Of a stretch of DNA of 64,000 nt, positions 1 to 64,000 are shown one piece after another; within the stretch, counting starts at the first letter, position 1, and the number at the start of each line of letters is the position of its first letter. The DNA comes from Promethearchaeota archaeon. Its GTDB lineage: Archaea; Asgardarchaeota; Lokiarchaeia; Sigyniarchaeales; SOKP01. Made by a program: the position numbers and the translations under genes. The DNA lies in the NCBI GenBank assembly GCA_016930515.1, contig JAFGGO010000158.1:1-64000 (forward strand). Direction: 5' to 3'. A model generated the notes under the pieces. That model was given only the letters and a program-made list of their open reading frames with translations, was not told the origin of the DNA and made no database searches.

Positions 1-192
1 ATATTTTAAGAATAAGATCGATAAATCCAAAATATAATAAATCAAAAAAACGACAGACGATATCAACAGGGAGGTCCTAAGGAGAAGTGAGATTAAATAA
101 GTGTGGGCGTAAAAATAACCAAAAAAGGATCCCAAAAAAAAAGAGATAAAAACCTTTATTTTTTTATTCTTTTCTACGATAGAAGCACATTG

Positions 193-852
193 CTAAAGGG
201 TCCCTAATAAAATTGACACCAGCAACGTAACCACGCCCGCAATAATGAGGTGTATGGCATACCTCGCTTTTCCTCCACCAGAGATGCTTCCCAGAAAAAT
301 ACCCAAGTATATAAGAAGGCTCAAAAGAATACTATATGATATTACAAAATGTGTGATATTTAATGCCGTTCCAAAGAAGAAAGGAATTAAAGGTAGTGCT
401 GATCCTATGACGGGTGCGCCTCCGTCAACTAAAGAGGCAATTATAGTAGCAAAATCTTCAGATTTTTCTATAATCGTCTTATTTTTTTTTCTTTCCTTTT
501 TAGGAAGAAGGTCATTTTCTTCGTCTTGTGGATCCATTGCCATTGCTTTTTTCAAGTCGAAGATCTTTTTTTTTCGTTCTGCCTCTTCTGATAAAAAAGC
601 CCCCCATAATCCACTAATACCTATTGCCAAAGCAGTGGCAAAACCCGTTATGAGGATGTTGGTCAGCGAAGCTAGTTTTGGGGTTGTAAGGAATAATATA
701 AAAAAACCACTGATAATTCCAGCAGAAGTTAAAGCACCATCAAAACAATTATTAAAAAATTTTCTTCTAGCAATAATTGGTAAATCAGCCATGTCAGAAT
801 ATTGTTTCCACTTATGCTTTTTTTCAGAAAACCAATTTTTCATTCCTATCAC
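193..852 (-). CDS. VIT1/CCC1-family (TIGR00267-like) membrane transporter
   Basis: ARRKFFNNCFDGALT, AIGISGLWGAFLSEEAE and LPLIPFF motifs with ~5 TM helices, typical of archaeal VIT-family proteins. Confidence 0.75.
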   Translation of the reverse strand: MIGMKNWFSEKKHKWKQYSDMADLPIIARRKFFNNCFDGALTSAGIISGFFILFLTTPKLASLTNILITGFATALAIGISGLWGAFLSEEAERKKKIFDLKKAMAMDPQDEENDLLPKKERKKNKTIIEKSEDFATIIASLVDGGAPVIGSALPLIPFFFGTALNITHFVISYSILLSLLIYLGIFLGSISGGGKARYAIHLIIAGVVTLLVSILLGTL

Positions 853-870
853 GCCATTTGAATTTCCAAT

Positions 871-1533
871 TTATTTATCAGAGAGGACTGGTCGCATTCT
901 CTCTCTTTGCTCTAACTTGCTTGATAACTTTTTTTTCAACTCTAAGAGTTCTATTTCATGTTGCTGGATTAAGGCAAGGTCTTTTAATATGTCCTCTCTG
1001 TCTCGGAGTATGGTTTCAGACATAATTGTGATGTTATCGTTCAACTTTTGAATTTTTTTCTTGGGCTTTTTTGCTTTTATTGATTTAATATAGTTTGATT
1101 GTTTTTTGCTTAACTCAATTCTCTCTTTAGCAGTATAAATCGTTTCGTAAGCAGTTTTTAATCTTTCCTTGGAAATTTTAAATTCTTTTTCAGCTATTTC
1201 TAATTGAGTTTCTGCTATTTGAATTTGAACCTCCGAAAGAATATTAAAATACTTAAAAATATTTCTTTCAATCTCTATTTCTTCTTTAGGAAATTCTAAA
1301 TCGTTTTTTTTAAATAATTCGAGTTTTTGTTCTACAAGATCTTGCAAATCATTGGAAAATTCTTTTCTCTTTCGATTCAAGCTAAAATCTTTATGAGCTA
1401 GTTCTTTCCTAACTTTTGCCCGTTTAAACTCGGATATACCAATAGTATTTAATTTTTCTCCCATTTCCTTTTCTTTTAAACCTAATTCTAGGTTTATTTT
1501 TGCCTCTAATTCGATCTTGCTTAAATCTTCCAT
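871..1533 (-). CDS. Hypothetical coiled-coil protein
   Basis: 220 aa, K/E-rich heptad pattern; AGGAG SD-like motif upstream; co-oriented with and 19 bp from the VIT gene. Confidence 0.6.
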   Translation of the reverse strand: MEDLSKIELEAKINLELGLKEKEMGEKLNTIGISEFKRAKVRKELAHKDFSLNRKRKEFSNDLQDLVEQKLELFKKNDLEFPKEEIEIERNIFKYFNILSEVQIQIAETQLEIAEKEFKISKERLKTAYETIYTAKERIELSKKQSNYIKSIKAKKPKKKIQKLNDNITIMSETILRDREDILKDLALIQQHEIELLELKKKLSSKLEQRERMRPVLSDK

Positions 1534-2168
1534 GGTACTTTCTCCTGATATCTATTTTTCATTTAAAAATTCTTTTATATTAATTATTCTATTGTGAACA
1601 TAAATCTTTCCGTGACAATTCATAAATCTTTACAAGATTACTACTCTTATTGCTCTTTCTTAGTTTTAAAAGCTTTCAATCAATAAAATAGCCTTTTTTC
1701 TCAAATAACTAATTATTAGAATTGATAATATCTATTAGTTGCAAATTATTCAATTATCTTCTTAATTGGCTAAAAGGTCGTTTAGATCTTTTAAATCCTA
1801 ACTTGAATTACTCCTCAGGAATAAAAGTTCCTTGAAAACGATTAAATAAATCAAAATTAGTGAAACTAATCTTTAATCAAATACAAAAACTCAAAATGAC
1901 TTTTCCATTACTATAAGGAGCTATGGGAGGATACCAAATTATGATGAAAATTTAATAACGATGCGTTTTACTTTTAGATTGTAAAGATTAAATGGTCAGA
2001 ATACATTACTATTATAAAGTAAATGGTAAGAAAGACCAAATTATTGAGGTTATTATAACTATCAGATTACTCTTAAAATAATGTTGTTAAATACAAGAGC
2101 GAATCGGTTTTTAGTTAACGACTTTTATCAGAAAGAATAGGGTCTAATTAGGCGTCGAGGTGCTACGG

Positions 2169-3206
2169 ATGGCTGAAAAAGAAGAATATGATTTCGCAAA
2201 AATGACGGTCAAGCAATTAAGGGAGTTTAGCTCAAAAAACCATATCAAAATCCCTTCTGACAAGAAAAAAAAGGCCGATATCATTGCATTTTTGGAATCA
2301 ATCGTTTCGCACCCTGAATTTACCGATCGCTCTCAAGAGGAAGTTGAAGAACAGTTAGAAGAGGAGCTCGTAGCCGGGTTTGAAGATGAAGAAGAAGATT
2401 TCGATCCAGCACTCGAGAACAAGGAAAAATTGGAGCTTAAGTTTTGGCAACAACCCCCCTATTCGAGCCTTCTTGACCCGGAAGTTGCCAAGGAATCGAA
2501 AGTAGCATTTTACGACTTGTCAACCTTAGTAGATAAGTTCTTCGATAACATGCTACACGAAGATATCATCAATTATAAAGTCTCGGGGATCGCTCTCAAG
2601 ACCTCTGCGAGCCTCCATCACTATAAAATATCTTCGATCATACGAGAGGAAGAGCAAATTCAAAAAAAAGAAGAGCTTGAAAAATTTCGGGAAAGACACT
2701 CTCGAACCATCCCAAAATCCCTCCCTCAACCAATCCAACCAAAAATGCAAATTGCCACGAAAGACGAACTTTTTGACGCAATGAGGTCGGCAATCATCGA
2801 AACCATGCAGAAAAAGGAAAAGTTGCGAAGAAGAAGGGAGCGAAAGGAACAATTGAAAAACCAGAAATTACAACTTAAATCCAAGGCCAAGCTTCCAAAA
2901 GAACTTTTGAAGCATATTAGCGGCAAGGAACAAACAGTTGAGGAATTACACGAATCCTGGCTCAATAGGATCAAAGCCTCCTCCAAATTAGAGGGAAAAA
3001 GCGAGACGAGTTTCTACGACATGGCAAGGATCATAAAAACAGAAGAAGGAACTGGTATCGGACGGAAATTCGCGTTTGTAAGAATGTTCTTGGCGTTAAT
3101 GTTTTTATCAACAGCTGGTTCAAGTGGTACGGGAAAACTTACCACTGACATCGAGTTAAGTCAGGATGACGATTTTCAAGACATTCATATCAAATTAAAA
3201 CAATAA
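2169..3206 (+). CDS. scpA: Kleisin ScpA with N-terminal HeH/Rho_N-like extension
   Basis: Kleisin-like N-domain (YDLSTLVDKF...SGIALKTSASLHHYK) and C-terminal wH (FLALMFLS...IELSQDDDFQDIHI); directly upstream of scpB; GAGGTG SD before ATG 2169 (the ORF track starts at GTG 2160). Confidence 0.8.
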   Translation: MAEKEEYDFAKMTVKQLREFSSKNHIKIPSDKKKKADIIAFLESIVSHPEFTDRSQEEVEEQLEEELVAGFEDEEEDFDPALENKEKLELKFWQQPPYSSLLDPEVAKESKVAFYDLSTLVDKFFDNMLHEDIINYKVSGIALKTSASLHHYKISSIIREEEQIQKKEELEKFRERHSRTIPKSLPQPIQPKMQIATKDELFDAMRSAIIETMQKKEKLRRRRERKEQLKNQKLQLKSKAKLPKELLKHISGKEQTVEELHESWLNRIKASSKLEGKSETSFYDMARIIKTEEGTGIGRKFAFVRMFLALMFLSTAGSSGTGKLTTDIELSQDDDFQDIHIKLKQ

Positions 3207-3227
3207 ATTTTTTACGAGATTTTTATC

Positions 3228-4085
3228 GTGACGGAGTTCGACGAAGAATTGCGAGAAGAAGAAGATAATAAGAAAGACAAAGAAGGAAGTTTTGAAGAAG
3301 AGCATCTGGAAGGAGAATTATCTGAGGAAGATAATATTGAAGAAGAAAAAGATGAAGAACTTGGAGATCTGGAATCCAATTTTGAAGAGGATGGGAACGA
3401 AGAAAACGAAGAGACCCAAGATGATTTTATTGAAGACGAATTAGTCTTAGAAGAAAGCGGAACAACTGAAGATTCCAATCTAGAAGGAGAATCCATTCCA
3501 GTCGTTCAAAAAGTCCCGGATCGCGAACTTACCAAGGAAGAGCTCGAGCAGGAGATAAGAAAATTCAGCAAGAATTCCATCGAAGCAGCACTATATGCCG
3601 CAGGAAAGCCTCTCGATGTGGAGATCTTATCGACAAAACTTGAAATCCCCAAAAAAGAGGTATCAGAGCTCATTATCGAGCTTGCTTTGGAATATTTGGA
3701 ACGAGATTCGGCATTAATCATTAATCAAATAGGTGAAAGCTTTCAAATGGCAATAAAAAGCGAATATGTGGAAAAAGTATCGAAATTCGCACAAGGTGGG
3801 GCCATTGCCGAGCGATATCTGCGAACCTTGACCATCATTGCCCTGAAACAACCAATTCTAAAGTCAACTGTCATAAAATTGAGAGGTTCGGGTGCCTACG
3901 AGCATATTAAATTTTTATTAGATAACGATTTTATTGAAGCTTCAAAAAAAGGTCGTTCTCACGAGCTCATGACGACCGACAAGTATGCCGAGATGTTTGG
4001 GCTTCCAAAAGATAAAAACGAAATGAAAAAAGTCATGATCGAACAATTGGGTATGGGGAATATCGCAAAAGAAGGTGGAGATTAA
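3228..4085 (+). CDS. scpB: Segregation/condensation protein ScpB with acidic N-terminal extension
   Basis: IEAALYAAGKPL, LRTLTIIALKQPI, RGSGAYEHIKFL and TTDKYAEMFGL motifs. Confidence 0.92.
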   Translation: MTEFDEELREEEDNKKDKEGSFEEEHLEGELSEEDNIEEEKDEELGDLESNFEEDGNEENEETQDDFIEDELVLEESGTTEDSNLEGESIPVVQKVPDRELTKEELEQEIRKFSKNSIEAALYAAGKPLDVEILSTKLEIPKKEVSELIIELALEYLERDSALIINQIGESFQMAIKSEYVEKVSKFAQGGAIAERYLRTLTIIALKQPILKSTVIKLRGSGAYEHIKFLLDNDFIEASKKGRSHELMTTDKYAEMFGLPKDKNEMKKVMIEQLGMGNIAKEGGD

Positions 4086-6689
4086 TTACTTGTAAAAATA
4101 CAAGGTCATTTCTAACTCTTCCACGACCTTCTTGAGATCGGGCTCTTGTTTGATAGTTTTTTCTTTTGAAGGGTCCATCACATCTAATTTATCGATCCTT
4201 ATCGTTTTTTTAATGTCTATCTTCATGTTTTCAAGACCAACTATCCGGTCTTTCTTAACAAATATTATGACGCGTGATACATCCTCTCCTAAAGGAATTT
4301 TCAACGACGATTTTATGGATCGCAACTCTTTTATGACAGATAGTGCTTCATTACCTTCTAATGCTCGTTCATCTGAGAGGTTATCGTACGCTTTCGGCCA
4401 CTTGTCGAGATGAATCGATTTGAGTCCTGTAAATTGCTGAAACATTATCGAGTGAATTTCTTCTGTAATGAATGGCATGAAAATTGCAAATATCTTCAAT
4501 AAATTGAAAAACAGGTTTAATGCGATTTTCAGGGACGTCTGGCGCGTTTCCTCCTCTTCTGCGTTCAACCTGTACTTGATAGCTTCGATGTAATTATCGC
4601 ATACCTCGTTCCAGAAAAAAGGTCGCAAGAGTGCAAATCCCTCGTGCCAGTTATATTCGTCAAAGTATCTCGTTATTGCCTCTAATTTTTTGTTAAACTC
4701 AGAATAGATGTAATGATCAATAGAATTCATGTTCATTTCGCCAAGATTGATCTCTTTCAGGTTCACCTTATCCAAGTTCATTTTCATTAACCTGTAAGCG
4801 TTCCATACCTTTGTCAAGAGTCGCGAGGCACCAGTGAGTTGCTCATAGTTTCTCCTGTATTTGTTATAGAACTTTTTTGGGGGTAAATTTTTCATCTCCT
4901 TCAAGATGACCTCTTCTTTGACTGGTTGCTTGGATTGAATGTTTATCCACGTGTATTCGAAGGGATAATCGTCCCCTAAGGATCCCATGGCTGCCCACTG
5001 CCTGATGGCGTCTGCTCCGAACTCGGGCATGACTTCATCAGGAGATACTATGTTTCCGAAGCTTTTCGACATCTTCCTCCCATCCGGTCCCGCGACCATG
5101 CCGTTGATCATGGTTTCGGCAAAAGGGGCTTTATCGGTCAACTTCTTGCATCGAAATAAAGTGTAAAAAAGCCATGTTCTTATGATCTCGTATCCCTGAG
5201 GTCTATGAACTAATGCGTTAGTGTATGCCTTTTTAAAGAAATCCTCGTCCTCTAACCATTTTGCTATGGCTAGCGGCGTGATGCTTGAGTCTATCCAACA
5301 ATCGCAAATGTCCTTTTCCCCCTTTAAGTTCTTGCTCTTGCATTTGGGGCATTCGTTTATTGGCGGGGGGGTTTTTAAAGGATCAAGTGGCAAGTCCTTT
5401 TCGTTTGGTGGAATGATTTCGCCACACTTAACACAATACCAAAACGGAATGGGTGTTCCGAAGACGCGCTGTCGAGAAATAACCCAATTCCAATCCAATC
5501 CCTTACACCAATCGATTAATCTTTGCTTGTGCTTTTCGGGGTACCACTTCATTGCTTCACCCGATTCTATGATTTCTTCGGTAAAATCCTTAACATTAAT
5601 AAACCATTGGTATACAGGTAAGAATTCGATGGGTTTCCTGCACGAAGAGCGTTCGGAATGGACAACGATTCTATGGTCGTGATTCTTGATGTCTTCTAAA
5701 TAACCAGCGTCTTCGAGATCTTTCACTATCTGTTCTCGAGCTTCGAGAATGGTCATGCCCTTATACCTCGAATTCTCGTTCATGTGCCCGTCCTCAGTAA
5801 AAATCTGGATCTCGTCGAGATTGTATTCTAACTTCCATTTAATGTCCGTTTCGTCCCCGTATGTGCAGCAATACACGATACCCGTTCCGAAGTTCATGTC
5901 GACATTACTATCTGTTTCAACTCTTACGGTGCGGTTCGTAAACGGTATTTCGATTTCAGCAGCGGAAAGGTGGTAGTATCTCTCGTCGTTTGGGTGAATG
6001 AACACGCCAACGCATGCCTCCAAGTATTCTGGCCTGGTAGTTGCTATGGTAATATGCTCTCCATTGTTCCTTCCAACAATGGGTAGTTTTAGGAACCATA
6101 ATTTTCCGTGTTCGTCTTGATAACTCACTTCTGCCTTGGCAACCGATGTTTCGCAATTCACGCAGAAATGCGTTGGAAATTTCTCCCTGTAAAGCCATCC
6201 TTGTTTATAAAAGTAAAGCAAGGACCATTGAACCTTGTATTTGTAATTATCATTCATGGTTCTATAGGTATGATTCCAGTCGGTAGAGTATCCCAAATCG
6301 TCGAATTGTTTTGTCATGTTGTTTATGTTTTTCTCAACCCACTCGTGACATTTTGCTAGAAATTCGTCGCGATCGTATTTCGAAACGCCATAGTTTTTCT
6401 CGACGGCTAGTTCGACTGGGAGACCGTGACAGTCAAATCCTTGGGGGAAATACACGTTCTTTCCTTTCATCTTGTTGTAGCGTGCAACAAAATCTATCCA
6501 AGAATGGTTGAGAACGTGTCCTAAATGGAGTGTCCCGCTCACAAAAGGCGGGGGGGTGTCCATCGTGAAAACCTTACCTCTTTTCTTGGGATTAAACGAG
6601 TAGATCTTTTCTTTTTTCCAGTAATCGATCCATTTCTTTTGGACATCTGTAAATTTATATCGCTTAGGGTATGTGCTTTCTTGTGCCAT
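4086..6689 (-). CDS. valS: Valyl-tRNA synthetase (archaeal type)
   Basis: DTPPPFVSGTLHLGH (HIGH), GFDCHGLP, ATTRPE, WVISRQRVFGTPIP, KMSKS. Confidence 0.95.
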   Translation of the reverse strand: MAQESTYPKRYKFTDVQKKWIDYWKKEKIYSFNPKKRGKVFTMDTPPPFVSGTLHLGHVLNHSWIDFVARYNKMKGKNVYFPQGFDCHGLPVELAVEKNYGVSKYDRDEFLAKCHEWVEKNINNMTKQFDDLGYSTDWNHTYRTMNDNYKYKVQWSLLYFYKQGWLYREKFPTHFCVNCETSVAKAEVSYQDEHGKLWFLKLPIVGRNNGEHITIATTRPEYLEACVGVFIHPNDERYYHLSAAEIEIPFTNRTVRVETDSNVDMNFGTGIVYCCTYGDETDIKWKLEYNLDEIQIFTEDGHMNENSRYKGMTILEAREQIVKDLEDAGYLEDIKNHDHRIVVHSERSSCRKPIEFLPVYQWFINVKDFTEEIIESGEAMKWYPEKHKQRLIDWCKGLDWNWVISRQRVFGTPIPFWYCVKCGEIIPPNEKDLPLDPLKTPPPINECPKCKSKNLKGEKDICDCWIDSSITPLAIAKWLEDEDFFKKAYTNALVHRPQGYEIIRTWLFYTLFRCKKLTDKAPFAETMINGMVAGPDGRKMSKSFGNIVSPDEVMPEFGADAIRQWAAMGSLGDDYPFEYTWINIQSKQPVKEEVILKEMKNLPPKKFYNKYRRNYEQLTGASRLLTKVWNAYRLMKMNLDKVNLKEINLGEMNMNSIDHYIYSEFNKKLEAITRYFDEYNWHEGFALLRPFFWNEVCDNYIEAIKYRLNAEEEETRQTSLKIALNLFFNLLKIFAIFMPFITEEIHSIMFQQFTGLKSIHLDKWPKAYDNLSDERALEGNEALSVIKELRSIKSSLKIPLGEDVSRVIIFVKKDRIVGLENMKIDIKKTIRIDKLDVMDPSKEKTIKQEPDLKKVVEELEMTLYFYK

Positions 6690-7062
6690 TTTCGATCAAC
6701 AATATTTTACTTATAGACAGGTAAAATTATCTGCACACTGCATAATGTGGGATGATTTTATAAATTTATTAAATATATTGGTTTTATTACTTTTAATCCG
6801 TACTGCGGGATGTTGATCTCCGTCTACTAAAGTTTTTCATTTTTAAAATTATTCTTATTGAACGCAAAAGTTGAGTAGGAAAAAAAAAGGAAAAATAGAT
6901 TGTTCAAAAATAATATAAAACATCTAAAGTTAAAAATTATTGCTATCTTAAATGAATGATATATAAATCTTCCTAAAATTTAAAGACAAATCCTTTTTGA
7001 GCGTAATATATCTCAATATTGCACCAGATTCCTTTACATGTTCTCTTTTTCGATTTTTTAAC

Positions 7063-7310
7063 ATGAATCTAATGTTTAAATTTAAAAAAATTACAGCTAT
7101 TGGTTCTTTTTCTTTATTATCCCTAGTATTGCTTTCTTAATTTCTAATGTTTAAGCGGCATCAGGGTATGGTGATTATCCTGGAACCTATAGCTTTAGGG
7201 AAGATGTAGTTGATAGGAATCAAAACGGTTGGAAAATAACTGAGATCCTTGGCACAATTAATGTACTTAACGAAACAGCAGGTCATCACATGATTGTTGA
7301 ATTTAATGAG
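7063..7310 (+). pseudogene. Probable degraded 5' remnant of a secreted-protein gene
   Basis: ATG 7063 gives MNLMFKFKKITAIGSFSLLSLVLLS* (signal-peptide-like). After a frameshift and an in-frame TAA it continues ..SNV*AASGYGDYPGTYSFREDVVDRNQNGWKITEILGTINVLNETAGHHMIVEFNE; coding-like composition within an AT-rich spacer. Confidence 0.4.
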
Positions 7311-7507
7311 CTCCATCTTCTACCTTATCGATGTCACAAACATTTATACCTATTAAAATATTTAAATCATTTTTTTTCTATATTTTTTCATCTAAATTTA
7401 TTGTTTTTTCAACATGTTTCAAATAAAGAGTTGAAAAGTAATTAATTCTTGAGTTTTTCTATTAAATTAATAACTTTACATCTTGCTCAGTTGATAAAAT
7501 AAACTTA

Positions 7508-7579
7508 TGGACCTGGCGGGAGTTGAACCCGCGGCCTCTTCGTTGCGAACGAAGCGATATGCTACTAATCCACAGGCCC
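7508..7579 (-). tRNA. tRNA-Ala(CGC), intronless, CCA not encoded
   Basis: Reverse complement GGGCCTG TG GATT AGTAGCA TATC G CTTCG TT-CGC-AA CGAAG AGGCC GCGGG TTCAACT CCCGC CAGGTCC A: cloverleaf, G3:U70 alanine identity pair, discriminator A. Confidence 0.95.
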
Positions 7580-7822
7580 ATCAATATGAATGATCGTATA
7601 ACTTTGTTAAATCGTGGAGTCTAAAAATATTTTATGCAATCAATTCAAAAAAAGAATTGAGGAAGTTCAAATAATGATCTTTATGATCAGAAATTAAGCC
7701 ATATTTGTGTAACAATAGCCCTTAACCTTTTATTTGTCGGAATATTAAATTACGCAGATTAGAAATTTTTAATACTATATTTTCCTGATAGGCTAAATCA
7801 AATAAAAAAATTGACCTAAAAG

Positions 7823-8764
7823 ATGATGGATAAATACAATTTTAAGGAACTTTTTAATCGAGCGTTAGTTAAAGATGCGTTTGATGAGGAAATTGCTATC
7901 GTATTATCAGGGCAATATGGAAGAGCTCTTGAATTATTACAAGATGCTGAAGCCACAGGTCTATTTCCAACGCTTGTAGGTCCTCCGGGTGTGGGAAAGA
8001 CGATATTATGTAGGTATTTTGCCAGTCTTCGGGCACAACAACAAAAAAACAAGAATTTTTACTGGCTTACGATGGATGAATCCATTAAACCCTCACATTT
8101 TCTTGGGAGTTTTGATCCAGCCATCACACTAAACAAGGGATTCGTGCTCGACGCGTTTAATCCTGGACCCTTATTGAGTGCTATGCTCGAAGGAGGCACT
8201 TTCTTGGCAAACGAGATTAATAGGGCGACGGAATACTCCCAGAATACATTATTAGAACCATTAGAAGAATCGTCGGTAAGCATCCCCCATTTAGGTCGGA
8301 TAAGGGCTGATAAAGACTTTTTTTTCATAAGTGCAATGAATCCAGAAGAATTGTCGGGAACTCACAGGTTATCTGAAGCGCTAAAGGATAGAATCAAGGT
8401 TTGGATTAAATTAACATATCCTGAAAAATCAACGGAATTGGACATCATAAGGGTTAATTTACCAGAACATTTTGCTATAGACGAATCGGAACTTGAATTA
8501 ATTTACTCAATAATAGATGAAACGAGAAAGAACAAGGTAGACATCGATGTTCCTGCATCCATCAGAGCGGGAATCGCCATTGCAAAACTATTAGGACGAA
8601 AAAGACAGATAGAACGGGAAAAGGGCGTCTCAGAAAAGGAATCCGTGTATGTATATCTATCTGAAATCGCCTCTCATGTTTTACTAGGGAGTATTAAACC
8701 CAAACCAGGAGTAAAGGCCCAAGACATCATTGATCGAATAATCAATAAAACCTTAGGAGCATGA
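7823..8764 (+). CDS. MoxR-family AAA+ ATPase (CoxD/GvpN/YehL-like clade)
   Basis: Walker A GPPGVGKT; variant Walker B FLANEINR; FNPGPL; SAMNP; LSEALKDR. Confidence 0.88.
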   Translation: MMDKYNFKELFNRALVKDAFDEEIAIVLSGQYGRALELLQDAEATGLFPTLVGPPGVGKTILCRYFASLRAQQQKNKNFYWLTMDESIKPSHFLGSFDPAITLNKGFVLDAFNPGPLLSAMLEGGTFLANEINRATEYSQNTLLEPLEESSVSIPHLGRIRADKDFFFISAMNPEELSGTHRLSEALKDRIKVWIKLTYPEKSTELDIIRVNLPEHFAIDESELELIYSIIDETRKNKVDIDVPASIRAGIAIAKLLGRKRQIEREKGVSEKESVYVYLSEIASHVLLGSIKPKPGVKAQDIIDRIINKTLGA

Positions 8765-8780
8765 TCATAGCGAGGCAAGG

Positions 8781-11264
8781 ATGATGGGCGTTTTTCCCGA
8801 AGATCCGTGCGATTTTGCTCTTGAATTCATTCGTAGGATGAGAAATCACCCAGATATTGCCCTTATTCCCTCCTCTCGCCAAGTTTTATCCATTCCCAAG
8901 ATGATCTTGTCCCGTTTTTATCGAAAGGGTTCCCTCACTCCCAACGATTTTATCGAAATTAGCATGGTTACCTCGTATCCTGATAATCAAGATTTGGCAA
9001 AGTCAATTGCTTTCGATATTTTATTTCCACATTACATAAAAGAAACTTCGAGTGATTTATTTGAAGAAATTAATATAAAGGATGATAATGTGCTTGAAGA
9101 TCAAATTAAATCTGAAATGGAACAACTTCAAGATTTAATCGATGAAATTGAAAATAAATCATTGGAATCAAACGCGATAAAAGAAATAGATTCGTTTTTG
9201 GACGAAATAAATCGGCACGAACAGGAAGAACCATATCGTTCAGCAATGAATTTTTTTAACGACGAATCTGAATTATATAGGCAACAAATTACATCCTTGG
9301 AACAATTGTTAGAAGAGGCGAAAAATCGCTTGATCCAAAAGATTAACTCTCTTAAACCTCAAGACATTGAAGCTGGTAATAAGTTAGGAATGTCCAAGTT
9401 GATTCAAGAAAAAGCGTTAAGGGAATGGGAAAAAATTACCAGCAAGGCTCTTAGCAAGGAGAATATCCAGTCAGATTTGGAAAAGCTTTATACTCCTGAT
9501 CGTGTGGAAGACTTAATACAAACAATTAAATTTTTAAAAGATACTCATGCGCTTCCACGAGAAGAAATTCAGAAGTTGAAAGAAAATTTATCAGATCAAA
9601 TTAAGAATTTAGACCAATTATTCAATGCTGCTAAGAACTTAGGCGAACTCCCAAAGTTTAATCCAGAGAGGCTTTTATCGAATTCCTTGAAACAACCTTC
9701 ATTTGAACACGAATTTAACTTGGCAAACTCTTTAGATCAATATTATGGTACCGATCTCAGGGCAGAATTGTTGAAAATGTACGAAAAACAGATTAAAGGT
9801 CCTGAAATGCGTCTTTCTCTCGAACAATTAGCGGAACACGCAATGGCCAACAAGTCCTGGAATTCTTTATTTTCTCAGGCGCTTCAAAGTGCAATTAAAG
9901 ACGCGTATGATCAACCGAAAGTAAACGAGGCTTTAAAATCTCTAGCTCATCAAGTTCAACAATTACAAAAAACCGCTCGTAATATGCATAGTAGCCAAAA
10001 AATTGCCCAAAGCCTGCCCGAACTCGTAAAAAAGGCATTAGAATCTAGTAATTCGTCAGATCAATTAAAAAACTCGGTAGAATTCTTGAGAAACATTGGA
10101 TTAAATCCAGAATCTTTAGATATAAGAAAAATCGGTCAAAAACTTGGAATGTCTGAGGAAGATATCGCAGAATTAATTGAACCCAACTATCAATTATTAA
10201 AAAAGTTAACTGAAAATAAAAAAGCTAACTTCCAACAACTCTCTAATTTAATGCAACAATTAAGTGATCAATTGGACATTCAAAAAATAAAGGAATTGAC
10301 GACAATTGCCTTAGATTCCGAAAATCGGGACGCTCTAGGAGCTTTAGGGCATTTTGATCTTGGCGAAGCCCTAGAAAGCGCCAAGCAAATTAGTGGCAAA
10401 GATGGAGAAAACTTGCTCATTTCTAGCTTGACGGCGGGCAATGGAGAAAATTTGCTTAAACAATGGTTTATACATCGTGATCGCTTGCCTCATACTTCAA
10501 AAGATAAGGTAAAGGAACAAGCAAAGGCTCTCCTTATCGAATTAGGCGTTTATTATTCAAGAGCTCGCTTGGGAAGCTCCGTTATGGGACCAATTCCCAT
10601 AAATTCTGTAAGACCTTATACAGTAGGCGACGACTTCGAGAATGTCGACTTGGAAGAAACAATCTTTCACATTTTAGAAAAAGGAAAAAAATTGGAACAC
10701 ATAAACTACGACGACTTTTTCGTTTACGAAACTGCCAAGGGATTGAGAAACGCTGTTATCGAATTAGATGTATCTGGAAGCATGGATGGTGATAAAATGG
10801 CGCAAATGGCAATATGTGCCACAATGCTCGTCTACGGCCTACAAAAAGACGAAATCGCCTTGTGCTTTTTTGAATCCGATACTCATGTCTTAAAAAAATT
10901 AGATGAAGATATTGATCTTGAGAAATTAGCCGATGAGCTCTTAGACATCAAGGCAGAAGGGGGTACCAGAATACAAAAGGCTCTCGAATGGGCTAGAGAG
11001 GAATTTAATAAAAATTCAAGTTCTAGAGAAAAGCTTAATATTATATTTACGGATGCCGAAGTCTTTGATCTGGAACAAGCTATTGAACAATTAAAGATCC
11101 TGCGCTCAATTGGTGTAAATTCGATTGTGGTATGTCCTGAATCACAATTTAACCTCAAAGAAGCCGAAAAAATGGCGAGGATCGCAGGAGGACGGTTACT
11201 GACAATAAAAGAATGGGAAGACTTTCCCAAACTAATTGCAGATATTATAAAATCGAAGTTTTAA
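8781..11264 (+). CDS. Large helical protein with C-terminal vWA (CoxE-like) domain
   Basis: VDLEETI segment, MIDAS DVSGSM, GGT and FTD in the last ~220 aa; directly downstream of the MoxR. Confidence 0.85.
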   Translation: MMGVFPEDPCDFALEFIRRMRNHPDIALIPSSRQVLSIPKMILSRFYRKGSLTPNDFIEISMVTSYPDNQDLAKSIAFDILFPHYIKETSSDLFEEINIKDDNVLEDQIKSEMEQLQDLIDEIENKSLESNAIKEIDSFLDEINRHEQEEPYRSAMNFFNDESELYRQQITSLEQLLEEAKNRLIQKINSLKPQDIEAGNKLGMSKLIQEKALREWEKITSKALSKENIQSDLEKLYTPDRVEDLIQTIKFLKDTHALPREEIQKLKENLSDQIKNLDQLFNAAKNLGELPKFNPERLLSNSLKQPSFEHEFNLANSLDQYYGTDLRAELLKMYEKQIKGPEMRLSLEQLAEHAMANKSWNSLFSQALQSAIKDAYDQPKVNEALKSLAHQVQQLQKTARNMHSSQKIAQSLPELVKKALESSNSSDQLKNSVEFLRNIGLNPESLDIRKIGQKLGMSEEDIAELIEPNYQLLKKLTENKKANFQQLSNLMQQLSDQLDIQKIKELTTIALDSENRDALGALGHFDLGEALESAKQISGKDGENLLISSLTAGNGENLLKQWFIHRDRLPHTSKDKVKEQAKALLIELGVYYSRARLGSSVMGPIPINSVRPYTVGDDFENVDLEETIFHILEKGKKLEHINYDDFFVYETAKGLRNAVIELDVSGSMDGDKMAQMAICATMLVYGLQKDEIALCFFESDTHVLKKLDEDIDLEKLADELLDIKAEGGTRIQKALEWAREEFNKNSSSREKLNIIFTDAEVFDLEQAIEQLKILRSIGVNSIVVCPESQFNLKEAEKMARIAGGRLLTIKEWEDFPKLIADIIKSKF

Positions 11265-11268
11265 CGAT

Positions 11269-13611
11269 ATGAAGAATAAGGAACTTTACGAGCTCATCAT
11301 CAAGAAATATGGTGGGGATGTATTTGAGGAAGGGTTAAAATTTCCCAACAATAAGATCTCCATTATTTTCTTACAACCAAAACCAATTAAAATTAATTGT
11401 ATGGTTTTAGATAACGATCGAGAATTTCATATCGTTATTAATCAAGAAGAAAAAGAAATTTTTCACGATTGCCCCCGTTTTTTGATTCATAAAGATGATA
11501 ATAAAAAGATATGTGCTCACATAATAAAATTAATCCTATCGATAAATGAATCTCTATCTTTTAAATTATTGAACGATATCGACAATTATGTTCTATCGGC
11601 AGAAGATTTTGGATCGAGACATAAGAGCGAGAATTATATGATTCTTGCAAAAAGTTGTTTTACTTCTGATAATTCCGTTGAAGGTTTGAATTATTTAAAT
11701 AAAGCGTTAGTAAATCGAGACGATTGTTCAAATATTGTTGGAACATATTTGAAAACTGCAATTGAGAATAATTTATTCGTTGAGTTTTTTGAATTTTTAA
11801 CAAATGATAAAATGAATGGAATGAACGCTTCATTTTTTATAGATCAAGAAAAGTTAATTGAAGAAGGTTTTAAGTCTTTTCTAGCATCTATTCCAAGATA
11901 TTCATTTTATAATGTGTTAAAAATAATTGAATCAATAGATCAGATTCTAAATTCAATTGATTTTTCTTTTTTGAGTCGATTTCTTATTGCGTTAATATCC
12001 AAGACTAAATCCACAAATTTAAAAGAGAAATATTTTGCTTTCTATTTCCTTTTAAAACATAAAGAAATTTCTCAAGAAGAAATTCAATCCTTCGACGATT
12101 TAATCAGCAATAATTTAATACAAGAATTGAAGAATCAAATTTTGGTGCATTTTCAAAACCAGATTGAGAATTTTGGTTTAATTGAAGAACTTAATTTGTT
12201 AAAAAAACATTTCAAGACATTTAAAATTTCAAAAGAAACTTATAACGACACCTACAAAAAATATAAAAAAGAATTGCAAGAAATTGAAAGAAAATTATAT
12301 ATCAAGAAATTTGCGTTCCTCAAATTATTTAGAAAAAAGTTTAAAGTGAACAAGTCGACTGGGGGATTTAAAAAAAAAAGAAATTTTTATATTGTCGATC
12401 ACGATAAAGAAAACATTAATAATCCCGCATATCATTATATCCTTGCTAGGATGGGTTTTTATGGATATAAGAATCAATTTATCAAATCATCGGAAATGGG
12501 CCCTAATATATTTATGCTAAAGGATTTATTTCTAGACGATATAGGCAAATTCCCAGATGTACTTTATTATAAAAACCAGTTTTGGGGCGATATTAAATCT
12601 ATTGAAATCGATTCCAATATCGGATATTCTCTCTTGCCCAAACCATTGGATTACGATCAAGACGGGGTTTATTTGATGTTTGATAGAAATGAAACCATAA
12701 TCGTCGAATGGGACCTTGTTAACAAACCCGTGAATGGTAGCTTGATCGTTGCTTATAGCTCTCAAATTCTTGTTCCCGACCAAAAAAATCCATTATTTCA
12801 TGATTTAAAACCTTTTGATTTGTGTTATTGTAAGAAAATACCAGAGGAAATAGAATCAGAAATAATAAAAAAGACCAATGTGATTTCGAAATGTTCTTTT
12901 AAGGATGCTATAAATAGTATTGCTGCTGGTATGGATTTTATAGAAGGTTATTATCCCCTTTCATTAATTAAAGATGTTATTGATAAAAAGATTGAACCTT
13001 TTGAAGCTCACGCCCTTTTACGACAAAATCCAAACAAATTATTCATCCCTAATTACAATAAATTCGTTCAAATAGCTGAAACTTTTTTATTCGACTTTAT
13101 TCGAAAAGAAAAGAATTATGTTTTTGAAACGCTTAAAAAAACGCCTGAAAAAAAAACGAGTCATCTATTGTTCTTACTTGGATTAGATAAGGAATTTGAA
13201 GGTATGAATTTGCCTTATGGGCGAATAGCGGAAGAGCTTTTTGAACAAAATCTACCTTTTAAAGAATTCAAGTCAAATTTGATAAATAAAGTTCACGATC
13301 TTGTAAAACAAGATCTTGAAGAAGCTAAAGTAGGATGCACTGAAGCTTATGACTTGAATAAAATGCAATATACATCTTTCTCTTATTATTTAAAAAAAAT
13401 ATTACAAGTAAGGAAAAATGAATTCGAACGAGCGAAAATTAAACATCAGGATGAATTTTTCGACCTTTCAGAAGTATTAAAAACATATTATGGAATAAAA
13501 TTTGCAAAAATGCTAAAATTGGGACAAAATAAATTAGTGAGACCAAACAAGTTCCAAAAAATAAAAGAATATGCAAAAAAATTAGGATTAAAACTAAATT
13601 TGATAGATTAA
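11269..13611 (+). CDS. Hypothetical protein with N-terminal SWIM-type zinc finger
   Basis: FHDCP-x12-CAHIIKL preceded by the usual beta-rich pre-SWIM segment; 4 bp after the vWA gene. Confidence 0.6.
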   Translation: MKNKELYELIIKKYGGDVFEEGLKFPNNKISIIFLQPKPIKINCMVLDNDREFHIVINQEEKEIFHDCPRFLIHKDDNKKICAHIIKLILSINESLSFKLLNDIDNYVLSAEDFGSRHKSENYMILAKSCFTSDNSVEGLNYLNKALVNRDDCSNIVGTYLKTAIENNLFVEFFEFLTNDKMNGMNASFFIDQEKLIEEGFKSFLASIPRYSFYNVLKIIESIDQILNSIDFSFLSRFLIALISKTKSTNLKEKYFAFYFLLKHKEISQEEIQSFDDLISNNLIQELKNQILVHFQNQIENFGLIEELNLLKKHFKTFKISKETYNDTYKKYKKELQEIERKLYIKKFAFLKLFRKKFKVNKSTGGFKKKRNFYIVDHDKENINNPAYHYILARMGFYGYKNQFIKSSEMGPNIFMLKDLFLDDIGKFPDVLYYKNQFWGDIKSIEIDSNIGYSLLPKPLDYDQDGVYLMFDRNETIIVEWDLVNKPVNGSLIVAYSSQILVPDQKNPLFHDLKPFDLCYCKKIPEEIESEIIKKTNVISKCSFKDAINSIAAGMDFIEGYYPLSLIKDVIDKKIEPFEAHALLRQNPNKLFIPNYNKFVQIAETFLFDFIRKEKNYVFETLKKTPEKKTSHLLFLLGLDKEFEGMNLPYGRIAEELFEQNLPFKEFKSNLINKVHDLVKQDLEEAKVGCTEAYDLNKMQYTSFSYYLKKILQVRKNEFERAKIKHQDEFFDLSEVLKTYYGIKFAKMLKLGQNKLVRPNKFQKIKEYAKKLGLKLNLID

Positions 13612-13618
13612 ATCTTTA

Positions 13619-14599
13619 CTATACCTTCCCTTGTCCTTGAGATTCCTCAAGTCTTGAGTCCATAAATTTAATTTTCATGACAAATAGCAGAAAACAATAA
13701 CTAAATGCAATCCAAATTATTGATTGTGTTAATGGCGCGCTTAAGACAAGAATTACATTTAAAAATGATATAGCATATAAAAATCCAAAAGTATGTAATC
13801 TTTCTAATTTTGATGGATTATTTTTATGATAAATGTTTCTTTGTAAAAGCACCAATAATAGTGGAGTAAACGCAAAGAGCAGAAAAAACTTTTCTTCTAA
13901 TAAGTTTGTAGAAATGAAGAATAGGAGGAAAAGATAGGGTGTTAATAGAATAGTAAAACTCAAGTATACTCCTTTTTCGTAAACGCTCACTTTTGTCATT
14001 AATGTTTTAATTTTTGCCCTTTGGTCACCTAGATAATCGGGAATGTTTTTCACGGTAAAATAAGTGAAGAAAAAATAAGTAATGATGTAAAAAATTGGTG
14101 GTAGATCTAATATTGATCGATTAATTAACCAACCACCCAAAAAAGGAAGTGCTACAGCTCCAGTAAAGCTTATCATTCCCAAAAGCATGTTTTTCTTAAA
14201 TCTAATTGGTGGTGCAGAGTAAAATATTGAATCTAAAACTGCTATAATAATTATTATATAACATCCCAATCCCATTAAAGTTGCGAGCTGCATGATTATT
14301 GTATATAATCCAAAAAGAAGGAATCCCATATTTTTCAAACCTACTGCATTAAGCATCTCTGTTCTTATCGGCTGATTAATTTCGTCTTCAAACCTATCGT
14401 AATAAGAATTCACTAAATTAGCTCCAGATGTTATCATCGCAAATATTATTAGACCTATTACCATCCTAAAGATATCAATAGAATTTGTAAGAGAATATCC
14501 TAAGAAGAAGGACATTAAAGCAAAAATCCAGGTTCTGGGTCTCGCCAAAGCTAAAATATTATACAATTTTGATTTATTATTTGATATAAAGACTTTCAC
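13619..14599 (-). CDS. UbiA-family membrane prenyltransferase
   Basis: LARPRTW, NSYYDRFEDEINQP, YSAPPIRFK and NIPDYLGD motifs; multiple TM helices. The ORF track extends to 14788, but the first ~60 codons look non-coding; GTG 14599 (or ATA 14587) is more plausible. Confidence 0.85.
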   Translation of the reverse strand: MKVFISNNKSKLYNILALARPRTWIFALMSFFLGYSLTNSIDIFRMVIGLIIFAMITSGANLVNSYYDRFEDEINQPIRTEMLNAVGLKNMGFLLFGLYTIIMQLATLMGLGCYIIIIIAVLDSIFYSAPPIRFKKNMLLGMISFTGAVALPFLGGWLINRSILDLPPIFYIITYFFFTYFTVKNIPDYLGDQRAKIKTLMTKVSVYEKGVYLSFTILLTPYLFLLFFISTNLLEEKFFLLFAFTPLLLVLLQRNIYHKNNPSKLERLHTFGFLYAISFLNVILVLSAPLTQSIIWIAFSYCFLLFVMKIKFMDSRLEESQGQGKV

Positions 14600-14825
14600 C
14601 TTTATACATGATTTTGATCTAATTAAAAGAAATAGTTGATTTTTTTTAATTAAAGGAGGGAGGTCAGTGAATTTATGATTTTCAAATACATTCAAACTTA
14701 TTAAATAAATATTATTGTATTTATTTGGGAAAAAGGAATGAGTGTGAATATAAAAAAAACAGGAGTTAATATAGCTCGTATTAATCACTAGTTCTAAAAA
14801 TTAGCATCTATCGTGTTTTAGGTAA

Positions 14826-15977
14826 TTATTTTGCTGAAATGATTTTTTGGTAATTATAGAAGAACTTTTCTATGAATTTCTGGTATATTTCCAGCGCTTC
14901 TTTATATTCGTCAATCTCGACGAACTCTCCGTCCGTGTGCTCCAATTTTGGATCTCCTGGACCATATGTGATGGTGGGAATACCAAAATGGGTTCCAATT
15001 ACATTTGTGAAAGTAGTACCTGTTTTTTTTACCATGATTGCTTTTTCTTTGCGTATTTTAAAAATAGCCCAACGCAAAGCGCCCGTCATCACATCATCTC
15101 CTTTTACTTCGTATCCCTCTATTTGACTTAAAATTTCTTCTTTTATTTGAAATTCAGGGCAATTATTTTGATATTTCTTAGCTATTTCTAATTTCATGCC
15201 TCTTATTTTTTCAAGCAATAGATTAGATTTAATTAGGGGCGGAAATCTTATATCTATTTTCATAGTGCATTTTGAAGGAATTACATTTGCTAAGTCTCCT
15301 CCCTTCAAGGTTCCAATATTTGAAATTACCTTGTGGAAATAACTATCGCTTTGAGTGTTTTTATCTCCTTGAGATGATAATTTCTGTGAAATAATTTTAA
15401 TTTCGTTCCATAGATCTAATGCCACTTCAATCGCGTTCACATGCATCCAAGAACTTGCCATGTGGCCCGGCATCGAGGTAATCTCGTAAGAAAGGCAAAG
15501 TCTGCCTTTATAACCGATGCATATTTGGCTTGTTGTAGTAGGTTCTCCAAAAATGGCAAAGTCTGGACTTAAATCAGATTTTAGGAACTCCTGAATTCCT
15601 TCCAAAGAACTTTCCTCTCTAACGATACCCACAATCGCGATTGTTCCTGAAGTTATTGTATTAAAATCGTATTTTGAAATAGCGTAAACCATTGCTGCTA
15701 AAGAAGGTTTACAATCAACAGCGCCCCTACCAAATATTTTTCCTTCTTTTTCAAAGACGGGCAATTCCCCCGGTATTGTATCCATGTGAGATATTAATAA
15801 TAAAAAAGGCTTTCCCCTTCCCTTTATTGCGATAACATTTCCAATATTGTCAAACTTCACTTTAAATCCGTGATTTTTCATAAAATTTGCTAAAAATCGT
15901 GCGTAAGGTGTTTCATTTTCAGATGGGCTATATAATTTAATGCATTCTTTTAGAAACTCCGTAGGATTTTCAAGCAT
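14826..15977 (-). CDS. lysK: [LysW]-lysine/ornithine hydrolase (M20 family, LysK/ArgE-like)
   Basis: SHMDT, GRGAVDCK, REES, GEP, YGPGD...HT; clustered with lysZ/lysX; ATG 15977 overlaps the lysZ stop. Confidence 0.85.
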   Translation of the reverse strand: MLENPTEFLKECIKLYSPSENETPYARFLANFMKNHGFKVKFDNIGNVIAIKGRGKPFLLLISHMDTIPGELPVFEKEGKIFGRGAVDCKPSLAAMVYAISKYDFNTITSGTIAIVGIVREESSLEGIQEFLKSDLSPDFAIFGEPTTTSQICIGYKGRLCLSYEITSMPGHMASSWMHVNAIEVALDLWNEIKIISQKLSSQGDKNTQSDSYFHKVISNIGTLKGGDLANVIPSKCTMKIDIRFPPLIKSNLLLEKIRGMKLEIAKKYQNNCPEFQIKEEILSQIEGYEVKGDDVMTGALRWAIFKIRKEKAIMVKKTGTTFTNVIGTHFGIPTITYGPGDPKLEHTDGEFVEIDEYKEALEIYQKFIEKFFYNYQKIISAK

Positions 15978-16797
15978 CGTGTACCGAGGTTCCTCCATTT
16001 TCTTCTAACGCATTTAATATGGGCGAATCGATTAATCCAGAACAAATAATTACTTTTTTAACTCCGTTTTTAAAGGATTCTAATGCGGCATAAGCCTTCT
16101 TCTTCATTCCCCCTTCTAATCGTTCGATTAGCTCTTCTAATTGAATTCTAGATATGGATTTTATCATAGAATTTTTATCTTCGAAATTCCTGTAAATACC
16201 TTCCACATCTGTGAGACTAATTAAAACATCTGCATCAAGAGAACCCGCAACTTGACTTGCCGCTCTATCACCATCTACATTCACTATATCGCCTTCTTCA
16301 CTCCTTGCTAAAGCACCAATAACTGGAATATATTTATTTTTCAGCAGGAATTTTATAATTTGGGGGTTGATGGAATTAACCTTTCCTGAATATTCCCCCC
16401 GTTTTATAAGCTTTTTATTATTAACTAATACAACTATTTTATCCTTTCTAACAGCATCTATAGTACCTCCATCAATTCCCGTGAAACCAAAAGCATTTAC
16501 TCCCCTTTTTTGAAGCGCCTCAACTAGTCGCTTGTTATTCAATCCACCGAGAGACATGATTGCGGCACTAATGGCTTCTTGATCGGTATAGCGGGTTGTA
16601 TATCCTGATGGTGTCTTGAAATATTTTGGTTCCTTATTCATGCTCCTTAATATTTCGTTTATTTGGGGGCCCCCACCATGTACAACTACTAGCTCATATT
16701 TATCAGACAACTTTAAATAAATATTTGAAATGTCTTCCACGACATTTTCGAAATTCTTTGCTATTAAAGCCCCCCCTACTTTGATGACAACTCTCAT
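15970..16797 (-). CDS. lysZ: [LysW]-aminoadipate/glutamate kinase (LysZ/ArgB)
   Basis: VIKVGG, VHGGG, SGYTTRYTD, NVDGDRAA, GGMKKK. Confidence 0.88.
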   Translation of the reverse strand: MRVVIKVGGALIAKNFENVVEDISNIYLKLSDKYELVVVHGGGPQINEILRSMNKEPKYFKTPSGYTTRYTDQEAISAAIMSLGGLNNKRLVEALQKRGVNAFGFTGIDGGTIDAVRKDKIVVLVNNKKLIKRGEYSGKVNSINPQIIKFLLKNKYIPVIGALARSEEGDIVNVDGDRAASQVAGSLDADVLISLTDVEGIYRNFEDKNSMIKSISRIQLEELIERLEGGMKKKAYAALESFKNGVKKVIICSGLIDSPILNALEENGGTSVHDA

Positions 16798-16824
16798 TTT
16801 ATTCTTAATTATTTGTATTTCGTA

Positions 16825-17703
16825 TTATTTATAATTATTTTCCAAATATTCAACAATTTCTCGTGCAATATTAATTTTTGTAGCTCCAACTATACCTTGA
16901 AATTGAGGCGTGCCATTGATTTCTATCACTTTATATTCTCCCTCTACACCCATAAGGTCGATGCCGACAACTTCTCCCTGGACGGCTCTTGCTGCACTGA
17001 GACTTAATTTCTCGATTTCGGGAGTTATTTCTATTGGTTCTGCTGTTCCTCCTATTGCAATATTGCTCCTAAAGTTCTTTTCTGGATGAAATCTCCCCAT
17101 TGCGGCAACGCAACGATCCCCAATTACAAAAACTCTGATATCTGTAGGAGCGTGAGGATTGCTTTCGCTAGTAGAAATGAACTCCTGCAAGTAATAAATT
17201 TTCTGCAAGATATTTCCCATGGTTTCACGACACTCGAGATTAGAGATGGCGCTATTGTAATCGTCCAATTTTGCGATCATCCTTCCCCATGACCCAATAA
17301 TAGGTTTAATTACGGTGGGATAACCTATTGTACTTTCTATTGCTTCAATTGAGGAATTATCTTGAAATGAAACGCTTGTTAAAGGAGTTGGGATATCATT
17401 TTCGATTAATTTTAATGTTGTTAACAACTTATTACCACTTAGGTGCAGACATTCGTAATTATTGACGATTTTATATCCTTTTAGTTCTAAAATTGCTCCA
17501 GAATACAATCCTCGCAAGTAACTTAGAGATCTTTCTAATATTACTTTGCAATCGCTAGAAAGATTGAGATCTTTTTTCTTGGAAAGAATGTAGAAAATTT
17601 TTCGATTGTCTAATTCCTCGTGTTTGATTTTTTTCTTTTCGAGTTCGGTTATTATTTGTTTTACTTCCCATGTTATCCTGTTTAAAAGTATTCCAACTCG
17701 CAT
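16825..17703 (-). CDS. lysX: ATP-grasp LysW ligase (LysX/ArgX, RimK family)
   Basis: KPIIGSWGR, YLQEFI, DIRVFVIG, FRSNIAIGG, EINGTPQF. Confidence 0.85.
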   Translation of the reverse strand: MRVGILLNRITWEVKQIITELEKKKIKHEELDNRKIFYILSKKKDLNLSSDCKVILERSLSYLRGLYSGAILELKGYKIVNNYECLHLSGNKLLTTLKLIENDIPTPLTSVSFQDNSSIEAIESTIGYPTVIKPIIGSWGRMIAKLDDYNSAISNLECRETMGNILQKIYYLQEFISTSESNPHAPTDIRVFVIGDRCVAAMGRFHPEKNFRSNIAIGGTAEPIEITPEIEKLSLSAARAVQGEVVGIDLMGVEGEYKVIEINGTPQFQGIVGATKINIAREIVEYLENNYK

Positions 17704-17818
17704 TAGTATGACCTCATTATAGATAATACTTTAAAGGATTTTTTAGGTAAAATATTTTTTTAGTCATATAAGATATAAAAAAATTTAAAAAAATCTTGAA
17801 AATAATAAATGAATTGAA

Positions 17819-19096
17819 TTATAGATCCCTAATGCGATAATTTTCTAGAACTAAATCAATAATTCTACTCGCAACGAATCTTTTCGAATGTCGTGGAATA
17901 TGTGTTACGTGTTTTTCTTTATTAACGATCCACACTTCGTTATCCCTGCTCTCAAACCCCATTTCTCCACCAACATCGTTCGCGACGACGAGATCAGCTT
18001 TTGACCTTTTAAGACGGTCATAGGCTCTGTCAATTAACTGCGTTTTTGAAACATTTGTTTCCGCTTTGAAAGCAACAATAAATACTTTATCGTTTACCTC
18101 TCTTGCTTGATCAATGATCTTTGGTGTTAAACCCATAGTAATGTGTAATTCTTTGACCTCATCAGAAGATATCTTGCCTTGAATGCAATCCTTTGGCGTG
18201 TAATCGCTAATAGCGGCAGCACAGATAAATATGTCATAATCCTTTTCTTTTAACTCACTATTCACGGTCCGAATAAAATCGCTAGTAGTAACGACATTAA
18301 TCACATTTAAATAGTCCGGGGCTTCAACCAAGCACTTTCCTTTCACTAAAAGAACATCAGCGCCCCTTGCAGCTGCTTCTTTTGCTATTTCGATCCCCAT
18401 CCTTCCAGATGAATTGTTAGATACGAATCTTACCTCGTCTATAGGTTCTCTGGTTGGTCCAGCAGTAATAAGAACCTTTTTTCCTTCCATGTCGCGTTTT
18501 GCAACTAACATGTCAATAACTCTATCGATAATGTCGTCAACATGAGCAATTTTTGCCTTTCCTTCCGAGATACGGGGCCCTAAGATTTCCACTCCACACT
18601 TTCTTAATTTCTTGATGTTCTCTTCGAGTATAGGGTGCCTGAACATGCTCTCGTGCATTGCGGGCACAATAATAATTGGTGTGGAAGACCCAAACGCAGT
18701 AGTTACAACGGTTGTAACTGGCGTATCGTCGACACCCATGGCTATTTTTGAAATGGTATTTGCCGTAGCGGGACAAACCAAGACTAGATCGGATTTACCG
18801 GAATTCCTTGGGCGATCTCCAGCGAGATAGATGTGCTCTACGGCCCCAGTTAGATGAGTAATAGCGGGATTTCCAGTTGCCCAATGCATTAAAGTGGGTG
18901 TGATTAGCTCTGTAGCAGATTTTGACATCACGCAAATTACTTCTGCTCCTAACCTCATGAGTTCTCGGGCAATAATAGGTGAAGAAATAACGGCAACTGA
19001 ACCAGTAAGGCATAAACAAATAGTTTTTCCTCTAAGGATCGTACCCTTGCTTTCCATGATGTCCTTACTTGGATGCTTTTCGGACACGAATGACAC
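17819..19096 (-). CDS. coaBC: Bifunctional phosphopantothenoylcysteine decarboxylase/ligase
   Basis: TGSVA, PATANTISK, PAMHESM, TAGPTREPIDEVRFVSNNSSGRMG, AAAISDY, FKAET, VANDV. Confidence 0.95.
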   Translation of the reverse strand: MSFVSEKHPSKDIMESKGTILRGKTICLCLTGSVAVISSPIIARELMRLGAEVICVMSKSATELITPTLMHWATGNPAITHLTGAVEHIYLAGDRPRNSGKSDLVLVCPATANTISKIAMGVDDTPVTTVVTTAFGSSTPIIIVPAMHESMFRHPILEENIKKLRKCGVEILGPRISEGKAKIAHVDDIIDRVIDMLVAKRDMEGKKVLITAGPTREPIDEVRFVSNNSSGRMGIEIAKEAAARGADVLLVKGKCLVEAPDYLNVINVVTTSDFIRTVNSELKEKDYDIFICAAAISDYTPKDCIQGKISSDEVKELHITMGLTPKIIDQAREVNDKVFIVAFKAETNVSKTQLIDRAYDRLKRSKADLVVANDVGGEMGFESRDNEVWIVNKEKHVTHIPRHSKRFVASRIIDLVLENYRIRDL

Positions 19097-19500
19097 TTTA
19101 ATAGATAGTTATTTTTAGTTATGATCTTAAAATAGCGACAGTTAGTTATATTTTATGTTTTTATGCATCCTATCAAAATATACAATATCTTTAATTTTTC
19201 TTCATTCTCATCGTTTACAAAGAATAACCAATAGGAATTGCTTTCAAATCGCTTTTTGGAGCGTATTTTCCGTGATTTCTTTTAAAGTTTTTCATGGAAA
19301 GAAAAAATTTAAATAATTGGTCAATTTCTTTAAGAAGTGAAGGAAAAAGAAAAGTTTGATAAAATAATGAAAAGCTAAGAGCAAAGCCTCTTAATCAAAT
19401 ACTTAATATTATTCCTTTTAATTTGTATTAAATATTAACATTATTATTCTAAAAAGTAACATTATAGAAAGTATAACAAAAATATAGGAGTGCGTCTAAA

Positions 19501-22500
19501 ATTACCGCCGAAGAAGAAGGAAACATAAAGCAAGGTACGATCGCAGGTTTTATGAGGAAGCGTACTCAATTAGTAGGATTCGAAATGGGATATTGGAAGC
19601 ATGTCCAATATTGTTCTGAGTTCCTAGATAATGCTTTAGACGCAATCGAATCCTTTCAATGGAAAGAAATAGAAAAAAACGATTCGAACATATTATTTAC
19701 GCTAGATAAAGATCTCGAGCTTCAAAAATTATCGTTCAAACCGCGTCAAACGACCGAGGAAGTAAAACCCTCCGATGAAGAATCTGGCGAAATAATAAAT
19801 GAGGAACAAATCGAAGTAGAGGCGGAAGTGCAAAGGATTATTGATGATATGAACGACCTTATAAAACCAGCAGAATCTATAATTGATATAGAGCCCATTG
19901 TAATCCTCAGACTAAGGGAATCTGAGGCCTCTACTTATCTCACATCGGAAATAAGTAAAAAAAATATTATGAATTATACGTTTGAGATATTCGATAACGG
20001 TACGGGCATGTCCAAAAGCGATTTAAAAAAATTTGGAAAATACCTCGCCTCGTCAAAATCAATGGAACTAAAGCAAACTCGAGGAAGTCAAGGATTTGGT
20101 TCTCCCAGCGCTTTTAGCGATGCTCAAAATACAACCGGTAGACCAATAGTTGCAGTTTCAAAGTCAGCAAGTAGCATCTACGCCACCGTTTCGGAATTTT
20201 TTACGACTAGCAAAAACGAAAAAAAATACTTGGTTCATCCTTCTGAAGTTGATAGTCCTTTTATACATGGTACCTATGTTAAGCTTAATTATCTCAATGT
20301 AAAATACACGAGGGGCTATGTCGAGTATTACATCAAGGAAACCGCTTTTTTAAATCCCCACATCACGATAGTATATATTGATCCAACGGGGGAAGAATTC
20401 ATTCATCCTCGATTGGTTTCAGTATTTCCTAAAGAGCCAAAATATACGAAACCACATCCTTCTTCTACTAATATAGGAGATCTTCAAGATTTATTGACTA
20501 AATCTAATAATCTAACACTTTCTGCTTTTTTACAAGATAATTTTGTAAGAATAAGTTCCAAAACGGCTAAAGAAATCCTCGACTTTGCCTCAATAGAATT
20601 GCAAGATAGGATGGATTTGTTTATTCTCAAGGAGGGCTACATTACGAAACTGAATAAAAAAGCGGATTCAATCTACTATTTTCGAAATGAGGATCGAGTG
20701 TATGGAAAATCGACTAAACCACGAGAAAAATTAATTATTTATGAGATAACTGACGACCAATTAAAGAATGCATATTGGGAAATTATCAATAAATACGATC
20801 AATACAAGAAGGATCAAACCAAGCTCAATAAGAAAATAAAAAAAAACAACGATCTTATCGAAAAAACCGAAACAAAAAAAGAGATCAAAAAAATAGAGAC
20901 TAAAAACAAGGAATTTCTCGATGAAATCGAAAAAATAACCAAGGAAAAGGAGAACCTTAAGGATGAATTATATGCCTTAATAAAAAAAAGCGAAAAAGAC
21001 TTGAAAGAGGCAAAGAGTATTAAAAACCGTAATGATTTCGAAGAACTTGTCAATAATGTAGAAATCACTAAGGTTAAACCTACCAATTTAACAAATGATC
21101 AATTCAATAGTCTTTTTATGGCTTTCAAATCGATAAAATACATGTCACCTCCAACTGATACGGCCATTCCAGTGGGTGCATCTGTTTTAGAAAATTCGTT
21201 ATCAAAAGAGTTAAACTTGAAACTATCGGAAAATCCGGAGGATTTTGACAATCCCGTAGAAAATATAACTCAAATATCAACATACCTACAAAAAAAGAAA
21301 AGAGATTTCATAATAAATGATGATCCTCATTTAGATAAGGATTTAATTGAACATATCCTGCCATATCCCGAAGAAATAAATGAATTAAACACGAATATTC
21401 TGTCTGATATAGATATTAGTATAGAAAGTCAAGATTCTAAAAAATTTTTCGAAGATTTTATCTCACACGCCACGAAAGATCAAGGAGAATCCTACGAAGA
21501 TGTTCTTGAATTTTTTCTAAATAATTTTTCTAAGGATGATGACTTTATTGCTGCTGAAACCAGAAGTCCCACAAGTGGAAAAGGTTTGGCTTATGTTGTG
21601 GAGGCTGTCTTGGCATATTCGAAAAATATAGAAGTTCCCAAGCGTTCAAGAGATGTACTTTCCAGGTTCGTTAATAGAACTCCAAAACTCCGAGATAGTG
21701 CCGATTGTCAGATAACTAAGGCTGTACAAACAGTATCGTGGAAAAATTACAAGCTAGACATATACGATAATAATTTACCCAAGGGTCCAATAAAGCTTTT
21801 AGTAAATGTATCTGGGCCATTCGTTCATTTAATGTTTAAATCTCAGTCCAAAAATGCACTTGCTGACGATGATAATCTAGAAAAAGAAATTAAATATTGT
21901 CTCGAAGCGATTGGAAGAAAAATACGAATATATCTTAATAGAAAAGCATCTTTCCATCAAAGTCTCAAACGAGCAAATTTAATCGAAGGATATATCCCCA
22001 CTTTTTCCAAAAGTATTTACAATATTGCATCAAGAGGAGGGAAATATAAGGAAAAGGTAAAGCAAGCCGAACTGGAAAACTTAATGAAAGCAGCATTGAT
22101 TAAAAAGTCCACGCCACCAAGCAAGCAACTTGAACCTGCCCCTGAAGTGCAAGAAAAGGCAATTTTAAAGGAGAAAATCATAAAGGAAGAAATAAAAGCC
22201 GAACGCAAGCCAGAAGTCGTAAAAAAAATTGATAGACCTGCAGATGCATCCGTTAAAGTAAAATCTGCAGAAAAAACACCTCCTAAGGCAATTGAAGTCA
22301 AGAAGGAAAAAATAAAACCTCCAGAGGTCAAAAAAGAAGAAAAACCTGTCCCAATAAAAGAAAAAGAAATAAAACCAAAAAGTGTGAAACTTCCTCCTTC
22401 AAAGACTGTCCAGACTCAATTACAACCTAAAATTACGACTGATCGGATTATAGAAGCATTAACGAAAAAAGAATGGCAAAACATTAAAAATTTAATCTTT

Positions 22501-22632
22501 AAGTTGGAAATTAGGGACATGTTAGACGCAAGATACTTGCAAGTGAAATTAAAAGAATTAGAACGAAAAAAAATGGTTCTTGTTGATGTTCAAATGGGTA
22601 AAAAACATTGGAAATTACCTCAAATTAATTAG
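19501..22632 (+). CDS. top6B: DNA topoisomerase VI subunit B, with large insertions and C-terminal extension
   Basis: GHKL motifs EFLDNALDA, DNGTGM, QTRGSQGFG; KPHP; RFVNRTPKL; FKSQSKNAL; upstream of top6A. First ATG is 19552, but the frame stays open back to ATT 19501 behind AGGAG. Confidence 0.92.
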   Translation: MTAEEEGNIKQGTIAGFMRKRTQLVGFEMGYWKHVQYCSEFLDNALDAIESFQWKEIEKNDSNILFTLDKDLELQKLSFKPRQTTEEVKPSDEESGEIINEEQIEVEAEVQRIIDDMNDLIKPAESIIDIEPIVILRLRESEASTYLTSEISKKNIMNYTFEIFDNGTGMSKSDLKKFGKYLASSKSMELKQTRGSQGFGSPSAFSDAQNTTGRPIVAVSKSASSIYATVSEFFTTSKNEKKYLVHPSEVDSPFIHGTYVKLNYLNVKYTRGYVEYYIKETAFLNPHITIVYIDPTGEEFIHPRLVSVFPKEPKYTKPHPSSTNIGDLQDLLTKSNNLTLSAFLQDNFVRISSKTAKEILDFASIELQDRMDLFILKEGYITKLNKKADSIYYFRNEDRVYGKSTKPREKLIIYEITDDQLKNAYWEIINKYDQYKKDQTKLNKKIKKNNDLIEKTETKKEIKKIETKNKEFLDEIEKITKEKENLKDELYALIKKSEKDLKEAKSIKNRNDFEELVNNVEITKVKPTNLTNDQFNSLFMAFKSIKYMSPPTDTAIPVGASVLENSLSKELNLKLSENPEDFDNPVENITQISTYLQKKKRDFIINDDPHLDKDLIEHILPYPEEINELNTNILSDIDISIESQDSKKFFEDFISHATKDQGESYEDVLEFFLNNFSKDDDFIAAETRSPTSGKGLAYVVEAVLAYSKNIEVPKRSRDVLSRFVNRTPKLRDSADCQITKAVQTVSWKNYKLDIYDNNLPKGPIKLLVNVSGPFVHLMFKSQSKNALADDDNLEKEIKYCLEAIGRKIRIYLNRKASFHQSLKRANLIEGYIPTFSKSIYNIASRGGKYKEKVKQAELENLMKAALIKKSTPPSKQLEPAPEVQEKAILKEKIIKEEIKAERKPEVVKKIDRPADASVKVKSAEKTPPKAIEVKKEKIKPPEVKKEEKPVPIKEKEIKPKSVKLPPSKTVQTQLQPKITTDRIIEALTKKEWQNIKNLIFKLEIRDMLDARYLQVKLKELERKKMVLVDVQMGKKHWKLPQIN

Positions 22633-22642
22633 GAGTTGAATC

Positions 22643-23830
22643 ATGGCAAAAAAAAAAGAACAAGCAATAGCCGATTTAAAGGCAGCTAAGGAATTACTTA
22701 AAGATTACATAGATAAAGCTTATGAAAAGAAAAAAATCATGCTTCCAGAAGATACGATTAAGATCGATGATCTTAACAGAAAAGATACTCTTAATCGTAT
22801 ATTTGAAGTCACGGATGCCGTGATAGAAAAAATTTATCAAGGAGGAAGACCGTCAATCGAACTTCCATCCAGAACAAGTAATAACATAATTTGGGATGAA
22901 GAAAACGACCTGCTTCTCCTTGGAAAGCAAATTGTTGAAAAACATTTTCACTCCCTCACTAGCGTTGCTGATATCACGAGATTAATGAGGATACTTGATG
23001 TAGTCAGTGAACTACTTACGGAAGACATACACGCTACTAAGAGAGAAGTGTTTTATACTGATGTTAATCTATTTAAAGAACAAAAGAATAGTGACAAGGG
23101 GATTGAGGATGTTGCCACAATGCTTTATACAACTAGAAATTCCACGCATATCATTGCAGCCCCAAAAGGGTATTGTGTTGGAAGGTTAAGAATTAGAGAT
23201 CGAAACGATATTATAGATCTTGAGGGATTAGGAACTGGAGGCTGGACAATATCGCCAATGCTAGATAATATTGAAATCCTAGAATCCGATGCAGAATTCA
23301 TAATGGTAATAGAAAAAGACGCCGCAATGTTGCGTCTCGCAGAAGCGAGATTCTGGAGGACCTATCCATGTATTTTATTAACAGCCCAAGGAGTGGGAAA
23401 TGTAGCGGTGAGAATGTTTCTCAAAAGATTAAGTAAAGAATTGAATCTCCCTGTTTTCAGCTTGGTCGATAGCGATCCCTATGGACATTATATTCATTCT
23501 GTATATTTGAGAGGATCAAAGCGATTGAGCTATGAATCTCCGTTTCTCGCAACTCCAAACATAAAACTTTTAGGCGTTTTAACGAAAGATTTGGATGAAT
23601 ATAAGGTTCCCGAGAGAGTTAGAATTAAAATGAGTAAACAAGACGAAAAAAGAACGAAAGATTTACTAAACGAAGATTTCGTAAAAAAAAATAAGAAATG
23701 GGAAGAAGACCTCAAATTAGCATATAAATTGAAGGTAAAAGCAGAAATACAAGCCTTTGCCTCCCATGGATTTACATTCTTGACGGAAAAATACTTACCC
23801 GAAAAATTATCGACTGGAGATTGGATATGA
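22643..23830 (+). CDS. top6A: DNA topoisomerase VI subunit A
   Basis: TKREVFY (catalytic Tyr), VIEKDA and DSDPYG TOPRIM motifs, KAEIQA. Confidence 0.96.
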   Translation: MAKKKEQAIADLKAAKELLKDYIDKAYEKKKIMLPEDTIKIDDLNRKDTLNRIFEVTDAVIEKIYQGGRPSIELPSRTSNNIIWDEENDLLLLGKQIVEKHFHSLTSVADITRLMRILDVVSELLTEDIHATKREVFYTDVNLFKEQKNSDKGIEDVATMLYTTRNSTHIIAAPKGYCVGRLRIRDRNDIIDLEGLGTGGWTISPMLDNIEILESDAEFIMVIEKDAAMLRLAEARFWRTYPCILLTAQGVGNVAVRMFLKRLSKELNLPVFSLVDSDPYGHYIHSVYLRGSKRLSYESPFLATPNIKLLGVLTKDLDEYKVPERVRIKMSKQDEKRTKDLLNEDFVKKNKKWEEDLKLAYKLKVKAEIQAFASHGFTFLTEKYLPEKLSTGDWI

Positions 23831-24339
23831 AAATCTTTCAAAAAAAAGACGGAGGATATGTTCAACTCATAGGAAAAGAGAAAATGCTAGAATGGCCAAT
23901 TGAATTACCCCTGATTTTTATCGAATATGTTCGAACCAAGCTACTTGACAATTACGGCGAGTTGAAAAAACAAGTCGAAGAGTATCTCGACGAAATAATG
24001 GAAGATGTAGCTATTCCTCGTATGATTAGTGTTTTGAATGGTGATGATAAGGATGAAATAATCTCTGCTTTAACACGTATCGAAGAAATTTCAAAAAAAA
24101 ATGTTGAAATGGCTGAACCAATCAAAAAATATTTAGGGAACCTTTTAAAAAATAACAACAAAGAGATCGTCAAGCTCGCCGAAAATATATCAAAAAATTT
24201 TGAAAGTGCAGAAAGAAAGAAAACTGCAGCACAAAAGCGAAAAATTATGAGGGAAAAAGAACAATTATTCTTGGAAGGAAAGATTAGCGCAGAGGAATAC
24301 GCCAACTCTCGCAAAGATTACCTAACATTAAAGGAATGA
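23827..24339 (+). CDS. Hypothetical protein: HEAT-like helical pair plus C-terminal SHOCT-like motif
   Basis: AIPRMISVLNGDDKDEIISAL and LGNLLKNNNKEIVKLA (HEAT-like); LFLEGKISAEEYANSRKDYL (SHOCT-like); ATGA overlap with the top6A stop. Confidence 0.6.
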   Translation: MKIFQKKDGGYVQLIGKEKMLEWPIELPLIFIEYVRTKLLDNYGELKKQVEEYLDEIMEDVAIPRMISVLNGDDKDEIISALTRIEEISKKNVEMAEPIKKYLGNLLKNNNKEIVKLAENISKNFESAERKKTAAQKRKIMREKEQLFLEGKISAEEYANSRKDYLTLKE

Positions 24340-24371
24340 TCTCTTTTTCTAAAAACTCGTTTTTTCATTTA

Positions 24372-24926
24372 TCAAGAAAGAAAAAAGGATCTCCAGGCAT
24401 TTATAAGAGAAAACACTTTTCCAAACAAAATCTTCTCAGAATTCGTCAACCTTCGTTCGTTATCTGGTGATATAGGCGTTTTTGTCAATTTCAGTAGTTT
24501 TAGCAACCTACTATCCAGGATGTTAATGAGATAAGAATTGTAACGATCCATGTCCAAGCTAGGTCTGATACCCGCTTCTATCTCCTTTTTCGTGAAACTC
24601 TTGAACTCCTTTATTGTATTCAGAAAGAATGGTCTTTCTCGCCTAACGAGTTTTTGATCGTCTCGTTCAGAGATTGCGTATCTTTGAACATCTAGATTAT
24701 CGCATTTATCGCCAGCTGCAACCTTGAGTATGTTATTCTTAATGAAAGGGACGGCAATAAAAAACCTCAACTTGTATTCCTTGCCCTTTTCAAACGGGCC
24801 TATTTTTTTTCCTAAAATCGTGTATCCTCCGTGGTCTTTTACGCACTCGGTTTTGACTTCTCCATTCTGAAATGCGAAATTTTCTCTTTGGAGAACATCC
24901 ATAAAATTCCATTCAATTTGGTTCAA
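24372..24926 (-). CDS. gins23: GINS complex subunit Gins23 (Psf2/Psf3-like, B-A domain order)
   Basis: N-terminal B domain VKTECVKD...IGPFEKGKEYKLRFFIA; C-terminal RLLKLLKL...LTNSEKILF...WR; close to mcm. Confidence 0.75.
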   Translation of the reverse strand: MNQIEWNFMDVLQRENFAFQNGEVKTECVKDHGGYTILGKKIGPFEKGKEYKLRFFIAVPFIKNNILKVAAGDKCDNLDVQRYAISERDDQKLVRRERPFFLNTIKEFKSFTKKEIEAGIRPSLDMDRYNSYLINILDSRLLKLLKLTKTPISPDNERRLTNSEKILFGKVFSLINAWRSFFLS

Positions 24927-25043
24927 TTTATGAAATCACCAGAAATATAAAACAAAATTAAAATTATTATCTTAACAAAGAATAATAAGAGAAAAAAGTT
25001 TAATATTAACGATATAATATTCATTGTTTTTTGGTGAGAATTT

Positions 25044-28000
25044 ATGCTAATCGAAATTTTACTCCTCGTGATTTTTTTTGTATTTTTTTTAGTGGGTTTT
25101 TTTATAATCTATAAGCAAGTTGCACTGGTTAAAAAAGGAGAATTTAACATCAAGGACACCATTCAATGTATTATATATGGGGTCATCTTTGGAACTGCCG
25201 TAATGGTGGTAATGAGTATGGCATTTATTTTTGCTGTTAAATCGCAAGATTTTTGGAAAAATAGCCCTACTCCCCCTCCAGAAATTCATCCCCTTGCTCT
25301 ATTGGTCCCTTTTGTGTTTTGCTTGGCGTATATATCGATATATCCCCTAATAGATTTTTTATACATCGCACTAAGCAAGGAAACCGACGAGGGACTTACG
25401 CCCTTCCAGAAAATCATTAGTGAAAAATTTATTAATGTATCTAAAAGCAAGCTGATTTCTGTCCTCCTTTCTTTATTGCTGTATTTTGGATTATTTGTTC
25501 TTCCACCCTTGCTTTTAGCGCTTGCTGGCTTACCCTTCTTGATGATTTGGATTTCGTTTATGTTAGTCTATCCTATGCTTATATTGACTTTTTATGGTTC
25601 GAAAGGATATATAGCTGGCCTCTCTAATGCTTATTATCACATACCAGACATTAAGCGACAATCATTTTTAGGATTTGAATGCTCTAAACGTTCTCTAAAA
25701 CAATTCATATCGAATCCTGGACCGTTTATACTAATGGGTCTGATGTTATTCGTATTTGTTTGGGCTTGGATATCTATGATCCAAACAATTGCATTCTTTT
25801 TTACGCAAAAAATGGGATTTTCCACGATGTCCTCTGTGTTTGTATTTGTCACGCTATTATTTGGAATCATTGGATATTTCACGCGTTTTTGGGGAAGGAA
25901 GATCAAGTATCGAGGGATTGATATTTATTTTGCTGCTTATTTAATGGCTGCTATTGGTATAAATGTATTCGTTAATTTTTTAATCGTAAACGCTGACAAG
26001 CTGACGGTACTTAATTCTTGGGCAATAACGGGTCAAGCAATTCAAAACGCACCGATGTATTCTTTTGCAGCGGCAATTGAAGAAGTTGTTCTTATTATCT
26101 TCACATCATATTTTTTCTTAAAAACAAGTGCAAAATTCAATGTAAACATAAAATACTCAAAAATAACAGAATGCGGGCGAAAATTCGATCCAATACCTCT
26201 ATTTACCTTGATTAAGAATCGGAATCAAAAAATACAACAACACGCTGAAAGCACCATTTTAATGATGTTTGAGCGGATTCCCTTGAAAACTGGAGTTGAT
26301 CTCAACGATGATAAGTTTAAAAACTTCCTAATTGACGGAATATCAGATTTCAACGCAACTTCAAGGAGAATTTGTACTAAGGTGCTCTCACAATTGGAAA
26401 AAGACGCCCCCGAGGTCGTTCTTCCTTGGGTTCTCAAGTCGTTAAAATCTCCTAACTACGACCTATCTATTGGAGTTGCTCGTACCCTAATTGACTCGCC
26501 AGACTTGTTTTTAGAAAAAATTCCTGACGGCACAATAATTAAAATGATCAACGATTCTGAGTGGCGGTTAAAGCAAATTGGTTTGAAGATTGCTTCAAAA
26601 TTAATTGAAAATCGAGAAGAATTGCTTGCTAAATTAAATCTTAAGAATTTTTTAAATGATCCCGATGGTATCGTTCAAGCAGAAACTTTAAATATGATAT
26701 CTAAAACTAAACAAAAACTCTCGCTCGAGATCGTTTTCGAAAAGATAGCGAGTTCTAAGGAAGAAATACGCGCTGCTGCCGTGAACAACTTGAAGAATAT
26801 TGAAATCCATGACGACGATCCATTAATAATATCAAAAATTAAAACGCTAATAACAGATCCTAATAGTTCAGTAAGGGCGGCAGTTTTTGCACTATTAACG
26901 AAGGTTGAAAACCTTGAAGATTTACAAATACCCGTCGCCCCCTTTTTAGATGGTTTGACGGATGCTGACGAAAGAGTTCGAAATAATTCCGTTTTAGTGC
27001 TTGAAAAAATCTTTAACGAAGATTCCAAATCGTTTAAGATCGACGATGTCGTGCAAAAATTAAATCATGAAGATTTAAACATTGCCAATAGTGTTTTATC
27101 ATTGATGGGAAAGCTCTGGAAAAGAGATCCTAGGAAAATATTAAATCATCTCCTTTCTTTCATTAAATCTGATAACAAAGAGCTAAAAAACCTTGTTTCA
27201 AACATTCTTGTTGAAAAATATAAAGAAGACCCAAAACTTATTCTCAAGAACCTGATTGTTGTACCTGACGAATCCAAGTTCATAACTAAAGGAATCGTTG
27301 CAAATACCATCATTAAAATGGCAAGAACAAAACCTAAAAAAGTCATATCGAAGCTGTTGAAATATTCCGCTTCTGACGACCAAAATGTGGTTTTCAACGC
27401 CGTTTCTGCTTTAGGCGGGTTAGTAGATGAGCATGTGAATTTAATCAAGTTAAAACCCGTGATGAATGTTATGGAAAAGTCAAAGAGCGATAAAGTGATC
27501 AAAGAAGCTAATAAAATATTTCAGAAAGTAGCGAAGGAAAATCCCTCGTCCTTAGAACCCGTTCTTGACGACATTTTTGATTTCATGCTAAAACATGAAA
27601 CTTCCATCAAATTAGCCTTGCTCAAATCGATAATTGAAATAGCGAAAAATTCCCCTAATATTGTACCCGTACCTTCAGTAGCACAATTCTTGTCCGATGA
27701 GGATTCTTTCGTGAGAGAATCCGCTACTATCGTTCTTGGTTACCTCGGAAGCGAAAAATCATCAGAGATTCTGGATTATTTAATTAAAAAATCCCTTAAC
27801 GATGTGGAATGGAATGTTAGAGAAGCTGCTGTTGCTGGACTGGGTCATATAATGGAAAGAATTCAAGATAAAGGAGAAATTATTAAAACTCTCGTGAACT
27901 TGCTCGAAGACGAGCAAGGATGGGTTAGAAGATCCGCCATGAAAATCCTTTCGGAAATCCCCGATTTAGACGCCTCCTTTTTACCATTTGATAAACTCTC

Positions 28001-28397
28001 TTTGAATTTCACTCACGAAGAATCTAATGTGAGAGAAGCCTCTACTGATTTACTTCCACTTTATAGTGATAATATTGAAAAAGTTTTTGAGGTCATCGTA
28101 GCACTTCTCGGAGACGATGCAGAAGGCGTGAGATCTGGAGCCATTAACGCAGTCGTGGAAATTATAAACAAAATCGGACTAGATAAAATACTCTCTAAAC
28201 TCCTCCAAAACCTGTCTGATCAGGCTTCTTTAAACACCCAACGCTCTATTGCGCTCGTATTAGGACGAACCGCTAAATACAAGGACAATAAGACGAAAAA
28301 GAGAGTCGTTGCGCTCTTGAAGATCAGGTGCGAAATGTCACAAGATCCCGTCATTTGTAAGGTCTTGCACGACATTGGCGAAGGCTTGGGCACCTAA
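25044..28397 (+). CDS. Polytopic membrane protein with long C-terminal HEAT-repeat solenoid
   Basis: ~8-9 hydrophobic helices in the first ~360 aa, then many L-x-D-x-x-x-x-V-R repeats (DPNSSVRAA, DADERVRNN, DEDSFVRES, DVEWNVREAA, DEQGWVRRSA, DDAEGVRSGA). Confidence 0.8.
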   Translation: MLIEILLLVIFFVFFLVGFFIIYKQVALVKKGEFNIKDTIQCIIYGVIFGTAVMVVMSMAFIFAVKSQDFWKNSPTPPPEIHPLALLVPFVFCLAYISIYPLIDFLYIALSKETDEGLTPFQKIISEKFINVSKSKLISVLLSLLLYFGLFVLPPLLLALAGLPFLMIWISFMLVYPMLILTFYGSKGYIAGLSNAYYHIPDIKRQSFLGFECSKRSLKQFISNPGPFILMGLMLFVFVWAWISMIQTIAFFFTQKMGFSTMSSVFVFVTLLFGIIGYFTRFWGRKIKYRGIDIYFAAYLMAAIGINVFVNFLIVNADKLTVLNSWAITGQAIQNAPMYSFAAAIEEVVLIIFTSYFFLKTSAKFNVNIKYSKITECGRKFDPIPLFTLIKNRNQKIQQHAESTILMMFERIPLKTGVDLNDDKFKNFLIDGISDFNATSRRICTKVLSQLEKDAPEVVLPWVLKSLKSPNYDLSIGVARTLIDSPDLFLEKIPDGTIIKMINDSEWRLKQIGLKIASKLIENREELLAKLNLKNFLNDPDGIVQAETLNMISKTKQKLSLEIVFEKIASSKEEIRAAAVNNLKNIEIHDDDPLIISKIKTLITDPNSSVRAAVFALLTKVENLEDLQIPVAPFLDGLTDADERVRNNSVLVLEKIFNEDSKSFKIDDVVQKLNHEDLNIANSVLSLMGKLWKRDPRKILNHLLSFIKSDNKELKNLVSNILVEKYKEDPKLILKNLIVVPDESKFITKGIVANTIIKMARTKPKKVISKLLKYSASDDQNVVFNAVSALGGLVDEHVNLIKLKPVMNVMEKSKSDKVIKEANKIFQKVAKENPSSLEPVLDDIFDFMLKHETSIKLALLKSIIEIAKNSPNIVPVPSVAQFLSDEDSFVRESATIVLGYLGSEKSSEILDYLIKKSLNDVEWNVREAAVAGLGHIMERIQDKGEIIKTLVNLLEDEQGWVRRSAMKILSEIPDLDASFLPFDKLSLNFTHEESNVREASTDLLPLYSDNIEKVFEVIVALLGDDAEGVRSGAINAVVEIINKIGLDKILSKLLQNLSDQASLNTQRSIALVLGRTAKYKDNKTKKRVVALLKIRCEMSQDPVICKVLHDIGEGLGT

Positions 28398-28547
28398 ACA
28401 CAATTAGTAAACCTTCAAACCCCTCTTTTTTTCATATTCGAATCTATTCTCGTATTTTATTAAAATCATAATAATTTATCAGTTGATATTTTATGTTTTA
28501 AAATCATCAAAAATAACTAAGAATATTAAAACAAGAAAGCGTGTAAG

Positions 28548-30683
28548 ATGACAACTCCCATATCGGGTGCTTCAGCACCCATAAACATTACCCAAAGAAT
28601 AGAAGATTTTTATCGTTTTTTTCAAGAGAAGCCAGGGATTCCAAAATATCTCGACGCTATAAACGATATATTTGCAAGAGGTGATAACACTCTCGTGGTT
28701 CTTTACGAGGATTTGCTCTCGTACGACTCGGAGATTGCGGATATGTTGCGAGAGGACTCGGAGGAGGTTATTAACAACGCCATTGAAGCGTTCAAAAACA
28801 CGCTTAAATTCAATTCGAGCATTTTAGCTCACAAGGATTATTTTGTGCGTTTTTCCACTAAGGACGATAACAGTCCGCTTTCCGTGCCTATCAGGGGCTT
28901 GAGGGCAAGACACATTGACAAGTTAGTATGGTTCAAAGGAATCACGATTCGGAGTTCGACGGTGAGACCAAAATTAACCAAGGCTAAATTCGAATGCAGT
29001 ATGTGTGGTGCGAGCTTTGAGATCCCTCAACTCACTTCCCAACTATCTTGGCCGAGATCTTGCGTGAATGGTCGATGCAAGTCAAAGAGTCAAGCTGATT
29101 TTCGATTAATCTCAAAAAAATCGGAGTTTATCGATTGGCAGAGCATAATGATCCAAGAGGTTCCAGAAGAACTTCCTTCGGGACGGATTCCTCGATCAGT
29201 TCAGGCAGTATTGATGCACGAAGACTTGGTTGATGCCGTTAAACCAGGAGATCGGGTGAGGATAATGGGTGTTTACAAGTCAGTCATAGCACAGTCCATT
29301 AAAAGCATTAATTCCACCCTTTTTAAATCGTTTATAGAAGTAAATTACATAGATCCTGAGGATAAGGTCGATGAAGACATCGATATTACCAAAGAAGACA
29401 AGGAACAAATTGAAATGCTTTCAAAAGAGCCAATGATTCAAAAAAAAATTGCTCGATCCCTCGCACCGACCATATATGGTAGGGACGATCTTAAGATGGC
29501 GTGCGCTTTGGCCTTGTTTTCTGGGACGAGGAGAAAAAAACCTGGCGGCGGATACAAGCGAGGAGACATCCATGTGCTATTTATGGGAGATCCTGGGACA
29601 GGAAAGAGCGAGGTGCTAAAGTCTGCCGTTGAAAAGTCTCCTCGAGGCCTCTATACTTCCGGAAAGGGCTCTACGGCCGTTGGTTTAACAGCAGCAGTGC
29701 TAAGGGACAACGATACTGGTCAAATGAATCTTGAAGCGGGGGCCGTCGTCCTTGCCAACGGCGGCGTTGCGGCCATAGACGAGTTCGATAAGATGGATAC
29801 GGCCGACCGCTCCGCCTTACATGAGGCGATGGAACAACAAACCGTGAGTATAGCCAAGGCGGGCATCGTGGCTACACTAAAGTCGCAGACTGCCATTATA
29901 GCTGCCGCTAATCCACATTCTGGAAGGTATAACGAATACAAAAGCTTTGCTGAGAATGTACGCATGCCTCCATCCCTTTTAAGTAGATTTGATCTGATAT
30001 TTAAAGTCGTTGACAAGCCAGATCCCGCCAAGGACGCTCAAATGGCCGAATTTATATTGAGCAATGCCACGGCCTCTATCGAGGGCGATTCTGATGATTC
30101 TGAAACGAGGGCGGAACTTGAAGCCCCCATAGACGAGGAAACACTCAAAAAATACATAAAATACGCTCGAAGAACATGCCACCCTACCTTGTCGAGAGAA
30201 GCGAAGGACACTATTAAGGCGTTTTACTTGGATCTAAGGGGACAATACGACTCAGAAGACGCCGTTGTTTCGATACTTGCTAGAAACCTGGACGCACTGG
30301 TTCGTTTGAGCGAGTCATACGCTAAAATGGCATTAAGGGACGAGGCAAACAAGGATGATGTTCAAGCAATCATTCGACTGTTCAAGCGTTACCTCAAGGA
30401 TACTGGGTATGACAAGGAAACGGGTAAGTTCGACATTGATATGATAATCTCCGGCCAATCGAGAACGAAACTCAATAAACTGGAGAAATTACTAGACCTG
30501 CTTAAACAATTATTTGAAGAAAACGAATGGAAAGCCTTAGACAAGAACGGCGTAATTCAAAGGCTTGAAATTGAAGGTTTTGACAAGACTTTTATTAATA
30601 AATCCATCGAGGCTCTTGTAGAAGAAGGTACCCTTTACCAACCATCTCGAGATAAGCTCAAGATGACGGGTAAGGATGTTTAA
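28548..30683 (+). CDS. mcm: Replicative helicase MCM
   Basis: Zn finger CSMC..C..C; QEVPEELPSGRIPR; GDPGTGKS; IDEFDKM; HEAMEQQTVSIAKAG; LLSRFD; C-terminal wH; no intein seen. Confidence 0.97.
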   Translation: MTTPISGASAPINITQRIEDFYRFFQEKPGIPKYLDAINDIFARGDNTLVVLYEDLLSYDSEIADMLREDSEEVINNAIEAFKNTLKFNSSILAHKDYFVRFSTKDDNSPLSVPIRGLRARHIDKLVWFKGITIRSSTVRPKLTKAKFECSMCGASFEIPQLTSQLSWPRSCVNGRCKSKSQADFRLISKKSEFIDWQSIMIQEVPEELPSGRIPRSVQAVLMHEDLVDAVKPGDRVRIMGVYKSVIAQSIKSINSTLFKSFIEVNYIDPEDKVDEDIDITKEDKEQIEMLSKEPMIQKKIARSLAPTIYGRDDLKMACALALFSGTRRKKPGGGYKRGDIHVLFMGDPGTGKSEVLKSAVEKSPRGLYTSGKGSTAVGLTAAVLRDNDTGQMNLEAGAVVLANGGVAAIDEFDKMDTADRSALHEAMEQQTVSIAKAGIVATLKSQTAIIAAANPHSGRYNEYKSFAENVRMPPSLLSRFDLIFKVVDKPDPAKDAQMAEFILSNATASIEGDSDDSETRAELEAPIDEETLKKYIKYARRTCHPTLSREAKDTIKAFYLDLRGQYDSEDAVVSILARNLDALVRLSESYAKMALRDEANKDDVQAIIRLFKRYLKDTGYDKETGKFDIDMIISGQSRTKLNKLEKLLDLLKQLFEENEWKALDKNGVIQRLEIEGFDKTFINKSIEALVEEGTLYQPSRDKLKMTGKDV

Positions 30684-31237
30684 GATTGGGACGGTTGAGA
30701 TTCTGGGTTAAATTTAATTCGTCTTTCGTAAACTATTTCAGAAATCGTCTTGAAGGCTTGTTCTACATTATCACCCGTTTTTGCTGAAGTATATATAACA
30801 GAAATTGCTTCGAGTTTTTTTCCAACAGCTTCAACTTTTTCTTTGGGAGTTTCGACTTTCAAGTCGTTCTTGTTCGCAATTAGAATGACTGGCACATCGG
30901 GACAAAATTTAAGCAAGTCTTCTCGCCAAAACAATTCAATTTGGTCAAATGATTTTTCGCGGGTTAGGTCTCCTAAAACGAGCGCTCCTTGAGCGCCCCT
31001 ATAATATATATGACGCATTTTGATCCATTTTTCTTGTCCTGCAATGTCCCACAATTGGATCTTCGCTTCTTCCCCCGAATCTAACCTTACTTTCTTGATG
31101 TACATGTTCGTACCAATGCTCGCACGATAGTCTTGCGAAAAATGACCTGAAATGTACTTTTTTACCAGGCTGGTTTTGCCCGTTGCGGGTTCCCCGATGA
31201 CAATGATCTTTAATACAAAATTAACCGAATCACTCAT
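30680..31237 (-). CDS. Rab-like small GTPase (Ras superfamily)
   Basis: G1 GEPATGKTS, G3 WDIAGQE, G4 NKND, G5 SAK; RabF-like KIQLW and YYRGA; no C-terminal Cys. Confidence 0.92.
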   Translation of the reverse strand: MSDSVNFVLKIIVIGEPATGKTSLVKKYISGHFSQDYRASIGTNMYIKKVRLDSGEEAKIQLWDIAGQEKWIKMRHIYYRGAQGALVLGDLTREKSFDQIELFWREDLLKFCPDVPVILIANKNDLKVETPKEKVEAVGKKLEAISVIYTSAKTGDNVEQAFKTISEIVYERRIKFNPESQPSQS

Positions 31238-31537
31238 TATTAATGCATTATATCCTTTATGAAATTTAAATCAATATCAAAACGACAACTTTAAAAAAAT
31301 AAAAAACAAACATTTGTAAATATCTGTTTTGTTTGATCTTATTGTCTTTCTATAAAAATTCGATTTTAGAATCCAAAAAATCCAATCATAACTTCGAAAT
31401 TGAAAGAAAGCAAATTGAAGGATTGTTCTGTTTTGAATTTTTTTCCATTGATAATGTTTATAAACAAATGCTACAAAAAATGATATATTACTAAATTTCT
31501 AAATCTTAATAATTACAAGTAGAGAACGATTTTTAAA

Positions 31538-32632
31538 ATGACCGTTGGATTCGTTTATCATCCTATATATCTCGAGCATAGGATTGGAACTCATGTGGAA
31601 AGCCACGAAAGACTTATCATTTTGATGGATTACCTCAAGGAAAAAAAACTCTTCGATTCTCCTGATTACAAGCTCATCACCCCTCAAGCAGCGTCTTTAG
31701 ACCAAATTAGATATGTACATGACGAAAACCTTATCGAACAGGTCCAATCCTTGAGTAAATTAGCCGAATCAACGGGAAGAACCCAAGTCATAGATTACGG
31801 AGACACGCTTATTTCGCCTAAAACATACGAAGCTTCTTTATATTCGGTTGGAGGAAACCTTACGGGCATCGATGAAATCTTGAGTGGCAATATTTCAAGT
31901 GCTTTTGCTGCAGTGAGACCTCCGGGGCACCATTCAAACGCCCATAAGTGTTCAGGGTTTTGTATTTTCAACAATGTAGCAATAGCGATAGAATACTTGT
32001 TTCGGGAAAAAAATATGAAACGGGTCGCCCTGATCGATTGGGATTGCCATCACGGTAATGGCACTTCAGACATATTTTACGGGGGAAGTCCATCTGAAAA
32101 AGGGGAATTCGTCATGTTCAATTCTCATCAAGACGGTCGGACGCTCTACCCAGGAAGTGGGTTCCATAATGAGATCGGTTCGGGAAAAGGTGCAGGAAAA
32201 ATAATCAATTATCCGATGCCTCCTCAAGCGGCCGACGATGTCATCATGTTGTATTTTGAGGAAATTATTTCCCCAATTCTAGAAGAATTTAAACCCGAAT
32301 TTTTGCTTATATCTGCCGGTTTTGACACTCATTGGACGGACAGGCTCACGAATATGGGTTGGACATATCAAGCTCCGGCAAATTATTTAAAACTTATTAA
32401 AACCGTTGCGGATAAGTATGCTAGCGGTAGGATCTTGATCACGCTTGAAGGAGGATACGAAGCCGGCAAGCAAGCAATAGCCATTTATAATTGTCTGAAG
32501 GTTCTCAATAGTGACGATAATCTCGTGTTAGAAACGGAGAGAAAATCAGAAGAGAATCTCTTGGATTACATGAGGAATAAAGTAATTGCGAAATTAAAGG
32601 AAAACCTCTCTTCCTATTGGGATTGTTTCTGA
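31538..32632 (+). CDS. Zn-dependent histone-deacetylase-family protein
   Basis: RPPGHH, GFCIFNN, DWDCHHGNGT, YPGSG, SAGFD, LEGGY. Confidence 0.93.
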   Translation: MTVGFVYHPIYLEHRIGTHVESHERLIILMDYLKEKKLFDSPDYKLITPQAASLDQIRYVHDENLIEQVQSLSKLAESTGRTQVIDYGDTLISPKTYEASLYSVGGNLTGIDEILSGNISSAFAAVRPPGHHSNAHKCSGFCIFNNVAIAIEYLFREKNMKRVALIDWDCHHGNGTSDIFYGGSPSEKGEFVMFNSHQDGRTLYPGSGFHNEIGSGKGAGKIINYPMPPQAADDVIMLYFEEIISPILEEFKPEFLLISAGFDTHWTDRLTNMGWTYQAPANYLKLIKTVADKYASGRILITLEGGYEAGKQAIAIYNCLKVLNSDDNLVLETERKSEENLLDYMRNKVIAKLKENLSSYWDCF

Positions 32633-32750
32633 ATTGGCTCTCGTCTCGCACGCAATTGCAACCGATAATTGAGTGTTACACCTCAAACGTTTTTTTTCTT
32701 CTAAAGTGTTTGAAATGTCACTAATATTTTCTATGAGTTCATATAATAGC

Positions 32751-32760
32751 TTTAAATACT
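32751..32760 (+). promoter_or_regulatory. Putative TATA box (TTTAAATACT)
   Basis: Upstream of the 32838 gene; the same 10-mer occurs at 56029-56038 upstream of the 56070 gene. Confidence 0.3.
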
Positions 32761-32837
32761 AAAGGGTTATAATTAAATTATCTGTATCATTATTTTAATT
32801 TCAAGGAAACACCAATTAAAAATAGGAAAGGTGAAAC

Positions 32838-33692
32838 ATGTCAAACTATAACTATAACGATGATGAAGAAGACGAATATGGTATGGGCAAACCGCCCGTA
32901 GAACCTCCTTTAACACCTCCCCCACGAGCACCTGGAACTGCTCCGCCTCCGCCATCCGTTCCTCCAGCGCCCACTTTTTCAGCCTCTCCCCCTCCTTCGC
33001 AATCTTACTCGGCAGCCCCCGCAGCCCCCTCCACGCAGCAATATCAAAACACGGTTAACCAGCTCCAAACCCAAGTCGGTCAATTACAAGCACAAGTGAG
33101 TTCCAAGGACGCTCAGATCAACCAATTAAATTCTCAACTCAATTCCGTACAATCTTCCATTCAAGGTTATCAGAATCAGATTGCCCAGTTGAACAACGAA
33201 CGAGGTCAACTTCAAGCCCAGATTCCCGGGCTCCAAAGTCAAATATCGCAATTACAACAACAAAATTCAATGTTATCGGGACAAATAGGGCCGCTTCAGG
33301 CACAAATCGCTAAATTAACTGATGAACTCAGGTATAAAGACAAGAGAATCGCTGAATTGAAAGAACCGGTTCCTGTTATGACCAGTTCATTATCTCAAAG
33401 TTCAGGCTCTCAAGGATTAAGTGGTACTTCGTTTCCGGGATCTTATGGTAGCTCGTCGTATGCAACACCTTCTCCCGCCTCACCCTCCCCTGAAATATCC
33501 GCCTCACCCGCACCCGCAGCTACTCCAGACTCTTCTTCCGGAGGAATGGGTGCTAGAAGAGTATGCGTGAACTGTGGGGCAACGGGTAATGCCATCCGGG
33601 AAGTTGAAGACAGGTCGAGAATAATAAGTTACATTCCCAAAACGATTTATGCGAAGCAATTTCAGTGTTCTAAATGCGGATACACATTTTAA
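32838..33692 (+). CDS. Proline-rich / Gln-rich coiled-coil protein with C-terminal zinc ribbon
   Basis: Acidic N-terminus, PPP tracts, ~110 aa Q-rich heptads, S/P linker, CVNC...CSKC; GGTGA SD. Confidence 0.8.
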   Translation: MSNYNYNDDEEDEYGMGKPPVEPPLTPPPRAPGTAPPPPSVPPAPTFSASPPPSQSYSAAPAAPSTQQYQNTVNQLQTQVGQLQAQVSSKDAQINQLNSQLNSVQSSIQGYQNQIAQLNNERGQLQAQIPGLQSQISQLQQQNSMLSGQIGPLQAQIAKLTDELRYKDKRIAELKEPVPVMTSSLSQSSGSQGLSGTSFPGSYGSSSYATPSPASPSPEISASPAPAATPDSSSGGMGARRVCVNCGATGNAIREVEDRSRIISYIPKTIYAKQFQCSKCGYTF

Positions 33693-33988
33693 AATTAGTG
33701 AATTTTACATTCGTCATCAGAATTTTCTAAATCAAAAATGTGTAAAGCAATTGATTGCTGTTTGATTTTAATTTCTATTTCTTTTTTTATTTTTTTCTCG
33801 TGATTGCTTCTAATTATGGCTTGTGAGCGCTTTAATACACGACGATATAAATTTTTTTAGTTATAAGAGGTTCAATTAAGTCCAATATTAGCTTCTAAAC
33901 GAATCTAAATATATATAAATGATAATTTTGATTACTATTCTAAAACTTGCTAAATAATAATCGTATATAATAATCGCACTGTCTTGCC

Positions 33989-36900
33989 ATGTCTGAAATT
34001 AGAGAAAAAATTTTAGGTCCCAGCAATGTACGATCTCAAATCCTGAAAGTTGTCTTCCTCTCCGTGATTTTAGTTGTAGCCTTTGCGTTTTCCGTGGCAT
34101 TATTAAATATTGCGTTCGGATCATTACGAAATATCCCCAGCGAAAAGCAAAGCAACGCAGATTATGAATATTTAGAGGAAGTGGACATCCCTTTTCCTTT
34201 TGATCCCTTAGCGCTTCTTCAATTATTCCAAGACCTTGGTCTCGAAATAACTCCAGAAATGATTGAGGACCTCTTAGACATGTTTGACGGTGATTTTGAC
34301 GACATTCCGCTTGAAGACTTGGCGGCATTAATGGCTGCGTTAATGTTCTCTAATGTAGAAGTGTTTAGCGTCTACGATCACGAACTCACACCTATAGACG
34401 ATATGGAAGATTACCTGTGGAAGTATGAGTGCTACGATCAGTACCGAGACGGAGTATGGAGTGCTATGGATTCCGATCTCGACACGGTCGACTTTTTCAC
34501 GGATTATACCGAACCTCAACTTGGTTATACAGAAATTTATAAGATTAAGTTCTCAAATCTTAGCGTAAGCGCGGGAACCAATCAATTTACCGCTCCTACC
34601 TTATTTTCTAGCCCGCTTATAATGCAAGGAAGCGTTGAAGCACAACAATTAGACACAGATTCTGTATTAGTACGAGCACAAACAGATGGTTTAAACGGCG
34701 CGGCCTTGAGGGCGTCTTTTGATAGTGATGTGAATACTGATCTGTCTTATCTCTTGAGGGGTGTGAGTTTACCCACGGAAGAGGATTTGAATGGTAGTTG
34801 CGTCTATGTAAGCAATCCATCGAGTGGATACACCCAATTAATCGATACTTACCAGCAAGTTAACGGTGAAGATCTTTTTACATACATTGATCGTTCTTGG
34901 ATGACCGATTTTAAGGTCGTTTACGATGATCTTGCCGCTAACATAATTCAGCCGGAAGATAACGCTTTCATTATTGCCAATAAGATCCGTAATTATCTTC
35001 AATCTAATTACACCCTGAATTATAGTCCCATGCCTGAGACAGAAACCGATCGACTCAACTGGTTTTGCGCTTCTGGAGAAGGTTTATATTCTGATTTTGC
35101 CTCGGTTTTTTGCATCCTTGCAAGGGCATTTGATGTTCCTGCTCGCTTCGTTGACGGCTTTAACAACCGTGCTGTAGAACAAAAAATTGATCCTATCGAA
35201 GGTTCTGGTTTTTCCGTGTTATACAGGAATATCTACAGTTGGGCGGAAATCTTCGTGCCAACAGACGCTCAAGGAAACGGCGCTTGGCAACAATTCGATG
35301 TTTATTACGAAAATTACGAAGGAATCCCTCTCGTACCTCCATTCTTGGAAAGCAATTACACGCTCGATGTAATGTGTAATGGACATTCCATTTATGACCC
35401 ATTCTATGCCTTGGTTGATAGAACCGATTCGATTACCTTATCTGCAAATTTAACCTTAAATTCCGTTCCTGTTCCAGACGAGCTGATCACATTCAAGAAC
35501 TACGGTTCGAGTACCGCGCTTGGAACCGCAACGACAAACTCTTCGGGTATTGCCGAAATAACCGTTCCCGTTGGTAGTTCGCGCGTGGCCGGGCCTAACT
35601 TCGTCATCGGAGAATACTCGCCAAATGTTTTAGGGTTTGGATATTTTATCGTGAACGACACGCTTTCAATTACCTTTAATATAATAAATCCATCGAGTCC
35701 CACGGCAATCAACGTGTCAGATGTAAGCAATTCAACCATATCCGTTAGTGGTTATGTGGAAGATTCGAACTCGAATAGAGTTCGGTACACGAATATTGAA
35801 TTCGCCCTTTACGAAAATGGCACTACAAATCGGTTCTACGCGTTCAATCCAGACACTACCACGGCAGACAATAATGGTGCATTTAGTGCAGACTTGTTCG
35901 TGGACGGTAATTTCGTGGATAAAGGAGATTATCAAGTGTTTGCAAGCGCAATGGGTACTTGGAATTATACCTTTCCTCCAGATACCACGATATACACGAT
36001 TCCATCGCCATATTTTCCCTCGTCAGTGACCGGAATGAGCGCTCCTCAAGCTCTTTTTATTGATAAAGAAATTCCCCTAATCTTGAACTTTTATATAAAT
36101 GATATCCCATCCGATGACGCTTCTAGCCCCATTGTTTCTCGGGGATCAACACTTTCATTGAAAGCGCAAGTGCTTGACCCGATCGGAACGCCAGTTGATG
36201 GTGTTGTGGTTGAATATTACGAATATACCAATGGTACTTTAATAGGATCGGCAACAACCGGTCCAACGGGCAATACAACAACGATTGTAAATTACTTGGT
36301 TGGAAAATATAATGCCACGGTAGGACCGAACTTGCTATATGCAAGAGTTGGATATCAGTATAATTATTCTTATTATATCTTGGACGATAATGTTTCTTTC
36401 TCGTCCATATCATTAACAGGACCTTTTCCAAGTCTCGTGGTAAATAAGACTCAAGGAGATTATTTTATAGTATCAGGATATCTATATGACGAAAAAAGCA
36501 ATGCACCAGTTGAATATTCGAGAGTTACGCTAAGAATGTTTAAAGGAATTACGAATTACGAATTAACAACATCTGTAAATGCTGATGGTTCTTTCTCAAT
36601 AGCGTCTTACGCCACTGGAATGGAAGTTGGAAATTATTCTCTGCGTTTGGATTTTAACGGATCCTATGTGATAAATTCCCCCCATCCATATCCTTATAAT
36701 TTTAACCTTACTTTAATTTCTGGTTATCACATATTTTTGTCAGAATTACAAATAACGGAGTTTAGCCCTATTAGGCTAGATTTTTGGATAAACGACATTC
36801 CTGCTGACGATTATCAGAATCCGGTCATTACCAGATCTAAAAGCGTGAATCTTTCCGTCTATCTTTCGCAAGGGCTAGTTCCTATAAGCGGAAGAGTGTA

Positions 36901-38569
36901 CTTGTATGACTTGACTAACGATACGGATATAGGGTTTATAGATACGGGTAGCGACGGTTTTGCTTGGTTAACATATAATACGACATCAAATACATTGGCT
37001 GGCCCTCACCTGATTCGCGCAAGGTACGGTGCGTCGCTATATAATTATTCTTATTTCGTGTTAAACGCACCGATAACCGTGTCGTTTGATGCGGGGCCCG
37101 ACCCAACCTGGGTGTACGATAACTATTACACCAATAGGACGTTCCGGATTCAAGGTTCTTTAATCGATGCTACAAACGGCCTTCCCATAACAGGAGGAAT
37201 TGTTGAGACTATTCTCGTTGGTGGATTAGATTCTTACCTGACTAGCAATGGTGGAAGTCAGCAAGTGGATAATTTTTTCATATGCAATCAAACAGGGCTA
37301 ATTAACGCATATTATAACATCACGACTGGAACTCCACATCAAAATTACACCCTCAGGCTTGATTTTTACGGTGCATTCTATAACTATTTTGGAATTCCTT
37401 CCTTTCCAAACGTATTAGATCTCAGCTCTTTTAGTAATTTTACAGTTTCAGATTTTGGCCTTAACCAGTTAGAAGTAAGGGATTATTACAATCTCATGAT
37501 CACTTTATTGGTAAATGGAAATCCCGTTCCTTATGTGTATCCCTCAGGAAGTCTTCCTGCGATTGTAAACCTCGGGAATAACATCACATTTAGCGGAACC
37601 GTATACCATTCAACTCCTGTTGGAACAATAAGAATATATGATTATTACGCAAATCCATCAACACCCATAGCTGCTACTCCAACGGATGGTTCGGGAAATT
37701 ACTACATTGAACTCAATACCTCCTCTTATTCTTTACACTCAGGACTCCATCTCTTTAGGGTTACTTATGTTTATATGGGCAGCGAATTTCCAACATACAA
37801 CTCCACATATATAATCGTTGACGAGACGATTAGCAGTTTTTCGATGACCTCTACTGAGTCTAATGTTATTCGAAATGTTGACAGTTTTATTATTTCGGGT
37901 TACCTTCAGGACGGGGGATTTGGGTTAAGAGGATTACAGGTGCAACTAAGGTTATACGATGGAGCAATGGTCGATCGTTCGCAATATTTAATTCTTGAAT
38001 CAGGGTATTCCCTTACGGCCATCACTGATAACTCTGGATATTATCGGTTTGAAATTAATCATTTAAACATCTCGTGTCCCCAGGGAAGTTACACTATAAG
38101 GGTGGAATTTTACGGGAATATAATTCGATCAGATTTTCCCATTTCCATTGGAATATCGGGTGCAATGACCGGTTCAAATAGTAATAGCATTTCTTTAACT
38201 GTTAATGCGGGCATGTATTTTGAATCGTTATTATCTGGTTTTAATACGGATTTTCAACCATTAAATCCATCTGATTGGTACCTTTTTGATGTCCTTCATG
38301 TGTGGGGGCGCTTGGTTTGGGACAATGGTACTGGTGTCTCAGGAGCGACTCTTAACATCACCGTCGAATATAGAGTGAACAATATAGTATTTGCTTATGA
38401 TGACACATTCACGACCGATCCTAACGGTTATTTCAACGGTTCAATAGATGTGGATTCTAGATTTGATGATGTCGAGATGATTAGCCAAACAATTATTTCT
38501 GTAAATTATAATCCAATCGATGATGGTTTTACTTATGTAATAGCACCTGATGAGGAAACATACAACTAA
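33989..38569 (+). CDS. Large N-terminally anchored extracellular protein: transglutaminase-like domain plus tandem Ig-like repeats
   Basis: N-terminal TM; TGase-fold signature G-L-Y-S-D-F-A...LARAFDVPARFVDGF...YSWAEIF...WQQFD; four ~230-240 aa beta-rich repeats; many N-x-S/T sequons. Confidence 0.85.
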   Translation: MSEIREKILGPSNVRSQILKVVFLSVILVVAFAFSVALLNIAFGSLRNIPSEKQSNADYEYLEEVDIPFPFDPLALLQLFQDLGLEITPEMIEDLLDMFDGDFDDIPLEDLAALMAALMFSNVEVFSVYDHELTPIDDMEDYLWKYECYDQYRDGVWSAMDSDLDTVDFFTDYTEPQLGYTEIYKIKFSNLSVSAGTNQFTAPTLFSSPLIMQGSVEAQQLDTDSVLVRAQTDGLNGAALRASFDSDVNTDLSYLLRGVSLPTEEDLNGSCVYVSNPSSGYTQLIDTYQQVNGEDLFTYIDRSWMTDFKVVYDDLAANIIQPEDNAFIIANKIRNYLQSNYTLNYSPMPETETDRLNWFCASGEGLYSDFASVFCILARAFDVPARFVDGFNNRAVEQKIDPIEGSGFSVLYRNIYSWAEIFVPTDAQGNGAWQQFDVYYENYEGIPLVPPFLESNYTLDVMCNGHSIYDPFYALVDRTDSITLSANLTLNSVPVPDELITFKNYGSSTALGTATTNSSGIAEITVPVGSSRVAGPNFVIGEYSPNVLGFGYFIVNDTLSITFNIINPSSPTAINVSDVSNSTISVSGYVEDSNSNRVRYTNIEFALYENGTTNRFYAFNPDTTTADNNGAFSADLFVDGNFVDKGDYQVFASAMGTWNYTFPPDTTIYTIPSPYFPSSVTGMSAPQALFIDKEIPLILNFYINDIPSDDASSPIVSRGSTLSLKAQVLDPIGTPVDGVVVEYYEYTNGTLIGSATTGPTGNTTTIVNYLVGKYNATVGPNLLYARVGYQYNYSYYILDDNVSFSSISLTGPFPSLVVNKTQGDYFIVSGYLYDEKSNAPVEYSRVTLRMFKGITNYELTTSVNADGSFSIASYATGMEVGNYSLRLDFNGSYVINSPHPYPYNFNLTLISGYHIFLSELQITEFSPIRLDFWINDIPADDYQNPVITRSKSVNLSVYLSQGLVPISGRVYLYDLTNDTDIGFIDTGSDGFAWLTYNTTSNTLAGPHLIRARYGASLYNYSYFVLNAPITVSFDAGPDPTWVYDNYYTNRTFRIQGSLIDATNGLPITGGIVETILVGGLDSYLTSNGGSQQVDNFFICNQTGLINAYYNITTGTPHQNYTLRLDFYGAFYNYFGIPSFPNVLDLSSFSNFTVSDFGLNQLEVRDYYNLMITLLVNGNPVPYVYPSGSLPAIVNLGNNITFSGTVYHSTPVGTIRIYDYYANPSTPIAATPTDGSGNYYIELNTSSYSLHSGLHLFRVTYVYMGSEFPTYNSTYIIVDETISSFSMTSTESNVIRNVDSFIISGYLQDGGFGLRGLQVQLRLYDGAMVDRSQYLILESGYSLTAITDNSGYYRFEINHLNISCPQGSYTIRVEFYGNIIRSDFPISIGISGAMTGSNSNSISLTVNAGMYFESLLSGFNTDFQPLNPSDWYLFDVLHVWGRLVWDNGTGVSGATLNITVEYRVNNIVFAYDDTFTTDPNGYFNGSIDVDSRFDDVEMISQTIISVNYNPIDDGFTYVIAPDEETYN
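35360..38210 (+). repeat. Four diverged tandem protein-level repeats (~230-240 aa, two Ig-like domains each)
   Basis: Units start near 35363, 36083, 36776 and 37499: FYINDIPSDD/FWINDIPADD; GPNLLYAR..YNYSYYIL/GPHLIRAR..YNYSYFVL/GPNFVIG/GLHLFRV; GNYSLRLDF/QNYTLRLDF/GSYTIRVEF. Confidence 0.7.
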
Positions 38570-38587
38570 CAAATAATTAAATGAATA

Positions 38588-40219
38588 ATGAATTTACAAG
38601 AAAGAAAAGAAGATAATTCTATCATGTCAAGAAAGCACTCTGAGAAAATAAAAAATCGTGTTAAAGCATTATTTCTATTAATAACGATAGTATTCTTAAT
38701 TTCTACAATTTATATTATCAATTTCGCTAACTTGAATGAATCATCTATTGATTTCGAAAAAGAAGTGAAGCCCTCAGCAATTTGGGCTAATCTAGATCTT
38801 TTAAACACAGAAATAGACGGTAATCGCTATATACTGGGGAATGAAATCGTACCTCTGTACGGTCGGCTTTATCACCCTAAACTTCCATCTCAGAATTATA
38901 TTGGTTATACAGTGCAAGTCATGCTAGATGGTGTCCTTTATCCGTCCTATTATAATATTACGGTAGATCAAGGTTACTTTTATATCTTGAATTTTTCGCT
39001 ACCAGTAGATACCAATGTGTATGTACCCCATACTATCAATGTTTCTGTTTTAAATCCTTTTGATGATGTTAATTATACTAATTCATTTACTATATACGGA
39101 AGCACGGCTTCCTATTTTGACAATGTGATCGTAGATAACGCTCAACCATATTATTCTGGCGAATCAATAGATGTTTCAGGTAGTTTGCTCCTTGGTGATG
39201 ATACTGGAGTCTCTAATGAGCCAATTTACGCAGGTTGGTACGATAATTTGAATAATCCCGTGTATATTTTTGGATCGCCGATCGATAATACTGGTTTGGA
39301 CGGTACATTTACCACATCCGTGCAAACCCCTGATGCGTCGGGGAATCTCACGCTCAGGTTATCTTATTCAAACCCTCCTATCGTGACATATTCCGAAATA
39401 GATTGTTCAAATATATTTGTCTTTCAAAATATAACATTAACGAATCCATCGACCTCAGTAGGAGTTGCAGGGCAGGAATATACCATTTCGGGGAGATTAG
39501 CTTCTGTTTTTGGTAACTTTTATATTTTTAATAGAGCCGTGACGGTAGTCTATAACGATTCCTCTTCCACATATGGTCTTGCCCAAACTGATTCGCAAGG
39601 AAGGTTTACTTGCATGCTCACGCTTCCCAATGTAAATGGTACCGCGAGTTATCAAGTATATTTAAACTCATCAAGTGGACTAGTTCTCGCAGGTACTGTG
39701 CCTGACATACTCATCAATGCCGCTCCCGTGACACCTTCTGGGGGGCCTACAGGTCAAATACCCTTCGCAGATTTTTTTATGGTGTTCATACCAATTGTGG
39801 TCGTCATAGGTGCTGCATTAGCCGGATATGGCTATTACTTCCTGAAAAAACAAAGGAAAGCGTCTTTATCCACTACCATCCCTCTCGAGAAAAAGATTTC
39901 GAACCTTAAAATATTAAAGGAAACGGGCAGGTTGGAAGAAGCCTTGTCGTACTTGTTCAATGCGATTTTTATGACTCTCATTGACGGGAAATACGGTCGG
40001 AAGAAGAAAGAGTTTGAAACGATTCGAGATTTTGCGATCGTTTCGGTAAAGGAATTCAAGATGAAACCAACGGTCGTGTATCCATTCATGACAAAAGTGG
40101 AGGAGATTATCTATTCCAGGCCGTTTGAAATGACCGAAAGCGATTTTTACAGCGCTATAGAATTATTTAGCCGTGTCTATTTCGATCTCACTGGATATAA
40201 TTTCGTGTTAAAATTTTAA
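38588..40219 (+). CDS. Membrane protein with extracellular Ig-like domains and C-terminal cytoplasmic DUF4129-like domain
   Basis: N-terminal TM, beta-rich region (TGLDGTF, TDSQGRF), second TM, then EEALSYLF...ETIRDFA...VEEIIYS. Confidence 0.75.
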   Translation: MNLQERKEDNSIMSRKHSEKIKNRVKALFLLITIVFLISTIYIINFANLNESSIDFEKEVKPSAIWANLDLLNTEIDGNRYILGNEIVPLYGRLYHPKLPSQNYIGYTVQVMLDGVLYPSYYNITVDQGYFYILNFSLPVDTNVYVPHTINVSVLNPFDDVNYTNSFTIYGSTASYFDNVIVDNAQPYYSGESIDVSGSLLLGDDTGVSNEPIYAGWYDNLNNPVYIFGSPIDNTGLDGTFTTSVQTPDASGNLTLRLSYSNPPIVTYSEIDCSNIFVFQNITLTNPSTSVGVAGQEYTISGRLASVFGNFYIFNRAVTVVYNDSSSTYGLAQTDSQGRFTCMLTLPNVNGTASYQVYLNSSSGLVLAGTVPDILINAAPVTPSGGPTGQIPFADFFMVFIPIVVVIGAALAGYGYYFLKKQRKASLSTTIPLEKKISNLKILKETGRLEEALSYLFNAIFMTLIDGKYGRKKKEFETIRDFAIVSVKEFKMKPTVVYPFMTKVEEIIYSRPFEMTESDFYSAIELFSRVYFDLTGYNFVLKF

Positions 40220-40296
40220 CAAAATAAGGTAAAATTACAAAAAGAAAATATTATAAGTGTGAAAAAAATTAATTAATAAAAAAAAGGTTGGATATC

Positions 40297-40683
40297 ATGG
40301 CTAAAAAACCGAACTTGAGAAAAAAAAAGAAGAAACAAGAGCCTGAATATAATGCAAAAGAACGATTTGAAAACGTGAAAATTCTCGTCCAAACAAAACG
40401 GCCGAAGGAGGCAATTGCCTACATCTATTTAGTATACACGGATCTTATCTTTAAGAAACATAAGAAACCTCGAGAACCGTATCAAACCATTCGCGAGTAC
40501 GCCATAACGTGCGTTAATGAACTGGGTTTAAATCCACAAAATACTTATGTCTTCATTAAACAAATAGAAGATATAATATACGGCGGTGTGGAGCCCACGT
40601 CCAAGGAATTCGAATCGACTATTTCATTATTTTCAGCGTTGCACAAGGAAATCACGACCAAATCGTTTTCTTTTAGTTTGTAA
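40297..40683 (+). CDS. Stand-alone DUF4129-like protein
   Basis: KEAIAYIY...QTIREYA...IEDIIYGG; evident paralogue of the preceding gene's C-terminus; ATG 40297 (the ORF track starts at TTG 40288). Confidence 0.75.
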   Translation: MAKKPNLRKKKKKQEPEYNAKERFENVKILVQTKRPKEAIAYIYLVYTDLIFKKHKKPREPYQTIREYAITCVNELGLNPQNTYVFIKQIEDIIYGGVEPTSKEFESTISLFSALHKEITTKSFSFSL

Positions 40684-40718
40684 AAATCAAATAGTAAATT
40701 TATTCAAAAGGATATATT

Positions 40719-42551
40719 ATGGCAACAACAGGAACGGGAGCATCGTCACTTAAAAGCGTGCAAATTTCCAAGGGTTTATTATACGCGTTTTTTTGCGTGT
40801 ATTTAATCATTTTTGGATTCATCATAATGGATTTTACCGCAGCGTTTCAGATTCAGAACCCTGGATTATTACCCTCGTTCTTTAGTTATATTCCTTACGT
40901 TTGTTTTATTGGAGCTGTTTTTCTAATTTTAGCTTTTATCTGGTTTTTTAGAAATTCAATGGTACAAAAATCTCGAGAAAGTAGGTCCCGAAAGTCAAAA
41001 AAAGGTTCCTTATATAAAAGAGCGCTGTTCGCAATCATATTCGTTTTTGCTTTTATCCCATTGTTTTCTCCCGTTGTCGATCAAGGAAAGAACAATCACT
41101 ATTTTTCCGTATACAATAGTGAATGGAATGGATGCTCTTCCTATCTCGCCGCCATCGAGGCTGCTGGATTCGAAACGATGAGCATTCAATCCAGCTTGAG
41201 CGCAACCGAACGCTTGGATAAATCCGTTTGTTTAGTCCTGTTAGGTCCTAATCAAGTTTATAATCCAATGTTTGATATTCCTTTTTTTATTGGATTCCTC
41301 AACAGTAGTAGTCAAACGAAAAAGAATTCCCTTTTCATAGCACACGACCACGGATCGAGTTATTGGCTTTTATGGGAGGTATTTTTAGCGAATCTTGCAT
41401 CAATGATCTCGGCCGGGGGAAACGCCTCAATGTTTCCAATGACCATTATGGCCGATGGCATATTACACGACAATGCTTCGTGCCTTACAAACGAACTAGG
41501 ACAAGGAGATCCCACATTTCCCATAATTACGAATTTGGAACCTCATCCAACAACGGTGGGAGTGTCGCAGGTGATCTTATCGGAAGCTACTGCCGCAGCT
41601 GGTGGAAAATTATTAATTGAAATGTTTGGATGGGATGTGATAGGACAAACTTCAAGCGATAATAGTTGGGTAGATAAAAATGGAGATCACATGTATAGAT
41701 TAAATAATGATTCTACTCCAGCAGACGATTATATTGATTTATCTTTTATTATAGAACCATTAGAAGAAGTTACTGACGTCGATCTTAGTATGCTCGAGAG
41801 ATTTCCCCTCGGGAGTTCTATTGTCGCTCCAACGGTCTTCTTGGCGAAGGAATTGGCAAACACTCGCGTGTTCGTGAGCTCGGATGCCAGTTGTTTTTCC
41901 AACGACCTTTTATTCGACTACGATAATTATCAATTTGGAATGAACATTATCAATTGGCTTACCTATCAAGGTGTTGACGATCCAAACAACTGGGTCATTG
42001 CCTTTGACGAGGCTCACATTCGTCCCGAATATTCTCGCGATCTTACTTCTGCGGGTATATTTGGGCTCATCTTGGAATATGTTGTTCAATTATCAACAAA
42101 TCCCATTACTGCGTGGATTTACCCGCTTTTAGCTGTTTTTACCTTGCGAAAGTACATACCTAAAAAAGATGAAAAAGCAGAAAAGAAAAGGATTGAAGAA
42201 GAAGAAAAAAAGGAAGAAAAAGAAATGTTCCGAACATCAACCTTTTTCACGCAAAAAATTGATTGGTATAAGGAGAAAGGTCGTTATGGAAAGGCCATCA
42301 CGTTGCTATTCAGGAGAATTGAGAGAAAGCTTAACGCTCAATTAGGAGGAAAACAAATTACTACGAACAATGTCATCGATCTCGTAGTGGCGAAGGAAGC
42401 GGGGGGAAAAGTAAACAAGATGAAGTTAAAAAGATTAACGAAAATTATGGATAGATTATTGGCCATTAAAGCTGGAAAAAGTAAAGTAAGAAATCCTCAG
42501 GATTTCGAAGAATTGTTCTTGGAAATGTCCTGGGCGATGAAAAATATATGA
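40719..42551 (+). CDS. DUF4350-like membrane protein
   Basis: 3 N-terminal TMs; FSVYNSEWNGCSS; HPTTVGVSQVIL; SDASCFSNDLL; IAFDEAH; C-terminal TM and cytoplasmic tail; next to MoxR. Confidence 0.7.
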   Translation: MATTGTGASSLKSVQISKGLLYAFFCVYLIIFGFIIMDFTAAFQIQNPGLLPSFFSYIPYVCFIGAVFLILAFIWFFRNSMVQKSRESRSRKSKKGSLYKRALFAIIFVFAFIPLFSPVVDQGKNNHYFSVYNSEWNGCSSYLAAIEAAGFETMSIQSSLSATERLDKSVCLVLLGPNQVYNPMFDIPFFIGFLNSSSQTKKNSLFIAHDHGSSYWLLWEVFLANLASMISAGGNASMFPMTIMADGILHDNASCLTNELGQGDPTFPIITNLEPHPTTVGVSQVILSEATAAAGGKLLIEMFGWDVIGQTSSDNSWVDKNGDHMYRLNNDSTPADDYIDLSFIIEPLEEVTDVDLSMLERFPLGSSIVAPTVFLAKELANTRVFVSSDASCFSNDLLFDYDNYQFGMNIINWLTYQGVDDPNNWVIAFDEAHIRPEYSRDLTSAGIFGLILEYVVQLSTNPITAWIYPLLAVFTLRKYIPKKDEKAEKKRIEEEEKKEEKEMFRTSTFFTQKIDWYKEKGRYGKAITLLFRRIERKLNAQLGGKQITTNNVIDLVVAKEAGGKVNKMKLKRLTKIMDRLLAIKAGKSKVRNPQDFEELFLEMSWAMKNI

Positions 42552-42623
42552 TCAATTTTATGTAATTATTGAATAATATAAATAAAAAATATAAAAAATA
42601 ATACAAAATAGGAGTGAAGAAAT

Positions 42624-43601
42624 ATGGCAGAAAAAGCTAAATCTCGAGATTCTAAGGATTCGCTTGATGTAACACCAATACGAGAAATTGCTCAAGATGT
42701 TTTATCAGAGGTATCTCGAGTGATTGTCGGAAACGGAGAAATCTTACAACACTTGTTTGTAGCGCTGCTCGTAAACGGTCACGTGCTCTTGGAAGGAGTT
42801 CCTGGTTTGGGCAAGACAGTCATGGCAAAGACTTTTGCAGAGACCTTGGGGATATCGTTTAAAAGAGTGCAATTCACGCCAGACCTCTTGCCAGCAGATA
42901 TAACAGGAACGAAAATTTTCGACCAACAAGAGGGCGCTTTCGTTCTTCAAAAAGGACCTATATTTGCAAACCTCGTGCTTGCAGATGAAATCAATAGAAG
43001 TGCCCCAAAGACGCAAGCAGCTCTCCTCGAAGCGATGGCCGAAAGACAGGTCACGATCGAAGGACAAACGCTTATGCTTGAAAAACCGTTCATGGTGGTA
43101 GCTACGGAAAATCCGGTGGAAATGGAGGGGACATACCCCTTACCTGAAGCTCAAGTTGATAGATTCCTTTTTAAATTATGGTTGGATTATCCCGAGCATC
43201 AAGAAGAAGTTGAAATCCTTCGAAGACAACTCACTGGCGATTCTCCGTCCGTAGAAACCATCACGAATGGCGAGGAACTATTAGCGGCACAAAAATTGAT
43301 GAATATGGTGTACATTGACGATCGCATCTTGAAATACATTCGGGACATCATTTTAAAGACTCGAAATCACCCTCAAATCGCCTTAGGGTGCGGTCCGCGA
43401 GCTTCCTTGGTGCTCATGAAATGTTCAAAAGCGCGAGCGGCCATTCTTGGCAGGATTTACGTTACACCCGATGATGTACGAGCCCTATCAATGCCCGCTT
43501 TAAACCACAGGATCCTTCTCAAGCCTGAAGCTGAACTTGAAGGTTTGGATGTTAAATCCGTGGTTAAAAGCATACTCGAGGAAATACCCATACCAATTTA
43601 A
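42624..43601 (+). CDS. moxR: MoxR AAA+ ATPase (MoxR-proper type)
   Basis: GHVLLEGVPGLGKT, RVQFTPDLLPAD, LADEINR, LLEAMAE, GTYPLPEAQVDRF. Confidence 0.95.
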   Translation: MAEKAKSRDSKDSLDVTPIREIAQDVLSEVSRVIVGNGEILQHLFVALLVNGHVLLEGVPGLGKTVMAKTFAETLGISFKRVQFTPDLLPADITGTKIFDQQEGAFVLQKGPIFANLVLADEINRSAPKTQAALLEAMAERQVTIEGQTLMLEKPFMVVATENPVEMEGTYPLPEAQVDRFLFKLWLDYPEHQEEVEILRRQLTGDSPSVETITNGEELLAAQKLMNMVYIDDRILKYIRDIILKTRNHPQIALGCGPRASLVLMKCSKARAAILGRIYVTPDDVRALSMPALNHRILLKPEAELEGLDVKSVVKSILEEIPIPI

Positions 43602-43653
43602 TTGCGCATTAAATTGGAACTAGATCAAGAAAAAAAGTTGGTGGTGGATAAAC

Positions 43654-44982
43654 ATTTTTGGTGGAAAAGGTAGGACATTAATATTATTTGCGGCGTTTTT
43701 CCTATGTGCAGGATTTGCATTCGTAAATTACTTTCTAATTTACTTCGGGATCCTCCTGTTATTTAGTACGGTGATTAGTTTACCGTTTTTTGCGCTGCAC
43801 ATGAATGTGGAGGAATTAATTGTACACCGAGAACTTGACAAGGAAAAAGTTTTTCGGGACGATTTTTTGCATGTTAAAGTAGTAATTGAAAACACTGGAA
43901 GGCACAATTTTGACTTTTTAGAAATTCGAGATTATTACAATCCCCAACTTTTTAGATTAATCCTCGGAGAAAATTTCATCTCAACGAGAATAGGCGCAAA
44001 AAAAACTATTAAGTTTTCATATATCCTCGAGCCCAAAGTAAGAGGAGAATATCCATTAGGACCGTTGTCCTTAACCGTAAAAGATAGGTTGGGATTCAAT
44101 TCCACCGAGCGAATTGTTCCTAACAGTGTAACGGATATTCTAGTTTATCCGCCTTACGAAGACATCAAGAGGATCGAAATCTTGGGATCAAAAAGGTCCT
44201 TACAATTAAATTACGGTTCTCAAAGGTCCAAGCAGAAAGGTACGGGTACCGAATTCTACGGAATGAGGAGGTACGCGTTTGGAGATCAATTCAGGTTGAT
44301 TGATTGGAAAGCTAGCGTTCGGCAGCAGAGGCTTATCGTGAGAGAACACGAAACCGAAAGGGATGTCACCGTTATGATTTTAGTAGATTCTTCTAGTAGT
44401 ATGGCTGGTGGCGCAATAGAAAACACTAAATTCGAATATGCCATTCGTGCTTGCATGTTATTAACTAAAGTATCACTCACGAGAAGAGATAGCGTTGGAG
44501 TTTATACTTTTTCCGATAAAAAAAACTTCAAGTTCTTGAAACCAAATCGGGGGGATGATCAGTTTTATACCGTATTGGATTTCGTTGCGAGAGTAAAACC
44601 TGCGGCAAAATGCCGGTTTGCCGAAGCAATGGACACGTTCACGAAGAGATTTCAAAAACGCAGTCTGATCTTTATCATATCCGATTTAGAATCAAACACG
44701 AAGGATATAACCGAAGGTATAAAGAAATTGCTTCCTTTCAATCATTCTGTTATCTTGATCAATCCGTTCTCGCCGTGGTTTGAAATTCACGAAATGGATT
44801 TATCTTCCACGGATAAAGCCTTGGCAGAAGCAATTAGTGAGGAGATGATGGAACACATCTTAGCTATCAAGCAAGAAATCAGCAGATTAGGCGTTAATCT
44901 CGTAACTTGTGGACCCGACGACATGCTAAATCAAGTATTAGCAAATTATATGGAGGCAAAGAAAAAGGGAAAGGCGTATTAA
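43654..44982 (+). CDS. DUF58 / vWA-like protein
   Basis: RGEYPLGP, LVYP, GTEFYGMRRYAFGDQFRLIDWKAS, DSSSSM (DxSxS), ISD. The ORF track starts at GTG 43771, but the frame is open from ATT 43654 and adds two TM segments. Confidence 0.9.
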   Translation: MFGGKGRTLILFAAFFLCAGFAFVNYFLIYFGILLLFSTVISLPFFALHMNVEELIVHRELDKEKVFRDDFLHVKVVIENTGRHNFDFLEIRDYYNPQLFRLILGENFISTRIGAKKTIKFSYILEPKVRGEYPLGPLSLTVKDRLGFNSTERIVPNSVTDILVYPPYEDIKRIEILGSKRSLQLNYGSQRSKQKGTGTEFYGMRRYAFGDQFRLIDWKASVRQQRLIVREHETERDVTVMILVDSSSSMAGGAIENTKFEYAIRACMLLTKVSLTRRDSVGVYTFSDKKNFKFLKPNRGDDQFYTVLDFVARVKPAAKCRFAEAMDTFTKRFQKRSLIFIISDLESNTKDITEGIKKLLPFNHSVILINPFSPWFEIHEMDLSSTDKALAEAISEEMMEHILAIKQEISRLGVNLVTCGPDDMLNQVLANYMEAKKKGKAY

Positions 44983-44985
44983 ACC

Positions 44986-46461
44986 ATGGCACGAAATTAT
45001 TTGTTAGGATTGAGACTCGTTAATGGAATCATATTTATAATCGTTTTATCAATATTTTTAAGCGTTTTTAATTACCTGGCGATTCTTTACACGGATACCG
45101 GAGAATTAGCCATAGTTGCATTTATATTTTCTATTAAAAACGTTTTAACTTATTTTATTTTTATCGTGATCTACGGTATCGGATATATGGTTTCTTTTGT
45201 CGTTACTTTTGGACAAGCTGAGTCGATAAGGGCGGTTCAATCGTTTTTTAGGACCCTTTTTAGTTCCTGGTTTAGTTTTTCCACACCAACGGGAGAAGCT
45301 CCTGAGTTGGAAAATATACTTGATGAGGTCTTGGAAGAATTACAGATCTTTCTTTCAGATGCCTACTTGATCATCTTTCAAGTCTGCTTCATCATTGCCA
45401 TTATTTATGCGATCAGGGCAATTTACAAGAGCAATCCGAAGTACAACCTCAGGTCGATTGGTGGTTTGATGTTAATGATTATCATCCCAATAATGGTATT
45501 TGGATTTAAAGACATGATGGCGCTATTTGGTTTCCCAATAGAACTCCTTGTCCCTCAACTCGCAGATTTACCCAATCCTGTAAGTTCTAGCGTTAATGAA
45601 CTTCCTATTGACGATTTTTTCTTGTTTATTAGCAGTTCGATCTCTGGACTTGCCATATTCGCTTATATATATTTAGAGCTCGCCTTTCAAATTAATTATA
45701 CGGATTTGGTTACTAAACCTTCCCTCGAAAGAAGCGATCGTTTACAAGCTCAATTGAGATTGTTAAAAAAAGAGTCTACCCATGTGATCGCAAATGTTGA
45801 TAAAATAAAGGAAGAAGCAAAAAAAAGAAAGGAAGAATTAGAACTAAAAAAAGAATCGGTGGGGAAATTGTTTTCGAGCACGATTAGCTCTAGCTTTTCT
45901 TATGTTAAGGAAATGATAGAAAAGAAAAAACTCGAGGCTGAAGAAAAGAAGCTCGTCACCGCTGCCTCTAAGACCAGAAGATTGGGACGGTTTATTGAGC
46001 GTCTTTTTCAAGAAGACTCAGAAGCTGAGGACACAATTACTGCGAAATCGGCCGCCCCTAGGGCCATGCATCTTGCAAAATCGACTGTTATAAATTTTTC
46101 CATTCGTCTCATGCTTCTTATCATCATTAGCTTTATTATAATTCACCCGGAATGGTTCCTTTCGAATATCTTCCAGTTACCCCCTGCCATCAGTAAAAGC
46201 GTGGTGTTACAAGGTTCCCCCGAGGGGATTATCATTTTATTACTTCCGATTATTGTTGTAATTCCTGTAATTTCATTGGCAATCTCCTATTCGAAACATA
46301 GAAACCTCATGATTAGGCTAAGGCAAGAAGGAAAGATAAAACAAATACTCACGACAGTCGGGGATTATGTGAAAATTGAAGAGGAAGAAAAACCTGAAGA
46401 AGCAGAGAAAGAAAGCGCAGAGCCCTCGCTCACTCCAGAATCATCTCCTGAACCCTCGTGA
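44986..46461 (+). CDS. Polytopic membrane protein with cytoplasmic coiled coil
   Basis: ~7 hydrophobic segments, charged central coiled coil, acidic tail; 3 bp after the DUF58 gene. Confidence 0.7.
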   Translation: MARNYLLGLRLVNGIIFIIVLSIFLSVFNYLAILYTDTGELAIVAFIFSIKNVLTYFIFIVIYGIGYMVSFVVTFGQAESIRAVQSFFRTLFSSWFSFSTPTGEAPELENILDEVLEELQIFLSDAYLIIFQVCFIIAIIYAIRAIYKSNPKYNLRSIGGLMLMIIIPIMVFGFKDMMALFGFPIELLVPQLADLPNPVSSSVNELPIDDFFLFISSSISGLAIFAYIYLELAFQINYTDLVTKPSLERSDRLQAQLRLLKKESTHVIANVDKIKEEAKKRKEELELKKESVGKLFSSTISSSFSYVKEMIEKKKLEAEEKKLVTAASKTRRLGRFIERLFQEDSEAEDTITAKSAAPRAMHLAKSTVINFSIRLMLLIIISFIIIHPEWFLSNIFQLPPAISKSVVLQGSPEGIIILLLPIIVVIPVISLAISYSKHRNLMIRLRQEGKIKQILTTVGDYVKIEEEEKPEEAEKESAEPSLTPESSPEPS

Positions 46462-46467
46462 TTGTTA

Positions 46468-47418
46468 TTATAATTCTAAATCTAGCACGAATCTCGCTAG
46501 ATCTTCCTTTTTTTTCTGGTCCTTCATGATAGTATCAAAACAATGCGCTTGGATTCCTAAATTATCGATCTCTATTTTTCGATCGTAATCCTCGCTATCA
46601 ATAACGAAATGTGAAATTATATCTTGGTAATATTTGGCAACTCCAACACAAGACGCTTCGTGGCCTAAAGCTTCCATTAACTTATCTGCAGGGCCTTTTA
46701 AGGTAGCACCTTTAATTATTGGGCTTATTGCAATAACCTTTTTATGTGCATTTTTTAACGCTTCTTTAATACCCAAGACGCTTAAGATAGTCCCGATAGA
46801 AACAATCGGGTTTGAAGGACATATGATAATTCTTTCGGCGCTCTTAATATAATCGAATATTGCTTTTATGGGTCTTGCGTTCTTATTACCCCTAAATTCG
46901 ATCTTTATGACTCTTGGTTCACATCGCTCTTTTATGAAATATTCCTCAAAATGCATGGTACCAGAAGGCGTTTGAATGTAAGTTTGGAACTCCTCGTTAC
47001 ACATGGGAACAATTCGTGCTTTAATGCCTAGTTTTTGGGTAATAGCTTGTGTTGCTTCGTACTTGTTAAAACCTTTAGCGATTAAATCAGTGCGGAAAAT
47101 GTGGGTGGCTAGATCCTTATCCCCTGCGTTAAACCATCCAATTCCATAGTACTTACTCAGAATATTCAAGCAATTAAACGATTCGTCTTGAAATCCCCAT
47201 CCTTTTTGATCATCCACTACTCCCGCAAGCGTGTAGGTTATGATATCCAAGTCGGGACATATTTTTAAGCCGAATAAATCTATATCGTCCCCTGTATTTA
47301 CTACTATAGCAATATCCTCTTGGTCCACCACGCTGGCAATGCCCTTGACAAACTTTGCTGCCCCGACTCCTCCTGCTAACAATAAATATTTTGTACGATT
47401 GATGATATTTCCCCTCAA
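46468..47418 (-). CDS. cofD: 2-phospho-L-lactate/PEP transferase (F420 biosynthesis)
   Basis: LAGGVGAAKF, NTGDD, PDLD, GDKDLATH, HFEEYF, PSNPIVSIGTIL, KGPADKLM. Confidence 0.95.
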   Translation of the reverse strand: MRGNIINRTKYLLLAGGVGAAKFVKGIASVVDQEDIAIVVNTGDDIDLFGLKICPDLDIITYTLAGVVDDQKGWGFQDESFNCLNILSKYYGIGWFNAGDKDLATHIFRTDLIAKGFNKYEATQAITQKLGIKARIVPMCNEEFQTYIQTPSGTMHFEEYFIKERCEPRVIKIEFRGNKNARPIKAIFDYIKSAERIIICPSNPIVSIGTILSVLGIKEALKNAHKKVIAISPIIKGATLKGPADKLMEALGHEASCVGVAKYYQDIISHFVIDSEDYDRKIEIDNLGIQAHCFDTIMKDQKKKEDLARFVLDLEL

Positions 47419-48830
47419 TAAAAATCCTTTGGACTAAACATTATTTCTGATAATCCTTTTCGGTTTGGAATTATTGGTTCCTTGGTTCCCCGCCCTATAG
47501 TGAGGAAAGCAAGGGGTTCGAAAGAATTGGGCAGATTTAACGCTTTTTTTACAACTTCTTTTGCAAAAAGTGGCGCACAATACCAACAAGCAGCCAATTT
47601 TTTAGATTCCAAGGCAAGAAGCAGGCACATGATGGAAGCACTAACACTTTGCACTCCTAAAATATATTCGCTTTCTCTTCTCTTATCGTCGCCATACTTC
47701 TCTAAATCGGTAGTATCCAGGCATGCGAGCATTAAATAGGGAGCATCTATGAATTTCCTTCGGGTTTTATTTTTCTTTTTCGTGATGAATTCAATAGTTC
47801 TTCCATCACGTAATAAATCATTTTTAAGCTCTTGGTTCATTTTTTCAATTAAATTATTTCTAAGATCGCCTTTTTCAAGTAAGAAATACCTCCAAAACTG
47901 TCCGTTATGGGCGCTAGGTGCCAAGGTCGCCAGTTTCACGCATTCCTTGATGATTTGAGCGTCTAATTCCTCGTCGTTGAATTTTAATTTATAGCTTCTC
48001 CGATTTTTCAGTACCATTTCAAAATCGTATGGTGATTTATCGATTCGAAACAAGTCTGCTTTTTTATCTCGTAAGATCGTCTTGATTGAGGCGTTTTTTT
48101 CAAACGAAAAATTATATCCCCTTATGATAACGACTGGTTGTCCCTCGTTCGCTTCCCCCATCACGAGTTGCGCCGCAGATGCTAAATTATCCGCTTGTCC
48201 AACTATGGTGCTTTCTAATATATGACCAAATAAATCGCAGTATCCCCTTTGATCCTTTTCAGGGCGAATACCAAATATCCCTAGTGCAACTCCCACGGCT
48301 CCAACCCTAAAAGGACGACCGAATGAGTCCGTAATGATCACAGCCACCTCCTTGTTGGTTGCTTTTTTCAGCGATTGGGCAATTGTCTTGGCATCTTCGT
48401 CAGGATTTTCGGGAAGAAGGGCTATATTACCCTCGCCCTCCACATTAGATTTATCGATTCCTGCGTTGGCACATACGAAACCGTGTCTTGTTTCGGTAAT
48501 GAGCACATGCTCGATTTTGAGGAGTTCTTTTGATTCATCCAATATGGCTTGAATGTGCTCCGGAGTTTTTAAAGGCAGGTTTTTTGCTTGAGTTTTTTGT
48601 TTCATTAAACGATAAATATTGCGCGCTTCTGTGGTTGGTACGATTTCCTTGAGGTTGCGAATCCTTCCATTGCTTTTAGAAACAATAGTTTGGGCGATTA
48701 TCACGATATCACCGTCTTCTAAACAAATTTTATTCTTTTGAACGCATGTTAAAATTTGACTTGAAATGTTGTCTCCAGGATTAACAAGAGGAAAACCCTT
48801 TAAACTCAAGATTTCAATTTTTTCGTTCAT
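47415..48830 (-). CDS. cofE: F420:gamma-glutamyl ligase CofE fused to a nitroreductase domain (FbiB architecture)
   Basis: CANAGIDKSN, LLPENPD, DSFGRPFRVG, MGEANEGQP; C-terminal RRSY...APSAHNGQFW...ACWYCAPLF. Confidence 0.92.
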   Translation of the reverse strand: MNEKIEILSLKGFPLVNPGDNISSQILTCVQKNKICLEDGDIVIIAQTIVSKSNGRIRNLKEIVPTTEARNIYRLMKQKTQAKNLPLKTPEHIQAILDESKELLKIEHVLITETRHGFVCANAGIDKSNVEGEGNIALLPENPDEDAKTIAQSLKKATNKEVAVIITDSFGRPFRVGAVGVALGIFGIRPEKDQRGYCDLFGHILESTIVGQADNLASAAQLVMGEANEGQPVVIIRGYNFSFEKNASIKTILRDKKADLFRIDKSPYDFEMVLKNRRSYKLKFNDEELDAQIIKECVKLATLAPSAHNGQFWRYFLLEKGDLRNNLIEKMNQELKNDLLRDGRTIEFITKKKNKTRRKFIDAPYLMLACLDTTDLEKYGDDKRRESEYILGVQSVSASIMCLLLALESKKLAACWYCAPLFAKEVVKKALNLPNSFEPLAFLTIGRGTKEPIIPNRKGLSEIMFSPKDFY

Positions 48831-48841
48831 GAATAATGACC

Positions 48842-49921
48842 CTATTTTTTTTTAAATTTTTTTAACATTTTAAGATAACCCTTAATGTCTGAATCTCGAC
48901 TTCCTGCAAATTTCTCGTAGACCGTAGGAATGGCGCAACAAGCAGAATAGAATTCGAACTCCACGCGTGGATCTAACTTTTTTAACCATTCTAAGCTGTC
49001 TCTCGACGGTATTTCAAGTCGATTGATCCCTGCCCTTATGGCTAATTTCTCGATATCACCCTTAAGGGCTCCTCTTGGTCTCATACACCCGAGCGAGATC
49101 TCTGTATCAGGAAAAGCAAACCTGATAATTGCAATAATCTTGGCTAGATCAACCGGATCGGGGATTTTAAAGGTTTCTTTCCCGTGTTTTGGTGGAATTA
49201 GTGCTATTAAAACTATTAACGACGGTTTCAATTTGGATTCTTTAATGAATTTGATCGCTTCAAGTTCTTTATGCAATTTTCCGTAATAGAGTCCAACGCA
49301 AATATGAGGTACGACATTTAATCCTTTTTTTTTCATTAAGGTGATCGATTTTTTGTAATCTTCTGGAGTTTTAGTTTTTAGCCGATAGATATCACTAATA
49401 ATATTTTGATCCATTGTAATATCAAACGAGATGATGTCAACTCCCGCGTTAACAAGAGCATTTGCGGTGGTCTCGGTAAGAAGACCTGTATGGGCATTTA
49501 TGATCAGGTTTGTATTTTTTTTTATTTTTTTGATAGTATCTAAATATTCTAACAATGGAACTGCACCTTCAGAATCACATCCCCCCGAAATTAAAGCACC
49601 CGTCCCTCCTTCTGTGGCAACTCTTAATAAAAATTCTTCCAGGACCTCGTTTTGAACGATAGGTGTCATTCCATTAAGATATTTTTTATCGCAATGCAGG
49701 CATTCTAAGGCGCATTCAGCTCCAGTAAGACTTATCGAAGGAAATCTCTTGCTTGGAATGTAAATTTTAAGCTTATTTCCAAAAATTTGGATCGTTCTTT
49801 CGCGCGCAAGTTCTAAAAATTGATTTAGCTCTTCAGAGTTGAGATGAAGAAATTCTTCGTAATCCTTCCATGAGGCTTTTTGTAATTGTATCTTTTCTAA
49901 TAAGTTTGATGTTTTATTCAT
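48842..49921 (-). CDS. lipS1: Radical SAM lipoyl synthase component LipS1
   Basis: CALECLHC (CX3CX2C), LGCMRP and SACC motifs; adjacent to a lipoate ligase. Confidence 0.8.
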   Translation of the reverse strand: MNKTSNLLEKIQLQKASWKDYEEFLHLNSEELNQFLELARERTIQIFGNKLKIYIPSKRFPSISLTGAECALECLHCDKKYLNGMTPIVQNEVLEEFLLRVATEGGTGALISGGCDSEGAVPLLEYLDTIKKIKKNTNLIINAHTGLLTETTANALVNAGVDIISFDITMDQNIISDIYRLKTKTPEDYKKSITLMKKKGLNVVPHICVGLYYGKLHKELEAIKFIKESKLKPSLIVLIALIPPKHGKETFKIPDPVDLAKIIAIIRFAFPDTEISLGCMRPRGALKGDIEKLAIRAGINRLEIPSRDSLEWLKKLDPRVEFEFYSACCAIPTVYEKFAGSRDSDIKGYLKMLKKFKKK

Positions 49922-50693
49922 ATTTCGAAAGCCATTCTTTGTTTGAATATCGTTTTTTAACTAAATGATTGGCCATTTCTAATTCTTGGTCGGTAAAACT
50001 TCCTTCTTCGAGCCGAATCCCTAACGCAATCTCAAAACCTTTCTTCAGGGCAGAAACCATCCTCTCTTCATCGTATTCGGTAATGTAGTCTTTTATACCA
50101 ACGCATTTTGCGTATACAGACCTTACCATTCTCGTCTTACTAACTCCCTGAGGTGCCTTTAAAACGGAATACATGAGTTCGGGATCGAGATCCAATAATA
50201 TTGTTCCGTGCTGAAGCAAGTATCCTTTTTTTCTCACTTGTGCATTTCCCGAAATCTTCTTTCCGTCTAAGAACAACGCGGGACAATGGATGACGCCTTT
50301 TTCAGCGCTTAAACCGTATAGATGCAAGCCCGAAATAATTCCTTGAGTGATAATTTCAAATTGTTCAAGGGTTTTATTGGCCTTTAATTCTTTCAGAAAA
50401 ACTAATGGACAGGCAATAGAATATGTTATTTCCCTATCCTTGTCGTGAAATACGGCGCCCCCACCAGTGATTCGCCTTACCACATTAAAACCATTCTCAT
50501 TGGCTATATCAATGAAAACTTCGTCCGAAAGACTTTGATTTCTTCCAATGGTAATCGTCGATGGAAACCACTTGAAAAAGCGTAATGTGTTGGGTGATTG
50601 TCCAGATATTACGCTATTTAGAACTGCTTCGTCTAAAGCCATGTTCCAATAACCATTTCGGGATTCTAAAGGAATAAAACGCCAAATTTCCAT
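49914..50693 (-). CDS. Lipoate/octanoate-protein ligase catalytic domain (LplA/LipM family)
   Basis: NMALDEA, RRITGGGAVFHD, KKISGNAQ, LQHGT; no C-terminal accessory domain. Confidence 0.9.
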   Translation of the reverse strand: MEIWRFIPLESRNGYWNMALDEAVLNSVISGQSPNTLRFFKWFPSTITIGRNQSLSDEVFIDIANENGFNVVRRITGGGAVFHDKDREITYSIACPLVFLKELKANKTLEQFEIITQGIISGLHLYGLSAEKGVIHCPALFLDGKKISGNAQVRKKGYLLQHGTILLDLDPELMYSVLKAPQGVSKTRMVRSVYAKCVGIKDYITEYDEERMVSALKKGFEIALGIRLEEGSFTDQELEMANHLVKKRYSNKEWLSKYE

Positions 50694-50711
50694 TTTTACT
50701 TATTAAAGTAC

Positions 50712-51719
50712 TCAATTAATTGTGAATGGATGTAATAATTTATATATCTGGTCCTTTTCTTGGTTTGTAAGTTTTCTGGGATAATTAAAAAAGGGTCCTG
50801 AAGGTTTAGAAGTATAGTACGGACGATTACATCCAGGACACCCGGAAGTCATGAAAGCCACGCTCTCCTCGATTATCAATTTTAGTTCCACTTCCTTAAT
50901 TTTTATGCTTTTAAGTGTTCCATATTCGTCAAAAATAAAATCTCGGATTGATTTAATATCGTTCACTATTAAATACCTTCCCAACTGAATTTTTCTAAAA
51001 CTTAATATATCTGGTTGAGATCTATTTTCTAATTTGGTACCCTTAATAGGCGTGAAAGCGAATAAGGATACGAGAATTGATTTATCGTGCAAAACCTTTA
51101 TTAATCTCAAAATCTCTTCTTCAGATTCTCCCAAACCAACGATCAAGTGGGTGCTTACATGTCCTTTAGGAAAGATTTCCAATGCATTGTCCAAAGCATT
51201 CAAATGAGTGTCCCAAGCATACGGACCATTGTTTTTTCTACCTTTAATTTCTTCAAATATGGCGGGAGTGGAACCGTCTAAAGCGATTCCAATTCTATCA
51301 ACACCACCATCTTTAAGTTGCTGCATTTTTTCCTTATCTATAGGTGGGATTGCAACTGATATGGGTCCTGAAAAACCTTTCTTGAGTTTCCTTATAATTT
51401 CAATTACATCGTTAAAATTTTGGGGGTAATTGAGCGTTTGAACGCATGCTCTTTTAAAATTTCTTTCAGAAGGTAATTCTTTGAATTTTTCAACTACTTC
51501 ATCCATTGAATACGCAGGCCACGATATTCTCGATAATTTCTCTGTCGAGCTGTCTGAATTCCTTGATTGTGGACAAAAACCACAATTTGCACTACAACGA
51601 CCGATGATAAAGGTCATTAAATAACATGTAGTGGGCAATTCCTTGAAATTTTTATGATTTTCGAGACCTAAAACGGAGGCGCTTCCAACCGACACCCTAA
51701 TTTTCCCAGAGGTCATCAA
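50712..51719 (-). CDS. lipS2: Radical SAM lipoyl synthase component LipS2
   Basis: CSANCGFC, LSRISWP, HLIVGLGE, TSGCPGCNRP. Confidence 0.82.
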   Translation of the reverse strand: MMTSGKIRVSVGSASVLGLENHKNFKELPTTCYLMTFIIGRCSANCGFCPQSRNSDSSTEKLSRISWPAYSMDEVVEKFKELPSERNFKRACVQTLNYPQNFNDVIEIIRKLKKGFSGPISVAIPPIDKEKMQQLKDGGVDRIGIALDGSTPAIFEEIKGRKNNGPYAWDTHLNALDNALEIFPKGHVSTHLIVGLGESEEEILRLIKVLHDKSILVSLFAFTPIKGTKLENRSQPDILSFRKIQLGRYLIVNDIKSIRDFIFDEYGTLKSIKIKEVELKLIIEESVAFMTSGCPGCNRPYYTSKPSGPFFNYPRKLTNQEKDQIYKLLHPFTIN

Positions 51720-51776
51720 TATCTTCTATCTTTGAATTAAGATAAGTTTTTTTCTTAAACAACATGATTACAAGGT

Positions 51777-52874
51777 ATGAATGTGATATTTGTTGTCAAC
51801 TTCAATATTTACAAAAAAATTACGAAGATAAAAAATATTGGAGGAATTGAAACCAATACCAACGATGTCATTAGTGAACTCCTTCAAAGAGGTCATCGCG
51901 TTTGGGTGCCAGAGAGAAATCCTCAAGAGCCAGAATGGGTAAAAAAAGGAGAAGTAGATGTTGTTGCCGCGTCCACTTTCGATCCACTAACGTATCTCCA
52001 AGTGGGTAAATATAAAAAAAGGTTTAAACATCGGGCAGCTCTTGTGAGGCACGCTCATACTACGGTTGAGGACATGGTTGGAAACCTCCTTCCTGATAAG
52101 CCCATCTTTAATAAAATCCTTGAACTCTGGTTGAGAATACAATATGGTCCTGCACACTTGTTAATAACTCCGAGTAATTATTCCCGTCAATGTCTGCTCG
52201 GCATGCAGAAATCGTTAACTTATCCCATCCATGTCGTGAGTAACGGAATAAGAATCGAGAATTTTAAGGAAGAAAATGCACTGCGTCAAAATTTCAGGCG
52301 TTTTCTCAACGAAAAGTTCAAAGTACCTCCAGAATCAACCATAATACTCAATGTTGGGCTTAGTTGGAAGAAAAAAGGAGTGGATACCTTTTCAGAGATT
52401 GCACGTGCTTTTCCCGATTACTATTTTGTATGGGTTGGACCCATTAACAAGAATCCCGATATTGAAGAGGCCTTAAAACTTAAAAACGTTATATTTACGG
52501 GATTTTACGACGACATTCGGGAACCTTATTATGGTGCGGATGTGTTTTTAAACACTTCTAGGGTGGAAAACCAGGGCATTCCCTTGATTGAAGCTGCCAT
52601 ATGTAAGCTCCCCATCGTGGCTAAAGACTTACCGGCATACGATTGGGTCGAAAATGACGTGAGTTGTTTAAAAGCAAATGAAACGAATGAATTTATCGAA
52701 GCCATCGAGAAAATTACGAGTAACGAACAATTAAGAGTCAAAATCGCCAATAAGGCCCGTGAAATTGCGCTTGAAATCCACGATTTCAAGAAAATAGGAC
52801 AAAAAGTTGAAGATCTATATAAAAAAGCCATTAGAATAAAAAAAATTCACGATAAACTCCGAGCACGAGTGTAA
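51777..52874 (+). CDS. GT4-family glycosyltransferase
   Basis: HAHTTVED, SNGI, KKGVDTF, ENQGIPLIEA (EX7E). Confidence 0.88.
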   Translation: MNVIFVVNFNIYKKITKIKNIGGIETNTNDVISELLQRGHRVWVPERNPQEPEWVKKGEVDVVAASTFDPLTYLQVGKYKKRFKHRAALVRHAHTTVEDMVGNLLPDKPIFNKILELWLRIQYGPAHLLITPSNYSRQCLLGMQKSLTYPIHVVSNGIRIENFKEENALRQNFRRFLNEKFKVPPESTIILNVGLSWKKKGVDTFSEIARAFPDYYFVWVGPINKNPDIEEALKLKNVIFTGFYDDIREPYYGADVFLNTSRVENQGIPLIEAAICKLPIVAKDLPAYDWVENDVSCLKANETNEFIEAIEKITSNEQLRVKIANKAREIALEIHDFKKIGQKVEDLYKKAIRIKKIHDKLRARV

Positions 52875-53152
52875 TTTAATATGAAAACTGACATACACAT
52901 CCAAGGAAAACTTTAAAACTCGCTCTTTCCTTTTTAAATAATATCGTGCTTGTTAAAAATAACGTGTATTTAGGTTTCTACTTGATTTATTTGTTATATT
53001 TAATATAAAGCGTGATAATGATCCTTTTTCTTTTCAAGCTCTTGAGAAAGAAAAGCTTAGAAGAACTTAATTGAAAAAGATCATTTTAATGAATCAAGAT
53101 ACGAAACGATGAAAAATTCGGAAACAATAATCATTTGAAAAGGTTTCGCGAT

Positions 53153-55936
53153 ATGGTAGAATACGACCCTCGGAAGATAGAAGAAAAATGGCAATCTAAA
53201 TGGGAAAAGGATAAGATCTTTAAGGTAAGAAAGAATAAGAACAAAAAAAAATATTATGTCTTGGAGATGTACCCTTATCCCTCTGGAAAATTGCACATGG
53301 GACACCTTAGAAATTACACCATCGGAGACTGCGTTGCAAGGTACAAGCGAATGAACGGATTCAATGTCCTCTATCCAATGGGCTACGATTCGTTTGGAAT
53401 GCCCGCAGAAAATGCCGCAATAGATCACGGGACTAATCCCGAAGAATGGACAGATAAAAACATCGAAACCATGCAAGGTCAACAGAAAAGAATAGGTCTT
53501 TCGTACGATTGGTCCCGAATGGTCTATAGCCACGATCCACACTATTATAAGTACGACCAATGGTTTTTCTTGAAGATGCACGAAAAAGGCTTGGCTTACA
53601 AGCAAGAAAGTTATGTTAACTGGTGTCCCAAGTGCGCCACGGTTCTCGCAAACGAGCAAGCCCAAGGAGGAAAATGTTGGCGCTGCAATTCAATCGTTGA
53701 TCAGAAGTTTCTCACGCAATGGTTCTTGAAAATTCGAGATTACGCCGAGGAACTTCTAAAGGGACTCGATTCTGTGGATTGGCCTGATAAAGTTAAAATC
53801 ATGCAAAAGAATTGGATCGGTCGTTCAGAAGGATCCATCATCAAGTTTCCCATAGTTGGCGAAAAAAGGACCATTGACATATTCACGACGCGACCAGACA
53901 CGATTTTCGGGGTAACTTTCATGGTATTTGCGCCCGAACACCCTTGGATTCGCAAATGGGTTAAAGGAACGGAATATCAGGAAAAATTTGAAAGGTTTTA
54001 CGAAGAAGTAATGCGACAAAACAAGTTCGAACGTACTGATGCAGATATTGAAAAAAAAGGCATGTTTGTTGGAAAATACGCCATCAATCCAATGACTGAT
54101 GAAAAAGTCCCAATATACATTGGAAATTTCGTCATATATGAGTATGGCGCTGGTGCTGTCATGGCTGTCCCGGGTCACGATCAACGGGACTTTGAATTCG
54201 CAAGGGAATACGACATTCCAATAAAAGTTGTCATACAACCTCCCGATTACGAAATAAACCCTGAAAAAATGTCCAGGGCCTATGTAGCTGATGGTGTCTT
54301 GGTCAACTCTGGGGATTTTGACGGAATTGACAATCAAAACGCCATGGGGGCAATTACCAATAAGCTTGCCCAAAAAGGCACCGGTCAAGCGACGATCAAC
54401 TATAAGCTAAGAGATTGGGGAATATCTCGGCAAAGATATTGGGGGTGTCCCATTCCAATAATCTATTGCGATAAGTGCGGTACCGTGCCCGTGCCTTATG
54501 AAGATCTGCCTGTTCAATTGCCAAAAGATGTGTCTTTTACGGGTTCTGGGAATCCTCTCGAAACTAGCAAAGCTTACTTGAATGTAAAATGTCCACGATG
54601 TGGAAACAAGGCGCGTAGAGAAACGGACACGATGGACACCTTCGTCGACTCTTCGTGGTATTTCTTCGCATTTTGTGATCCTCGATCCAAGGATGTACCT
54701 TTTAGAAAGGATCAAGTAGATTATTGGGGCAATGTTGATCAATACATTGGTGGAATCGAGCACGCGGTATTGCACTTGATTTACGCTCGATTTTGGACGA
54801 AAGTTGGAAGGGATCTCGGACTCCATTCGCACGACGAACCGTTCCAACGATTGCTCACTCAAGGCATGATAAATAAATCTCATCCGTATTGCGAAAAATG
54901 CGACCGGTTCGCAATGAAAGCCGAAATGAACGATAAAAAATGCAAGCTATGTAATTCCGATTACGCTCTAAAAAGCGTTAAAATGAGCAAGAGTTACGGA
55001 AATACGGTTGATCCCACTACCATTATGAACCAGTACGGTGCTGATGCCGCTCGTTTTTTCATTTTATTTGGAGCAAGTCCCGAATCGGGCTTGGAATGGT
55101 CGGACGAGGGAGTAACCTTCGCTTCGAAATTCGTTAAAAAAATCTTCAAATTACTAACGGAAGCCCCCACACGTGTTAAAGAGAAGATAACGACGAGAGA
55201 TGTATTGATTGATTATCATCTTAATAAGACCATCAAGGAAGTTTCGCGCGATTTGGAAACAATCACCATTCGAAACTCAGTCAACACCATCGTACAATTT
55301 TCTTCTGAACTTGAAAAATACAAAAAAGAAGGGGTTGTAACGGAAATTTTTGAGCGATCTGCGAATCAGCTCGTAAAAATCCTTCACCCAATTGCCCCTC
55401 ATTTAACCGAAGAAATCTGGGAAAGTATGGGAAACGAGGATTATCTAAGCTTGCAATCGTGGCCTCTCCCAGACGAAAAAGTACTCACGGAAGAAAACGA
55501 GCACAAATGGATCTTCATGAACTCGCTTTTTGAAGATATCAACCACATCATGTTAATGCTGAAACGGGAAAAAATAGAAAAAATTACAATCATAATAGCG
55601 GCTAAATGGAAATTCGAGATGTATCCAAAGATGATGCAATTGATTGATAAGACGAAAAACCAAGGAGAAATTATCAAAACATTGATGAACGATTCTAAAT
55701 TAAAGCCTCAAGGAAAAATAATCAGTCAAATTGTTGGAAAAATCCTTAAAGGTATTGGGAAATATCCTAAATACTCCATGACGCAGGAAAACGAGAAGAA
55801 CTTTTACGACGAAATAAAACCAATCATTGGGAAGAAATACGATTGTAAAGCCGAAATGCTTATCGAAGAGAACGCCAAGGGCATCGATAAGGCCGTTCAA
55901 GCGCTTCCAGGAAAACCCGTGATAATTATTGAGTAA
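53153..55936 (+). CDS. leuS: Leucyl-tRNA synthetase: bacterial-type core, archaeal-type C-terminal domain
   Basis: YVLEMYPYPSGKLHMGH, PAENAAI, TVLANEQ, FTTRPDT, RDWGISRQRYWG, TMDTFVDSSWY, KMSKS; ends KAVQALPGKPVIIIE; ATG 53153 (the ORF track starts at TTG 53135). Confidence 0.95.
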   Translation: MVEYDPRKIEEKWQSKWEKDKIFKVRKNKNKKKYYVLEMYPYPSGKLHMGHLRNYTIGDCVARYKRMNGFNVLYPMGYDSFGMPAENAAIDHGTNPEEWTDKNIETMQGQQKRIGLSYDWSRMVYSHDPHYYKYDQWFFLKMHEKGLAYKQESYVNWCPKCATVLANEQAQGGKCWRCNSIVDQKFLTQWFLKIRDYAEELLKGLDSVDWPDKVKIMQKNWIGRSEGSIIKFPIVGEKRTIDIFTTRPDTIFGVTFMVFAPEHPWIRKWVKGTEYQEKFERFYEEVMRQNKFERTDADIEKKGMFVGKYAINPMTDEKVPIYIGNFVIYEYGAGAVMAVPGHDQRDFEFAREYDIPIKVVIQPPDYEINPEKMSRAYVADGVLVNSGDFDGIDNQNAMGAITNKLAQKGTGQATINYKLRDWGISRQRYWGCPIPIIYCDKCGTVPVPYEDLPVQLPKDVSFTGSGNPLETSKAYLNVKCPRCGNKARRETDTMDTFVDSSWYFFAFCDPRSKDVPFRKDQVDYWGNVDQYIGGIEHAVLHLIYARFWTKVGRDLGLHSHDEPFQRLLTQGMINKSHPYCEKCDRFAMKAEMNDKKCKLCNSDYALKSVKMSKSYGNTVDPTTIMNQYGADAARFFILFGASPESGLEWSDEGVTFASKFVKKIFKLLTEAPTRVKEKITTRDVLIDYHLNKTIKEVSRDLETITIRNSVNTIVQFSSELEKYKKEGVVTEIFERSANQLVKILHPIAPHLTEEIWESMGNEDYLSLQSWPLPDEKVLTEENEHKWIFMNSLFEDINHIMLMLKREKIEKITIIIAAKWKFEMYPKMMQLIDKTKNQGEIIKTLMNDSKLKPQGKIISQIVGKILKGIGKYPKYSMTQENEKNFYDEIKPIIGKKYDCKAEMLIEENAKGIDKAVQALPGKPVIIIE

Positions 55937-56069
55937 TCTCCAAAAATTTAATTTCTTTATACTTATTTGTCGAATATGATGTGAAGTAATTTAAAAGAAG
56001 GAAATCATGCCCATTTTTCGAATCAAGTTTTAAATACTTACGATCATTAATAACCATCACACAAATCTA

Positions 56070-59000
56070 ATGGTTTTTAAACTTTTAATTCAACCATTAA
56101 AAAAAAAAAAATGCAAAATGATAAAAATGACAAAAACATGTTTAAAAAAGCGAACATTAGCCCTAATAGCTTTTTGTTCGTTATCGCTTTTAGGGATATT
56201 CCAGCTTAGCTTTTCGGTTGTCGCAGCTGAACAAGAAGGAACGGGGGCAGAAATTAACGTCACAGCCACCGATCCCTGGGGGTATGCCGCTTTTGTTCCA
56301 ACAACAAACCATTACGCTTACGCAGTATATCAAGGAACCAATCAGGCGGGATTTAGATTGTTTAATTGGCTTGAAGGTTCTGTTTATACAGAATCTATGA
56401 GTTATCCTGGATTAGACATTTCTGAATATTATCCTCGAATTGAGGACGATTTATTGCTTGATAGTACCACGAACCTTCCCTACATCGATCCTTGGAACGA
56501 TGTGAGGTGGCTAGAGGTTAACGCTGGAACTTCAGAAAATTCTACCATCAGTCCATTTGAAGCGAACGCAGTTTACAATCGATTTACCATGACAGAAGGT
56601 TCCTCGTTAGCGGTTGAAGTTGAGCAATACCTGCCCATCGAAGTCGACATAGCAATTACTAGCACGGGGCCTAAAGCGCTCAAGGTTGATTTTCTTGACG
56701 ACGATGCGGTTGGAAGCTTTTCAAGTTCGAGACTAGTATCGCCATCGGGAGACCTGCTGGGCTCCTCTCTTGTTCCCGTGACTTATAACGCTATGTTTGG
56801 GGGAGTAACACAATTTTACTACATTCCTTTCGTTGCTCACGAAACTGGAACCTATCGTTTATTACTTCATTCCACATCCACTCTCACGGGATTTTTGAAA
56901 TTGGAATTTGTTAGCGTTGGAAAGGCATCCATTTCTCGCAACACGCTTACGACCGTTGGAAATTCTGACAATAATCCAAATGTTCAAGAAATGTTTGACG
57001 ATACTTGGAGGATGGATTGGTATTCGATAAGTGGAAGCAAGGGTGATAAAATCACTCTTCAATACGGTTGGGATTATTTTGTTGCAGCACCAACGATACT
57101 ACTCTGGCAGCAGATGCCAAACGGTGTCTATGTGCCCACTGATATCTCGGGAGTAACTGATAAAATTCCGATTTGTTTCCTTGAATCGACCAATGTATAT
57201 GTCACCGTGGATCCCGGTATGAATGGAATAATGTATCGATTATCGATGCTCGCAAAAACCGTTCCAATTACCGATTACACGATCGGAGAAGACCTTAGCA
57301 TCGAAACCACGAGGGGCGAATACAAAGCGGTTAGCTTCAGGATAAGAGAAAGTTCGTTCGTGAGGTTCAACTACTCGACCTCCGGTTCAGGATTACCCAC
57401 TCCACCGAGCAGTTTCATCTACATTGATTCGAGCGAACTAAACGTTGAGCCCACGGTTGATCCCATTGATACAAAGACTGGTATGTACGGAGAAACCTAC
57501 GATTATTATTACTTGCTTCCAGGGGAATACGAATTCTTCGTGGTGAGTAGTGATACTAGTTATAATGGTATCTTCGAGATCAGTTCGACGATCGTTGAAG
57601 AAGACTCGACCGTGATTCCCATTACTGATATGAGTTATGGTATGGGTTGGACCGATATATCTATGGCAGGTATCACATTTGAAGAAGATCCGTACGAATA
57701 TTATATCAGGCAGGGATTGTGGACAACAGTAGAAATTACCGAAGATGGACAATATTTTTTCGTGGCGAACATCACGAATAGCGATAATTCCATACCAACT
57801 TCTGTTGCTCCGTCGCATGTCATCGCTTACAACTACACGAGCGATGAATATGTCGATGTCACGGCACAAGCGCTCGCCTTGGACGGGTCTACTTTCGAAA
57901 CCTTTCAAAATACAAACGATCGCCTTTACATTGCCTATACTGACAAGTGGCACGACATGGAATTTAACCTGACCGTGGCTGGATCGGGTACTGCCGAATC
58001 CATGTATGTATGGGACGGTGCTTGGTCCGGTATCACGCGCACCGATACTACTAATAATTTCCAGGATAACGGATCGATGGTCTTAAGCTATGCAGATGGA
58101 GATTATCTCGATTGGATCAGGGGTCAGGGCACCTTCGACCTTCCGAGCTTGGAAGAGAACGATTTTTACTGGATTCGAATTAATTGTGGGACATCGTCTC
58201 CTGTATTCGACTATATCAGGCTTTCTAATGTCACAATAGAACCCGCTCTCAATTATGTGTTGTTACAAGATAGTGAGTATGTGTATGGCGATTACCTACT
58301 TGACACACCTATTGCGATATATGATTTTGACGATTGGTTGATCAGTCCGACTCCAGGTTACGAACTCGATACGGGACTATCACAAGTATTGGCTTCTTCG
58401 TTTTTAAACGCAGGAACCTACAAGTTATTGCTGATTCCGGAAGATTGTCCAAGAATGGGAAGTGTAACGCTACGATTAGGCTTATATAATACAATTGGAG
58501 CGACGCGCCAGTCTAGTTATACTACCTCAATTCCAGTGCCCATCATACACGATTTTAATATGACAACTGGTATCACGGATAGCACGCATCCTTACAACTA
58601 TACGACATATCCTTTTAATATTAATCCCGCTCCGTTTAACGCAACATTATATGCTAATAGCTTGGTGATAGAATGCACTGGAGGGACGGAATACGCTTGG
58701 ACGCAATTATTTGCAACCGTGGAAAACGCTACATTCTCTCAAGTTCAGATCTGGCAGGATCTTGATTGGCAGAGCGGAGCAGGACCCGCAGGTGATTATA
58801 ACTCCATATATAATGGTGCTGGTGTTACTACTTTTGCGGACGAGTTTGGAGTGTTTTTAGATCACTTCTATTTAGTCTTTTTCTACACTCCCACTGTGCC
58901 GTTGAACGACTTGGTAGAATTTAAGATCGGGTTAAGCCAATACGACACGCCGATCTTTACGACCGCAGATAGAACGGTGAGCACGCCTGCTCCTGGAATT

Positions 59001-59099
59001 CCAACGGAGACTATCGTGTTCATCGTTGTTGGGGTAGGTATTGGAGCTGGAGCTGTCATCGTCGTCGCTTACGTCTATAAGAAAAGGAAAGGCGTCTAA
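56070..59099 (+). CDS. Large secreted cell-surface (glyco)protein with C-terminal membrane anchor
   Basis: Basic-hydrophobic signal peptide ending VVAA; acidic Y/T/D-rich beta body with sequons; C-terminal PGIP-TM-KKRK. True start probably ATG 56118 or 56127. Confidence 0.8.
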   Translation: MVFKLLIQPLKKKKCKMIKMTKTCLKKRTLALIAFCSLSLLGIFQLSFSVVAAEQEGTGAEINVTATDPWGYAAFVPTTNHYAYAVYQGTNQAGFRLFNWLEGSVYTESMSYPGLDISEYYPRIEDDLLLDSTTNLPYIDPWNDVRWLEVNAGTSENSTISPFEANAVYNRFTMTEGSSLAVEVEQYLPIEVDIAITSTGPKALKVDFLDDDAVGSFSSSRLVSPSGDLLGSSLVPVTYNAMFGGVTQFYYIPFVAHETGTYRLLLHSTSTLTGFLKLEFVSVGKASISRNTLTTVGNSDNNPNVQEMFDDTWRMDWYSISGSKGDKITLQYGWDYFVAAPTILLWQQMPNGVYVPTDISGVTDKIPICFLESTNVYVTVDPGMNGIMYRLSMLAKTVPITDYTIGEDLSIETTRGEYKAVSFRIRESSFVRFNYSTSGSGLPTPPSSFIYIDSSELNVEPTVDPIDTKTGMYGETYDYYYLLPGEYEFFVVSSDTSYNGIFEISSTIVEEDSTVIPITDMSYGMGWTDISMAGITFEEDPYEYYIRQGLWTTVEITEDGQYFFVANITNSDNSIPTSVAPSHVIAYNYTSDEYVDVTAQALALDGSTFETFQNTNDRLYIAYTDKWHDMEFNLTVAGSGTAESMYVWDGAWSGITRTDTTNNFQDNGSMVLSYADGDYLDWIRGQGTFDLPSLEENDFYWIRINCGTSSPVFDYIRLSNVTIEPALNYVLLQDSEYVYGDYLLDTPIAIYDFDDWLISPTPGYELDTGLSQVLASSFLNAGTYKLLLIPEDCPRMGSVTLRLGLYNTIGATRQSSYTTSIPVPIIHDFNMTTGITDSTHPYNYTTYPFNINPAPFNATLYANSLVIECTGGTEYAWTQLFATVENATFSQVQIWQDLDWQSGAGPAGDYNSIYNGAGVTTFADEFGVFLDHFYLVFFYTPTVPLNDLVEFKIGLSQYDTPIFTTADRTVSTPAPGIPTETIVFIVVGVGIGAGAVIVVAYVYKKRKGV

Positions 59100-59283
59100 A
59101 TATCAAATACTAAATTTTTAACTTTTTTTTTTACAATTTTTTTAAAATACAAATTTTTCTGATTTACGAGTTATCATCAAAATATCTTTTGAACCTATAA
59201 TTTGTTTTAACATTAAAAAGAACGATTAAAATAAGAAGATGTTTTTACAAGAGAGGAATATTATTATAATATAAAGGTTATCT

Positions 59284-59898
59284 ATGATATCAATGGTAGA
59301 AGATTTTAACTTAAAGGAACATGTGTTCTTTTTTGGCATAGGAAGGTACCAAGCCAACGATACCTTTTTCAATTGGGAGTCAATGAAATATCCTAAATCG
59401 AGCTATTTCGAGTTAAAGCTCACCAGAAACGCCCCAGCAAAAAATGAATTTTATTGCGTGAATAGGGACGATGTAAAACTGGTATATTATGTTCACGGGG
59501 ATACCGACGCAGTTTTTACCATTGGGGCGCGACCCATCGTGCAATCGCAGACGTTAGAAGCCCTCATCGAACATTTAATCGAGCAATTCTTTGACATGTA
59601 TGATAGTTCCCTTCTATATTCTTGTTATGGAGATACTTGCCATATTTTTAACGCATTTGATTCTATCATCAAGAATGCTCTTGAAAACTTCAAAAAACTT
59701 GATTTGGTTAAATTCGCTCGCGTGAACTGCTCGCTTTGCCAAAAAACAATCGTAGTTATCGTAAAAAAATCAATAATTGAAAACTCGAAAAAAACTACCA
59801 TACCTTTTGTTTACGTGCATTCTGGGCACTCAATTTTAATCTATTTCGACCGAAATTTTAAAATTCGTGGAAGCGAATTCGTGACGCTTTCTTATTGA
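59284..59898 (+). CDS. Hypothetical protein, longin-like N-part and C-terminal CxxC...HxxH metal-binding module
   Basis: Beta-beta-alpha pattern ending LIEQFFDMY...FNAFDSII; CSLC...HSGH...YFDRNFKIRG. Confidence 0.55.
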   Translation: MISMVEDFNLKEHVFFFGIGRYQANDTFFNWESMKYPKSSYFELKLTRNAPAKNEFYCVNRDDVKLVYYVHGDTDAVFTIGARPIVQSQTLEALIEHLIEQFFDMYDSSLLYSCYGDTCHIFNAFDSIIKNALENFKKLDLVKFARVNCSLCQKTIVVIVKKSIIENSKKTTIPFVYVHSGHSILIYFDRNFKIRGSEFVTLSY

Positions 59899-59990
59899 AT
59901 TCTGTCATTTTCTCATCAGATCAAATGCAAAAATTTTAATGATCGAAGCTTTACCTTTAGTCTAAGACGATAGAGGTAAACCAACAACAA

Positions 59991-60866
59991 ATGACTATTT
60001 TCGAATTAAGCATTATAAGCACGACGGGACATCCGTATTACAATGTAAAACTTAACGACATTCCAGAAGGAGTGATAGTTAGTCTTAGGTTCTTTGATTT
60101 TTCTCATGAACTTGACGAAGATGAGCTAATCGATCCTGAATCTCGTGCTGAACTCACGGCAGGGTTAATATCTGCCTTGTTTGAATTTTCTCGAGCTATT
60201 GATAAAAAAATTCACGCATTGGAATTTCAATCTCGAAGTGTATCAAAAAATATCAACATCCCTCCTCCTGAGAACGCATCCGATACGCTCATCACGTGCA
60301 TGTCTGAATCGTTCCTCAACAAGAATGCCATAAAAAAAAAAATAACACTATTATATCATGCTGTTATCGAACCTAAAATCCCTCTTATAACGGCTGACGA
60401 ATTACTAACGCCGGAACAGGACTTGATCTGGAATATATTAACTGACAATGACGCGAGAACTCATTTTAAAAATAAGGAAAAGATTTTTTCCAAGGTTGCT
60501 AACGAAATTATAATGGAATACAGGAACACTCGTCTCGAAGGAATTTGCGTTTTTTCCTTTGATTATTCCATTTTAGGAATTTATGGTTCAAAATATTCCT
60601 TGGAAGCCATTACCACCATTTTAAGAGACCTTAAGGAATTACCCGAGGTAATTCCACGCCATTCAAAGGTTATTAGCTTTAATTTCCAAGAAGAAGATTC
60701 CTACTTGATTTTCATGCATTCGGGTATCGAAATTACCATCGAAATTTTAACAGATAAATTGTTTGAACCCTTTTATTATTGTTATATATGCAATTCTAAG
60801 GTTATAGATGATGATGTTGTAAATAAAATAACAAGACAATTGAACGATGTCTTGGAGGGAATATAA
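59991..60866 (+). CDS. Hypothetical protein with longin-like N-terminal domain and a second roadblock/longin-like domain
   Basis: IFELSIISTTGHPYY and LTAGLISALFEFS match the longin beta1-beta2/alpha1 pattern; second domain LEGICVFSFD. Confidence 0.6.
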   Translation: MTIFELSIISTTGHPYYNVKLNDIPEGVIVSLRFFDFSHELDEDELIDPESRAELTAGLISALFEFSRAIDKKIHALEFQSRSVSKNINIPPPENASDTLITCMSESFLNKNAIKKKITLLYHAVIEPKIPLITADELLTPEQDLIWNILTDNDARTHFKNKEKIFSKVANEIIMEYRNTRLEGICVFSFDYSILGIYGSKYSLEAITTILRDLKELPEVIPRHSKVISFNFQEEDSYLIFMHSGIEITIEILTDKLFEPFYYCYICNSKVIDDDVVNKITRQLNDVLEGI

Positions 60867-60871
60867 TCAGT

Positions 60872-61636
60872 TTAAATATTGGTTGCTGCTTTTATGATTT
60901 CGTGGAAGGAATCTGCTTGAAGTGATGCGCCTCCTACCAAGGCTCCGTCAATGTTCGCTTGTTTAAATAATTCCAAAGCGTTCGATGGATTTACCGAACC
61001 ACCGTATTGAATTCTCACGGTGTCAGCAACTTCGTTGTTATAAATCCCGGCTATAGTATCTCTTATAAAAGCGTGAATCTCTTCTGCCTGTTCTGGTGTT
61101 GCCGTCTTACCCGTCCCAATAGCCCATATGGGCTCGTAAGCAATGACGGTTTTGACCATTTCTTCGGGGGATAGGCCTTGAAAAGAACCCATAATTTGCT
61201 TTTCAACGATTTCCTTGGTTTTACCCTCTTCCCGTTCTTCTAGATGTTCACCAATGCATGCTATGGGGTTTAAACCCGTTGAAAGCGCTTTTTTCAATTT
61301 TTTATTAACTAAATCGTCGTTTTCCTTGAAAATATCTCTTCTTTCGCTATGACCGAGAATCACGTATTCGCAACCCAAAGCTTTCAGGAATCCAGGTGCT
61401 ACTTCGCCCGTGAAGGCGCCTTTATCCTCGTAATACATGTTCTGGGCACCAATTTTTATAGAGGTGCCTTTTGTTACTTCGCACGCTTTATGGACGCTCG
61501 TATACGGGGGCGCAACCACGATGTCAATGTTATTGTAATCGTTTACGAGAGGGATAAGCTTGACAAGCATCTCCTCCGCTTCTATGGGTAATCCCCTGTT
61601 CATCTTCCAATTTCCTCCAATTATTGGCTTTCTCAA
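60872..61636 (-). CDS. tpiA: Triosephosphate isomerase (bacterial/eukaryal type)
   Basis: GGNWKMN, GAFTGEV, GHSERR, AYEPIWAIGTG, YGGSV, LVGGASL. Confidence 0.97.
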   Translation of the reverse strand: MRKPIIGGNWKMNRGLPIEAEEMLVKLIPLVNDYNNIDIVVAPPYTSVHKACEVTKGTSIKIGAQNMYYEDKGAFTGEVAPGFLKALGCEYVILGHSERRDIFKENDDLVNKKLKKALSTGLNPIACIGEHLEEREEGKTKEIVEKQIMGSFQGLSPEEMVKTVIAYEPIWAIGTGKTATPEQAEEIHAFIRDTIAGIYNNEVADTVRIQYGGSVNPSNALELFKQANIDGALVGGASLQADSFHEIIKAATNI

Positions 61637-61738
61637 CTTTTTTTACAACTCCTCTGACTCAATTATTGGTGACCGATGAAATCTTATAATGAATCTACGA
61701 TAATTTAAAGAAATGAGGAAAATACGCAATTTAAAGGA

Positions 61739-62242
61739 TTAGTCCTTCTTGGGTAATTTTTCAGGTAATTTTGTGGCTTCCAATATCTTCTTTATTTCCT
61801 CTAAATCGGGAGCCAAGATGCTCGGCAAGCCTAATTGCTGCCTTCTTTTTTCAATAGCGGGTTGCATGGGTATTGCCTTGCCGTTTTCTAAAATCGTAGC
61901 GGCTTGCGTCGTGTAATAATCGGGAGCTTCCCCTCTCTCAACGCTCATGTTCTTGAGAATGGTGAATATTTCCGTGAGCTCTACTTTCTGAGGGCACACC
62001 TCGTCGCATGTGTCGCACACCGTACAACCCCAAATGTTAAATGTATTTTCTGCACCAAAAATTTTCTCCTTAAGACCTAAAAGAGAATCCAAGATCAATC
62101 TCCGAGGATTGTACTTTCCTCCCGTAACCTGAGCCACGGGGCACGCACCGGAGCATGTCGCACATTGATAACAATAAGCTAGCGTGTTGCCAATGTCGTT
62201 TCCAAGAATTTGATTTCTGAACTTGAAATCTATCGTAGCCAT
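61739..62242 (-). CDS. hdrC: Heterodisulfide reductase subunit C-like 4Fe-4S protein
   Basis: CYQCATCSGACP and WGCTVCDTCDEVCP; NPRRLI. Confidence 0.85.
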   Translation of the reverse strand: MATIDFKFRNQILGNDIGNTLAYCYQCATCSGACPVAQVTGGKYNPRRLILDSLLGLKEKIFGAENTFNIWGCTVCDTCDEVCPQKVELTEIFTILKNMSVERGEAPDYYTTQAATILENGKAIPMQPAIEKRRQQLGLPSILAPDLEEIKKILEATKLPEKLPKKD

Positions 62243-62501
62243 TTTTTCGTCACCATTAAATGCTTCTTAAGTAATTAATATCCTTAGTATAATTTAAGAA
62301 TTTTTAACTATTAAGGTTTTGATAAGTTTTATTCTAAAATTTTGACAAGAATCATTGTTAAAATTTATGGTCCAAAACACGAGAAAATAAATAAATTGTC
62401 ATGTTCGGATAAAATAACAAAACATTTATTTTTTCCATGTTTTATAAAAATAGATCAAACCCATAAAGAAAAATATAACCTACTTGAGATGAAAAAAATC
62501 G

Positions 62502-62846
62502 TTGCATGTTGAAGATTTAAAAAAAGTTGGAATTGATGGGCCTACGGAAGGGAAACTTATTATCGATGTTTATACCACGTGGTGCGGACCGTGTAAGGCC
62601 GTTGCACCAATTCTTCATAAACTCCAAGGCGAAGGGCTTTTTAAACTCGTTCAGGTGGATCTCGATCAGAATCGACCCTTGGGTGAGATCTTCGGAATCA
62701 CGGCAATACCCACGCTTCTATTTTTCAAGGACGGTCAATTATTAGAAAAAACCATAGAAGTTAATGGCCAAGTTTTAGTCAAGAGAGGAATGATGGTAGG
62801 GGCCGCAGGAGAGAGCATTCTCAGAGCCATTGTCGATCAGATGTAG
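62502..62846 (+). CDS. trxA: Thioredoxin
   Basis: WCGPC, AIPTLLFFKDG. Confidence 0.9.
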   Translation: MHVEDLKKVGIDGPTEGKLIIDVYTTWCGPCKAVAPILHKLQGEGLFKLVQVDLDQNRPLGEIFGITAIPTLLFFKDGQLLEKTIEVNGQVLVKRGMMVGAAGESILRAIVDQM

Positions 62847-63144
62847 TAATTTCGGTAAAATAAATAACAATTTCTTTCTTATCCAAACGACCCTTCCGTT
62901 TCTTTTTTTACTCTTCTCTATTAGTGATGGATTTATCGATTACATTACATGCTGATTTTTTAAATGTCACACTATTCCTCTTGTGGAATCTCCTTTATGT
63001 GTGACTTAATGGGGTTTTTTAGAATTTTATTCAAAAGAATTTCGAATTAATTAAAAAATTGCAAATTTTAATACAAATCGTTGTTTTTCAATTATATCAA
63101 AGAGTTATTTAAATTAGTTGTTCGTGAAATAATATCACGTGTAG

Positions 63145-63678
63145 ATGATAATGATGAATAAATCAAGTAACATGACTCGTGAAGAATTGGTAAATTTCGA
63201 AGCTGCAATGAATCAAAGCCGTAACATGATTTATCATTTAATTCGCTTCATGAAAAAAAATAAGACGGTAGATGTAAGGGAAAGGCTGCGAGGAATGGGT
63301 AAAAATATCGCCAGAACATTTTACAATTATTGGAAACCAATCGATGATGTAAATACTTTTAACCTCAAGGATGTTTTGACGACGATATATAAAAAAGTCT
63401 TGGGTAGCTCGATCGTCATTGATATTGATGAAGTTAAAAAAACTATTAAAATAAAAGATTCAAAATGCGCTTTATGTAAATATCATTACGAAGATATAGG
63501 CAATATTGCTGGATGCGAAGTATTGTTAGGCATGTCGTCTGAATTTATCAAGTTAATTAACGAAAATTCAAAAAATCGATCCAAATTGACTTTAATTCCC
63601 ATCGAAGTGAGTGAATCGTTGTCGTATGGCGATGACGCTTGCGTGCAACTTTTTAACTACAAGGAGGGAGGAAAATAA
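63145..63678 (+). CDS. V4R / Bet3-like fold protein
   Basis: ERLRGMGKNIA helix, KDSKCALC, GCEVLLG, ESLSYGDDACV. Confidence 0.65.
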   Translation: MIMMNKSSNMTREELVNFEAAMNQSRNMIYHLIRFMKKNKTVDVRERLRGMGKNIARTFYNYWKPIDDVNTFNLKDVLTTIYKKVLGSSIVIDIDEVKKTIKIKDSKCALCKYHYEDIGNIAGCEVLLGMSSEFIKLINENSKNRSKLTLIPIEVSESLSYGDDACVQLFNYKEGGK

Positions 63679-63679
63679 A

Positions 63680-64000
63680 ATGGTATCTGCGTTTCAATGG
63701 ATCATGAAAAAAGTCACGAAAGTTTTTTCTCGTACTACAAATTCCCTATTTTATACGCTTTTATATAGGGAAATATTAAAGGAAGTTCAAGAAATAACGA
63801 AAAACGAAGAAGATAGCGTTGTTATTTTCCGGGAATTTGGAAAACGATCTGCTTATGAATCTTGTGAGCGACATTCAAGCATTTTTAAATTCATGCCAGG
63901 AGATCCTAAAAAGGTATTGGATTACTTTTCAATCCTGTGGTCAATCGTATTTGGGATGGAAATTGGCGAATTTTCCTACGAAACCATCCCAAAGAAAGGT
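63680..64000 (+). CDS. Second V4R/Bet3-like protein (5' part, truncated by the window end)
   Basis: GGAGG SD and ATG 63680; open to the end: MVSAFQWIMKK...FREFGKRSAYESC...KVLDYFSILWSIVFGMEIGEF. Confidence 0.6.
   Translation, partial: MVSAFQWIMKKVTKVFSRTTNSLFYTLLYREILKEVQEITKNEEDSVVIFREFGKRSAYESCERHSSIFKFMPGDPKKVLDYFSILWSIVFGMEIGEFSYETIPKKG

Follow-up and report, generated by a model that had tools for sequence, protein, structure and literature searches.

The arCOG01314 (DUF4350)-MoxR-vWA-Ig core was predicted in 2015 to be a secretion or membrane remodelling complex (Makarova, Galperin and Koonin; PMC5898192). Operons that combine MoxR, vWA and transglutaminase (TGase) genes had been discussed in 2012, i.e. 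PA2875-PA2874-tgpA of Pseudomonas aeruginosa (PMC3507681) and the MoxR-vWA-YebA/TGL operon (PMC3495828). In the Esr system of oral Actinobacteria (Actinomycetales), an Ig-repeat filament acts with a transglutaminase, MoxR and vWA to detect epibionts and switch on Esx secretion (bioRxiv 10.64898/2026.09.08.750141). A related composition is seen in the bifidobacterial PFNA operon (PMC8430577). An earlier note on the DNA analyzed here regarded a seven-gene cluster in a Loki-type Asgard archaeon as the best candidate for an undescribed system. This is too strong, as the core was already predicted in 2015 and the operons were discussed in 2012.

The window is the whole stretch of DNA that was analyzed, 64,000 nucleotides in length. 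At positions 33989–46461 it displays seven co-oriented open reading frames on the + strand (Table 1), which agrees with the gene count and location first reported. The intergenic gaps from g1 to g7 are 18, 68, 35, 72, 52 and 3 bp; the 52 bp gap between the MoxR gene g5 and the DUF58 gene g6 applies to the ATT start of g6 and becomes 169 bp with the GTG start. Hydropathy shows TM segments in g1, g2, g4, g6 and g7, that of g6 being conditional on the ATT start at 43654. Direct Pfam matches are to MoxR, DUF58 and the transglutaminase core. The predicted products of the seven genes are glycosylated surface stalk proteins, their partners in the membrane, and an ATPase and its adaptor inside the cell; the membrane topologies described below are likewise predicted. 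Hydropathy and Pfam bear out the parts list and the topology proposed earlier, with TM segments in five genes; the exceptions concern DUF4129 and DUF4350.

Table 1. Positions of the seven open reading frames and of the features within them.
Feature	Position	Strand	Length or description
g1	33989..38569	+	1526 aa
g1, transglutaminase-like core	34928..35299 (aa 314–437)	+	PF01841; Cys to Tyr, His to Tyr, Asp kept
g1, four tandem units	35351..38188	+	about 235 aa each; aa 455–695, 695–930, 930–1165, 1165–1400
g2	38588..40219	+	543 aa
g2, DUF4129-type tail	39848–40219	+	about 120 aa; aligns with g3
g3	40288..40683	+	131 aa from TTG 40288
g4	40719..42551	+	610 aa
g5	42624..43601	+	325 aa
g6	43654 (ATT) or 43771 (GTG)..44982	+	DUF58
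g7	44986..46461	+	491 aa

The cluster represents, in its Loki-type form, an envelope module carried by almost every sampled Asgard archaeon. All seven genes are found in order at 10 loci of the family to which the window belongs. In two other families of the order g1–g4 occur together, with or without MoxR and the DUF58-g7 pair, and the flanking sequences differ. The same gene set is present at 12 of 14 loci from 13 other Asgard families; the synteny check suggested earlier is thus positive across the phylum. Gene content, homology and conserved linkage are established for the cluster. The linkage is far beyond chance and well past ordinary local synteny, and it persists despite the changed flanks. 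In two genera of the order (G030 and G034) MoxR-DUF58-g7 is located apart from g1–g4, and in G030 MoxR adjoins neither sub-cluster, which counts against the explanation favoured below. DUF58 and g7 stay together where the cluster is broken.

All four components of the predicted arCOG01314 complex, i.e. a DUF4350 protein, MoxR, vWA and Ig-like membrane or surface proteins, are found in the cluster, as judged by neighbourhood content and Pfam. The Asgard form differs in the addition of a transglutaminase-like/Ig-repeat giant, of DUF4129-type cytoplasmic tails, one of which is a free small protein, and of the g7 family. In addition, g4 of this order has three extra N-terminal TMs.

The triad of MoxR, DUF58 and a membrane transglutaminase-like protein is shared with the PA2875-PA2874-tgpA and MoxR-vWA-YebA/TGL operons. 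In TgpA the TGase domain is external and flanked by TMs, and the DUF4129 tail is cytoplasmic. The fused giants of other Asgard families, where g1 and g2 are often joined, are laid out alike: they begin with a TM and a TGase-like head, continue with Ig repeats and end in a further TM and a DUF4129 tail. However TgpA is an active, essential periplasmic transglutaminase of less than 700 aa with a multi-TM N-terminal domain, whereas the Asgard enzyme appears dead and carries more than 1000 aa of predicted glycosylated Ig-like repeats. In this order the giant is also split from the DUF4129 tail, and DUF4350 and g7 are added. No TgpA_N/DUF3488 Pfam match is found in the cluster, and g1 has a single N-terminal TM.

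g5 encodes a MoxR-type AAA+ ATPase. It matches PF07726 (AAA_3) with an E-value of 4e-65 (218 bits, cut-off 27) and displays the lid AAA_lid_2 (PF17863; E-value 6e-23, 80.7 bits), and the Walker A (GVPGLGKT) and Walker B (LVLADE) motifs are intact. No other AAA_3 match in the genome comes near that of g5 (1.7e-65), the four weaker ones starting from 7e-19. Its bpMoxR match is only secondary (38 bits vs 218 for AAA_3).

g6 is the only DUF58 gene in the genome and its pairing with MoxR is retained in most loci examined. It matches PF01882 (DUF58) with an E-value of 2e-30 (106 bits, cut-off 23.4) and VWA_2 with an E-value of 4e-11 (44 bits); the MoxR and DUF58 calls made earlier therefore rest on direct Pfam matches. 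The chain begins with a membrane hairpin of two helices, which is followed by a BatD-like beta domain and then by a vWA domain. The MIDAS motif of the vWA domain (D-x-S-x-S) is intact and is kept in 14 of 14 DUF58 orthologues. ATT 43654 is the most likely translation start; use of GTG 43771, the first canonical start codon, would remove the membrane hairpin. The N-terminal 39 codons are conserved, and the codon at the same position is ATG, GTG or TTG in nine orthologues and ATT or ATA in four others. The protein is predicted, by hydropathy and the positive-inside rule only, to be tethered by its hairpin with the vWA/MIDAS domain facing the cytoplasm.

The g1 sequence displays an N-terminal TM anchor at about aa positions 20–40. 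Next come an acidic region and the dead transglutaminase-like core, and then four beta-sandwich units in tandem. It contains 37 N-x-S/T sequons, a density of 2.4 per 100 aa compared with 0.3–0.45 in MoxR and DUF58. The repeat units are 24%–32% identical pairwise (segment BLASTP E-values 1e-22 to 2e-3). Their beta-sandwich Pfam matches are weaker: only CarboxypepD_reg is above its cut-off (37.1 bits), and Big_3_5 and bMG3 are sub-threshold. By hydropathy, g1 has no C-terminal anchor. The mode of holding the stalk is not accounted for by the explanation favoured below, and this is a point against it.

The core matches Transglut_core (PF01841) with an E-value of 2e-13 (8e-15 in a second scan; 50.9 bits, cut-off 23). 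An alignment of 22 Asgard orthologues shows that its catalytic triad is lost through the substitutions given in Table 1. The Cys position is Y, W, F, P, D or S in all readable Asgard orthologues except that of one family (G075, locus L047), where the C-H-D triad is intact. Cys is lost in the window, in its whole family and in most other Asgard families, and His is also lost in many. As judged from these residues the core is a member by fold and homology and not a functional transglutaminase or peptidase, and the term pseudo-transglutaminase of the earlier note is apt. Loss of the triad is the reason that a proposal made for the MoxR-vWA-YebA/TGL operon is already disfavoured here, i.e. membrane-proximal ATP-dependent proteolysis in which substrates recruited by vWA are unfolded by MoxR and then cut by the transglutaminase-like peptidase (Zhang and Aravind 2012; PMC3495828). 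The intact triad of the one family would suit such a process. However the g1 head is predicted to lie outside the cell, with MoxR on the other side of the membrane, and proteolysis is considered very improbable.

Rates of change differ across the cluster. Within the family, MoxR orthologues are 78%–87% identical and DUF58 orthologues 70%–82%, whereas g1 and g2 are the fastest-evolving members (28%–39%; 29%–34% for g1). Such identities would be expected if a conserved engine served clients that are exposed and change fast.

Fast evolution such as that of g1 and g2 is also frequent in receptors. It would fit an outside-in sensor, in which the Ig stalk and a binding-only transglutaminase head detect a partner cell, a surface or a threat and the signal passes via the membrane partners to MoxR-vWA, as in Esr. 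Esr joins a secreted protein of 14 Ig-like repeats, a surface-holding transglutaminase, MoxR and vWA (bioRxiv 10.64898/2026.09.08.750141), and the PFNA operon similarly joins an FN3 surface protein with MoxR, DUF58 and transglutaminase. However both are bacterial systems with Ser/Thr kinases, both are without DUF4350, DUF4129 tails and g7, and Esr has in addition a phosphatase, FHA proteins, a beta-propeller sensor head and Esx effectors. None of these hallmarks of Esr and of MoxR-vWA-beta-propeller ternary systems (beta-propeller, Ser/Thr kinase or phosphatase, FHA protein, effector) is found in the window or in or beside the cluster at more than 30 related loci, where the scanned neighbours are unrelated housekeeping genes. 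The module is near-universal, and single-copy in this genome, in the order and in most genomes sampled, whereas conflict systems are patchy. The transglutaminase of g1 appears dead and therefore would not provide covalent anchoring of the stalk as proposed for EsrD. A sensor is thus rather unlikely.

The g2 protein is bitopic by hydropathy. TM1 (about aa 27–46) is followed by a beta-sandwich ectodomain with 10 sequons, TM2 (about aa 390–415) and a helical tail; the ectodomain is predicted to be glycosylated and the tail to be cytoplasmic. g3 encodes a small soluble DUF4129-type protein which is a free copy of the g2 tail (31% identity). Its true start is probably ATG 40297, which gives 128 aa, because the N-termini of orthologues from three loci (L018, L019 and L021) align with this internal ATG. 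The AF2 model of g3 is a five-helix bundle (pLDDT 86.5), and a PDB structure search with it gave nothing below an E-value of 0.1.

Three DUF4129-like modules had been claimed in the cluster. Two of these, the g2 tail and g3, stand by transitive homology only. PF13559 (DUF4129; cut-off 24.8 bits) gives no match even at an E-value of 10 in the g2 tail, in g3 or in the whole genome. However residues homologous to the g2 tail pass PF13559 in other Asgard families, and an HMM of the g3 and g2-tail sequences of the order matches the PF13559-passing residues at 1e-11 to 2e-19, the coordinate overlap having been checked for the giants of loci L042 and L043 and the small open reading frame of L043. The third, the g4 tail, is not supported. 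Its alignment with the DUF4129-type alignment (A1) is collinear but not significant (hhalign probabilities 7% and 2%), and none of the g4 orthologues scanned has a PF13559 match.

g4 was found in 39 of 41 genomes of the order. It displays three N-terminal TMs, a DUF4350/GldG-like ectodomain at about aa 125–445 and a basic helical tail at aa 486–610, which is predicted to be cytoplasmic. A weakly hydrophobic stretch between them (about aa 445–480), below the hydropathy threshold, may be a further TM. The DUF4350 assignment made earlier fails as a direct match, in that PF14258 gives 14.8 bits (E-value 0.035, last 32 profile positions only) against a cut-off of 30.4 bits, and holds by way of orthologues. 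In other Asgard families, five g4 orthologues score above the PF14258 cut-off (38–73 bits, 3e-9 to 7e-20), and the g4 HMM of the order matches those orthologues over both halves, either in one match of 1e-40 to 1e-78 or in two of 1e-10 to 1e-50. ABC_transp_aux matches are seen for the DUF4350 orthologues; GldG, which belongs to the gliding/type IX apparatus, is a relative of DUF4350.

The g7 protein is an 8-TM protein by hydropathy, with about six TMs, a long cytoplasmic helical hairpin (aa 218–343), two more TMs and a charged tail. Invariant charged residues are located in or near the TMs. It has no Pfam or NCBIfam family, and a fold search with its AF2 model (pLDDT 78.9) gave no convincing structural match. 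Relatives form only 130 clusters among 1.84 billion representatives, and the named members that were checked are all of Asgard type, i.e. labelled Promethearchaeota, Njord-, Baldr- or "Korarchaeota".

g7 is present in 175 of 201 Asgard genomes (82 of the 85 high-quality ones) and DUF58 in 191 of 201. The two genes adjoin wherever both were located; in the more than 70 genomes with both coordinates listed, the matches are on one contig and no more than about 1 kb apart. Two families (f18, 0 of 5 genomes; f12, 0 of 1) show neither gene. Three others (f19, f22 and f15) have DUF58 with little or undetectable g7, which again counts against the explanation favoured below.

The kinship of DUF4350 to GldG, together with the conserved polytopic g7 and its charged residues, would suit a dedicated secretion system, in which g4, g7 and other membrane proteins form a conduit that exports the giant and MoxR powers or regulates it, as suggested for the arCOG01314 neighbourhood (PMC5898192, section 3.2). 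However g1 and g2 have ordinary N-terminal signal-anchors, which suit Sec/YidC insertion, and the g7 model is unlike any known channel or transporter fold. In addition, MoxR ATPases are known as remodelling chaperones and not as translocation motors. A secretion system is quite unlikely.

The reading preferred here, although tentatively and at a little under an even chance, is a chaperone or quality-control function, in which MoxR/DUF58 remodels a transmembrane complex to assemble, lock or release a stalk array. The inferred interactions among the products, and their direction of action, would be as follows. Outside the cell a heavily N-glycosylated beta-sandwich stalk would bear the dead transglutaminase-like head of g1, which may be a peptide- or glycan-binding domain rather than an enzyme, with the shorter stalk of g2 and the GldG/DUF4350-like scaffold of g4 beside it. 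Soluble MoxR, the DUF58 body, the g7 hairpin and two DUF4129-type modules would be on the cytoplasmic side. DUF58 would dock onto the hairpin of g7, the cytoplasmic tails or both, and would bring in the MoxR hexamer. The ATP hydrolysed by MoxR would then drive remodelling of the transmembrane complex, so that the extracellular stalk array is assembled, locked or released.

In RavA-ViaA, CbbQ-CbbO and NorQ-NorD a vWA adaptor binds an acidic residue of the client via its MIDAS site. This analogy is drawn from soluble or unrelated clients, which counts against its use here. Action of MoxR/DUF58 on the DUF4129 tails so as to assemble, remodel or pull the Ig-repeat structure, as the earlier note proposed, fits the predicted topology and is a plausible mechanism. 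A further point against the chaperone reading is that the vWA protein of the arCOG01314 neighbourhood was predicted to be secreted (Makarova et al., PMC5898192), whereas that of the Asgard form is predicted to be cytoplasmic and hairpin-tethered.

As the core was already predicted, the window adds a further member and detail and not a new kind of system. The cluster is nevertheless near-universal in the phylum and includes a fast-changing giant glycoprotein and a family, g7, whose labels are so far all of Asgard type. The long-standing question of the role of MoxR-DUF58 pairs becomes tractable here, with an ATPase and adaptor that are highly conserved and likely clients encoded by adjacent genes. 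Lokiarchaeum ossiferum has no ordered S-layer and displays unidentified "complex surface proteins" instead. An ordered S-layer is absent from the cultured Asgard archaea, whose surface proteins are believed to establish contact with partner cells (PMC9834061). For the production or control of such surface structures the cluster is a concrete candidate. It might even be the machine that builds and holds the "complex surface proteins" which cryo-tomography shows on Lokiarchaeia, with g7 coupling the MoxR-vWA engine to the glycosylated Ig-repeat stalk so that adhesion to syntrophic partners is actively altered inside-out or these partners are felt outside-in, although this is rather improbable. 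Among prokaryotic proteins, MoxR is the closest relative of dynein and midasin. If true, the cluster would be a device for cell contact at the core of Asgard biology and would bear on models of eukaryogenesis.

Seven open reading frames on the + strand make up the cluster (genes 1–7), and they lie where the earlier note had placed them, with intergenic gaps of 3–72 bp when gene 6 is given an ATT start. Upstream are an MCM gene, a Ras-like GTPase, a histone-deacetylase (HDAC)-family gene and a coiled-coil gene; downstream and convergent are CofD, a CofE-nitroreductase, a radical-SAM gene and a lipoate ligase, all of which are unrelated to the cluster. In most of the loci examined in the window's family the cluster shares synteny with the HDAC/coiled-coil and CofD/CofE flanks, and in the other families studied it does not; such synteny is local, at the level of the family, and lies outside the module. 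The coiled-coil gene was rejected as an eighth member, being conserved only at the family level alongside these unrelated flanks.

Coordinates of features in the window and in comparison loci (L numbers) of the Asgard sample
Feature	Location	Strand	Description
AAA_3-like match	window 7976–8395		314-aa open reading frame, E-value 9e-14
Upstream flank	window 31538–33692		HDAC-family and coiled-coil genes
Coiled-coil gene	window 32838–33692		rejected eighth member
Cluster	window 33989–46461	+	genes 1–7
Gene 3 start region	window 40288–40300	+	listed TTG start; internal ATG at 40297
Gene 6 start region	window 43621–43775	+	in-frame TAG and GGTGGTGGA tract, then ATT 43654; first canonical codon GTG 43771
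Downstream flank	window 46468–48830		CofD/CofE
Inverted MoxR	L014:11959–12933		genome G009, window's family
Insertion	L019:12962–17110		sister family, unrelated TPR and LRR protein genes
Insertion	L020:13053–14426	opposite	sister family, DEAD-box helicase
DUF4350 orthologue	L042:9193–10599		
DUF4350 orthologue	L044:8702–10486		
DUF4350 orthologue	L050:7495–8874		
Giant with intact triad	L047:9935–13684		genome G075

The DUF58 gene (gene 6) appears to start at the ATT codon. The 39 codons that follow encode a conserved membrane hairpin, and the aligned codon is ATG, GTG or TTG in nine orthologues, ATT in three others (L014, L016, L022) and ATA in one (L028). The gap between genes 5 and 6 is 52 bp with this start and 169 bp with the GTG. 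The listed TTG start of gene 3 is probably wrong and the true start the internal ATG, because the N-termini of three orthologues (L018, L019, L021) align there (M-A-K-K...); the product is then 128 aa.

Gene 1 displays a Transglut_core domain at aa positions 314–437 (E-value = 2e-13); its further beta-sandwich matches are weaker, with CarboxypepD_reg alone clearing the Pfam cut-off. Gene 5 encodes a MoxR-type AAA_3 ATPase (E-value = 4e-65, Pfam) that retains Walker A and B, and gene 6 a DUF58 protein (E-value = 2e-30, with VWA_2, Pfam) whose MIDAS motif, D-x-S-x-S, is kept in 14 of 14 orthologues. A single strong MoxR and a single DUF58 are present in the window's genome, and a second, weaker AAA_3-like match lies in the window away from the cluster. 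Direct Pfam and NCBIfam scans found no significant family for genes 2, 3, 4 and 7 and nothing useful for the gene 4 tail.

Topology was predicted from hydropathy and charge distribution for genes 1–4, 6 and 7. The gene 1 product would be anchored at its N-terminus, leaving ~1480 residues with 37 N-x-S/T sequons outside the cell, and it contains four tandem units of ~235 aa each with a mutual identity of 24–32%. Gene 2 is predicted to have a transmembrane segment (TM), a 340-aa ectodomain containing all 10 sequons, a second TM and a 120-aa cytoplasmic tail. Gene 3 is predicted to be soluble; its best fold matches, to HEPN-like four-helix bundles (E-value 0.6–3, TM-score about 0.5), are not significant and no HEPN Rx4-6H motif was seen among its conserved positions; an assignment to HEPN was rejected. 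Gene 4 is predicted to have three TMs, an ectodomain, a weakly hydrophobic stretch at aa positions 445–480, which we infer to be transmembrane although it is below the hydropathy threshold, and a basic cytoplasmic tail. The predicted two-helix hairpin of gene 6 should place the body of the protein on the side of its positively charged N-terminus, i.e. in the cytoplasm. Gene 7 is predicted to have approximately six TMs, then a long helical hairpin in the cytoplasm, then two further TMs, and the AlphaFold model agrees with this layout (pLDDT 78.9).

In the transglutaminase core of gene 1, G-x-C-x-x-F-A reads G-L-Y-S-D-F-A and H-x-W reads Y-S-W; Cys and His are thus replaced by Tyr while Asp is retained, which bears out the earlier pseudo-transglutaminase call. 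Some Asgard families retain the His and Asp. In all readable aligned Asgard orthologues except that of G075, another residue (Y, W, F, P, D or S) takes the place of the catalytic Cys, and the domain is therefore judged to be mostly a pseudo-enzyme across the phylum. The G075 family is the only one among the aligned orthologues where the giant retains an intact Cys-His-Asp triad; this head may be catalytically active and could make a useful comparison.

The MoxR-DUF58-transglutaminase triad is shared with the TgpA operon, where it is co-transcribed and the enzyme is active and essential (PMC3507681); the Asgard head, however, is mostly a pseudo-enzyme. The triad is also known from comparative genomics, and a proteolysis model has been put forward for the MoxR-vWA-transglutaminase-like operon (Zhang and Aravind 2012, PMC3495828). 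The mostly dead head argues against this model, which ranks third among the rival explanations. Ig/FN3 surface proteins are linked to the same triad in PFNA (PMC8430577) and Esr (bioRxiv 10.64898/2026.09.08.750141), with kinases in addition. An Esr-like sensor is the first among the rivals, however covalent anchoring as proposed for EsrD is disfavored by the mostly dead transglutaminase.

The earlier note had listed three DUF4129-like copies and a DUF4350 gene. PF13559 (DUF4129) shows no match in the window's proteins or the whole genome, even at an E-value of 10. Of 201 Asgard genomes, 110 have a match above the cut-off, usually at the C-terminal end of a giant open reading frame and again in a small one just downstream. 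An HMM built solely from the gene 3 and gene 2 tail sequences of the order Sigyniarchaeales matches the same residues as PF13559, at 1e-11 to 2e-19 (coordinates checked in L042 and L043), and on this ground the gene 2 tail and gene 3 are read as divergent DUF4129-type modules. The third copy, the gene 4 tail, is not accepted (hhalign probability 2–7% against the DUF4129-type module). Gene 4 itself gives only 14.8 bits against PF14258 (DUF4350), and the DUF4350 call stands through its orthologues: those in other families are matched by the order's gene 4 HMM across both protein halves, and in the five scanned DUF4350 passed at 38–73 bits, with weaker matches to GldG-type ABC_transp_aux, IFT52_GIFT and OST48_N. 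Both domain calls rest on transitive homology. Three DUF4350 orthologues (see table) display sub-threshold Pfam matches to eukaryotic domains, OST48_N (E-value 1e-5) and IFT52_GIFT (4e-4 to 5e-3), which we take to be the known GIFT-domain superfamily link.

For gene 7, searching 1.84 billion representatives exhaustively by HMM gave only 130 clusters. Close relatives are Promethearchaeota, and the most distant named full-length clusters are Njordarchaeia, Baldrarchaeia or 'Korarchaeota'-labelled MAGs. Profile searches with genes 3 and 7 against a 5.8-billion-protein set listed only Promethearchaeota proteins without a name or Pfam annotation. For the gene 7 model Foldseek found nothing below an E-value of 2 in the PDB, the ESM Atlas returned only the family itself, and the best result of an exhaustive VIA search (Z 8.2 to talin, Sla2 and other generic helical bundles) is within noise for helical proteins. 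Among the conserved features are Y-L-E-x-S-F-Q where TM6 ends, an invariant Arg within TM7 and, ahead of TM8, a P-E motif.

Ten loci of the window's family keep all seven genes in order, which by itself says little since the flanks are also kept. Genes 1–4 also remain together in other families of this order, where the flanks are different, and MoxR follows in four loci; DUF58 and gene 7 are adjacent or have one or two genes inserted (TPR and LRR, or a DEAD-box helicase). Gene 4 is present in 39 of the order's 41 genomes. In two sister-family loci the inserted genes lie between MoxR and DUF58. In G009 MoxR, between gene 4 and DUF58, is on the opposite strand, while no other cluster gene has changed orientation. 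The only inverted repeats around it are weak and AT-rich, and either a true inversion or an assembly error could explain the arrangement.

Among 14 loci taken from 13 further Asgard families, 12 have the set. The synteny test suggested in the earlier note is thus positive across the phylum. Seven have a fused giant (transglutaminase-like head, Ig repeats, C-terminal TM and DUF4129 tail) and, after it, DUF4350, MoxR, DUF58 and gene 7; in L043 a small DUF4129 gene separates the giant from DUF4350. A fused giant carries one N-terminal and one C-terminal TM, thus the whole ectodomain would be looped outside; in the window's order the fused gene is split into genes 1 and 2. Three loci encode the transglutaminase-like protein separately from an Ig giant with a DUF4129 tail and also have a small DUF4129 gene and DUF4350; in two of them MoxR, DUF58 and gene 7 come next. 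A further three have a DUF4129-type gene along with DUF4350, MoxR, DUF58 and gene 7, and no transglutaminase-like head was detected.

Across the phylum, DUF58 is present in 191 and gene 7 in 175 of 201 sampled genomes, the latter in 82 of the 85 high-quality ones and nearly always once. Their matches are within about 1 kb on one contig in the more than 70 genomes with both coordinates listed, and they stay together in three genomes where the cluster is broken (G028, G030, G054). Neither is found in families f18 (0/5) and f12 (0/1); f19, f22 and f15 have DUF58 with little or no detectable gene 7.

The DUF4350-MoxR-vWA-Ig-like core is common to the Asgard cluster and the arCOG01314 complex, a 'predicted secretion or membrane remodelling complex' (Makarova et al. 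2015, PMC5898192). A secretion system, as named in that prediction, ranks second among the rivals. No follow-up paper on arCOG01314 was found, and among the open-access papers searched none appears to treat the Asgard cluster or to pair MoxR with it. The cluster is best described as a variant form of a known, predicted kind of module.

The earlier note's observation is thus confirmed and its interpretation, an ATP-driven transmembrane machine acting on an external Ig-repeat structure, is partly supported. A chaperone-like assembly or remodelling device, in which we infer every interaction, is the best-supported reading, because the engine is conserved and the putative clients change fast (78–87% identity for MoxR versus 28–39% for genes 1 and 2, within the family), the distribution is near-universal and single-copy in the order, the predicted topology fits, and signalling or effector genes are absent nearby. 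In such a device the MIDAS site of DUF58, which is tethered by its membrane hairpin, would engage the cytoplasmic tails and/or the gene 7 hairpin; DUF58 would also recruit MoxR, whose ATP hydrolysis would remodel the transmembrane complex bearing the external stalks.
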